This document shows, in pieces, positions 1 to 64,000 of a DNA stretch of 64,000 bases. Within the stretch, counting starts at the first letter, position 1. Each line of letters begins with the position of its first letter. The DNA comes from Epiperipatus broadwayi (Eukaryota; Animalia; Onychophora), in assembly GCA_028023455.1 (NCBI GenBank), contig JAQFVV010000006.1:18724001-18788000 (forward strand). The letters are read 5' to 3'. A program made the translations under genes and the position numbers. The notes below the pieces were generated by a model that saw only the letters and a list, made by a program, of their open reading frames with translations, was not told the origin of the DNA and did not search any database.

Positions 1-3000
1 GCTTTAAATACAATGTAAACCGTTCAGGGTACAAAGAACACTTCATGTTTAAATAAAATATTTTTTAAAAAAAATAGAAGGATTTGAACTCAGATTTTTA
101 ATTACATTAAGTTTAGTATAGGCAGTATACTTGTATTTAAATATTACAAATAGGTAAAACAGACGTTTAACTCTTTAATTCTAATATATAGCAGCATACA
201 CTTAGTTATTGAGTTATTAGTGATAATCAAACTTGAGTACTCTATACCAGTTGTGTGCATCTTTATTTTAGGTGACTTATTATATATTGTTACCACATAC
301 AAATATATATCTTTATATTATATTTCAGCACATATGATTTGATATAAGATCTTTGAAAAAACTGCATATTTAAAAATGTATAATAATACTTGATTCTTCT
401 TAGTAAATCTATTGGTTTACAGCAATTACAATTTTTTTAGCCTGTTTTAGAAAATGTGTACATTCAAGAATATAATGCCACATATGAACGTTAGGAGGAT
501 ACTAGCATGAATTAAACTCTGAGAGGTAACAAGAGAAATGAGAACAATATAAGCAAAGTGCTATTTATACAAAGCAGATTGGAATATTAAGAAGGAAGTG
601 TTTAAACAAAAGTGGTCAGACACACAAGAATGAATAGAGCAGTTTAATAGTGTTTTTGTTTTTTTAATCAATAATTTATTGTCCAACATGTATACGTCCC
701 CCAACATTTTTTCTGCTTCCTATTGAGGGGTCATGACTCGAAGATTGCGAGCGCAGCTCTATACTATTCAAAATTTTTTATTCGAAAGTATTTTCAGAGT
801 ACTGATTATATATCTCGATATATTGTCTAAATTTGAAGTTGGGTGACAAATTGCATCTAGATATTATTAGAGAATAGAGGTTTGAATTGGTCAGATAATT
901 AAAAATATAATTGAAATATAAACGCAGATTTTAACGTTGATGGGTGAGGGCAAATTTTTTAAAGAAATGAGCTTTAATTTAACTTTGTTTTAAAGAAATT
1001 TTAGAATAAATTTAGTTTCAGCTAAATTCAATGCCATTCCATTAAAATTTTAAAATAAAAGTTTAATCATTAGGAAAAATATGATTGCAGTTTTTCGGTA
1101 ATGTTCATTTGTATTGCGATAAATTTAATTATATGATTCTGCTTATCCCTTCAAATCGTTTCAAAAAACAAGTTTTTAAAATTCATTTTGAATAATTTAT
1201 AAAACTAAATAAATATCCAAAAATGAATTTTCCTTTTGTATGTGTGTTTCTTTTAAGGCAAAACTGTTTTAATTTGTTATTGAATTTTTTTGTATGTAAT
1301 TTTAAAACATAAATGTTTACGCATTATCTTTTAGAAAATAGTATTTTCATCTGTTCATTTTTTGAAAATAGTAGTCCAATTAGCAACAATAAATCATTTG
1401 TTGATATTCACATGGGTAAACAAAGTAAAAGATGCATGCTTGTGACTTTGTTGTATATCTGTCAGTTAAAAGTGTTGATTCATGTTTAATTTTATAAAAT
1501 GAAGTAATTGAAGAGTGAATAATGTTGGCTAGGTAGTCTCTGCTTAGTAAACATGAAAAAAAAAACCTCTATTTAGTTTATTGTGCATCTCAGTAGAGGG
1601 CACTTTCTGGAATTACTCCCAAAACAAAAAGGAATTAAAAAACTATTTTTTTTTTTTTTTTTAGAAATTTGCCTTGGGTTAAAAGTGTATTCATGCATAT
1701 ATGCTTATTAAATTGTTAAAACATTTCTCCTTCTTATATTTTTATTGTTGTTGTTATCGAACGAAATACTAATGCATAATTTTAAGTGACAATTTGCCCT
1801 CAAATCTTTTTGTTTGCCCATTCATCTTTAATATAAGATCATTTGGTTTAGATTTGCGAAATATATATAAGATTTATTAGGATAATTGATTTTAAATTAT
1901 TGTTTTTCGACTTCCTCTTCCCTCCCTTGATATTTAAATAGTAGACTTTTGACATTTTAACGCGGGAAAAGATTTTTTAAAATGAATAACTTGTAGATGC
2001 CTCTTTTAGAATAAAATTAAATTCAAATATAAAAAATTATTTTCCCATATGCCTTTAGAATTAGAATTGTAATAATGAGATAATCCGAGGGGGGTGAGTG
2101 AAAAATTATAATATTATGCATAGTCGTGAGAATGATAGTATTAAGAGCTAATTCTTGAATCGATTCTTAGTTTAGAAAAGCCATATACATGTATACAATT
2201 TAGTCACTGAATGGAATTTGTGGTTAACCTTACTTACTTTGGGGCTCTAAAATCACTTGAGGTTCAAGCAACTGACCAAATGACCCCCCCCCCCATCAAA
2301 TGGCATCATTTTCAATCTTTATTGATTCACTCCTGGATGAAAATTTCTCTAAATTTTGTCCGTTTTTTTAATTCCTAGCCTCTATTATACACCAGCAAAC
2401 TTCTTTGTTTTACTCATCCATATCACATAATGGTCTCATTCTAGATCTTTAACAGCTTCTAAGAATTATTCATCACCAGGTGTCACCTCGTATTCCAATC
2501 CAACATAAAAAGTCCATGGGAGGTGTTCAAGGAACTCATGTCTAAGTTAAGAACTAGAGATCACTTAATGGCTCCACCTAAACTGTTCTCTGATACCTGG
2601 GAGCAGATGGCTCTAGACCAGATACCAAATATTACTATTAAAATTCTGTCCAAACTATAGAGATGGATGGTAAAGCTATATCAGGCTGTAGTAAGTGGGA
2701 TAACTGCGAATGGTGGCCTAAATGCACCATTGAGGTTGACAAAGTTGTGGGGATTAGTGGGTCCCTAAATTTGCAGATTCATGTCTGCAAGGGATGACAC
2801 AACACCCCTGCAATACAAAGAGTGATCTGATGCATCTGACAAACCTTGGTTTTAATCATCTAATAGCCAGGGTGTCATAAATAAAGCAGTTTAGCCACAC
2901 AGTAATTGATGATTGGGGATCCCATGGAATCTAGTTAACTGTACAGGGATAGACCAGCGCAGACAAAAGCACAGGACTGAATACGACCAGGTCCCTTGTG

Positions 3001-3099
3001 TGGGCAAAGCATGCAATGGGACACCTATGAATCCTTAATTTCAAGTAATTTATGTACCATAAGTCATATAGTTTTCAAAATAAATTTATTTCTTAATAA

Positions 3100-5750
3100 A
3101 AAATAAAGAATTATTCATCTATATTTCTTTTAGAAATATATCCAGTCCAATTCCATTTCAGTGATGCCTGTTTATTCTCTCATCTAATTATTTTGTTTTA
3201 GATGTATTCATATTTTTTCCAACATATATTGCTTTTCAAATATATAGGTATATTTCTTTTTAATATCAAATTATTTCTATCAAAAATTTTCTTCCTAAGT
3301 TTAAATCTATAATTAATTTCATCTATTAGGTTTCCATCTCTATTAATAAATTGAGAAAATATTTATGGTTGTTAATTTGTTATAATTCATGATCATCACT
3401 ATTATTATTATTATTATTTTGAGAAATCCCATTAAATATTACTTTAGTCTTTTTTAGCATTCATCTTGAATTCTACTTTCTTATTTTTATCTGATAACTC
3501 TTAAACATTTCTTGAAAATCTGAGGTATTCTTTGCAAAAACAACCACATCATCTGTAAAATTTAGATAACTTAAATAATCTTCATTTAGCTTTATTTCCT
3601 TCCCATTTTACTCCACAAAATACTTCTTGCAGAACTGTTGTAAAACATTTTGGAGCCATGATCTTCCTCTGTTGTACAGCCTTTTCAATGTTAATTTTCT
3701 TAATTTCACCACATACTCTAATCATTGCTGATGCATTTTGATAAATATTCATCAGAATGTGATTTTATTTTGGTTTATATCTTGATGATCCAAAAATGAA
3801 ATATTTATAAAGTCAAATCTATTTTCATAATCTACAAATTGAAACTATGGTAGCCATCGGTGTTTTTTATAACTTCTCTCATAAGATTGATGGGGTCTAC
3901 TGTATTAAAAGCACATCTAAATCCACCTTACTCTTTTAGTTACTAATTATTATTCTTGATAAAGATTTTGATCTGAAATTTCTAATATCTTTTTTAAATA
4001 TCAGAATTGCTTATTCAGATCATCTGCTATATCTTTGTCATTTAGAGAGCTCTGATAACATTTTTTGTACTTCATCTCCTTTTTTTAAATAACAATTACA
4101 TTATTTCTTTGAGCTTTTTTCATAGATTTATTGCATGACTCACCTTTTTATATGTAGGATACTTTGTTTTCTTGTTTTTTTATTACTATATAAATAGTTT
4201 TCTTCCACAAATTTCAAAATATTATCCCCGTTTTTAGTAAAAGTTTCATTTTTTTATTGCTATAACAAAGTTCCTTCCAATACCAAGATATTGTTTTTCA
4301 TTTTAAAGACTTCTATAGCTTTCTTTGCCAGTTTAATTTTTATATATATATTATTTTATAGAATTGCAGATATTTGGTACATTTTAATGGATTATTTTAA
4401 AATATTTTTGTGTGGCTTGTTTTCTTCAATGTTGTCTTGTCTCATTTGAAAATTTACTGTTGAATTGCTTTTTTATAACAGCTATCTTTGTTGCAGATCG
4501 TAAAGTATTAGCTGTATTCATATTAATCTCAGCTAAGTTTGAACAATCTTCAAAGTTTATTAATATTTTAAAATTATTTAATATAGAGAGTATATGAGCA
4601 CAGATTTTCACATGACCCACCACTCTCCACTCTGTCTCATAACACTGATACACTTGAACACATACATGTCGAAAATATAAATAATCACCAATATACGTAT
4701 TTCATGCTAAACCAGCAATCATCAGTTGGTCCAAATTATCATCTCTACACATATTTGCAATAAGTGCTCAGATATATATTAAGATAGCCAATCTTCATAC
4801 TTTAACGGACAGGCTTCAATCCACTTCAACCGTCCATCCAATTGAAAATCTGATGATGGAACGCTCAAAGGCCACCCTGAGGCCAAGATTCTTGTCACAC
4901 CCATGTTGACCTAATGTCAATCTGACCCCTCATGTACAGGATATAATCCATTTAATGCATATATGAGGGATTTGTAAATTCTAATTTAAATTCATTGAAT
5001 GTTTCTGAAAGTTATAATTTTAATCTTTAATTTAGCATATCTTATTTTTCACTAATCATTTCCTATATTGAATTTATTGCATCCTTGAAGTACTTAATTT
5101 CTAACTCTGCTGAACTTTTATTTGGATGCTTTGATATCCATTTCTCTTTCATATTTTGACAGAATTCATAATATATGGTTTGTCTGTTTTCTCTCTCATG
5201 TCTATCTATGTAACCAAATTTATCTTTAGCACTTTCATTTGTTTATCAATTCTAACATTAAAATTTCCCATGGCAATTTTAAAATGTTATTTGATCTGAT
5301 CAGAAGCGTGTAAAATTCCTCCACTTCTTCATCACAATGAGAACTTAGTGAAGCATAAGTGTGAATTATTTGTGTGTGATACTTCCATTAACTTAACTAA
5401 TCTTACCACTATTATCAATTTCCACAATGTTGTTTTTTTACTTTATATATATGTAATGCAATCCACTCCACTTGTCTTTGCAGTAAAGTATATGTCACTT
5501 TTCAGATCAATTGTTTTACAGCATTTCTTTGAACTTCACAAAATGTTATATAGTTCTTCTTCTAATTCATGCAATCTTACTTCATTTGGAAGTGATCTGC
5601 AAATATAGGTACACAAATAAATCATCATTTTTGTATTGCAGTTTGGGTCTGCAATCAGAGTGTTTTTAGCACCCTATTCTTCCCCATTAATCACAATACC
5701 TGTTGTCTTTATATTATTTTTTTATCTACAGTAATCTTTATTTTTATATT
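3100..5750 (-). mobile_element. Decayed RTE-clade LINE (APE endonuclease + RT remnants)
   Basis: Minus-strand translations: TYICRSLPNEVRLHELEEEL (~5600, resembles the RTE endonuclease N-terminus) and DYLSYLNFTDDVVVFAKN (~3560, RT FADD-like motif). Many stops and frameshifts; boundaries approximate. Confidence 0.72.
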
Positions 5751-6649
5751 TTAAGAATTTTTTTTTTTTTTGGATGAATCTTTACTATATTTTATATGTT
5801 GTTATTTGAAGTGCTTTTATATTTTTTACCCAGTTGATGGTAGGTGCAATTCAGCAAAAATATCAAATAATATTGTTGCTTATACCTGAATTAACCTTAA
5901 TGTATCTTTTATATCTGTTGCCTATAAAAAAATCTTCATTTTAATATATAAATATATTATTTAAGTTAATGGTTTGGATTGAAACTTTCAAGTCATTATC
6001 TTAAATAATATTTAGGGTGGTAAATACCTTTTAGATTTGAGCACAAGTTAACATGCTTATCAAACTGTCAGAAATTATATAGTTTGGTGGCCTCTATTAT
6101 ATTGTAATTATTTGGCACTTTTGACTGTTTAATAAAAGACTATGGTACGTACCAAAACAACAGACTATCTGGTATTTTTTAATGACTCATGTGTATACAT
6201 TAAATGATCAAATTTCAATGATAAAATGTGTCCATATTATTGCTTTTATATATAAAATTTAAAATAATCAATTTAAAACAAAATTGAAACAGACAACTCA
6301 CTACACACTATATAAATGTTTTAGTATAGAATGATGTAGAATATATCATTTTTGCTAATATAATCCTATCTTTGCCCTATATAATCTCTGGTGAATATAT
6401 TTATTAGAGAAGTATTTGCATATGGTATGATTCTGGTAGTAGAAATATATTTTTTATTTTGTGTTTTGTTATAGTAGGATTGGAAATAGTATTAAAAATG
6501 GATGTGCACATTCTGGTATTGATATGGATTCAGATAATAGTGAGATAATTATTTTAAAAAATCATGATTGCTGAATCAAAAAATAAAACAAAATGAATTA
6601 TTGATAAAATTAAAGAAATTATTCAGAAAAAGTTTTAGATTTGTTGAAT

Positions 6650-8900
6650 AAGAAAATAAACTCATAATAGTAGTAGGCTAATAAAGGAAGTTTAAATAAA
6701 ATATGAGAATTATTGAAGACTAGATTTAAAAGTTACTGCATTAAAGATGTTAAGTTATGGAAAAGGTAAGAGAATAGAAACAAACATTTTGGATTAGTAA
6801 TGAGATGTTGAATTAAATAAAAGAATGAGGATAATAGGAAAATATTAATTCTTTAGAAAGTAGAATTATATGTAGGAACTTTAACAATGGACTAAGATTG
6901 ATAAAATTAGATTTAGAGAACTGTTAGAAGGGAAATGTAAGGAGATAGAAGAATTAAAAATAAAAAGTAGATTTGAATAAAAAGAAATTGTTTACAAAAA
7001 ACAAATTTATTGAATTGAAGATAGAAATGTTATAATTTATTAATAAAGCTAATAGATACATATAAACATGGAATGGTGTTAATTGAAAAAGAAACTGCAG
7101 AGAAAAGTATTAAATAGTTGGAGTAGTAATAGAAAAAATAGTAATAAAAGCTTTTAGTGAAATAAAAAATGGTGAAATACAAGGAACTGATGAGATTTCT
7201 GCTAAATAATTATTAAAACTTCAATGAAAAAGTTTTAAAAAATTAATTGATATTTCTAAAGTAGTTCTATAATTCGGTTGAAGGGACATTTGATTTCCAC
7301 TCAACAATTTTGATTCTGATGGAGAAAAGATCTAATGCAATATAATGTAAAAATTTTAGGTTTATTAGCATAATTTCATATATAATACAGTTAATCTGAG
7401 GTTCTTCTATAGTTGGATTAGCAATAGATTGGATGTGCTTATATATGATGAGTAATTTCAATTTAAAAATGGAAAATATGTAATTGAAATGTTGAGAACT
7501 ATTCTTGAGAAATATATATAAAATAGGAAATCATATAATATTAAACACTAGTTTTAAAAAAAATATATTAAAATTCTCTTACGATCATGATTTTATCTAT
7601 GTGAAAATCAACTAGGTACCAAACACATGCACATAAAGCAGAAGTAGCCTTCCCAGAAGTCATTTCAAAAAACACCCATCTTTAATATCAGTGAATGTTT
7701 GGTATGAAATTGATGGCCTCAGGTCCAAGATTTATCATCAGAGTTTCTGATAATTTATTTTTCCCATAAAAGATAACCTCTGCATTGTCAAATATTCAGT
7801 CCATGAATATACAAAGCTGAGTTGTAATAATATTTTTAACTCTACTCTTATGAACTTTAACTCTTTCATCAAGATTTAATTTTCTTTGATTTATATAAAT
7901 TTTATGACAATTGCAAGAAATCTTTTAAAGTTTAAACTATACCAGGAATATATTTATCAACAATAATCTGTTTGAACTATATAATAATGAATTTAAATCA
8001 AGGCCTTTTTTCTAAGCAACTTTCATATCATCCAATAAATAACTATTTTTATAAACCAATTTCTAAATTGAAGACTTAAATAGTAAAAAAATAAACTCTT
8101 TATTCCCACTAATATTTAAATTTTAATTAATATCAAGCTTATAGATATTTTTATTAAGCATAACCAATTCCATATAATCAGAAGTAAATTTAAATATTAT
8201 CATCTCTTTCAGAATTAAGCTTTTTATTCCTATTACAAGAACTTTTTTTATAATTAAAAGATTGATAACTGTCAATCATCATATTTCTTAATTTTTTATG
8301 ATAATAAAATGACTATGAAGTAAAGTATTATCAATACTTAAACCTAAAAATTTTAACTTAATAAAATCAAAAGCATTCAAACCAGTAAAAAATTCCTTCA
8401 ATTTATCTTTCTGAATAATAAGCAAATGGTCATCAACATATTCAAAAAATAATTTAAAAGAAACAGGAAAATGATTCCTAACACTATTCTCTAAGAAATC
8501 AAGATACATAGAGCACAGGGGAAGCTATTTGAATAATATTTTATTTGCTGCAACAATTGCAGTAATTCAGAAAACTCGTAGAAGATTTGGATATATAAAT
8601 AAAATTACAGCAATGAAAAGGGTTAAAAAGAACCATTTAAAAGGAAGTTGTAGAGCATAATACTTTTAAATATTGCATAACTGATGTTAGAAGTATAATG
8701 ATGATAAAGAAATTAGAATCAGTGTTAATAAATGAAACGTGAATATAAGTGGTGAGATAAAAACATTGAACAGAAAGTTAGGAAACAAGTTAATGATTTT
8801 AAATATGTGAATTCTCAATCCATTGTTTTTCAAGGATTGGAGAAAATAAATGATAGATGTACAAGAGTAATAAGAATGGAAGTCTATGACAAATTATAAG
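6650..8900 (+). mobile_element. Decayed RTE-type LINE, apparently split by the Penelope insertion at ~7620-8510
   Basis: AFSEIKNGEIQGTDEISAK (cf. KNGKAAGPDEI), CKNFRFISII (cf. NYRTISL), and after 8520 KQVNDFKYV (cf. EQVDEFKYLG). Heavily degraded. Confidence 0.5.
7620..8510 (-). mobile_element. Penelope-like retroelement remnant (RT + GIY-YIG endonuclease)
   Basis: ORF 8288-8509 contains FFEYVDDHLLII (PLE RT YVDD motif). Downstream on the minus strand: KISCNCHKIYINQRKLNLDERVKVHKS...IFDNAEVIF (GIY-YIG pattern). Confidence 0.8.
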
Positions 8901-10029
8901 AAATAATGATCATTCACTGAAATACTGCACATATAAAGTGCAACATTATTTTTTTGAAATACAACTCATATATTGTAATTCAAAACATCCCACAGTCATT
9001 TTCAGAATGCATAGGTAAATATAATATACATTTTTCATTAATTTCAATCTCTGTGTTCAAGTTGCAGTCTTTAGTGTCTATATGAATATATTGGACATAA
9101 ATAAAGGGGGGATGCCACCTTTATTGTTAAAAGGTGGTTGCCTTGACAACAGATTGATATTGGATTTATCTAAGTGTAGACTGGTTTTAATGATTACTTA
9201 TAAACCCATTTAGCCTTGAGCATTATTACACTTATTAAATAAGTAATACTTTGGGCGCAATTTGAAAATCATATTTGCACTTTGTAATGTTATAATTGGC
9301 TATTTATCAGTCTGCATTCAGAACATATTATATTTATCTGTTTAAGAAGGTTTATTTAAACTTCTTTGTATCAATAATTTCAATCTATGTGGTTAAGTTA
9401 CTATCTTTAGGGTCTATATAAATATATTAGATTATTCCACCTTTATTATTGTAATGAGGTTGCTTTGACAACAGTTTAAGATTGTCATTGATATTGGAAT
9501 TGTCTAAGTGTTAACTGGCTTCTAATGATTCCAGTATATTTATATAATTTTAAGATCATAGTAGTTATATGTTTAAAATGTCAGAATTAATAATTAATTG
9601 TAATAAATTTTTAAAGTTAAATTTTTTGATAAATCTTATCTAGCCTTAATTTATTATAAAAAATAACTTTTTTTGACTTTTATAAGTAAAATTTTAAAAA
9701 ATTATATTTATGTATATTGAATAAATTTTATGTTTATGTGTAATATTTTTAAAAGAATGGAAAAAAATTGTAAAGAAACAAAACAAAAATCTCTTTTTAA
9801 AGAATGAATAGTTTAATCATTTCTAATTTAAAATAAATAAATAGTTATCTCTGAATTATAAAAATTAAACAAAATGGAGAAGATAAGATTAAAAAAAAAA
9901 TTCATTAAGAAAAATGTTGAATCAGGGTCATGACTGGTCAGTGTGGAAAGGATAAATCCATAATATATATTTTTGTGGAATGATTTTGTAATCAAAGGGG
10001 ATGATGCATTGTACATTCTTGTTTATGGG

Positions 10030-10490
10030 AATATAATCATGGTAAATAAATTAGAATATTTGCAATAGATTGGCATATTATGATTATTTTATAGTTCATT
10101 GAAATTAGGTTTAGGAAAAAGATATTATTTTGTATTGAGTAAAGACTTGAATAATTAGAAAAAGAGATAAGAAAAAAGTCATATATTTTTATGATACAGA
10201 TTTAGATTAGAATGAAAGATAACTTGAACAATAAGATTTATAATAGAGAAATGTTTAAAAAATTTAGTGAAAATTATGAGAGAAATTAGAACCGGAATGA
10301 ACATGTTTTTTAAGGCAAGAGATTGTGAAAAATATGTTGTTTGTGAACTATTACATATCTATAGAAGTTAATTTTTGATCTTATGGAAGGAAGTATTTAG
10401 ATAGAAGAGCATGATACAAAATGGCTTTATGGTAATCATATTTGTGAGATCTGTCTTTTGGTAGATAACTAATGATGATGATAATAATAA
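10030..10490 (+). mobile_element. RTE LINE 3' fragment with (TGA/TAA)n tail
   Basis: RNRNEHVF (cf. RWxGHVxR); ends ...gataactaatgatgatgataataat. Confidence 0.45.
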
Positions 10491-10722
10491 AGTTAGTAAT
10501 TGAACCATATGCAAACACAATTGGCAATTCTCTTAAATGATTTATTACAATTCTTTAAATTTGTTTTAAAAAAAAATCAAATTATTTAAACAAATTTTGT
10601 ATGTGTAACTATGTTATAATTATTTATATTCAATATTGGAGATATTAGTATTAAAACTCATATTCTTTTTTTTTTTTTTTTTTGTACAATCAATACTTAT
10701 AATAATTAGTAAAGTACATATA

Positions 10723-11407
10723 ACAGGCAAAACTCTCTATACATATTGCCATTCATTTGCAGGCTAGAGTAATCAATGGATGCCAGAAGGCTTGTGCATA
10801 AAATCCCCATCTAGTGCATACTCATCCAATATTCCCAGACTAGTTTCTGACTTGTGGCCTCCGTCAGTGAGGAGCCTTGGATCTGAGAGCACTGCACCTA
10901 GATCTTAGAATCTAATGCAACCCTCCAGCAGTTACCTTTTATCTCTACTTAACTACAAAACTATGAGTCTTAATTTGAAAACACTGTAATATTTTCAATC
11001 CAAACTCATTAGCTTATATAGTCATATAGATCTGAATCCAGTTCAGTACCTATACATTTTGGTGACTTTGGTTCTTTAATAACCATAGCCACCACTATCC
11101 TGTTAAGTAGGATTGGTTTTAAGCCAATAAACATCACATGATCACCATTTCCTATGCTTGCTTATAACTGTTATTAAAACAGGCAGTGTTCTCAGATCCA
11201 AGACTCCTCATTGATGAAGGCCACAAGCCAGAAACTAGTGTGGGGATATTGGATGAGTAGGCACTAGATGATTTTATGCACAAGCCTTCTGGCATCCATT
11301 GATAACTCTGGCTTGCACTGAATGGCTATATGTATAGAGAGTTTTGCCTGTTTTAATAGCAGTTATAAGCAAGGATAGGAAATGGTGATCATGTGATGTT
11401 TATTGGC
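10723..11407. mobile_element. Hammerhead-containing repeat, copy A (one full antisense monomer plus an inverted sense segment)
   Basis: aacaggca recurs at 10722 and 11178 (period 456 nt). Hammerhead-like motifs at 10832-10874 (-) and 11204-11246 (+), both with core mutations. 13-bp TSD taaagtacatata / taaagtacttata. Confidence 0.85.
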
Positions 11408-11869
11408 TAAAGTACTTATACTTTAATTTAAAACCCTATCTGGTTGAATATAGTGTAGGGTGGCTGATTCAAGAGCTAAAGTTCTATTCATCATAACTCA
11501 CTTTTGTCATTTTCTGTGCATAATATCCTTCCGGATGACAATCCATTCAATTATTTTTATCAACTTATTAAAGGCTCTTCCCCCTTTTTTATGAGTGTTT
11601 ACCCACCTGTGAATAAAAGTATTCAAATTAAATATACATCTGTTTTATATATTAATTAAATAGAAATAGTAAATAAATATGTTTATATAGGTAAAAAAGT
11701 TTTTCTACTAGTCCACTATAGCTTAAATAAATAAATGTATACACACTCACTTTCCTGTTTATTAAACCCCCTCCCAACTCATTTATAAATTATTGACTAC
11801 CTCTGAATAAAATATTAAAGAATTATGAAGGAGACTGCATTATCCATAAGTTAGCTAAGGGTTAGAGGA

Positions 11870-12060
11870 TTTTTTTTTTTTTTTTAATGTTTTATATTCT
11901 AGCTGAAAAAAAGCTAGATAACCAATAATTAGATAGCTAATTGAGTTGACTATGATACCTACTTGAAAGAACTTTATTGAACCCATTTAGAATCTGGGAA
12001 GGAAAAAATCAAATTTTTACTAGCCTGAATTCGAACCTCGGGTCGTGATCATGGTAACAA
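11870..12060 (-). mobile_element. tRNA-derived SINE-like fragment
   Basis: B-box GGTTCGAATTC on the minus strand (12027-12037); T-run at ~11871-11884 as the A tail. Confidence 0.4.
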
Positions 12061-12994
12061 ATATTATTACTTTTATTGATATACATTAATAAAATATCAA
12101 AGGGTCCATAATTGTTTGTAGAGAAGAACATGAAACCAAACATTAAATAATTTTGGTCGGTTTTAAATAAATGATTAATTGCAGCATTCTCCTTTTATGT
12201 TACAAATTCTGACTTATCCTATTTGTATTCTGGAAATTCAAGTTGCAGGAAGTCGTGCACAAAGAAAATATATATTTTACAAAAAAAAAAAAAAAATAGA
12301 CGACTATAATATTTCTGATTTCTGAACCGTAATTACAGTTGGAGATTTGAAAACAACTGTTTATAAGTTGCCCAGGCCAGTTTTTTTTTTTTTTAACTTT
12401 GTATATATTTTTTAAGTATGTTATAAGGTTTAAAAAAATAATGCATACCCATTGCTTTTGGTGGTTAATTATTTTGCTTTCCTTTACTTCCTTAGGGAAG
12501 GTTAAGAAATTTTACAAATTAAATTCAGCAGACCAAGTCAGTAAAAACTGGGGGAATTCATGAAGAAGCAGACTGACCAATGACCTATCGGGATTCATTT
12601 ATACAAATAATTAATTCGTTATATGTTGGTCTATTATAAGGGTTATATTATTGCGCTATGTGGTTTAGCATAGTGATAAAATAGCGACTGAGGAGTTAAA
12701 AGTGCCTGAATTCATTTGCGGCTGAGTTAAGTAATAATAATAACTTATTAGCGGGTCATTTGAAACTATTGTGCTCTGAATGCGTGCTCGAACGTTACGT
12801 AACTTCTCCCAGGATAATAATATTATGATTTATTATTTTACGTTTTTATTACTAGTGGTTTGTGGTGTGTGTGTGTGTGTAAGCTTTGCTATAGTTTTGA
12901 CTTTTGTTTTTTTAATTATAATATTTTCATATGTAGTATAAAATTTGGAGTAATAATGGAAGTTGAAAGAATGATTTTGTTATTATTAATATAG

Positions 12995-13114
12995 TTATCC
13001 GATTTATCTGCTGATTACGTGGAGGAGCGATCGACCTCGACCAATGCAGCAGAATTGCTAGATGCAGAAACAGCAGAACGAATGAAACTTGAAAAGACCT
13101 TGGAAGAGTTACAG
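12995..13114 (+). CDS. MYO18A: Myosin-XVIII coiled-coil exon ([40 protein letters not shown])
   Basis: atag| acceptor, 120 nt phase 0-0, |gtag donor. Peptide matches the myosin-18 tail segment as I recall it (human ...[34 protein letters not shown]). Confidence 0.93.
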
Positions 13115-14301
13115 GTAGAATTTAAATTTTATTTTATGATAAGCCAACAATACATGTACATTTTCTCCATTCAAACATTTTTGAGATAGAGCAGCACGAT
13201 AAATTTTTTAATTGCAGGAAGTCGCAGATGTTTATTTTATAAATTGTGCTTTTACTAATTAAGAAGAAATTATTTGAATTGGACTAAACAAAGTGCTTTT
13301 TTTTTTTACTTCTGATTATTTGTAGCTTTTATGTGTATGCATAGGAATTTTAAAACTTTTTTATAAGTATCATTCAATTATTTTCAGTTTGTTAAATTAC
13401 ATTTGGAACAATCTAGATAGGCTTTAATTCTAAAATGTCTTCTTTGTGTATTTTAACACTAACTACAGGTTCCAGGTTCTTTAAGAAAAGTTTAAAAAAA
13501 AAGTTTTATGACTTGAATGGAGCTGGGGTTCAACCTGATGCTGAACAACTAACTATATGATTACTAATTATAATTTTAGAATTGCCTTAGTAATAAATTG
13601 CAGATTTGAGAAGATGGTTTGCAACTTGACTTAATCACTTCAGTTGTTTAAATATCATAGGATTTCCAGAATGACCAACTACTTAATTATTTTTAATTCT
13701 AGAATGCTTTTGATAATTGAAGAGGTGACTGATATTCAGGCAATATATCTACCTGGAGCATTTTTAGTCTAAACATGTAAATGGCAGATCCAAAAACTAT
13801 CAATTTCAGCAAAATGAAAAAAAAAAACCTCATGCTAGTCTACTGAATAGAACTGTTGAGGTCGGTCATTATGGTGCTCATTTAGCACATGATCTCCCTG
13901 GTGGTAAATATTTAGTCAGACTTCACTTGAAAGAAGATTTTCTCATAAGTTGACTTTACTAATAGATTTGTTATAATAAAAATTATTATAAATTATTGTT
14001 TAAAAAAATTGTCATATTATTTTAGAATTTTGAAATATATTTGTGAAGAAATGATTTGTTACTCAGGGAAAATGTGAGTTTTGAACCCTTGATGTCATAG
14101 AGCCAAGATGTTATTTATGAATTTGGCTCCCAAATCCATCCCTCTAAAATGATGCCATACGAGTTTGATAGGTTTTAATTATTTAATTTTAACCTAAAAT
14201 GTTTGTACCCATGACTTTCCTTGCATTATTAGATTAAAATAATGTAATGTTGTTGATAATTATTATACATGAGATATCAACAGCTGGTAAAAATAACTAT
14301 T

Positions 14302-14476
14302 AAGCCAATAAATATCACATGATCACCACTGACGAAGGCCACAAGCCAGAAACTAGTCTGGGGATATTGGATGGGTAGGCACTAGATGGGGATTTTATGC
14401 AGAAGCCTTCTGGCATTCATTGATTACTCTTGTTTGCACTAAATGGCACTACTGTATGGAGAGTTTTGCCTGTTTT
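14302..14476 (+). mobile_element. Hammerhead-containing repeat, copy B
   Basis: Short antisense piece followed by a sense segment starting at the ribozyme core. 13-bp TSD aaaaataactatt (14289-14301) / aaaaataaatatt (14477-14489). Confidence 0.85.
14323..14364 (+). ncRNA. Minimal type I hammerhead ribozyme with intact catalytic core
   Basis: tcacca-CTGACGA-aGGCcacaaGCCa-GAAA-CtaG-TC|tgggga. Conserved core, 3-bp stem II, palindromic helix III (ACTAGT), GUC cleavage triplet (cut after 14358), helix I CCA/UGG. The extra A on each side of stem II is non-canonical. Confidence 0.75.
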
Positions 14477-16099
14477 AAAAATAAATATTGTAATATTTTT
14501 TATTACAAACAGTGCTGTAGATCATTTTTTAACTGCTGTAACTCTCAATTACATTGCATTGTTTTATTTTACTAACATGAGCAAAGTGTAGAATGATAAT
14601 AAATATAATGCGGTTGATTATTAAAATATATTTTTTATTTATATATATATATAAGGAGGATATAATCTGAACAATAGAAATTTTTTAATGTTTAATTTCT
14701 AAATTCCATTTTTGATGTATTGAATACCATTTGCCTCTCTATTTCTCTCATCTGTACCTTGACATTAGTCGAAAGTTTGATAATTAAAACATTTATGTTT
14801 TTGATTTTTGCTATACAGAATGCCAAATAAAATTTTTACTAGCTAATTCTCTCCATTTCTCTAGCTATCCCCTTGCATTAATAGAAAGTTTGAAAATTAA
14901 ATTATATTTACATAAAATAATTATCACCTGCACAGAAAATATAACTTTTATTAAATATTTAAAGTGGCTACAAAATTTTAACATCGTCATAATACATGCA
15001 AGTGAGAGATTAGATATGTGGCCAAATGGAATTTAAATAGATTTAAAATATATTTATTCAATAAAATTTTATCTGGATTACCAAAAACTGATATCTCTTC
15101 ATTTTTCTAGTATATATTTCAATATGAAGGCCACAATATCATACTTTTATCATGTGAGAATATATTTATTAAGAAAAATGCTAAAAGTTTCTTTTGCTGA
15201 ACTGATGTCATGCTAAATCAAATGTATATTTAAATCAAATTCATTATTGTAACTGATATAAGTAGTTATTATTCAATGATAAATTAAGTACATGCTTGTA
15301 AATGTAATTGTATTGATTTAAAATATATTTACAAAATCAATCGAACTACATTTTTTATTTAAAAATTGTTTCAACTTTTAATCAATGCCCGCACCCTTTT
15401 TGATTTTTTATAACATCATTCAAAAATGGTTGGGATAGAAATTTTCCATGCACAAAGCTATGCAGGTAAGATTTTATACAAAAAAGGAGAAAATCATGCA
15501 AGATTTTTCTAAGATTGGTGCAATATTTGTTAAGTTGTAAGGCCACAAACAACCAAACTTTCACATTTGTATTGTAATATAGATAAATTATTTGAAAGAT
15601 ATTTCTATAAATTTAGGAATGTCCAGTGAATCTGTGAATAATATTCATCTATTTTTATATAAAAAAAAATGTTTGAAGTTGGATTGTTGATTGAAGGATT
15701 TGAAAATGAATTAAGGAGGAAATTAGAATAGCCTACTCTCTTATCTAATATAATATCAAACATATTTCTTTTATCCACATTCAACAATTAAGCCCAAAGA
15801 TGTGAAAAGATGAATATTTTTTTCACAGATCTTTTGTCATATGTTTATGATATATCTCACAAGGTATTAAAAGCGGACAAAAGCCAACTTTGCATGAGAG
15901 TGGTGTAGTGAAAATCACACTACAGAAATATTAGCAGTATGATTTAATATTTCAGATTATTAATATACAAGTAGAATCATATAATATTCATTTGTTTTTA
16001 ATAAGAACTTGCAAACATGATGAAAATTAAGTATGAAATAAACAATCAGTAGTCCTGTTTTTTAACTAGAATACCTTGAAGACTTGTTAAATCATTAGT

Positions 16100-16222
16100 T
16101 GGTCATCTTCAAAAGCCGCTGAAAAGAGGTCAACGCATTTGCCTTGCAAGCAAGTAGTTGGTTGCAGACGGTTGTGGGTTCGCCTCCCGGTCGATGCTAT
16201 GACATATGAAAAAAAAAAAAAA
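16100..16222 (+). mobile_element. tRNA-derived SINE-like element
   Basis: Anticodon-like stem-loop ttgc-cttgcaa-gcaa, B-box-like GGTTCGCCTCCC (16177-16188), A-rich tail at 16208-16222. Not a complete cloverleaf. Confidence 0.45.
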
Positions 16223-16764
16223 GATGGTTTATTTATTTATTTATTTTAATCAGTTGCAATGACAATAGAAGGCGCTTTAAAGATTTAACATCGCTCCAAC
16301 TTGTTTTGCGTTTTTCATTTCATACATTAATCTACCTAAAATTAATTGTTTTAATATGTGGCCACATTTAAAAAATTAATTATTTGTCTTTATTTTAAAA
16401 TATATATATACCAGATGCACTAATCAGATATACACAGTTATATCTGAAAATGAAGTTGATCTAAATTTAAATTAAAGAACTTTTCCTTCATCTGTTGATT
16501 TTTTTTAAAAATATTATGTTCTTGTTATATTGGATATTTATTTAAAATGTAAATATGATATTTTTATAATTTTAATTGTAAATCATTTAATGCAATCATT
16601 AATGTTTAAACATGATTTATAGCATATGATTTTTTAAAATAGTATTTATCCATTTATGTTTTTGTATTTATGATTAATTATGTTATTTGTGTGAGTCAAT
16701 TGAAATTTTAATCTGATAAGAATATGAGATCTATTTGCCTTTAATATAGTTTGACAATTTTGTT

Positions 16765-18490
16765 TTGCATATCATTATTATTTTCATCCAATATCCACTG
16801 CAGGATGAAAATCTCTCCAAGTTTAATCCAGTTTTTCCAGTCTCTAGCCCCTCTTCTTCACATAATTTTAGCACACTTTCTTATTTCATCCATTCATTTC
16901 ACATAATAGTCTCTTTTTAGGTATTTTACAATATCTTAGAATCCACTTTAAGATTTCAACTGTCCACAACTATATTTCTTGAAGCAGTATAGCCTGCTCA
17001 TTTTCAACTCCAGTCTCTTAATTCTTTCAATTTATGTCAGTAATACCCATTTGTTCTCTCATCCATGTTTTCAATCCCTGCTTGATACTCCTAACGTATA
17101 TCTCTTCTACTTAACCACTAAACACTACATGATCACCATTCTTTATGATTACACAAGCTGTTTATACAAAGGCAAAACTCTCCATACATTAGTGCCACTC
17201 AGTGCAAGCTAGAGTAATTTATGAGGAGCCTTGTATCTGAGAGCACTGCACTTAGATCTTAGGGTCTAATGCAACCCTTCAGCAGCCACCTTTTACCTTA
17301 TTAACTAACTATAAAGCTTTGAGAACAAAATGAAAACACAATAATCTGAACACAGTTCAGCATCCATACTTTTTTTATTACTCTGGCTTGTACTACTATA
17401 TGGACAGATTTGCATCTGTGTAAACAACTTGTGTGAGCATAAAGATTGATGATTATGTGATGTTTAGTGGTTTAATAGCAATCCCACCCTAGAGGATTAT
17501 GCTGTCTGTGGTTATTAAAGAACCAAAGACACTAAAAGATATGGTTGCTGAATTGAGTTCAGATCTATATGATTATACAAACTAATGAGCTTGAATTGAA
17601 AACATTATGGTTTTCATTTTATTGTCAAGCCCTTTATAGTTTGCTAATAAGATAAAAGGTGGCTGCTGAGGGTTGCATTAAATCCTAAAATCTAGATGCA
17701 CTGCTTTGAGATCCAAGCCTTTTCACTGATGAAAATCACAAGCTAGAATCAGCTCTGGGTGATATTGGATGAGTAGGCACTAGATAGAGATTTTATGCAC
17801 AAACCTTCCTACATCCATTGATTTTCTCTGGCTCGCACTGAATGGTGCTTTACTGTATGGAGAGGTCTGTGTCTGTGTATCCTACCTCATTGAGTTGTCT
17901 GAAGTTTATATTACTCTTCTATTAAGTGTCCAAATCTCAGAACCATAAGTATGAACTGGTAAAACCCATTTAGCCTTTTCAAACACATAAGCACATTTCC
18001 TTTGAATATTATTTCTACCAAAAAACTCTATCCAAGTTTAATTTTATAATTACATTAATCCATTATGTTTCTATCTGTTTTATAAATCTGACCAAGATAT
18101 TTATAGTCATTAACTTTTTCTAATTCATCATTATTACTTTTTATTTCCTTCTTTTCAGAAAATCTATTGAACATTACTTTAGACTTTTTAAACATTAATT
18201 CTTATTAAGCGCATGGTCAGCAAATAATACATATACAGCTTTAACCTTACTATTATGTGCCTTGAGCAATCAAGGCGCATAGTAGTAAGGTTAAAGCCTT
18301 ATATGTATTTAGTCTTTTTAGTATTTATTTTTAGTCTTACTTTTTACTTTCTTCTGATAACTCTTGCAACATTTCCGGAAGCTGTGAAGAATTATTTGCC
18401 AAAACAATTACATTTTCTGCAAAATTTAGATGATTTAAATAATCTCCAATTACTTTTATTCCCTTAGCTTTCCATTTTAATCTACAAAGT
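16765..18490 (-). mobile_element. 5'-truncated RTE LINE, interrupted by hammerhead repeat copy C
   Basis: KGIKVIGDYLNHLNFAENVIVLANNSSQLPEMLQEL (RT domain, ORF 18337-18528). 3' end WKNWIKLGEIFILQW plus a tga/taa tail near 16770. Confidence 0.8.
17108..17875. mobile_element. Hammerhead-containing repeat, copy C (antisense part with ribozyme deleted, then ~1.1 sense monomer)
   Basis: Homology to copy A throughout; degenerate motif ctgatgaaaatcacaagctagaatcagctctggg at ~17725-17760. Confidence 0.75.
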
Positions 18491-19329
18491 AAACATGGGT
18501 CTCGTTTTATGCAGTAGATAGGTACCACAGAAAACCTGCATTAAAAAAAATCGCACAAAAATAGACTTAACTTACCTTGAAAAATGGGGGATAGGGGTTG
18601 TAATTTTCAGAATTCACATAAAAGCAAAGCAACAAAGAAAAATTACTTTAAAATTCGCATTAAAAAAATAAGCAAATAAACTATGACTAATAAAAAATTT
18701 CAAATATTTGAAAAAAAATTAACACAAGACAAACTTTTTTTACATTTTTTATTAACTACAGTATTTAATTTTACATTTTTCATACATATTTTAATCATTA
18801 CCTCTAGTGTTCATTTGTAAACCGGTAAGAAATCAGATTCGATGTAATGTGATGTATGGTGGCTTCTCCTTAAACAAAGTCAAGAATCTCTCGGCAATTA
18901 TGCCCAGAGAAACCTGTTAGCCACTTTATTTTTATTCGTGATGAGATCGAAGTGAAAACAAAAAGATTGTACATTATCATTAGAAAGATTATTTTCAGTT
19001 TATAAAATCTTTGTTTTTTATTTTAAAAATCTAAAAGGTTATTTATTTCTGTTATATATAACAAAATATACGTTTTAAAAGTTTAATTTTTTTGAATATT
19101 TATTGCAATGTTTTTATATGTAAGTATAAATCTATTATTATTATTTACTCATTAGTATAAATAGGTTATTTACATAGAAGCAAAAATTCTAAATACAGCT
19201 TCAGGCCATATTCACGTTAGCTGCTAATATAATATTATATTTTTGAAAAAAAAAAAAAAAAGTATTTCAAGTGAAAATAAGTTATTAATAATTTAAATTT
19301 CTTGATATCTAATAAATATAGTGAAATAT

Positions 19330-19900
19330 GAAAGATATTAAGAAGAAACATGAATCGCATAACTTTAAAATCACATTAAAATAATCTGCATAAAACAAGA
19401 CCCAGGTGTACTTCTTTCAAAACTGCTGTAAAAAGTATTGGAAATATAGAGTTAACCTGTCATGCATCCTTCTCACTGTTAATCTTCCTACCAGCACTAT
19501 GTAATCTAATCATTGTTTACATTTTTTTAAGTATTGTTCAGAATATGATAACTCCCTGGGTCTATTAGAATCAAATGTCTTTTCATAATTTACAAATCCA
19601 AAGCATATTCGCAACTTATATCTTTTCTATAACTTCTTTCAATTCTTGAATGTTATCCACTGTGCTAAAAACATTTTAATATCCAACTTCGTTCTTTTGT
19701 TTGATTAAATGAGTTATAATTATCTTGGTAAAAATTTTGTAAGAATTGATAAAAGACTGAATAATTTTTATTAGTCATCCATTAGATTAGATATTATCCA
19801 CTTAATAATATTTCTGTAATGTAATTTTACTATACTGCCCTCTATCAATTTCCATGACTATTGGTTTGCTGATTATTTTTACATTTAGTATTTGATCTGA
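19330..19900 (-). mobile_element. RTE LINE RT remnant
   Basis: FSTVDNIQELKEVIEK..., followed by a frameshifted FVNYEKTFDS (RT domains 2-3). Confidence 0.6.
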
Positions 19901-19949
19901 TTTTTTATAGTAGCATTTTAAGTAGCTACTTTCCATCAAACTGCAGGTA

Positions 19950-21500
19950 AATTTTTTTCTCTGCTTTGTATGGTGGTAGTCTCTTTCTGGGTCACTTATT
20001 TTCCTACAATTTTCACTTTCATGCTTATTGTAATCATCGGGTTTGTGACTGATTTTTCAGCATCGGAAACATTTTACTCATTTGTCTGCTTTAAACTTAA
20101 CTCTGACATTTTATAAATTGTAGCTTGAAGTGGTTTTAGTCTTTTGAAACTTCTGAACTCTCTCACTTGGTCAAGTAGTAGTTCATGAGCTGTTTCATGA
20201 TTTATTGCTTCCTCATAGGTTAGGTATTTTACTGCTAATAATATTTGCTTAAATTAATCATTTATTATCCCATATAACAGTTGCTTGAGAAGAGATTCCT
20301 CTCTGTATTTGTCAAAGCATGGTTTTGCCATCTCTCTTAACCCATGTTAATCTTTTATTTTTTCATTTTCCTCTTGTCTTCTGCCTTTAAAATATAATCG
20401 ATAAATAAACTTGGATGATCATTTAACTTTGTTACAAGTTTATCGTATATCTATGTCTCCAGCAAATCTTTGCACAGTTTTTTAGCTATCTTGATTAGCC
20501 TTTGGCTTGTGAAGCAAAGTAAAGAGGCTACCTTTACTGTATTCTTGGTAATGCTATTTAGTGTAAAGTAATTTTTTTATCCTCTGAACATACAATGGCC
20601 AATCATTTGGATTATCTAAATTCACATTTACCGACTTGTAATGTGCCCACCATTTTCTCTATTAATTCAAATCCAGTTATGACTGTCCTAGTTTGCTGTT
20701 CAGGCAATTACTTAAGATTTGATTCCTATGTAGACTGTGCCAATTTGCTGTGTCCTGTAAGCTGCAAGTAAATAATTGACAAAGGCAATATTGAGATGGT
20801 AAGCTAATAGTTTTATTTTTGACATAAGATCATATTTATAAATGTACATAGCTTATTTAAGGCACATTAAAATAATAACGGCCTGTACATAATAAACTCT
20901 AGTTCTACTTTTGGACTTACAGAGACATATAGACCAGGTTCTGAGGGTTTATATACCCCTCAAAACTTCTATAGTCTTTACAAACTTTACCAAATATGGG
21001 GTTTACATACCTTATCATATATGGTGTTTTTTACAACACACATGCTATTTTTACACCCCTCACCATATATGGCAATTTTTACCATTCTCTGGCTTTTTAA
21101 GGCCAGGTATGCTCTATAACCTAACAACACTGCTACACATTTATTGTTACTCAATTATTTATATAATCATTATATACAATTATTTCACACAATCATTATA
21201 CATTTATTGTTGCCATACACATATGTATTCCTTGCTCGACCTTGAAGAAGACCTAGTTGATGACATCCAAAATATATAAGCACATTTTTTGTAAAGAAAG
21301 TGGACAAATCAATTCCAGGGTATTAACATTGTTATAGTGTGTATTGGCAATTTTATAGTGTATAATTCTACCAAAATAAGCCAAATGGAGGGAATAGAGA
21401 TTTCTTAAGTACACTAGTCCTGCTCATGTGATCTTGTTCCTGAATGCTAGTGCCTGCCTCTTAAATAGATATAGTGAAGAAAATGTCTAATACCACCACA
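19950..21500 (-). mobile_element. Gypsy LTR retrotransposon remnant (gag, possible 5' LTR ~21285-21500)
   Basis: NLDNPNDWPLYVQRI..NYF and REMAKPCFDKYREESLLKQLLYGIIND..KQILLAVKYLTYEEAI resemble Gypsy gag. The candidate LTR starts with TGT on the minus strand at ~21500 (weak). Confidence 0.6.
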
Positions 21501-22176
21501 AACCTATTTTGGAGTTTCGCATCTGAGGGAGATGTCTGAAGTTCTTAGCTTATCATCAATTTTAAAGAAAAAGAAAAGAAAGAAAAATCAGAATGGATTA
21601 AAAAATGATTATTGAAGACAAACTAGCTCTAATCATTGAATTGCCTTTATGAATTAAATGTATAAAAAAGTAAAAAGGGAAACCATTGTGTGTGGGTAAG
21701 CTTACCATAAACTTCCTAAAGACTTCAAGGTTATTTTTCATAAGTTTTTATGTTAAGTACAAATATTTTTTAATTGATCCATATATGTGTGTGAGAGTGT
21801 ATGTGTGATGAAGAGATATTAGTTTATCTTTGATTGGAACACATTTAGTCACCTAGATTTATTTATTTTTTATATATAAATACTATTGTTTACTTAATTT
21901 ACAGGTACATATATATATATCTGCGTAAGGAGTGATATTTTTTTGTTTTGATAAAAACAATTAATTTCTTGGATTTAGATGTTTTTTGTTTTTTTTTTTT
22001 ATTTATTATGTATGTGTTTATATATGTATAGAGATATTTTTTTTCCTGTAAGTCGGAGAAAGGGAGAGGAAACTTTTTATTTATATATTATTTTCTTTTC
22101 ATGTATTTTTTTTAAAACTGTAGTTATTAGTATGAAATATAGCATAAGAAAATTATTGTTAATAAATTATATTAAG

Positions 22177-22250
22177 GTGAAATCTTATAACTTGGTGTTC
22201 AGTTTATCTGCTCGTGAAATCTTATAACTTGGTGTTCAGTTTATCTGCTT
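22177..22250. repeat. 37-bp tandem duplication
   Basis: gtgaaatcttataacttggtgttcagtttatctgct(c/t) x2. Confidence 0.95.
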
Positions 22251-22515
22251 GTCTCATTCCCATACAAATTTAAATTATTAATTTTGTTTTCTTTTCTTTT
22301 TTTTTACTGTATGCCATTTACATTAAGAAATTAAAAGAGTGCTGAGTTTGAAACTGGGATGTGCTCTCAGAAACTGTAGGTTGTTATCTCTATAGGGATC
22401 CTTTTTAGAATAAGCCATAATTAGACATTAATTTATTAATTACACATCAGGACTAATTACCACGTGTGAAAGCAACAATGGAATGGAACAAATGCATAAT
22501 GGGAATAGATGGATT

Positions 22516-22810
22516 AAACCATTAAACATCACGTGATCACCATTTCTTATGCAAGCACATAACTGTTATTAAAACAGGCAAAACTCCATACAGTAGTGCC
22601 ACTTAGTGCCAGCCAGAGTAATCAATGGATGCCAGAAGGCTGCTCTCAGATCCAAGGCTCCTCACTGACAAAGGCCAAAAGTCAGAAACTAGTCTGGAGA
22701 TATTGGATGAGTATGCACTAGATGGGGATTTTATGCATAACCTTCTGGCATCCATTGATTACTCTGGCTGGCACTGAGTGGCACTACTGTATGGAGTTTT
22801 GCTTGTTTTG
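22516..22810. mobile_element. Hammerhead-containing repeat, copy D (antisense then sense)
   Basis: Perfect 11-bp TSD atagatggatt (22505-22515 / 22811-22821). Ribozyme at 22658-22700 with core CTGACAA (G8 lost). Confidence 0.88.
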
Positions 22811-23120
22811 ATAGATGGATTGTGTGCTGATTATGGTGCTATAATTTTAAAGTTATAGATGGCACTCATAATGAATTCAAATTATCATCACATTACGCTT
22901 AGATTGATCTATAGAAAGATGATATAAGAAGAAATTGGGGATATAACCAGTTTTCATTTCAGTTGAAAATCTTTCTTTTTTTTTTTACTTAAACACTCTA
23001 TGCTAGCCCCACAACCTGTATCATGATAGTAAATAGATATGGGTATTTTAAATATATTTTTTTAGATTAATAACATTGTTTTTTTATTGTAATATATTTT
23101 GTATATTGTGGGGTTGAAAA

Positions 23121-23425
23121 TGTATGTCCATCCAACAAGATTTAGAATCTGGGCAAAAGTATCCCGAAATCCAATCATGCCCGAGATATACAGGTCAAGA
23201 GCAATCATGTATTCTAACCTGTTTGCCCATTCCCCAAATCTATAACAATATGGACAACACCTACGGTGATACTACTTAAATTAATTATTTCCGGGCCCGG
23301 TGCTACATCGTTTTGCATGAGAACTCAGCTGATGATGATGATGAAAGATTGAGTTAACCCAAGATATAAGTTAAAAACCTACAGAAATATAAAGATTATT
23401 AAGGAGATTCGAACTACTGGATTAA
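23121..23425. repeat. Interspersed repeat (second copy at 28688-28870) abutting a minus-strand SINE-like piece with a (CAT)n tail
   Basis: tgtatgtccatccaacaagatttagaatctgggcaaaagt... aligns with tgtatgttcgtctaacaagagctagcatctaggcaaaagt...; B-box on the minus strand at ~23406-23415. Confidence 0.55.
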
Positions 23426-26211
23426 GTTTTAAAATTATAAATATTTATTTTGACAAAAATTCAAGAAGATTTTTATATATTTAATCAACTTCACGCATTT
23501 AAACTATTATTTTGGTTACAAATCTTTGATAAACTTAATACAATTATTTTATTTTGATAGATATAAATTTAGTGTGGCATTTACAATACTGAATGTATAT
23601 TTAAAAATAGGTTTTCAATGTTACAAAAACAAATTTATCTGGGAGTTTTGGTGGACGTTTATACATTAAGAAAAACATATATAAAGGTATGACAATAATA
23701 GAGTTTCGCTGTTTGGACAACTTTAATGGGATGCCCTTGGCATTGGATACATAACTTTATTTTCATTTATAGAATTTATTTACAACACTAAAATGAGGCT
23801 ACATTGTGATCAAAATATACTTAAAACATTTATTTATTAAACATTTTCAACATTTAACTAGAAAATATTGTGAAACTCTATCAATATGGGAATTGCTTAT
23901 TCAATAAAAGGGAAGGGCAGCTTCATGAGAGGTTGGATTTAAACTCCAACTAAAAATATTACAAAGAGAAAAATGTTTCATTATTACACATCCTTGCGGT
24001 TTATTCTGTTAAACAGGCTAGAAAACTAACTATAAGAAATTATGGTGCTAATAATAGCCGAATATTTGCAGATCCAGTATATATATATTTTTTGAGGTGC
24101 TTTATCATATTACGGAAGAAAACAGTCTAGCCAACTTGTCACCCCACATTTTGTGGAATCGGTTGACAAAGGGTCCTCGGATGGTGTGCAATGGGCTAAA
24201 CTGCCGGAATTATCCCATGCATTGCTCTCATTATGCAAGTATACATATATATGGTCTAGGGACATTCATCACCCTGTTTACGATCTGAAACGACTTGGGC
24301 ATTCCGATTCACGTCTCTACATAAAGCTTAATAACCTGAAGAGTGGCCTATGCTAACAATGCTTTTATAAGAATATGAAATCATTGAGTTTAAATATTAA
24401 AATAAAGCCTTAAATGGTTTAACAAATACATAATGATATGCTAAAATAATGACCCATGTGAGATAAAGTCATTTATCAAAAGTTAATGCTATAATTAATG
24501 AAGTGTGCATTGCTCCCCCTTCGTGAATCACTATTTTGTTTAACATATATAAAAAAACTAAAATTTGTGCACTTAAAAGTGTGAATAACAAAATAGATTT
24601 AAGTCACCAGCCTTTTTGGCGATGATGATCAATAAAGAACATCATTAAATTAATAAACAAGAATATCCACCCCAGATTGCAAAATATTTATACATCTTGT
24701 ATAAATTTACGATAAAACATTTATTTAAAAGCATGTATTCATTTAAAATACAAACTCAATCTTACAAACTATTTAGATATAAATAATAAGAACTCACTAA
24801 TTCTTTCCCCCCCCTTCTATTTCACAGCGGGATATAGAAGTTCACAAGACTAAGTTTGATTGTCATTTACAAATATATATTAAATAAAAATATAAAAATA
24901 TCATTAAAATAAATTATAACTGCACTAAATTATAAAAAAAGTAAGAAGCGTGAGTTGGATGAAATATTTCATAGTAGTATTAATTTGATAGAAGAGAATC
25001 GATATAAAGAAAATAACTATTAATTTAACATACTCGCTGATTAGGGAATTAAAAGGGATTCAAAATATACAGAAAGCATTAATTTTAAAGAGTTTACAAA
25101 TTAGAATTTAAAAAATACGATTACAATGACTTTGGGCTGGTTACCTCAGCATTCTATGGAATGAAGTATTGACGAATCCTCTGTGGCAGGTGGCATTCTT
25201 TGATGGCACAGGCATTCTTGAGCGCTAGGAGCTACATCTCTGGACAGCAAAGGGTGGAGCTGAAGATGAAGGGGAAGGTGGCTTAAGCCCTTTTTTAAAA
25301 AATCAACCAGATGTGAAGTCGGTTAATGACTATTGACTGAACTCTGACACAATAGATTTTTGGCCCTATTTATACAAACTTTGAGTTATTCAAAGAATGT
25401 TTTTAATTAAACTTCTTACCTCTTAATCAATCTATAATTTACAGAAATATTTTCTGTATTGTTAGTGGAGATGCAATTGTTAGATAACTGTCCAAAAATA
25501 AATTCAAATTAATTTCTAGATTAAAAATAGATTTGATAAAAATGTTAACAGCTAACTAAAATCAATTAGCTTTGTTTTAAATTTTACTTTCATTAACTTA
25601 ATTAAAAAATTCCTTTTAAAATCATATGAATCCCACCCCTTTAATTACTCTTGGACAGTTAATGACTGCATCTTCCATCTTGAATATTTGTGTAATTATA
25701 TGAAGAAAAATATCTATAAAATAAATAACATATAGTTAAGAAAAAAAATACAAAATTATTTACAAGATTTGTTTGTGCTTTTATATATAAAAGCTCCGTT
25801 AATATATGTATATATCTGAGTCTCATCCACAAAAGTTAATCTTCAAAATTAAATAAAAATTTATTTTGAGATTTATATTTATACATTTTTATAGACGCTT
25901 TCAGAAATATATGTATAGTTTATATACCTGTGATGAAAAAAACAGGATGAAACGTGGATTAAGTGGTAGAACAGTGAAGCTCGATCTTGGGCTAAGAGCG
26001 ACTGCTATAATATGTATGTATCTATATGAATATAAAACAGTTCCAGATATATACATTATGTATAAAAGGGAAACATAATAAGAGTTTATATTTAAAATGT
26101 ACAAGCCAGTTAGTTGGCTAAAATTCAAAATCTTAAAGTTTTTTTTTTTTTGAAGTTATAGGAATTAAAAATGATTATAAGCATAAGAAGTGCATTAGTT
26201 CCAGTTTGATT

Positions 26212-26260
26212 GATAAGTCCTCACTGATTAAGGCAAAAACCAGAAATCAATCTGGGGGTG
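26212..26260 (+). repeat. Isolated degenerate fragment of the hammerhead repeat
   Basis: tcctcactgattaaggcaaaaaccagaaatcaatctgggg aligns to the family ribozyme consensus. Confidence 0.55.
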
Positions 26261-26940
26261 TGAATACAATAGCTTTACAAATTGATTAATCAAGCTTACA
26301 GTAGATGGCTCTGGAGCAAAGGCAAATGCTCTTGAAAGCATATAGATAAAAAGTTTTATTGTTTGTAGCATATGATTATTATTTGGATTTAATTTGCTTT
26401 TAGAAGTGGAGAAAATAATGAAACAATGTCACATATTTAATATATTGTTTTACTAAAAATAATTGTCTAACCATAATTTACTTTATACAATTATCTAGTA
26501 TCAGTCATTCTGTCCTGAGTTACTATATAGTAGCATCTCAATACTTATCATACAATTCTGATCAATTTTTTTTAAATTCCCTTGTGTGATCATAAAGACA
26601 AGAATCTCTGCCACCCATTTAAAAGACATTCTTACTTCAATTACTAAAATTATATATGTTGGCACCATTCTCATTAATCTTAAAATCATCTAAATGAATC
26701 CAAATTATGAAAGTTTTGGATGAGCATGCTTCATCTTCATTATTAAAATAATGTGAATTATATGAAGTGAATTGAAACTCATCACCAGAAGTCAAAATGT
26801 TTTGAAGATAAAAAAGTTCTAGACTAGGATTTTTGAGTAATAGAATAGTGTACAGTTATCCGCTAGGTGGAGCTGTACTTAGTAATGATTCAAAAAATAA
26901 CTAATCCTTAAATAATAGAGATAAAAAAATTTTTTTATAC

Positions 26941-27176
26941 TAAATGCTTTTGTTGACTGCACTCTAAAATGAAATAAAATAATTGTTTCTTCAACTACAA
27001 TTGGAGTTTTTAGATTTAATTTGAAATTAAAAGCATGAGGGGGGGGGGAGAATTGAGTTAATTAATTTCTGGATCACCCCCATGCTTTTATTTCAAGTTA
27101 AATCTAAAAACTCCAATTGTGGTTGAAGAAACAATTATTTTATTTCATTTTAGAGCATACTCTATAAAAGCATTTA
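26941..27176. mobile_element. Foldback MITE (~90-bp arms, TA-flanked, possibly Tc1/mariner-type)
   Basis: ctctaaaatgaaataaaataattgtttcttcaac...agcatg is near-perfectly mirrored by catgct...gttgaagaaacaattattttatttcattttagag; outer ends taaatgctttt / aaaagcattta. Confidence 0.8.
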
Positions 27177-29847
27177 TTATATATAAAAAAATTATCTCGA
27201 TTATTTTTAAGTTTTGAATATTGGCACATTTATTGAAAATGTAAAATTATATTATATTTTAAATTGACTGTACACTTATAGTCGATATATATCAGTAGAT
27301 ATTTTTATTACAAGTTAAAATTATTATTATTACATAATAATACATATACATTAAGAGTTTAATGTTCTAATATTTTGCGATAATATTTCCACACTTAATT
27401 CTAAAGCTTCGACAATTCAATTTATTTCCTTACTGTAGCTAGTGCTTTCGAAGGAATGGGGCCTTCATTTTCAAAGCTATAGACAATTCTGATGCTAATT
27501 GTTTAATGTAAAAGATGGAAAAATAATGTAAATCAGGTTTGCCATTTCTTTGACATGGCGTAAAATGTATCTATTTTTGTTTATTGAGTTAGTGTCTGAA
27601 TTAATAAAGTAGGTCTCTGATTTTTCTTCTCACTTCATGTCGCTCCCTGCACACCACACAAGGGTTATCTGGGATGCATGGGTGGCCTCTTGTAGCTTTG
27701 TACTGTGTGAAAGTGGAAGTGTGGGCGGGGTCTGCAAGAGTTTTAAATAGTTTTTAAAATGTTGTTAAATTAAAAGAAAAAATGTTAAACTGCCCTCTTG
27801 TGATCATTATTTAAACCAAATGAACATTCTAAGGATAATTATTAACTGCAAAATGTGAAATTATTCCATATCTATCAAACTACTTATCATACTGAAAAGA
27901 TGTGTGTTTTAAATGGATTAAAGTGTTATAACTTAGTTATATATCAATTTTCAAGCAATTCTATTGAATTTAAATATATTAAACCTTGATTTTAAAATTT
28001 CATTCTAACTTGAAAAAGATCAAAAGTTAACAAATAAACAGATTTTCCAAAATCAATTAAAGCATTTAATTAAAATAAAATGTCTAACTGTATATTAATT
28101 AAAAACAAGAAAATAATATATTTAACAAGAAAAAAATATTTACCAAAAAAATATAAATTATTTAATGAAAAAATATATTGATAAATATAATTTATGCAGA
28201 AATGTAAATCCACAATAAATAAAATTGCAAAAATAAACCATCATTGGCAAATCTATCAAATAAAAAACAAATCCAAAATGCAATCCTTGGAGATGGGTAA
28301 TCCATAACAAATTAGATGCAAGCTAAAAATTAATTTGGTAATAGTGAAAAATGTATAGATCATAAAAATGCTCCCCAGAAGCCAAATCATACATTTTTTT
28401 AAATTGATGTCAGCGATAGGTTTCATACAACTTCATTATACTGCACCAACCATTTTTTTAAACCACTCTTTGATAAAATAATAACTTTCAGCAAGTATAT
28501 TTAATAAATATTATTCTCAATATTTTTACAATGTATCTGTTATCAGCCGTATTTTAGTACATTTGTAATTTTAGGAAGTGAAATTGTCACTTACATTTAA
28601 ATATTTTTTAGATGTGTATAAATAGAGATTTATTTTTTTTAGAAAAAAAAGATGTGTATATATATATACTGTTGTACTGGTCAGAATTGTATGTTCGTCT
28701 AACAAGAGCTAGCATCTAGGCAAAAGTACCTCGAATCCAATCATGTGCAAGATACAGAAGTCAGGAACAATCATGAATTCTGCCCTCTTGCTTATTTTCC
28801 AGATCTATAACATTACGAACAACATTTTTGATGATAACAAATGAAATTTTATTTATTCCTGTCCCGGAGCAACAGCAGAGAAACGAGATCTACAGGGGAT
28901 TACAAACTACTAGGCTTTGAATCCCAGCCCCCAACAGAATGAAATAGCTTAAGATTATAATTAGGCTTTTCATAAAATTCATCAATAAATCTAGAAATTG
29001 GCCTAAGGTCAGTGGAAATCACTATATATAATGTAATCCCATTAATGATGTGTATGCATAAATCATGAGGCAAAGCAGACTTAAGTAATAATTATATAGT
29101 TAATAATTTATTAATATTAATTATAAAAATGAATAAACAAATATTTAATTTAACAAACAGTTGTGAATCTATTTATATATGACACAACTAGAATTTATGG
29201 GTTTCACGTGATTATGAATGTTGATTTGCGTATTGAAGGAACTACATAATAATAGCACATAAGTTAATAATTAAATCTGCAATTAAATAAGATAATTAAA
29301 AAATGTATAGATAGTCAAAAGATGCGGCTTAATATGCTAACAGTGGATACCAATTTTACTATATTATGACTTGGATGCTATGATTATTTTTATGAAAAAT
29401 AAATGACCTTAAAAATAGATAAATAGGATATAAGTTACATCAATTTATTATGGTTCATTTGAACCGCATATGAAAATATTTTATAATTTACATTATTCAC
29501 TTCACAAGTCATTAGAACTTAAAATATTCACACAGAAAAGTTATTTATATTTTATTCTATTCTTTTCTGACTGGAAAAGATTTATTTAGCATTATTTGTT
29601 AGCGCACTCAACATTGTCTCAATGAGAGGGCGGGTAGCTTAAATAAGCTTTAAAATGACATTCACTATCTTATAATAATAAATGAAAATATGAGATGGAT
29701 TTAGAGCTCATGGCATTACGTCTTACAGATTTAAAATGGGCAAGTATAAAAATATTAAACAAGAATCGCAGTGCTGACTAAAATAATAATGCTAGAAAAG
29801 ATCGAATCCATTTTAGGACGAACGCTTCATCAATAATATAAGAACAT

Positions 29848-29971
29848 GAAATGTTCCTGTACATGTGACAGGTCAGCATTTGAAGAGGTGGTCTCGTAGG
29901 AATTGCATGGAAATGTTCCTGTACATGTGACAGGTCAGCATTTGAAGAGGTGGCCTCATAGGAATTGCATG
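29848..29971. repeat. 62-bp tandem duplication
   Basis: gaaatgttcctgtacatgtgacaggtcagcatttgaagaggtgg..tc.taggaattgcatg x2 with 2 mismatches. Confidence 0.95.
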
Positions 29972-32900
29972 GTCTGGCTTACTTCCAGTGTTAACCCATG
30001 TAGAGCCTAAACGATAACTTGACAATATCCTGGAGCCGGTGCTTCCAAGCCCCATTCATGGATATGCCATTAAGTAAAAGAATCCTGTTTCTCCGGGTTT
30101 TAAGTTTGACAAAGCAAAGCGAGGAAATTTCGTAACGTTATGTAAGCCAAGCAATGCTAATAATAAAAAAGAAATCAGGTTCTTAATGACGCTGATATGT
30201 GGATTAAGGCCCTCATAATTTAATAGAATCTAGCATAATGATATGAAATAATTTGATCCCTCTCAAAAGGTGCACAAATGACTCTTAATATTAGTTAGGA
30301 TGTCACAAATAAAAGAGGGAATATTGTTCCCTTCATTAAACAAATATTAATACGCTAACTAGTAATTAATTTCATAAATAATTACCATGCTAGATGGCGT
30401 GATGGGCAAATGATTGACCATATAATAAAAAAAACAGCAAAGGTAATGTGATTAAGTTTTCTTTAAAATATAATTTGAAAATAAAATCAATAGCGTAAAC
30501 ATGGTAATAAAGTGACATATTAAATGTAGCAGCGAATAATCTGCCACTAAGCAAATAGAATAACTTAAAAATATTATTTAATTGAGCGAACTTTTAGTTC
30601 GGTAAGAAAGCTTACATTTACGATTTAATATCCCATAATATCTAGGATATCTAATATAAGAAAATCTAGGATTAGTTTGCTCGATTAAACTATTAGCATA
30701 TTAAATTAAATCATACGAAACTTATAATATTAAGAATAAAAGTTTGCCGCATTTAAAATATTAAAAATAGAAATTGTGAAACCCATTAAAGAAATGCATT
30801 ACAAAAAATAAAGTGTTAGATTCGTGCATTAGATTTTTATAACAGTTAGAGAAAGTCATTACGTTATAGAATGGTTACAATTAGCATTACAACATCATTT
30901 TTAAATAAAAGTTATATTAAAAATAATTTAGATTTTAAAATGAAAGTTTTGAAAGAGTTCATATTAGTGGCATGATTAGGATTTACCTTCCATTTCCTGA
31001 TGTCTTGACGTACATACGGATTGGAAAGTGTAAAATTATAATTGATGAAATCACGGTTAGCAAGGCAAAGTTTTGAAAAATAATGGCTGGCATCTTGAGA
31101 TAGTTATTACAGCATTTAAATTAGGCAGTCCATAAGTGGAGATGGCAGGTTAGCATAGCAGTATGGAAACGATTTTTTGAGAAGAAAAGGGGAAGCAAAT
31201 TTAGTCCCTCTACTCCTGATTCATATTTCAAAATTTAAATTGACATGGGTCTGATCTGCAATCCTTGGTAAAATGGCGCACTAAGAGACAGCCTAAAATT
31301 TCGGCTCTATTTATATTAGTAAGACCTCGAATATTCTGTTTCTGCTTGTTAAGGCCCGGTTGTTCATTAAGTGGCCTGAATGCACCTATTGTTTATCTTC
31401 AATGATAATGCAACAAGTTCTAGAAAGTATTGTTTTAATCTATTTCAAGAATGGAAATAGATTCAAAAGATATAATTTTCATTAACATTTTGTTTGCTAA
31501 GGGATTTTAATTTCTTAATTACCCTTTTTAAATTAAATCTAGAATATTCTTCTATTTATACGTTTCAGAGTTATTTTAATTACTCTCTAGAACTTTCTTT
31601 GGTATTGCATCATAAAATAAAATACGTGAATTGTAAAATAAATATACATAATATTTTATAACAAAAAATATATTTGTATCAATAATGTATTTTTGCAAAT
31701 CTTGAACACACATACATGATTACTTAAAGGGAATGGAAATTTAAATATTTCTGACAAAATTATTAAATATTCTTGTATAATAAAAATGTTTAACTTATGA
31801 AAGTACAAAAATAAAGGAGGGTTTTAAAACTTGTATGCGGGTCCTTTTACTCTCTAGTGATTTAACACATGTATAGTTGGGTTTAAACCTGATTCAAGGT
31901 TTTGAATCACCAGACAGTGAAGCAAAAATATGTGTAATATACTTTCTGCTTCAATACCCAATATATTTTGATTAAGATACTTAGCTTTCTCACATTCTTT
32001 TATATTATATTCATGCACCTTATTATGTATGCATATTTGTGTAAAATAATTTTAAAAAATATGATAGGCAAATCAGTTTTTAAATATTCCATTGTATGGC
32101 AAAGATACCTCCGACAGCTCTTTTTAGGAGTTCAGTGAAAAAAAAGGCATTACTCATCAGGCTCACTAATTATTTTTTCAGTTTTATTTTACTCCCTAAT
32201 TAAGAATAGCTACATATCTAGTTGCCTATTAATATTAGATGATTATCTGTGGTGGGTATGGGCTGGCTACCTGAAAGAAAAATCATAAATCTTATTGAAA
32301 CCTAAAACAGGAATGAAACATTATGAACTGCCCAATTCTGCTTTCACTTTTAACTTTTTGTTAAATTGTCAGAATTTATACAGTTGGGCAGAATTCATTT
32401 AACATAATTTCATCATCAGCTTTGCATGATTTAGAGCTGTGCTAGACTAGAGTTGTGGACCATTGCTCAAATTGTATCACTTCTTGTTTTTAAACTTCAT
32501 GTTTTCGGAAGAGTCTTGTGATTTTTTGTTTTTTTTTACTTCAAATAAATTTTTAATTGTAATAATCTTGCAATCTTTGGACTTAACTTTTACTTCCAAA
32601 TAATTTTTTTATGGCTCTTTGGCATATTCTTAGGTCATATTACTATGTTTGCAAATTTTTTAATAGAAGAATGTCATTGAACCAAGTGGGATAAAATCGC
32701 TATGATTATCTAATTTAAAATATTGATCTTAACTCTGGCTGCACTTTCACTATTGCAATAGACTGGCCTTTCAAGCAGAGCAGTATAATACCACAGGTAG
32801 ATGACACAACAACAGTACCTATAATCAGACTGTGGCCATACAAAGTATAATCTGCAGCCGCATTTTAAGGCTATAAAACTCCTCGGCTTCTAAATTCAAA

Positions 32901-35217
32901 CCCCTACCATCCAAAGCATTTTTATTTGTTTTGAGGTAATATCTCAGGCACCAGCTAATCATAAGTTAAACAATCAGCATGCCTAGATGACAGGTATACA
33001 ATGTAGCACTTGATATATCCCAAGCTAGCTCAATTGTGGGAAAGGAAAAACTTTAATACATTTATAATTAACTGTAACTTAATTTATTCATGAAGCAGTT
33101 ATAAGAGAGAGAACCTATCAGGCAATAATTAAACAAACAAATAATTTATTCAGACATATTCATAGTTAAACATATTATAACACAATTCAAATAAAAGCCA
33201 CACATGTTTAAAATACAATATACCAACTTATGGAAGCAATATTAAAATTTATATATACTCATAATTAAAACACATTATAATGAGATATATTCATGCAAGA
33301 ATATGATAAAATTTTAAGGAAGCAACATTAAAGATTACTATTGCTGTAATACCAAAGTTCATTAGAGTCTTTTATTCAAATAAATGTTCAAATCTTTAGA
33401 TTGGGATAATAAAGAATTTATTTACTAGGATTTTTGCATATAACACATTGCATTTTTCATGGATACAATTCATTGCTTTCTCCTGCTTTGTTGATTACCA
33501 ACCAATTTGTCTTTCCTTTTGCATCGACGGTTTGGCTTCTTGCTGATTTTCCACATTTCAATGAAAGAGAGAGATTTTCCATAGTTTTCAGATCATGAGA
33601 TGAACATGACTTCTAGATAGAGAATATTTGATGTTATGAAGGACTGAGATTGAAGGCTAGTCGCATACTTCAGTTACTGTCTAGTCCTGCATACTGCTAA
33701 ACTGCTGGCTTTTCACCATTCTCTCTACTTTAAAAGTTTTTTGTAATACAGCAATGCTGAATGATAATGAAAATAATAATACAGTATAGTAATCGTGGAA
33801 TGAATCTCTCGGTCCTTTTATACACTTCTCCCTTATTGTTTTCTAGTTATCATTCTATGATCTGGTTTATTTAATTGATATTTCCTAATTAATTTTCCAT
33901 TATATTTTAATTAAATTCTTGCTTAGATTAATCTAATGTTTTAATAAGATACAGTCTTGAACCTTTTTCTTTGTCTCTTTAATTGATGCAACACTTTATT
34001 TTTGCAAGTTTGCATTTAAAACATTTTATATTTCGCTTTTATTAAGACTTAATTATTTCTTTTTAAATTTAATTTGATCATTTAATAATAAATGATTCCA
34101 CATGCAATACAGTGTATGTGTGTTCTCAAATCACACATTTGTTAGCAATACAATATATTTTTTAAATCTCCGTTTTCCATCATTTAAGTTTGAATTTATA
34201 AATAAATCTCTTTTTTTTTCTTTCTTATGGTTAATAATAAATCTCCCTTCACAAGGAGCTGCTTGTGTTTACTCTTTCCTGAACATGTATTAATTATACC
34301 TCAAAACTTCCATAGGAATATATTCTGATATCACTTATTTTATTATAGGCTATAACTCTCATTCATGAAAAACATTTTTCTCAGACTGCTTTATTCACAT
34401 GAATTCAAAGTGTTTGCTCTAATTAGGATTAGGATTTCTCTTTCAGATTATTGACCTATAATCATTCTAATAAAACATTGAATATATGGGTATCTAGTTA
34501 TTGTTAATTAGAAGGTAAACCCTCAGCATCCAACAATTCTATCTCATTCACTTCTCTTCTGTATGGAGTTGATGGGAAGCTGCTCTTATTTATGTAATTA
34601 AATAGTTAATATTATCCAATATTTATGGATTTAACATTATTTATTTCATGCTCAACACTTTCAATAGCTAAGTTCTAAGATAAAAATAATTTTACTTTGA
34701 TCATATAAAAAGAACTCTTATGCTCACCTTATATTGGACCTTAAACGTATTTGTGTTTTCCCAGAAACTAAATAATTATTTTCAACTATTTGTTTTTAAT
34801 CAAAAATCTGTTTCCATTACATATATAATAGTTTATTCATATCTAATCCATTTGATTTCAAGACTTCTCATAGATATCTGAATTCATTAATAAAAGCAAA
34901 CTCTATATAATATGTTCAACACACGTATAAACATACTAATGAGACGATGTAATTTTTAAAATGTGTGCTTTTAGATATCAAATAAAATAGAATAATTTGA
35001 TTATGAAAAGATAGTACAATAATAAATAGAGAGATCAAGATAGAGCAATCACATAATTGAGTGCCCAGGATTAAGGAAATGACTGTCTGAGAGATGGTGA
35101 AAGTGGGCGTGCATGGGAAATTTATAAATTTCTACCTTTTTTTTATTATTCTTTTAAAATTGTGGCTAACTAAAACTGCAGATTGTGAGTTTCTGAATAT
35201 TAGGGACTGATATATGT

Positions 35218-35508
35218 TATTAAAACAGGCAAAACTCTCCATACAGTAGTACCACCCTGTGCCAAACAGAGTAATCAATGGATACCAGAAGGCTAATGCG
35301 TAAAATCCCCATTTAGTGCCTGCTCATCCAGTAACCCCAGACTAGTTTCTGGCTTGTCGCCTTGGTCAGTGAGAAGCTTTGGATCTGAGAGCACTGGCTT
35401 CTGGCATCCATTAATTACTTTGGCTTGCACTGAGTGGCAGTACTGTATGGAGAGTTTTGCCTGTTTTGATAACAGTTATGAGGAAGCATAAGAAATGGGG
35501 ATCATGTT
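35218..35508. mobile_element. Hammerhead-containing repeat, copy E (same architecture as D, opposite orientation)
   Basis: 12-bp TSD actgatatatgt / actaatatatgt. Ribozyme on the minus strand at 35335-35376 with core CTGACCA. Confidence 0.85.
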
Positions 35509-35906
35509 ACTAATATATGTGTATGTTGAAAAAAAAATTATATTACATATAAAAATGTGTGTGCGCATAAATATAGTTTTATATCTAATTATTTTAGACT
35601 GAAAAATAATAAATAATGGGTAATAGATGCAGGAAGTTCATAAATGGTTTTCTATATTGATACATTGACAAGTAATCTTTTTAAAAGCTAATTAATTAGA
35701 AAATTATTTATATAGATGTATTATGAGATTGATTTGTATGTAATTATATAAACTGTATTAAATTATTGTTACTTTTTATTTATATTTTATTTTAGTTTCT
35801 ATTATAATAAGACAAGTAATTATTTAATTTTTAGCTCATCATTTTCAGGATATGTTTTTTTTTAATTTTCTTTGTTATAATTTGTTTCATTTTTTTCTTT
35901 GATCAG

Positions 35907-36021
35907 ATTAAACATGCAAGCCTCCAGCAGAAATGTGACAGGATGGAGATGGAGGTGATGGAAACTCGTATGCTTCGAGTCACTGACATTGATGGAGATT
36001 TAGATGAAGATGAGCTTGATG
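35907..36021 (+). CDS. MYO18A: Myosin-XVIII coiled-coil exon (IKHASLQQKCDRMEMEVMETRMLRVTDIDGDLDEDELD)
   Basis: Polypyrimidine tract + cag| acceptor, 115 nt phase 0-1, |gtaag donor. In frame with the previous exon; matches recalled human [36 protein letters not shown]. Confidence 0.93.
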
Positions 36022-39000
36022 GTAAGATTAATTAATCATACTCATATCCTGTTTTATATCCATATTAGCAGACTAATAATTATTCTTTTATTTAATTATC
36101 AAAATAAATTCTAAATCAGCATGCAGTAATATATGTAAAAACTATAAGCAGAATTTTAAAATCAACTCTAATAATCATATAAATTACTATTTCATACAGA
36201 AAAGAAAAATAGCTAGCTCTCTACTTCAGCCCTGTCTATAGTAAGTTTCAGTAGTCAAGGATATTCAGATATTTAAATTCCTATCCTCAGATCGATTTTT
36301 TATTAATAATGTCAGAAATCAGGAAATGATCTGCAGATGGAGATTTAAATGCACTATCATTTGATAATCATCGATTACTCAGGATTCTTTAGATGAGATT
36401 AGAATAGAATAGAACTTTTATTATATATTATATTTAAAGAATTAAGTGATTTGTTGTTAACTATTTTTATTTATAATATAACATTTTTCACCATTAACTC
36501 TGTGATAGTGATTTATTAGCATATTAAAATTCTGCACAAATGCCAGTAATCCACTCCTCTGTAATCATCTAAGTATGTGTAATTAATGTATGGATGCTAG
36601 CACTCAGTTTCTAGTCTGGTCTTGATCAACCAGTAATTAACTTAACTTTCATATCTGTCAGGTTAATAGCTTGAAAATATTAATACTGTAAGATTTTGCA
36701 TTCAAACCAAATGTTTTATAAAGTTATAAGTCTGATAGTAAGTCAGACACTCTATATTTTTAATGACCAGTTATACACTAATTGTAAATACTTTTGGTCT
36801 TTGATTAAAAACATTAGAAGAGTCTCCCAGCTTACATATGTAACCTTTGCACTGACAACAGAACTCCTTTCTATATCTTACTCTAAGGCATGAGTGTTGG
36901 ATTAAAAGACAGTTGATCTAAAATGATTTCTCCTTAAAAAGTCAGAAGTTTCTGTATCTATGCAGAAAACCTGATAGTCAGGTTAAATAATTTTCTCTAT
37001 TCCAAACCCATCTACTTATTAATCTTTATTGCCCAATTATTTTTCCATCCTTAGCTCATTTTGTTCTTTTAAACTTATACCAATAAAAGCTGTTTCATCA
37101 GTTCTACTATTTTAAACTCTTATGCCCATATTTCATTACAAAATAAAAAATTATAAATTTAACCTGAGCCTTTATACTCCAAAGACAAATATTCATATCT
37201 TGCATTGGAAAAGGAATGTTAAATCTTATATTCAATTGGTTATCTATTCTATTTTAGTATTCTTCTTTGTTTTTATATTATTTGGAAAGTCCTAGATTAA
37301 GAATCCTCACTTATACTCAGCAATCAGAACTCCTAAAAAATCTTAAATTTATAAATATGCTGTAACAGGTTTGTTTTTTTAATTGTTTTGTTTTAAAGAC
37401 ATCTAATCTAAGGAATCTTTAAAAAAATCTAAATTGGCAAATTTAGGATTTAATATACATGTTTGCAATGTAACAAATACAGTAGATGCTTGTAGAAAAC
37501 AAACATCAAATTTCATACCAATGGCATTTGGAGTAAAACTATTTTAATGCAATTATCACATTAACCTATGGAGTTTATTGATGTATGATATCTCTAACAA
37601 TCTGTATTCATAAATTCTTATGTACCTAACTATAATATAATCCAATAGCTATTATTGTTTTGAGATGGAGTAGTCTAGTTTCTTCATAGCAATTTTTCTG
37701 TCTGCTTATTCTCTTCAGTCTCAACAATTATCAGATCTTATTTTTATACCCTTTGTGGCCTCATTCTCATCATTCTGAGATATACAAATTATGTAAGCAG
37801 CTTTTTGTAACATAATCTGCTACTTCTCTGTTCATTATGACTTTTCTTCAAATTTACTTCATTTCTCATTTTATCTCATCTGGTTATGTACATATTCATT
37901 AAAAACTATATGATTGTGATCAGTAATTTTCTCTACCTTTTTTTATTCACATCTTGCATTTCTGCTTCACAATATTATAGTTTGCACAAGATAGAATATT
38001 TGGTCTACAATGATTTAAGCAGGGAACTAGTACTCATTCACAATAAATTAATCACCACAATATTTACTAATTAATCTCATTTGAACTATTTTAAAGTGGC
38101 AGAATAACAGAAATTATTATTCTATCACTTTAGGAATGTAGAATATAACATAGAGATCAAATAATATGCTGATGTATAAAATAGAAGTGGCCATAAAGGA
38201 AATGAATGAAATGGATTGCAGGAATTCTCCCATTATTACAAATGTTTAACTAATGACAGCAGATTTAAATCAAATGTATGAGTTTAATGATATAAGAAGC
38301 AATAAGGAAATGCCTTGATGAAATGGTAAAAATTTTTATATAATGTAGGCTTTTGCATATATTATTTTAATAAGATTGGTAGATAAATTTGAACACATTT
38401 TCATTAAAATGCTTGAAATTTTTAAGAAATAGATAGGAATTTATTTTAGAAAGACATTTTAACAATAGATGGTTGTAAAAAAGAGAAAGTTGTAAGGAAT
38501 AATAATGGAGAAAAACTGGTTGGTTGTTTTACATTGATACATGCTCTTTTTTTTCTCAAAGATAAATATATTATATAAAGATGCTAACGGAATAAAATTG
38601 ACTAGTTGATAATACAATTGCAGTCCAATAGACAGACGCAGATGGTGATAATGAAAATTACTTGGTAAGATATATATTTCATAATGGAGAAGTTTTTTGG
38701 GTGGCAGTGAATTTTATTATATTAATATATTTGAACAATCTACAAAAAATCCAAAATATTTATGCTAAGATGAAACTGTCAGTCAATATGGAAAGAGTAT
38801 TAACTAAGATGGGAAATCTTGGAAAAGAAAGATAATCATAATAAAGAAATGTAATAAAGAAGTAATTACTGTTAATTATATATTTCTGCACATCAGTGGC
38901 CAGTCTCTGCATAGCAAATAATCAATAGTAATTTATCTAGACCATTAAGTAATGGATATATGAATGATATAATAAGAGATTTATCAAGTTTTAATATTTT

Positions 39001-39929
39001 ACCCATAACAAAATTCTGATAATTAATTTCACACATATGTATATAATAATTTTAAATTAGAATAATAGCAAAAAATGAACAGTAAAACTGATAGAAGAAG
39101 TACTTTAAATTATGTTGCAATTATTATTAATTGAACTTATATAGAGAAAAATCAGATGTTGCTGATTTCCAGGAACTGGTATTATCTGACTTATCAATTT
39201 ATAAATATATATCATCATGCATTACTAAAATGATATACTTACAGAAGAAATGCTTAAAGCTGACAGAAAAAATAATGCAGATCTTTTTGAACTATTTTAT
39301 TTATCCTAGTTTGTTTTTGAAACTTTATAGTGGCTAGACTCAGTAAGATCAATTCTCTTTGTGAGATTCTTGATCCCTGGCTTCTCGAGAACTTGAGGTT
39401 CTCATCTTAGTCAAGCGGTTATCTTTCTGGGTCTTTTACTTAATCTTGTGTATTAATAGCCATTCTATGCTCTGCAGGTCATGACATTGTATTAGAGTGC
39501 ATATTGATATTGAACAATAAATATACCAAACTTCAATCATAATAATTAATCATAGATTACTCTTTATCCATAATCTTTTTTTATAGAATACAAAACAAAT
39601 TACTTCTTATTAATTAGATATTTGCTTTTTTTTATTTTTAAAAATAATAAGCAGTTTTTCTTTTTATATTAATCAACTTTCTAATCAATTTCTTTATTAA
39701 ATTATGTATTTCTTTTAAATTAACTAATACTATGAGTTTATTGCTATCATCCTTGATCAGCAATATTTTTATGGATGAACTTGAAACCACAACACAAGAT
39801 AAATGCTAGTTCATTCTCACTTAAAATCTGACGTGTTAGGTCAAAGATATATTTGATATATGGCCACTTTGGACACATCAATATAACATATCACATATCT
39901 TTTTCAATAAAGAATAAAAATTGGCATTC

Positions 39930-40780
39930 TTAGTTGTACTTGAGATAGGATTTTCTTATGAGAAAATTAAAATCATTGTTTCTAAAAATAAAAAAAAACT
40001 CATACATTCAGGAAAATACTTAGCATACACATCCAATCATGACAGAAGTGTAATGTGAAATTACACAATCAATAAGGAATAGAGTAAAAGAAATTTGTTT
40101 TGAAGCCTGTAATTTGGTTAAAGAAAAATCCTATATTATAACAAACTCTCATGAAGAATGTTTAATCATCAGCTCTGGATTAAGAAAATCTTAATTATAT
40201 AACAAAAGGAAATGAATTATAGGAAAATGGTATAATAACAGAATATATTTTGAAAACCACACAGTTGCAAAGTATCTTAAACTCTACAAAAATTAAAATT
40301 TAAAATGCTGAAAAACAGAAATTATATCTGTAAAATATCATGTGAATGTGGAAGAATGTATACAGATGAAACCAGCTGTCCATGATTAAATGTGAACAAA
40401 GTAAGAATTAAAGAGCAAAAAACAGATGTATATAAAATAGCAGATCATGCTTATACCAATGAACATATGTTCACCAAAAATGTTGGACAAAAAGAAAGAA
40501 CTGCTGCTCACATGATAATGGCAATAAGTCAATCTAATTTGATATTCCTTAATGTTTGGAAATCATTTAATAATATTTCACTTAAGAAAAAATGGAGAAG
40601 ATAAATATATAAAATTTTTATCGATTGTCATCTTTGGCAGAATAAATAAGTTGGGTAGAATGTTATTTTAAATTCAATGTCCATAAATCTGAAAGTGATT
40701 CCCATGCTAGTATTGGCATAAGTTAAACCAGTATCATATGAAGAAGAGCGGACAATAACACTTGAAATATTGTTAAGTTA
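39930..40780 (+). mobile_element. Penelope-like element 3' remnant (RT thumb + GIY-YIG)
   Basis: HSGKYLAYTSNHDRSV (cf. HTxxYLxYxSNHP); ICKISCECGRMYTDETS..KVRIKEQK..IADHAYTNEH. Confidence 0.7.
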
Positions 40781-41255
40781 AATTTTTCTAAAAACATATA
40801 TAAATTAAAACTATATGATGGAATTAGTCCAACATTTAATTATAAACACACTTAGGTTTAGACATATAATTTAAAAAAAGAAACATGGAAATAATATATC
40901 AATAAAGTCAGATATGATTACAAGAAATGCTGATGTTTGAAGGAAACCCAAATCAATACAATCCTGATTACATATACTGTTAATGAGATATTCCTAAAAA
41001 AAAAATAACATAACATAGTACCTACCATATTTTAAAACTTTCCAAGTATGTCATCTGGATGTGCAGCTTTGCTATTTAATAGAATTGTGATGTTGTTTTT
41101 CAGATCTATAAGTTACTTTCAATGTGACCAAAAAAAAAAAAAAAAGATCCAAAGCTTCCACTATTGCAGTTTTAATCCACCTTTAAATTTTTAAATTTTC
41201 TTATCAGTCATTAAACTTTTGCCTTTAAATCTCTCTATTGGTTATAACTCACATT

Positions 41256-44200
41256 CAGGTAGTTGTGAGTTTTGACCCATGTGGTCACCAGAGGCACTGG
41301 TCAGGGTCAACCACAGAAATACATAGAGTAAGGGCCCCAAATGCAGCATTACAAATTCCAGCCGAAAGGTAGTGCTGTTCACAATGCGTAAGCACAGGAA
41401 CATTCCACCAGCTGGCTGGCAGCAAAGCTGCCCGCTTGGTGGCACTGGTCACAGTGCGTAAGCCCATTTAGCTTACATCGTCTGCTACTAGCAGATACCA
41501 AGAACCTAGGTGGCGCTGATTGCCATAAACACATCTAGCTTATGTGTTGTCTGCTAACAGCGACTACCAAGATTCTAGCGCACTACATGGCGCTGTTTCT
41601 CCACAGTTACACATGGAAAAACTATGCACTGATAGAGTTTAGGTACCTACTACTTAAAATATGAATGGCGTATAATGTACAGGTGTGATTAATTAAGAAG
41701 CTACAACTATTTAAATATTCTTTCAAGCTTAATAGTATCATATGCTATTTCACAGTTTTATAAATGGATGTATTTTAAAAATTTTTTTTTTTTTAAAATC
41801 GATCTTTTTTTTTTTAATTATTTACTCTATGTCAAAATGTTATATATAAGTCAGGCGGTGAAATTTGCTATCATGGCCGCTTGAATGGCATCATAGATTT
41901 ACATACGAAAGTATGCTATAATTAGACAGGTTTGATAAAATTATCGCGTAGAAATCCTCATAATTATTCATAAAATATTTTATTAATCTATAAGTCAATT
42001 TTAAATTTAAAAATCAATCTTTTTTTTTTAATTATTTACTCTAAAAGTGTTTTTTTTTTTTAAAAGCTAATTTTTTCCCCCTTCTTTCAAAACTAGAGAC
42101 ATTCCAAAGATAAAATCTAATATATTTAATTAATAGGGGCTTTACTAATGAATAGCTATGGTCAATTAGTGAATTGGATTGATTTAATGAGACAGAAACT
42201 GATATATGATGAATTATATTTATTTAAAATTTCATATATGCTTGATATAATCCATTACTTAGCGTTGGATAATGCACGCAGGCATTTTATTTACTAAACA
42301 ACATTACTCTAGGCCATTTAGCAAAATAAATTTGTGGCTATTATTTAATTGCGCTAATTTTATGCTATATAATAAATCACTACATTCCACTTATTAGTTA
42401 TGCCCTTTCATCATCAGTTCGAGTGGCTATTATACATGTAATCAAACCAAGTCTGGAGTGAAGTTTAATAATACATCCAATTATGATAAATTTATATATT
42501 AAATATAGGCATATAAAGCCTTACAGATAGCTTTAGATCGAACAGGTTTTCAAGAATGCTTCATTTCAACGCGAGAGTTGGCTATAAAGATTTTACTAAT
42601 ATGCTACGCACAAGTAAAATATAATAGTAAAGTAGCTCTGCGGACGGATGAATAGATTTTAGGGTTTTCATGACCAACACCAGTTTACCCAATGACCGAT
42701 CGTCATGCTGCTAAAAGGGAACCTTCATTTGGTTCATAAGAGGCCAGGGACATACGTACTAATCTGGCCCTTAGCTCAGTCTTAGCTACTGCACTACCCA
42801 TACGAGAGGAAGATGAGCTGGACTTACCGTGGCTCCATCTTATATATATATAAAAACAGTACAACGATAAAATATTGATAAATTTCACATCCGCCAAGCC
42901 GAAGTATATTATAAATTAAATACCATACATTAAATGAACACTAGTTTTGTCAGCTTGATTAAAAGAGCCAACTCTTCTGTAGCATGAGAAATACATATAA
43001 ACTACTGACGGGAATATATATATATACACAAACTTTACTTTATCCTGCTCAATCTCTTATTTATGTATAATTAATAAACTTTTAAAGGGGGAAAGTATAT
43101 TTAAGGGACTTACGAATACTTTAATAAGAAAAATATACTTATGATTACACTCCAAGCTAGTTTAATCTTTAGTAACATAATAATTAAAGGTTGAAAGTTT
43201 GGATTTATAAGCCACATTTTATATTTACATTAATTATTTACTAAATGACAAAATAATAACGAGCACAAAGGGTCGCCATTATTTATAAATTAGGGGTTCG
43301 AAACGGAGTGCTAAATGACGCTATAATTAATACAATACGAAGATTTTAAATAATATCTTCAAAAAGTATATATTTCATAACTAAATGCACGCCGTTTCGG
43401 GACAGGCATAATTAATAATAACTAAAAGAAGCAAGAGAGAAATAAATATAACTGTAGTGATTAAGTTATATAGCAAAACAAGAAGTTAATAAAGGAAATT
43501 AACAAAAGTATGTCATTTATAGAATTGAAATATTATTGATAAGACAATTTAGAAAGAGTTTACAATATAGTTAGCTAACCTGATTTTGAAGCAATAATGA
43601 TTATTTTGAATTTTTCACAGAGCTCTGCGATTTTAATAATTTTAAAACAGATACTCGAGCTGGAATGAAGGTGGGTTCTTTGGCGGCTTATGGCATCTTC
43701 TCTTTAGTTGGGAGACGATTTAAGATGATATTCCTATAGCTGGAGTTGGGGTAGTTGAGTTTGAAGGAAGGTGAGTTCTTTTAACATCTTATGGCATCTT
43801 CTATTTATTATAAGCTTGTTAAGGCAACGTTAATTGTTGCTCCGGCCTTGGATGGATCAAATTCTGACGTTCCATCACGGCAAAGGCAACAAATTCTTGC
43901 CTGACTAGCAGGCCATAGATAAATTAACAAATTGTCAGCTTCTCATAGTAACAGCTTTTCAAAAGCAGATGGAGTATCTTTTCCGCTAGCTTATTTATAT
44001 ATTTCTACCAAGCCTTAACACCTTTTTGGAATTTCGTTTGCCTCAGGACCAATCGACTTTTAATTAAACAAAATCATATAATCTAATTTCTACTACTGAT
44101 AAAGTCTCCAAGGTGTTATTTTTAATTTACTTTAAAAAATTATTAAAATATATAAATTATATAATTTTGATTCCGATTTCATTAATTAAATTTCTTTTTA

Positions 44201-47200
44201 GGTGTTATAAAATGTTATGGCTTAGCAGATAGTAACGGTATTATGATTTAATGATAAAATCTTTTGTTGAAACAAATTCAATCAGTAAACTAGATTTTAC
44301 TTTTACCCCAGGTGCGGTCACTAATTGATTTCTTGTTTACACTAAATTCCCATTTTTAATTATAAACTGATGACTTTTATTTTAACTAGATATAAATAAC
44401 TTTTAACATATTTTCTTTATATTGTTTATTTTAAAAAAAGCAAATTTGACAGATCTTATAAAAAAATACTTTAGTTTCAGTTATATCTATTAAACATTAA
44501 ATCAGAAAACCGTAAATATATTATAAAGAAAACATTTTACATTATTTTTATTTAATCTTAAATATTATATGTACAAATCATTATGCCATAATTTCATGGT
44601 TTAAATTATCCATCCACATACGAATATAATACAAATATAAAATTTAGAATTGACTAACAAATCATTATGCCATAATTTCATGGTTTAAATTATCCATCCA
44701 CATACGAATATAATACAAATATAAAATTTAGAACTGACTATGTCAATTCTAAATTTTATATTTGTATTATATTCATATGTGGATGGATAATTTAAATTTT
44801 ATATTTGTATTATATTCGTATGTGGATGGATAATTTAAATCAGTGTTTCCCAACCTGTGGTACGCGTACCACTGGTGGTACGCGAGTTGCTGGTTGGTGG
44901 TACACGAAAAATAATCAATAATGATGGACATAAAAAAAAAATTAAATCATAAAAATATAGAAACGTTTTTTCCTATAATTCATAAAAATTATTTTAATTA
45001 ATAATATTATACTGTAAAGTTGTTAATATGTACAGTCGATAACGATCTTTAATGTTAATGATAAAATTGAAAGTATGATTAAGAAATTAGATTTTTGGAA
45101 ACAGTAATATATATAAGTATCGAAAACAATCAACTGGAAGTATCCGAAACTCTACATAATTTTTTTGTTTGAAAATAAGGTTAGTCTGTCTCAAGATATA
45201 CGAGAAAATATAATAACACACTTAACAGGATTAAAATTGTCTTTCATAGAATATTTTCCAAAATCCGAAAACACAAATGATAATTGGATTTCAAACCTCT
45301 TCTATGCAGAAAATTTAGAAAAAGCTACATCATTATCAATAAAGGATAAAGAAAATTTAATAGAATTATCATGTGACAAAACTTTACAAGTAGAATTCAA
45401 ATGACACAATCTAATTAATTTTTGGTTAAACATTAAAGAATATGAACAACTTTCTGAGAAAGATCTTAAATTATTACTACCGTTTACTAGTACGGAAATA
45501 GTAGGAAGAGGTTTTTCTTCATATATTTCTTTAAAAAATAAGTATCGAAACAGATTGAACGCAGCTGTAGGCTTAAGGGTATACCTCGCATCTTTTGAAT
45601 CAAATTTCAAAAAATTATGTTGTTCGAAACAAGCACAAAGATCTCATTAAATTTATTTTATAAAAATATTTGATTATGATAAGAAAATATACTAATTGTT
45701 TTTTTATAATTTTGTGTTTTTATTAAAACCATTTATTAGTAAACGAAATATGACAAAATAGTAGATAAATAATGAGTCGGATCAAGGCAAATCAATCTAA
45801 ATTATTTAATTTGAAAGAATGTATCAGAAAAGGGTCATACCCAGAAATTAGACTCTCATTAATTCTTGATCATCTATTGTGGATTACTAGATGTAAGTTA
45901 GTATTTAATCATCAAAATTTTAATCCTATTAACTTCATGCTGAACAATATAAAGAAAACAAGAACAAGAGATAGCCTGATAACCCCTGAGGTTATTTTTA
46001 CCATGACATGCTGGATTTACCCTCTCCATGGCCCAACCAATAGCAAGATGCTCCAAAAAAAGGGAAAACAGACTCAAATTCGGGAAAAACAAATGAAGGA
46101 ATGAGAAAACACTTTGAACAAAATATGTACCAAATAACCTTTAATGTAATAATGTAATTTTTAATAAATTATTTTGGAAAAAATATGAAACTTTGAACAA
46201 ACACATACATATAAATATGTTACAGTGAGTTTATAATTTCAGTGAGTTTATAATCTGGTATGACGTTTAGGCGTGTTTCAATGTAATTTGTCTCATTATG
46301 AGATGTGAATACATACATGGTCACCCTATAATATTTATAATGCAAATAAAATAACACACTCGCAATAACAAATTTCATGAAAATACAATCATTTTTACAA
46401 AGTGGTACAATTTAGCATAATGTAGTACCAAGTGGTACGCGAGCCAAAAAAGGTTGGGAAACGCTGATTGAAATCATGAAATTATGGCATAATGATTTGT
46501 ACATATAATATTTAAGATATTTTCTTTATAATATATTTACAGTTTTCTGATTTAATGTTTAATAGATATAACTGAAACTAAAGTATTTTTTTATAAGATC
46601 TGTCAAATTTGCATTTTTTAAAATAAACAATATAAAGAAAATATGTTAAAAGTTATTTATATCTAGTTAAAATAAAAGTCATCAGTTTATAATTAAAAAT
46701 GGGAATTTTTGTGTAAACAAGAAATCAATTAGTAAGTGCACCTGGGGTAAAAGTAAAATCTAGTTTACTGATTGAATTTGTTTCAACAAAAGATTTTATC
46801 ATTAAATCATAATACCGTTACTATCTGCTAAGCCGTAACATTTTATAACACCTAAAAAGAAATTTAATTAATGAAATTGGAATCAAAATTATATAATTTA
46901 TATATTTTAATAATTTTTTTAAGTAAATTAAAAATAACACCTTGGAGACTTTATCAGTAGTAGAAATTAGCTTATATGATTTTGTTAATTAAAAGTCGAT
47001 TGGTCCTGAGGCAAACAAAATTCCAAAAAGGTGTTAAGGCTTGGTGGAAATATATAAATAGGCTAGCGGAAAAGATACTCCATCTTGCTTTTGAAGAGCT
47101 GTTACTACGAGAAGCTGAAAATTTGTTAATTTATCTATGGCCTGCTAGTCAGGCAAGAATTTGTTGCCGTTGCCGTGATGAAACGTCGGAATTTGATCCA

Positions 47201-49830
47201 TCCAAGGCCAGAGCAACAACCAACATTACCTTAACAAGCTTATAATAAATAGAAGATGCCATAAGACGTAAAAGAACTCGCCTTCTTTCAAATTCAACTA
47301 CCCCAACTCCAGCTATAGGAATATCATCTTAAATCGTCTCCCAACTAAAGAGAAGATGCCATAAGCCACCAAAGAACTCACCTTCATTGCAGCTCAAGTA
47401 TCTGTTTTAAAATTATTAAAATCGCAGAGCTCTGTGTAAAATTCAAAATAATTATTATTGCTTCAAAATCAGGTTAGCTAACTATATTGTAAACTCTTTC
47501 TAAATTGTCTTATCAATAATATTTCAATTCTATAAATGACATACTTTTGTTAATTTCCTTTATTAATTTCTTGTTTTGCTATATAACTTAATCACTGCAG
47601 TTATATTTATTTCTCTCTTGCTTATTTTAGTTATTACTAATTATGCCTGTCTCAAAACAGCGCGCATTTAGTTACAAAATATATACTTTTTGAAGACATT
47701 ATTTAAAATCTTCGTATTGTATTAATTATAGCGTCATTTAGCACTCCGTTTCGAACCTCTAATTTATAAATAATGGCAACTCTTTGTGCTTGTTATTATT
47801 TTGTCATTTAGTAAATAATTAATGTAAATATAAAATGTGGCTTATAAATCCAAACTTTCAACCTTTAATTATTATGTTACTAAAGATTAAACTAGCCTGG
47901 AGTGTAATCATAAGTATATTTTTCTTCTTAAAGTATTTGTAAGTCCCTTAAATATACTTTCCCTTTTTGAAAGTTTATTAATTATACATAACTAAGAGAT
48001 TGAGAGGGATAAAGTAAAGTTTGTGTATGTCAGTAGTTTATATGTATTTCTCATGCTACAGAAGAGTTGGCTCTTTTAATCAAGCTGACAAAACTAGTGT
48101 TCATTTAATGTATGGTATTTAATTTATGATATACTTCGGCTTGGCGGATGTGAAATTTATCAATATTTTATTGTTGTGCTGTTTATATATATATATAAGA
48201 TGGAGCCACAGTAAGTCCAGCTCATCTTCCTCTCTTATGGGTAGTGCAGTAGCTAAGACTGAGCTAAGGGCCAGATTAGTACGTAAGTCCCTGGCCTCTT
48301 ATGAACCAAATAAAGGTTCCCTTTTAGCAGTATGACGATCGGTCATTGGGTAAACCGGTGTTGGTCATGAAAACCCTAAAATCTATTCATCCATCCGCAG
48401 AGCCACTTTATTATTATATTTTACTTGTGCGTAGCATATTAGTAAAATCTTTATAGCCAACTCCCGCATTGAACCGAAGCATTCTTGAAAACCTGTTCAA
48501 TCCAAAGCTATCTGTGAGGCTTTATATGCCCATATTTAATATGTAAATTTATCGTAATCGGATGTATTATTAAACTTCACTCCAGACTTGTTTTGATTAC
48601 ATGTATAATAGCCACTCGAACTGATGATGAAACTAATAAGTGAAATGTAGTGATTTATTATATAGCATAAAATTAGCGCAATTAAATAATAGCCACAAAT
48701 TTATTTTGCTAAATGGCATAGAGTAATGTTGTTTAGTAAATAAAATGCCTGCGTGCATTATCCAATGCTAAGTAATGGGTTATATCAAGTATATATGAAA
48801 TTGTCAATAAATATAATTCATCATATATCAGTTTCTGTTTCATTAAATCAATCCAATTCACTAATTGACCATAGCTATTTATTAGTAAAGCCCCTATTAA
48901 TTAAATATATTAGGATTTTATCTTTGGAATGTCTCCAGTTTTGAAAGAAGGGGTGGAAAATTAGCTTTTTTTTTTTTTAAAAAAAAAAAACCGATTGTCG
49001 TAAAAATTACATTTTTTTTTAATTTAAAGAAAAACCACTTTTAGAGTAAATAATTAAAAAAAAAAAAGATTGATTTTTTAATTTAGAATTGACTTGTAGA
49101 TTAATAAAATATTTTATGAATAATTATGAGGATTTCTACGCGATAATTTTATCAAACCTGTGTAATTATAGCGTACTTTCGTATGTAAATCTATGATGCC
49201 ATTCAAGCGGCCATGATAGCAAATTTCACCACTCGACTTATATATAACATTTTGACATAGAGTAAATAATTAAAAAAAAAAAGATCGATTTTTAAAATAA
49301 AAAAAATTTAAAAATACATCCATTTATAAAACTGTGAAATAGCATGTGAGACTATTAAGTTTGAAAGAATATTTAAATAATTGTAGCTTCTTAATTAATC
49401 ACACCTGTACATTATACGCCTTTCATATTTTAAGTAGTTTGTACATAAACTCTATCAGTGCGTAGTTTTTCCATGTGTAACTGTGGAGAAACAGCGTCAT
49501 GTAGTGGGCTAGAATCTTGGTAGTCGCTGTTAGCAGATGACACATAAGCTAGATGTGTTTATGGCAATCAGCACACCTAGGTTCTTGGTATCTGCTAGTA
49601 GCATATGATGTAAGCTAAATGGGCTTACACACTGTGACCAGTGCCACCAAGCGGGCAGCTTTGCTGCCAGCCAGCTGGTGGCATGTTTCTGTGCTTACAC
49701 ATTGTGAACAGCATCACCTTTCAGCTGGAATTTGCAATGCTGCATTTGGGGCCCCCACTCTAACTATTTCTGTGGTTGACCCCAACCAGCGCCTCTGGTG
49801 GCCACATGGGTCAAAACTCCCAACTACCTC
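41256..49830. mobile_element. Giant foldback/palindromic element (~3.5 kb inverted arms), probably derived from a DNA transposon
   Basis: 41257 aggtagttgtgagttttgacccatgtgg... is the reverse complement of 49829 ...ccacatgggtcaaaactcccaactacct. Mirror homology continues to the apex tgac-tat-gtca at 44735-44745. About 17 differences in the terminal ~215 nt, counted by eye. Confidence 0.92.
44841..46466 (+). mobile_element. Non-autonomous hAT (Buster/Charlie-like) transposon with transposase C-terminal remnant
   Basis: TIRs cagtgtttcccaacct / aggttgggaaacgctg; 8-bp TSD atttaaat / attgaaat (nnnTAnnn Buster preference). Translation LIELSCDKTLQVEFK..INFWLNIKEY..LLPFTST..GFSSYISLKNKYRNRLN..KQAQRSH* (hAT dimerisation domain). 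Confidence 0.92.
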
Positions 49831-52800
49831 AATTTATTTCACTTAAGCTCCCCCACCCACTGCTTTCAGTTTTAAACATCACATGACCTCTGTTATATTT
49901 GGCTGAATTGCAGGTTTCAGACTTAAACCAATAGTAATATGAAAAAATTATAAATGCTCACTATTTAATATCCATAATTTATTAGAACAAATATAATTAG
50001 TACATACAGTGTGACATATAACTTTGTCATTAATGGGCTGGTCATGCTGAATGACTGGATTCACTTCCAGCTGTATATTTAGCTTACCTCATGAACTCTA
50101 GTCTAAACTCTTCCATCTGTACTGGATAGCTTGCCTTGAGTTTGTTGAATGACTCTCTCAGCTGTAATATACAGCCTGCCTCGAGTCTGCCTATGTCATA
50201 GCAATTTCCAATCTTATCAGGACTTGCCTCACTGTGTATATGTATCGGTAATGAATATAGTAGAAAACACTTTCACTGTTGGAAGTGGTTTCCATGGAGA
50301 GCACATTCAGTCATTCAGATAGACGTTCTCTGCCTTGCCTCCAAAAAGGCTATTTATTGCCAGATCCCTTCCTTTAATGGCAGCAGTCAGATTCAGAAAG
50401 CCTAACCAATGATAGGATTTTATACACATGTTTACTCATTGGCCATACTTGTTTTTATCCTTTGGCCATTTTTATGCATTGGTTGTCCGCATGTTTACAC
50501 ATTGGTTAGTAGCAACAAGTCCGATCAGGTAAGGAATCTGGTCTAATCACTTCTGAAGGCAAGGTCAGATTTGACAACCTCCAAAAGTTGTCTTTTGATA
50601 TATGTTTATTTATCAGATTAATATAGCCAGAATAAAAATTGGGTAAAATTTGATAAAAGACATTAAATTTGAATAAAAGATTTTTATCAGGTATGCAACC
50701 TGTTACCTACTTATTTAATTCTTCAAAACTGCCGGAAGTGTTGCCAGTAAGAAAGAATGAGATCTTTAAATTATATTAGGCAGATGATAAAGAAATGCTA
50801 AAAGAGAGTTACCAAGCAAGTCTGAAAGAGAATGAGAAAGTATAAATGGCCAGCAATATAAGAAGTTATGTTATTATTGGAAGGACAGTAAGTTGAAGAA
50901 TAGAGAAAGTCAAGTATTTCAGTGTTAAAGATTTTAAAAGTATAGAAATGGGAATGTTGTGATAGTTTGAGAAACCACAAAAGAAATATAAGATCTTTTT
51001 TTTTTTTTTTTATCAAAAGATCTTTATTGACTTCGTTTAAAATTTGAATTCACATTTTTACATCTTATGTTTTACAAAGTTTAATCAATGAATTTACTAA
51101 GTGTATATGGATACATCTATGGTAATCGTGAGATTGAAACCATAGTGGGCTTCATCATCCCCGGTTTAATTGTTTGAATTTACATTCTTAGTTCATATTT
51201 TATGATGCAGTGATAGCACATCTTGTCACTATGCCTATGATCTGTGTTTATATTCAGGCTAGTTCAAATTTTTTCAGGTTCCAATTAGGTTTGGTATTTT
51301 TTGTTTCCAGGGAATTCTAGACAGCCACCCAACATCAGACAGTCAATAGATATATTACTGTTCTTAGTTAGAAGACAAAACAAGAATGGAAAAGCATTCA
51401 AATTTGGCGAATGTTGCCTTCGTTGTTTCATGTTGGGAAAGTTTTTGCCCTGCATTAAGCAGTTTAAAAGCTGTCTATCTTTTTTAAATATATATATATG
51501 AGAGGAGAATATAAATTTTGTTCTTAAATTTTATAAGATCACCAATAAGACCACAACAAACAAAATTACTTTTATTAAATAAATATAATGATAATAGGTA
51601 GTACTTTGCTAAATTATTTGCATATAGCATCTAAACTTAATTCAAATTATAATCGTTTATATCCCAAAGTAAAATAACTTTTGAGCATGAAGTCTCAAAA
51701 ATTGATTTAAAATTAAACTGACTTGAAAGTATATTTATATTTGAGCGATTGTTTTTTTTTTTAATGAAAACTTAAAATCTGGTTTAGTAAAATAATCATA
51801 TGGTTAGTCTATTCGTATGAGCCTTGCATTACCCAAGTGACTGATAGAGCACAATTTTAAAAAAAAGAAACTCATTAGAAGGCCATGTAACGTTCATGCA
51901 TTAAGAATGCCAAACCGGGAATCCTTTAACCAATTTTTTTAAAAAAAAAAAAAAAAAGAAACTTTTCTCAGAAGGGATTCGTTTCAACAATCTTTAGCTA
52001 AATCCCTGTTCAACCATTGTATTGACCTGTAACGGTTAGTAATACAGTTGAAGCACCGACTATTACCAAAAACTTAACGTAAGTACGATTCTTAAATTCT
52101 TAACTGAAACTTTAAATTTGCAATTCGATTACTATGAATATATAGTTTCTGCTGGGAGATGTTATTATTCCAACTTTAATTTATTGTTAACATTCTTTTA
52201 TTTCGACAAAGTTCTATCGAAAAACTATTTCCAAGCCCCGCGCGTGCATTTTTTTTTTTTTTTAAAAAAAAAAAAAAGGAATATAAATTCTAAATTACGT
52301 ATTATCTTATTTTTTATTCATTTCTCTTTTTCTCTCTCTTTCAAAATGTTTAAATATTTCAGTCTAAATATTTTCACGTCCTTTTGAAGCACCTTTCATT
52401 GACTGATATTTTTACAAGACTACATTTGTCTCAAATAATGTTGACCCCATTTATAATTCCTTTGAATGTTTCATTACAGTTTAGAATACAACAAAAATAT
52501 TCACTTTGATTTATTTTTGGTGCCTATTATAATTTATCCAATTAAAAATTGGAACGCTAACAGAAAAATTGTTCCCATAAGTTGAGATACTCCAAGAAAT
52601 TAATACTTTACTTGAAATAAACTTGTAAGTTGCTATGACAACAAAGTAATTCAGTTTTGCAAATATTCTTGGATTAATATATTGACTATTGCTATATATT
52701 TATCCACTCTGTGTTTGATTAAATAAAATGGTGAAAAAATTAATTTAAGTATTCCAACTCCGTACAATTATATTATTAAAATTTTATATTTAAACTCTGA

Positions 52801-53176
52801 ATAAGTATTATTTTACATTAATTAAAAGATAATGATTTTTAAAATTTTATTATAAAAATTAAATGTTATTCAATCTATAACCTGTTTTATTGCATGGCTG
52901 ATTAATTAAAATCTCGAAATACTTAATTGTTTATAATTGGATTTTTTTATATATAATAAACTAATGATTAAATAATTGTAATCTAAATTTGTTCTTATAA
53001 GAAATCCTCTTTATGGACTGAAAGCATGGTTAATGATTTTCTAGAAATTGTCTTATTGTGGTCATACTAAATAGTGACAAAATCTCTATAGTCGTACCTC
53101 CTAGTGTAAGCCATAGTAATCAATGGATGCAAGGTTTGTGCATAAAATCCCTATCTAGTGCCTATTCATCCAATAT

Positions 53177-53218
53177 TCCCAGACTAGTTTCTAGTTTGTG
53201 GCTTTCATCAGTGAAGAG
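53177..53218 (-). ncRNA. Minimal hammerhead ribozyme, intact core
   Basis: ctcttca-CTGATGA-aAGCcacaaACTa-GAAA-CtaG-TC|tgggaa; stem II has one mismatch. Confidence 0.6.
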
Positions 53219-53544
53219 CTTTGGATCTGAGAGCACTGCACCTACATCTTAGAATTTAATATAACCTTCCAGCAGCCACCTTTTACTTTTTTTGGTTAAT
53301 TATAAAGTTATAAATCCACCTTTTGGTATCTTTGGTTCTTTAATAACAATAGTCACCATCATCCCATTAGCAGCAATGGCATTATATGACTAAACACCAC
53401 GTGATCTTCATTTTCTATGCAGACACAGGCTATCAAAATAGTGATAAGCTATGTATAGCATCACCTACTGATGCAAGCCCCAGTAATCATTGGATGCAAG
53501 AAGGTGGATGCATAAATTTCCTGTCTAGTGCTTACTTATCCATT

Positions 53545-53586
53545 ATCCTGACTAGTTTCTAGCTGGTGGCTTTCATCAGTGAGGAG
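53545..53586 (-). ncRNA. Minimal hammerhead ribozyme, intact core with compensatory stem II
   Basis: ctcctca-CTGATGA-aAGCcaccaGCTa-GAAA-CtaG-TC|aggat; helix I is weakened by a small deletion. Confidence 0.55.
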
Positions 53587-54001
53587 TCTTGAATCTGAAA
53601 GCATTGCCCTAAATTTTTAGAATTTAATACAGTCCTCCAACAGCCACCTTTTACTTTTTTGGTTAACTATAGAACTATGTGTCCAAAATTAAAACCCAGT
53701 TCCAGTATCAGTATATTTTGGTGACTTTAGTCCTTTAATAACCATAGTTGCAGGACTAGTATTAAATCACTAAACATCATATAATCACCATTTCCCATTC
53801 TTAACAAGCTGTTAAAGCAGAACAAACTCTCCATACAATAGCTCCACCTAGTGCAAGGCATAGTAATGGATGAAAGGAAGAAGATTTATCTGGGAATATT
53901 AGATAAATAGGCACTAGATACGGATTTTATGTACAAACCTTTTTGCCTCTATTGACTACTATGGTTTGCACTAGATGGCACTACTGTATGAGAGTTTGTC
54001 A

Positions 54002-54645
54002 AAGAATTTTTATCGGTATACTTGTATAAAAGGTGGGATGATTGTGTTAGGAGGATTGTTGAGTGTTATAGTGGTAAGGAATGGGATAAAAGAATAGAAG
54101 TATTAATAAAAAATAGGGAGTTGGAGAGATGGAGAAGTAGTATGGAGGGTAAAAAGAGTTTAAATATATATAGAAGTAAACGGAATATTGGAAGCGAGTT
54201 AATTTATGATAATAGTAAGGAAAGTAGTTTATTGTTTAAGGCTCGAACGGGATCTTTAGCAACAAGAGAATATACATGTAAATGGAAAACTATGGGTGAT
54301 TTAGCGTGCAAATTGTGTAAGGAAGGTATAAAAAATATTAGGCATCTGTTGATTGAATGTAAATGCTTTGTACAGATAATGAAGTTATGGGAGAATAGGT
54401 ATGAACAAAGTGACAATACAGAAAGTGAGTTAGTAGTTTTTATGCTGGGTTTGCGAAAAGATAAGGGGGATTTTGATTTAAAGGCCATAGAGTTGACAAA
54501 GATTATGTTGTGGAAATGGGATGGGGCAGAATATGGGAAGACTTAGAATGGGGAATGGAAAATAAAGTGGCTAACAGGTTTATCTGGGCATAGTTGCTGA
54601 GATATTCTTGACTTCGTTTAAGGAGAAGCCAAATACATCACATCA
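54002..54645 (+). mobile_element. 5'-truncated non-LTR retrotransposon 3' end (C-terminal CCHC zinc domain), relatively young
   Basis: Uninterrupted 174-aa ORF 54022-54546 with DNSKESSLLFKARTGSL...CKLCKEGIKNIRHLLIEC; short 3' UTR ending in a (catca)n tail. Confidence 0.85.
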
Positions 54646-57600
54646 CTATTTCAACAGCTTGGTAAGCATAGGAAATGGTGATCATATGGTGTTTAGTGGT
54701 TTAATACCATTCCTGTTCATGGTATGATGGTGACTATGGTTATTAGAGAAACAAAAACACCAAAATGTATAGATACTGAATTTTTTTTTATATCTGGAAG
54801 ACTATACAAGTGAATGAGTTTGGATTGAAAATATTATTGTGTTTCATTTTGGACTCAGATTTATAGTTAACCAAAAAAGTAAAAGGTAGTTGCTGGAGAA
54901 TTGCATTAGATCATAAGGTCTAAAATGCAGTGTTTCAGGTCCAAGGTGCCTCTCTGATGAAAGTCACAAGCTAGTCTGGAAATATTGGATTGACACTAGA
55001 TAGGGATTTTTCTTGCATCCATTGATTACTATGACTTGCACTACGTGGCACTATTTTATAGTGAGTTTGTCACTGTTTTAACAGTTTGTGTAAGCATAGG
55101 AAATGGCAATCATATGATGTTTAGTGGTTTTCCTACCAAAACTTTTTTATCAGAATTTTAATAGTGGCCTATTCAAAAATTACTCTTGGATTAATTTTTG
55201 ACTAAGACAAATAAACAAAAAATGATATGTTTTGTCTTTTGAAAAAAATTATTGCAGTTATTATGATACTCGAACAGGCATTTGACATCCTTAGTAACAA
55301 TCATGTAATTATTATTATTGAAAGTAGAAAGGGGGTAAGAAATTACTCGTTCATGATGACTTTCTGAATAACAGATAATACAATTATTATTTTTATTGCA
55401 GTCATTAATTGTTGCTTTGGCTTACACATTAAAATACACTCAATTTTACTAAAGATGAGCTAAAGCAGAAGGTATTATTGATTATAAAGGGAAAATAATG
55501 TAAGAAATTTCTAGATTTTATCTTCTCTCTCTCTCTCTCTCTTTTTTTTTTTTTTTGAAACTATAAATGAAGATACTAAATAAATTATTTAAAATGTTCT
55601 TCAATTTACTCACTTTGTAAGCACACAATCAATCAAATATTAATATTGACCAGTGAATGAGTGTCAAGATAATTATTAATCAGAGGAAAATTCCCAGACT
55701 AATTTGAATTGGTTAGGTGGGTGTCAATGCACTCATGACTGAAGTTAAAATAAAGTTCCCAATATGGTGCAATTTCCACTACTTACTAGCTATTGAATGC
55801 ACTGTTTATCTTTAAATTTTATTTATGGATGTGTTTAAATATGTTTTTCTTTTACATATCGATGCTATAGTTATTGTGAACTTTGTTTTTATCCCTACTT
55901 TTATTTGAATACATGGGTTCACATCTGCTATCCAATGATTGTTTTTCATATTATGCTGAAATGTGTAATGAAATTCATTCTATATTCTCTAGAAATCTTT
56001 ATAAAGAAATTTTGTACTTTTGTTTTTTATCTTTTTATTTTGCTTTACTTATTATATCATGTGATTTCACTGATCACTCTAAAGTTTACAATAGATAATT
56101 TTAGAATAGGAAGAAAAGGCTGCTCTTGGAAAGAATGAATAAGCATATAAGAAAGGCATATAACATTGTTATTGGTATTTATATTGTTTTTGTTTGTATT
56201 TTATTATAATTTACACTTACTTCTGTATCAAGTGATATTAATAGAGGATGATTCATCAAACATGGATTGTAAATAGATTTATAAAATTAATTTTTTTTTT
56301 TGAAAGGTAAAAATAAAAAATGAATCAAATACTTATCAAAAATGTCTTAAAACTGATCAATTTGTAGTTATCTAAATCAGATTCAGTTACTGTGTATGTA
56401 GGTATGTATATTTCATTAGTCATTGAAAGTAAATTATTTTCCAGGATAAAAAGTAAATCTTCAAACTTTGATATTTACATTAGTGTCTTTATCTAATTGG
56501 ATTTTGTTAATTACATATCAGAATTTTTTTCACATTGTGAAATGAAAAGTAATTCTATTGTCAGTTGCTGAGGAATTGCATGATGGTTGAGAACTAAAAT
56601 GGTTAGCCACAATAGTACTTTTCAACTAACCCAATTGGAATGATTGTTTTGAGGGTCTCTTTCTATAATTGTTAGCTCTTTAGTTTGTCATTTTTTCCAA
56701 TATGCTAATTCATGCTGGATGTATTATAGATTAAGCTATTCAAATGATTAGTATTTTATCTGAATTCATACTTTTTATTGAAATTTCATCATGATAGTTA
56801 TTAAAACCAATCCTTAATCCTCTCTACGTAATTCACTTTAAATATTCAAATTAATAGATTTCCAGTTATAATGAAGTGCATAATAACTCAAGTTTTGTTA
56901 GGATAGAAAATCTATTATTGAATTGCAAGTATACAGTACTTTTCAAGACACAAACACATATATAATGCTTTTTTATATGTATAAGGAAAATTGTAAATAA
57001 TAATAATAATATAGTTATTAATAATGAATCGAGGGAACAAATTTATATGTTTTATGCAGTGTGGCTTCAATCATGCATTTGCTGAAGCAATAAGAAAAAA
57101 AAACTAACTATTGCATTTTTATTTTTAAAATAAAGTCAATAGTGAAATATCTTTCATCACCCTGGGTCATTGACTTTTTTCTCACATAAAAACATAGATT
57201 AGTCTCTGTATCAAGAAATTATGATTTCTTTCATTACTTTAATGTTTTTAAACCAGTGTTAACTTTAAGTATGTTCTAAATTTTTGTATAATTTTAATGA
57301 TTACTGTTAAAACATATCTTATTATGCACATGAAATTCAGAAAAGATAATAAAGGAAGAATAAAATATCTGCACTTTTAACTTAAGAAATGTTATTACTA
57401 TGTCTAATCATATATAGCACCCCAAGATGAAAATGTCTAATGGCATCTAGTAAGATTGATTTACAATTATTATTTTTTGAATGGGTTATGTATGGCACTC
57501 AGAGACAGCAAAATAGCTGCTGAATATTGTAAAGTTTATCCATTTTAATGCATATTTTGTTTGTTTATTTATACATTTTTATTTGGATATAATAGAAGTG

Positions 57601-60600
57601 ATGTAGTTAGATACAGCATAGTTCATGGCTCCTCTGTATTTCTCTCTTCCAGAAATAGACATATTTACTAATTAAACAATTAAAATTTAATACATAACTC
57701 TTCATTATTTGTAAACAGGTGTAAAATAGAAGTACATCCCAGAGAGCTTTTGGAATCAAGATTTTGTTATCGTTTTCAATAGAAATTTAGAAATAATAGA
57801 ATTTTTTTTTCAATGTGTTACCATTTGAAACCAATATTTTAAGTGGTCAAATTTATTAGCAACTTTAATATTATGAATGCTAACTGACTATTCTTTATTT
57901 TTTTTTTTAAAAAAAAAAAGCACAATATAAAGCAATCTCATATTGCCTAAAACATTTTTTCAAACAGTTTACTGCAAATAGTATAAATGAATTCAGACCA
58001 GGTTCTGCGCATTGTTTCTACATAACAATGTATGTATGAGAATTTTTTTTAATTATATAAGAAAAATATTTGTGTATTTGTTTCAATTACAAACAATATA
58101 TTCTATTTATTTTGAACAGTTTTTACAATTTATTTTTTCTGATTGTACTTATCATTTTACAATGCTATATTAATATACTAATAATAAAATTATGAACAGC
58201 AGTTTATTTTTGCAGTTCTTTCATTTATGGAATAATTTTGTTTTTCTTGAAACTGCTGGATTCTGTACTTTTGAAAAACAATTTGTTTTGATTATATTTA
58301 TGAAATAGTATATTTACTTACATTGCTGACTGCAGCAAAGAACTCTTTACTATTCCTCTGCATTCTTTCCCAGGCTTGCATTCATATTTTACTCTAGTTA
58401 AGAATTGTTAGGATACCAATATATTGTACTGATCAGCAAAGAAAAATCATAAGCTGTTCATTGCGTGATTTTTTTTTCAGTTTTTATCTAGCTTTGATTC
58501 GAATGCTATGCTATAATCATGGATAACAGGTACACTGACATACTACAAGATCTCTCCAGTAATAAATATTGAAAAAGGAAAAAAATGCATATATGAATGT
58601 AGCTGATGTTAATTCAGTCTATTAGAATAATAAACATCTATTTTGTAAGATTTGTTATATAAAATAATATCGATTAAAATAATGATGTAACATTGTAATG
58701 CATTAATTACAAAGAAATTAAATCTTAGGGCTCAAAATCACCTTGACCTTTAGGATTTTTTTTTTTTTAATTTAAGGAAATATAGTACATGGAAAATTTC
58801 AAACACTTTTGCATTCGGGCTAAAAAAAAAAAAAAACTATTATTATTATTATTATAGAAACCTGTTTCCAAAGCAATTATTTTCATTTTATTTATTCATA
58901 TTTTTTAAAAAAATAATAATAATGCACAATCAATTTCTAATATCATTAAGTTGTTCAGAAAATCTTATAACATAATGCCATTTTAATTCGAAAATTCAAT
59001 TTAAAAACAATTCCAATATATATCTAAAAAGCTATAAATTAAAAAGAATAATGAATTGTTATAATAGTCTGTTTATAAAATATTTTATTATACAATCAGC
59101 ATGTATTAGTAGATAACAATAAGAGCCCAGTTGACTGCATTTACTATACAAGGGTTGATTTATCAGGCTACCATAATGATACATGCTACCTTTAGGCAAA
59201 TGCTATTTTGCCCCCCTCCACCCTCAAAATGAAATAATATTTTTAAAAAGCATCACTTGTTTTATAATAATTCTTTATTTCAATATAATAATGATATAAA
59301 TACATATTTTTATGAAATTTTAAATAAAAGTTTATATCATTTATACTGAATACTCTTGCATTGAAGTTTACCAAAGGAGGTATGATTGACGTAACTTGTT
59401 ATGGATGGTACATCTCTACATTTCAATGCCTTAATTAAAAGAGAAGAATTATAAACATGAATAAATACGGACTTATGTTTTGTAAATATATTATGTTGCT
59501 ATGAAACTGAAGTTAGTAAAAGAAATAAAATATACCATATATATATTTTAATTTTTGATATTTGCGGCTTTTCATAACTTGCTAACTGTAGACAATGTTT
59601 AGGTTGCCTAATGCATTTATGATAGTCTGAAGGTTAGTAATCTTTGAATAAACAGTTGGTAGTCCTTGATCCATATATCAAACTAATTTCCAGCTATTAG
59701 CTATCTTCGGTGAGTAGCAAGATTTGCACTCATGTATCAAACAGCCTCATTTATTTCTTATCTACTATTCAACTTTACAAGGAAATTTGCTTTGATTCAC
59801 ATTGAATAGAGTAAAAGATATAAATGTTTTTTGCTTGATGTATAAATGCAAATGCCATGCTTTCCCGAACAGAGCCAATAGAGAGAAATTAGTAAGTTTA
59901 TGGATGTAGCGTTACTATCATATAACCATTGATTACATAGAGATAGCTTGTAGAATGAATTATTTCTCTTAGCTTTAATGTTGAAATTAAGCAGAAAGTA
60001 ATGATGCTTTGTTTAATATAAGTTAGTGTTAATCAATGCTGAATTGAAGATGCGGTTAAGAATGTAATGATACGATGTCAAAGAAATATGTTAGCATTAT
60101 TTTTTCTTCAAAGGAAGTGTAATCATTCAGGTAGATGATCAATTTTGGATTACTGCCAGTTTGTGGTATACATATATATGTATGGTATATTGCTCAGAAA
60201 GATACGAAGTTTGAATACCAAAGGGCAGGTATGGTTATGTTTACAATGTTATAATTATAGGATGGGGCTAAGATACAATATCTTTTTATTTTTGGCATTC
60301 TTACAATCAGCATGTCAAGTCTAGTAATGTAACGCATTGGCTGATAAAACTGAGTTTATAACAGCAGATATAGCAAAGATACAGATTGCAGTGGAATTTG
60401 CAAATGGTAATGATTAATTCTGACAAGATTAGTTAAGAAAATGAAGCCATGCTACTTCCAAGTATTTGATTCAAGCATAGTTAGAGTGTTAATAGCTGGA
60501 GTACAACAATAAATGTTTTTTTTAAAAAAATACTATCATATTATACTTATACTATTTCTCATGCATACATATACAAGCCACTCGTAAATGAGTGCAGCCA

Positions 60601-60779
60601 TTCCATTTCCACTGAAAGAAAAGGAAGAAGAAAATACTGCTCAAGAAATGAATTATGTGATAACTATAGAGACCAATCTGTGATGCGTAAGTACATTTAC
60701 GTATAGAACATGCTAATCCATTTTTCTGTTTGATATTTTGCAATGTTATCTTTTAATTTCTCCAGTGGAAAACTTACTT

Positions 60780-61170
60780 TCTAAAATACTTCAACACCAT
60801 AACTAATTGTAGCTCTCCAATATATTCTATTTTCTACTGTATCTTCCCAATAGAAATATCATTATTGCATTTTTTAGAATATCTGAGATAATCCATATAG
60901 CATAAATGAGATTCGCTTTTCCCATGAAAACCAGCCTAAGTTCACCACAAAACATTCCTATAGGAAGTCTTGCATTGATTATTTTTTTGCATGTCCAATC
61001 CAATGAAAATGTGATTTATAATAGTGGACTTTATGGTATCACATCCAACAAATTGAAGAACATATTTAATGACTTTATGATCTTGCCATTGTATTTTTAA
61101 AATTGTACAGAGCATTTTTAAAGGAAACTTTCTAATGCTTTTATGTTCCATTGATAGGATATTCAAGACT
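60780..61170 (-). mobile_element. RTE (BovB-like) LINE C-terminal remnant
   Basis: IRKFPLKMLCTILKIQWQDHK...TIKSTIINH (cf. RFHQRCLRSILKIKWQDH). Confidence 0.65.
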
Positions 61171-61949
61171 CTCGTACAATAAATTAAATAACATCTCTAC
61201 TGCACTAATTACTTTCCTGTGTTAAAATATATTTTTCAATTTGTTAAAAACAGCAGCAGCACATCGAAGTCTATGTCGTCATTTAAATTGATTTACGTTC
61301 TCAAAACCATCCAATCTCAATATTGCTAGGAATTTTCTTCCGTCACTGGATGCATTTTAAACATTATTTCTTTATTTAGAAGCACATCTATTATTACTAG
61401 CTAAATATCAATCAATGTTTAAATTAAAATGAACACTTAATACATAAAATAAAATTTAATAAATCAGAGTTTATTAACTGTATTTAAACATATAAGTTTA
61501 AGTCTTCATCTATACAATTATACATCTTCTCATTGAAAATATTCTTAATTTCAGTGGCTTAATTTTACTATTTTATTGTCATCCTTTTCAACATTTTATG
61601 CATACTCAAAACTGCTGCTCTTTCTCTGGCCATTTTTAGTAATTTTTTATATGCACCAGCATAATTTCTATATTTGCATAATTAGCATATATTTATATAC
61701 TCTCCATATCTGCATACATTAATTTACTAGTGTTTAATAATGAGAATGTTAATCAATTTTCTCGTATTTGTTACATACAACATATTAATTTTATTTGATA
61801 TCACTTTTTATATACATGTATACACATTTTTAGTTGGCATTACCCTCTTCCCCTTTCTCTTTAGAAAATCACTCACTTGTTTTATTACATGTTCTAAATA
61901 TTTCTGGACTTCTCAGATCTCTTGCCTCTCTAGGCAGTAACCAGTCGCT

Positions 61950-64000
61950 GTTCCTCCATTGTTCTTTCTCTATCTTCTTCAATTAGTCTTGTACTAGGTA
62001 ATTTGATCACAAATATTTGTGACAAACTGTCTATGCAGTTAATCTCATTAATACACTCAACATCATCATTTCTAAACCCTAAACCTCATGTCAAATTTCC
62101 AATAATGTGCCATCATAATTATTTTCAGAAGATATCTGACTTCAGCTGCTGTTGAACATATGCTTCCATTTCGTTGCTCAAGTGGCTTTCTTGTGTGGCT
62201 TCTTAGTTGGTTAATGGGTCTTCAGACTTCATTTCCATCAATCAATTGTATCACTCATAGTTGTTTTGACAATAATTTCAAAATTTTTGTTAGTCACTGT
62301 ATTTTCCGTATGTCATGTATCCATTTGTTTGTTCAACATTATATTTTGTATTTTCTAAATAATTTTCCCTTTTTTCAATCTTACTGGGACCAGTATTAAT
62401 ATGTGAGTTCTGAATATCTGCCTCATTAGCATTTCAACAAACATCTTTTTAGTTGCTATTCTTGGCATAAGATGTTGATAAAACATGGCAACTCTTAAAG
62501 CTTAGTAATATCCTTAAATTGGCTTTTATTATTTAACATTAGTTTTACTTGTTGCACTATCTTCTCAGCTAATCCTTTAATCTCAGGATAATGTGATGGT
62601 GTTAAAATATGAATAATCTTTTTACTAGCTAAAAAGTCTTTTAATACTGGTGACACAAAGCCAGCTCCATTGTCTGAAACACTTTTGTGGACACCTGTAA
62701 CATGTTCTGTGCAGTCATATTTTTAAATACTCTATATTTCATCATCATTCAATAAGAGTCCATAATTACCAAAAAAATATTTCCATTGAAAGGTCCACCA
62801 TTGTCTACATGTATTTTTTGTCATGGCCTGGGCTATATTTCCAATTCCTTAGGAGGTAGCCTAGCAGTGGATTGACAAGCTCTTTCATGCTTGTCTACTT
62901 ATTTGGTATTGCAGTTCATACTAGTACACTTATGATCTATCTAGTTTTTTTGTTCTGACATTGCCAGGATGTCCTCCATAAAATACTTCCAGTGCTCACT
63001 TCCTCCCTTCAGTAGGAATTAATACATGGTCTATTATCAGAATGCATCCATTACACGTGGTCTCTCAGAAACTTTTCAGATTGGGTTGAACCACATAGCT
63101 TGGCCTACTTTGAGGGCATAACTTCTTTAATTCATTTTTTAACCAGGATCTTCTTTTGTCCATTTGGATACTACAACTCTCACTTTTCTGGATTCAGGTA
63201 TTTATCTTTGTTGGTAATTGCATGACCCAAAAATGTATTTTTCATAGTGGACCATAGACACTATCACGGTGTTTAGCTGTGTATCAAATCTCTCAAGTCT
63301 TTCACATACTTTGTTTACACATATTTTTTATTCACTTTCCATATCAGTGGTTATCTAAATGTCATCAAGGTAAGGAATGACTCCTTCCATCTCTGTAACA
63401 AACCATCCATTTTAGTATGAAACACATTTAAGGCAATAGTTAATCCATTTGGCAATTTATTACACCTGTGTAATCTCACATAAGTATTAATTGTTCAAGA
63501 GTTTGGCTGTTCTTGTTGTTTTGGAATCTGTTTAAATGCAGACTGTAAATTGATCTTAGCAAAATACAATATTTTTTGTAATGATTTTAAGCCGTCTTGA
63601 ATATTGGATACAGACTATTCATTCAGGATTACTCAGCTATTTGATAATTGCTATGTAAATGAACCCCTAACCACTTTTAATATTATGATGATGAGTATTG
63701 CAATGTAGATTCCTTAATAGGTGTTACAACACCAGTCTTTATTTTTAAGCATTTCTTTATTTGGTTTTTCAAAATGAAGGGGACTTTTCAGTATCTACAA
63801 ACCACAGGCTGAGCAATTGTCATTAATTCTATGTCAAGCAACAGCAGATACTTTTCATGGAATTATAATTTTAGCTATACTATTTTATTATTTTTATTTA
63901 ATCCCTAATGAATTAAACCAATTCCTGCCTTGAATTGGTCTTAAATCTCTTTTCACAATATTATACAAAGGTTGATTTTTCAATCTCCTATTTACTCTCA
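61950..64000 (-). mobile_element. Gypsy pol remnant (RT, RNase H, integrase)
   Basis: VIPYLDDI (~63355-63380); GPFNGKYF and VSDNGAGFVSPVLKDFLASKKIIHI..GLAEKIVQQVK (integrase core, ~62500-62800). Many stops. Confidence 0.85.

Follow-up and report, generated by a model that had tools for sequence, protein, structure and literature searches.

Here we report that a 64-kb stretch of DNA (the window, within which all positions are counted) carries a giant palindrome of 8.6 kb, confirmed as a real inverted repeat far above chance, in which two non-coding arms meet across an apex of 3 nt. The palindrome is old. We hold it about evenly balanced whether it arose as a single fold-back inverted duplication of ~3.5 kb of resident non-coding DNA, stabilised afterwards by central asymmetry and a hAT insertion, and this is the explanation that we favour.

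Geometry of the palindrome

Comparison of the left arm with the window by BLAST returned a single inverted match of 3,413 columns, joining 41253-44606 with 49833-46467 at 92.7% identity with gaps counted (E = 0); the match was also seen as a chain of complementary blocks of 95-97%. Mirrored positions pair at 54 of 60 places when the centre is set at 44740.0 and at no more than 29 at every neighbouring centre, placing the symmetry axis on nt 44740 within the 3-nt apex. These observations, together with a global alignment of the arms made with the hAT taken out, bear out the original prediction of a giant 8.6-kb palindrome with a 3-nt apex and with neither spacer nor transposase between its arms, no ORF being found between or inside them. 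Its outer limits, first placed at 41256 and 49830, each lie 3 nt further out, at 41253 and 49833. Two adjacent inverted copies with so small an apex are the arrangement expected of a one-off fold-back inverted duplication. The flanks are not mirrored in each other across at least 14 kb, and the whole window is free of N. The features of the locus are as follows.

41253-44738, unstranded: left arm, 3,486 bp, non-coding (inverted match; no coding signal)
41368-41600, unstranded: degenerate ~70-bp tandem subrepeats in the outer, GC-rich part of the left arm, with mirror counterparts in the right arm at ~49486-49718
41791-42043, + strand: two direct repeats of 38-39 bp, 92% identical, around a 176-bp segment (BLAST)
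44573-44740, + strand: tandem repeat of 84 bp, 2.0 copies differing by 1 mismatch, the end of the second copy falling exactly on the symmetry axis
44739-44741, unstranded: apex TAT, 3 nt, symmetry axis at nt 44740 (mirrored-position pairing)
44742-44840, unstranded: right arm, inner 99 bp, from apex to hAT (inverted pairs and pairing about the axis)
44745-44840, + strand: right-arm tandem repeat of 43 bp, 2.2 copies, its junction showing TTTA microhomology
44841-46466, + strand: internally deleted hAT, 1,626 bp, in the right arm only (terminal inverted repeats and target copies in the sequence)
46467-49833, unstranded: outer part of the right arm, 3,367 bp, beginning with the 8 bp of the second hAT target copy (inverted match)

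Divergence of the arms

Over 3,399 aligned sites the arms differ by 150 mismatches (107 transitions and 43 transversions) and 14 indel events, a divergence of p = 0.044, or 4.4% of aligned sites (K2P = 0.046); arm identity, estimated by eye at ~90%, is in fact ~95%. Sites in CpG context differ between the arms in 28% of cases against 3.3% elsewhere, an 8.5x excess that fits, as expected, what long neutral germline decay predicts. Divergence is about even along the arms, the outer ends being the most diverged part. The comparison shows directly that the arms decayed independently and neutrally, with a strong CpG transition bias and without homogenising conversion. The decay at CpG sites would point to methylation in the germline.

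A later hAT insertion in the right arm

The element in the right arm ends in terminal inverted repeats of 15 bp that match at 14 of 15 positions and start with CAGTG and CAGCG, in keeping with the CAG/TAG start of hAT transposons. Its 8-bp target copies, ATTTAAAT and ATTGAAAT (44833-44840 and 46467-46474), fit the pattern nTnnnnAn, and the left arm has ATTTAAAC at the unfilled site. A putative remnant of the hAT C-terminal dimerisation region at 45405-45647 was recognised by the Atlas with a score of 0.97, 213 of 256 features being common to ZBED5/PF05699 (Dimer_Tnp_hAT) clusters, and Pfam hmmscan gave no match there at E <= 1. Given its own target duplication and its position in one arm, the hAT was therefore inserted after the palindrome had formed. 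On the same grounds, an intact target duplication of its own and presence in one arm only, the resident hAT was rejected as the maker of the palindrome.

Asymmetry at the centre

In bacteria, yeast and mouse, few DNA structures are known to be as fragile as long near-spacerless palindromes, and the survival of this one had been singled out as surprising. The structure is indeed near-spacerless, but its centre is asymmetric past ~55 bp. Within 170 bp of the axis the tandem repeats differ from arm to arm, the 43-bp repeat being equivalent to the 41-bp difference in length (right versus left) near the centre. The junction within the 84-bp repeat (44656|44657) is without microhomology, and the phase of this repeat at the axis is unambiguous; 1-2 sites bear on whether it arose earlier or later than the palindrome. 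With the 1.6-kb hAT ~100 bp from the axis, the symmetric core now measures ~55 bp. Central asymmetry of this kind is a known stabiliser of palindromes, and the surprise at persistence is weakened because the centre is now asymmetric. What remains is an AT-rich, nearly perfect central hairpin of ~55-100 bp with a predicted DNA fold of -109 kcal/mol (z = -22). The 84-bp repeat and the 41-bp difference resemble scars left by a break or a stall at the centre, and we interpret the former as a possible long P-nucleotide-like tract.

Content of the arms

The tandem subrepeats are confined to the outer ~350 bp of each arm, and the other ~3.1 kb is complex, AT-rich and non-repetitive, with older nested repeats. 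Subrepeats in the outer 350 bp are a trait of some transposon ends and count against a one-off reading. The 38-39-bp direct repeats of the left arm have counterparts in the right arm at 49042-49077 and 49258-49303, and this repeat structure predates the duplication, because both arms carry it; a repeat-flanked 176-bp segment in both arms is as expected for resident mosaic DNA.

Searches for coding sequence were negative throughout the arms. Twenty open stretches from the arms, the flanks and elsewhere gave no arm match in Pfam. (The sole match among these 20 was the zf-RVT domain of a LINE, far outside the palindrome.) A 75-aa outer ORF had no homologue in a word search; a 93-aa open stretch had 0 phmmer hits among 1.84 billion representatives, with low Atlas recognition; and nine ORFs from the arms, hAT and flanks had no exact match among 15 billion proteins. 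Under none of the genetic codes tested do open frames in the arms exceed in length those of a control region, and the idea of a mitochondrial insert was rejected, mitochondrial and alternative codes giving frames no longer than the control.

Neither the Pfam search nor the open-frame scan found a remnant of a reverse transcriptase (RT) or a GIY-YIG domain in the arms, and an Rfam search to E = 5 with a motif scan found no hammerhead in them. No RNA family or tRNA was found at gathering score, and the only Rfam matches at E <= 5 were microRNA-like ones that correspond to the apex hairpin itself. Folding of the outer 364 bp as RNA gave z = -2.2 or -3.4, which is modest and not diagnostic. Elsewhere in the 64-kb window hammerhead-like palindromic repeats are present. 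The arms encode nothing detectable, and the palindrome is not a working transposon. It had been described as a duplication of one end of something; nothing marks the arm as a transposon end, and that description is unsupported.

Outer boundaries and further copies

Comparison of the flanks against 500 shuffles revealed no significant target-site duplication. The best flank-to-flank match, 11 of 12 bases at distances of 78 bp (left) and 31 bp (right) from the ends, has a score that 91 of 500 shuffles reach, and the 9-mers adjoining the palindrome ends match at only 6 of 9 positions. An imperfect direct repeat does abut the ends (TTATAACTCAC on the left and TTATTTCAC on the right) and could be a decayed target duplication. 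The outer ends of the arms read (C/G)AGGTAG, which we take to resemble hAT-like termini.

The left flank is AT-rich; on the right, a 600-bp block of ~40% G+C begins 170 bp beyond the palindrome. No similarity was found by which the GC-rich outer arm end would run on into the right flank, and the composition argument for the right arm as the original is weak, since an AT-rich gap of 100 bp parts the arm end from the GC-rich block.

Self-BLAST of the 64-kb window at E thresholds of 1e-8 and 1e-2 found no further copy of the arm or flanks, and a conserved 28-base terminal pattern occurred 0 times in a metagenome scan. The DNA runs contain 0.58-0.60 of the words of the left arm, and for the right boundary block the share in run X3 is 0.41. 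By a rough model of our own, these shares would roughly fit a two-copy sequence and not a young multi-copy family.

Origin of the palindrome

Over a foldback family or an aberrant transposition, we favour a one-off event because the locus has no significant target duplication, no coding or hammerhead content, and arms that are complex and mostly non-repetitive. We suggest that the event took place at the present nt 44740, either by snap-back of a 3' end or by strand switching at a replication fork, and that it would have left a near-spacerless palindrome with two new junctions, one at the axis and one at an outer boundary. The arms then decayed independently. The centre may have broken or stalled again. 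An 84-bp repeat that stops at the axis and lacks microhomology is what would be expected after a nick 84 nt from the tip of a hairpin-capped end, followed by unfolding, fill-in synthesis and end-joining; alternatively, the fork may have stalled twice at one point during the founding event. A slippage change of 41 or 43 bp and the hAT ~100 bp from the axis would then have cut the symmetric core to ~55 bp, and this smaller core would explain how the palindrome survived.

The alternative that survives best, though we consider it improbable at roughly one chance in several, is a snap-back retro-insertion in the style of Penelope-like elements, in which an RT, primed at a nick in the target, copied 3.5 kb from the 3' end of a long non-coding RNA and then folded back on its own cDNA, leaving the 3' ends outward. 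Adjacent inverted 5'-truncated copies, tails of 30-40 bp and element bodies of 3.4-4.4 kb have been described, as has the retrotransposition of host genes in trans (PMC8557442); the 3-nt apex suits snap-back priming, and the hammerhead-like repeats of the window are in keeping with such activity. The arms, however, lack a hammerhead, any RT or GIY-YIG remnant and a long open frame, and they are ~10x longer than the hammerhead palindromes of the window. Nor is there a significant target duplication when tails are allowed for, and the flanks are unlike in composition, AT-rich on the left against the ~40% G+C block on the right. A more specific version, in which the Penelope-like machinery of this genome acted in trans on a host non-coding transcript of 3.5 kb and the palindrome is the resulting snap-back retro-copy, is somewhat less probable still.

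We think it similarly doubtful that the palindrome is a copy of a foldback-type DNA transposon, consisting of long terminal inverted repeats without an internal region and dependent for its movement on a transposase supplied in trans from elsewhere. Its two long inverted arms without an internal segment, the ~70-bp subrepeats in the outermost 350 bp and the (C/G)AGGTAG ends, which resemble hAT-like termini, would suit this origin. Against it, there is no target duplication of 8 or 9 bp, ~3.1 kb of each arm is the complex, AT-rich, non-repetitive DNA with older nested repeats described above, and divergence is highest, not lowest, at the outer ends of the arms; the 64 kb holds no second copy, and the word shares in the DNA runs give no sign of a large set of near-identical copies.

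Assemblies are known to have difficulty with complex inverted structures (PMC8557442), yet an artefact, whether a fold-back chimeric read or a head-to-head misjoin of two haplotypes or two dispersed copies, is very improbable here. A fold-back chimeric read is ruled out because its halves would be identical, and the arms are set apart by 150 substitutions that show a biological CpG bias, by 14 indels, by unlike tandem repeats near the axis and by a hAT with its own target duplication. A haplotype folded back by misjoining is excluded because it would mirror the flanks, which are unmirrored for at least 14 kb, and the window is without N. That arm divergence and the one-sided hAT oppose a chimeric read had been argued at the outset, and the counts of substitutions and indels uphold it.

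Significance of the locus

Taken alone, the locus is one structural variant of a type already known, with no evident function. As a natural near-spacerless palindrome that has diverged by 4.4%, it is a useful record of germline tolerance of such a structure, and the record is readable: independent arm decay without gene conversion, an 84-bp repeat ending on the axis, a 41-bp asymmetry and a hAT ~100 bp from the axis. Should relatives retain a single copy, the founding junctions would be directly legible there, and a DNA-level fold-back could be told apart from reverse-transcriptase snap-back.

Comparison with known systems

Of the systems compared, fold-back inversions and interstitial inverted duplications, which arise through template switching at forks or through snap-back repair (FoSTeS/MMBIR, ODIRA), also place inverted copies of resident DNA side by side with an almost spacerless junction, without target duplication and with later erosion of the palindromic centre (PMC10766186). 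Under ODIRA one expects an inverted triplication whose two palindromic junctions form at short inverted repeats spaced 40-80 bp apart (PMC10766186), whereas this locus has two copies, a single junction and an apex of 3 nt.

The central rearrangement, its homology-free joining and the more asymmetric palindrome that we describe are also features of centre-break revision. In mouse, long transgene palindromes reportedly undergo such revision (attributed to Cunningham et al., 2003, a study listed as reference 26 of PMC3300023), with rearrangements said to be confined to the centre and joined without homology, leaving the palindrome more asymmetric and more stable. The published outcomes of centre-break revision are mainly central deletions, while the main scar here takes the form of a direct repeat of 84 bp whose end coincides with the axis.

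Human PATRRs have a similar AT-rich, nearly perfect central hairpin (~55-100 bp), but are only a few hundred bp long. The Foldback (FB-type) transposons of Drosophila and other animals resemble the palindrome in their long inverted arms, a dispensable internal region and subrepeats near the ends; FB arms are almost wholly tandem subrepeats and are flanked by a 9-bp target duplication, whereas the arms here are mostly unique complex sequence with no clean duplication. Penelope-like insertions with an adjacent inverted 5'-truncated copy (PMC8557442) share the head-to-head geometry and tiny apex, and the arm length falls within their size range, but the palindrome is without RT, GIY-YIG, hammerhead, pseudo-LTR, significant target duplication or tail. 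The geometry of inverted adjacent copies fits a Penelope-like insertion without being specific to these elements. An ORF for RT with GIY-YIG or 3' resemblance to an autonomous element and, in the canonical clades, a hammerhead ribozyme within a pseudo-LTR would mark such an insertion, and the searches described above found none of these in the arms.

If the retro-copy reading is true, the mechanism behind small hammerhead palindromes would also make giant hairpin loci from cellular RNAs, and such loci could be a source of new hairpin-RNA genes. Like hairpin-RNA (endo-siRNA) loci, a long inverted repeat of this sequence would give double-stranded RNA if transcribed.

Structure and divergence of the arms

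The palindrome is real, old and non-coding. Here we confirm the inverted repeat of the original prediction: a BLAST search of the window with the left arm gave a single inverted alignment (3,413 columns; 41253-44606 with 49833-46467, 92.7% identity counting gaps), and a repeat finder recovered the same arm-arm match as a chain of blocks 95-97% complementary. The proposed 3-nt apex also stands, as the axis is sharp, with 54 of 60 mirrored positions pairing at centre 44740.0 and at most 29 at each neighbouring centre.

Features of the palindrome and its right flank (window positions)
41253 and 49833: outer limits of the palindrome
44739-44741: apex, 3 nt, placed by mirrored pairing
44573-44656 and 44657-44740: two copies of an 84-bp unit, left arm, 1 mismatch
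44841-46466: hAT element, right arm only, recognised by terminal inverted repeats and 8-bp target copies
50000-50600: GC-rich block, 600 bp, ~40% G+C (window mean 28%), 170 bp right of the palindrome

When the arms were aligned globally after removal of the insert, 150 of 3,399 sites mismatched (107 transitions and 43 transversions; p = 0.044, K2P = 0.046), with 14 indel events; the arms, judged about 90% identical by eye, are in fact ~95% identical. Differences run over the full length, being somewhat fewer in the very AT-rich 500 bp beside the apex, and divergence is higher in the GC-rich outer arm end than in the rest. Sites in CpG context differ between the arms in 28% of cases (43/153; 40 transitions) versus 3.3% for other sites, an 8.5-fold excess across 41253-49833. 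An excess of this kind is the mark of methyl-cytosine deamination, and therefore points to long independent germline evolution of the arms, not to sequencing error. Judged from sequence decay, it would also imply that cytosines of this locus, which appears to be intergenic and is rich in repeats, are methylated in the germline. Primate sex-chromosome palindromes are maintained at near-identity by arm-to-arm gene conversion; in contrast, comparison of the present arms gave no sign of such homogenisation.

The hAT element is bounded by 15-nt terminal inverted repeats matching at 14 of 15 positions (starting CAGTG and CAGCG) and flanked by the 8-bp target copies ATTTAAAT and ATTGAAAT, both conforming to the hAT target pattern nTnnnnAn. 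Palindrome formation preceded its entry; the left arm holds the homologous unfilled site, ATTTAAAC. An 81-aa open stretch in the element resembles the C-terminal dimerisation domains of ZBED5-like proteins (Atlas 0.97, 213 of 256 features shared), with no match reaching E = 1 in a Pfam hmmscan. A 111-aa ORF of the element at 45769-46101 (+), among three in the window of at least 110 aa, had no Pfam match and weak Atlas leads only, among them zf-RVT clusters (0.71), and could represent a LINE fragment captured within the deleted hAT.

Content of the arms

No coding signal was seen in the arms. Their longest open stretches (70 aa left, 93 aa right) are not longer than those of a control region under the standard, mitochondrial and other tested codes, and Pfam returned no matches for arm open stretches. 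A word-indexed search found no relative of a 75-aa outer ORF, and the 93-aa stretch had none among 1.84 billion representatives and low Atlas recognition. The sole frame open in both arms has changed at ~9 amino acids per 70 residues between them, and is thus not under selection. A tRNA search and our own scan of the arms for hammerhead cores found none, and the window as a whole had no Rfam match at gathering score; at E <= 5 the palindrome region gave only microRNA-like matches, which are the apex hairpin itself.

The bulk of each arm is complex AT-rich sequence, while the outer ~350 bp are GC-rich with degenerate ~70-bp subrepeats. In the left arm two direct repeats of 38-39 bp surround a 176-bp segment; because matching copies occur in the right arm, this structure predates the duplication. 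The make-up of the arms matches the look of ordinary resident mosaic DNA.

A probable record of repair at the centre

Only two tandem repeats of at least 40 bp occur in the arms, both no more than 170 bp from the axis. In the left arm, the last base of the second 84-bp copy is the axis nucleotide itself. The phase of this repeat is unambiguous because the bases adjoining it differ, so that the junction 44656/44657 is without microhomology. At the centre, the right arm instead carries a 43-bp repeat with TTTA microhomology, which is equivalent to a deficit of 41 bp relative to the left arm. A repeat boundary placed at random in an arm of 3.5 kb would fall within 1 nt of the axis with a chance of ~1 in 1,000, and we therefore regard the 84-bp repeat as tied to the axis.

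Two histories would account for this repeat. After palindrome formation, a central cruciform or hairpin may have been resolved into hairpin-capped ends, one cap then being nicked 84 nt away from the tip, opened out and filled in before the ends were joined without homology, a course that predicts the exact order unit, unit, axis, inverted unit. This would amount to P-nucleotide addition over an unusually long tract, set in the centre-break scheme for palindromes that PMC3300023 outlines together with its reference 26; that it operated at this locus is what we infer. Alternatively, during the founding event, a fork may have stalled at the axis point, slipped back 84 nt, met the same barrier and then switched strands, with 41 bp later lost from the right arm by slippage. 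The variable sites among the repeat copies, few and each private to one copy, are compatible with both.

Under either history the present symmetric core is only ~55 bp, with a further ~50-bp stem beyond an asymmetric loop (central hairpin DNA fold -109 kcal/mol, z = -22); at a distance of ~100 bp from the axis, the hAT introduces another 1.6 kb of asymmetry. Palindromes are known to gain stability from asymmetry at their centre (PMC10766186), and survival of the structure is therefore less surprising than originally thought. Its main value is that probable traces of centre-directed repair can still be read in a natural palindrome of long standing.

Origin of the palindrome

We give roughly even chances to a one-off fold-back inverted duplication of resident DNA whose centre was edited later. 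The palindrome ends have no significant target-site duplication: the abutting 9-mers match at 6 of 9 positions, and the best local match between flanks (11 of 12 bases, 78 bp left and 31 bp right of the ends) has a score reached by 91 of 500 shuffles. The left flank is ~26% G+C, and the right-flank block, which contains no long ORF or Pfam match, has a GC content reached by just 2-5% of the 300-bp windows in the remaining sequence. This difference in flank composition mildly disfavours a clean single-site insertion. No sequence continuity of the arm end into the right flank was found.

A Penelope-style snap-back retro-insertion by reverse transcriptase is a serious rival, if an unlikely one, because Penelope-like elements, which often have an adjacent inverted 5'-truncated copy, are documented with a 30-40-bp tail, with bodies of 3.4-4.4 kb and as mobilising host genes in trans (PMC8557442), and the window contains small palindromic repeats with hammerhead-like cores. 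The arms themselves, however, lack a hammerhead and any trace of a reverse transcriptase or endonuclease, and neither a tail nor a significant target duplication was found.

A copy of a foldback transposon is quite improbable. Neither arm nor flanks have further copies within the 64-kb window. Seven DNA runs from one sample (X1-X4, X9-X11) held 0.41-0.60 of the sampled words, with X3 holding 0.58 of left-arm and 0.41 of right-boundary-block words. Under a rough model in which ~22% of words are common to both arms and ~20% of the arm turns up even in very small runs, these shares would fit a two-copy sequence, not a young multi-copy family. Four other, very small runs (X5-X8; 75-115 million letters, labelled with two organism names) each held 15-23% of left-arm words (41253-44740) and only 3-5% of right-boundary-block words; these may be reduced-representation libraries, or else the two species share a high-copy repeat that makes up part of the arm.

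An assembly artefact is very doubtful, as already argued from arm divergence and the one-sided hAT: the halves of a fold-back chimeric read would be identical, whereas these differ in indels and biologically patterned substitutions, in their tandem repeats beside the axis and in a transposon flanked by a target duplication of its own, and a haplotype fold-back would have a right flank mirroring the left, of which there is no trace within 14 kb.

Other repeats in the window

A separate repeat family, with copies 70-89% identical, often forms head-to-head palindromes of 250-700 bp.

Copies of the repeat family (window positions)
10719-11411
14327-14488
17107-17864
22516-22813
35207-35507
53069-55130

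Its copies contain hammerhead-like cores, e.g., CTGATGA..GAAA at 53556-53579 (-) and 14329-14352 (+), which scored below gathering with the Rfam hammerhead models. A small palindrome of ~300 bp at 26910-27206 (arms ~82-88% complementary, 54-nt centre) had no match to this family in the window self-comparison. Amid the hammerhead repeats lies a LINE 3' remnant at 53992-54543 (+), whose 184-aa open stretch has a zf-RVT (reverse-transcriptase zinc-binding) match just under the Pfam cut-off (E = 1.3e-5).
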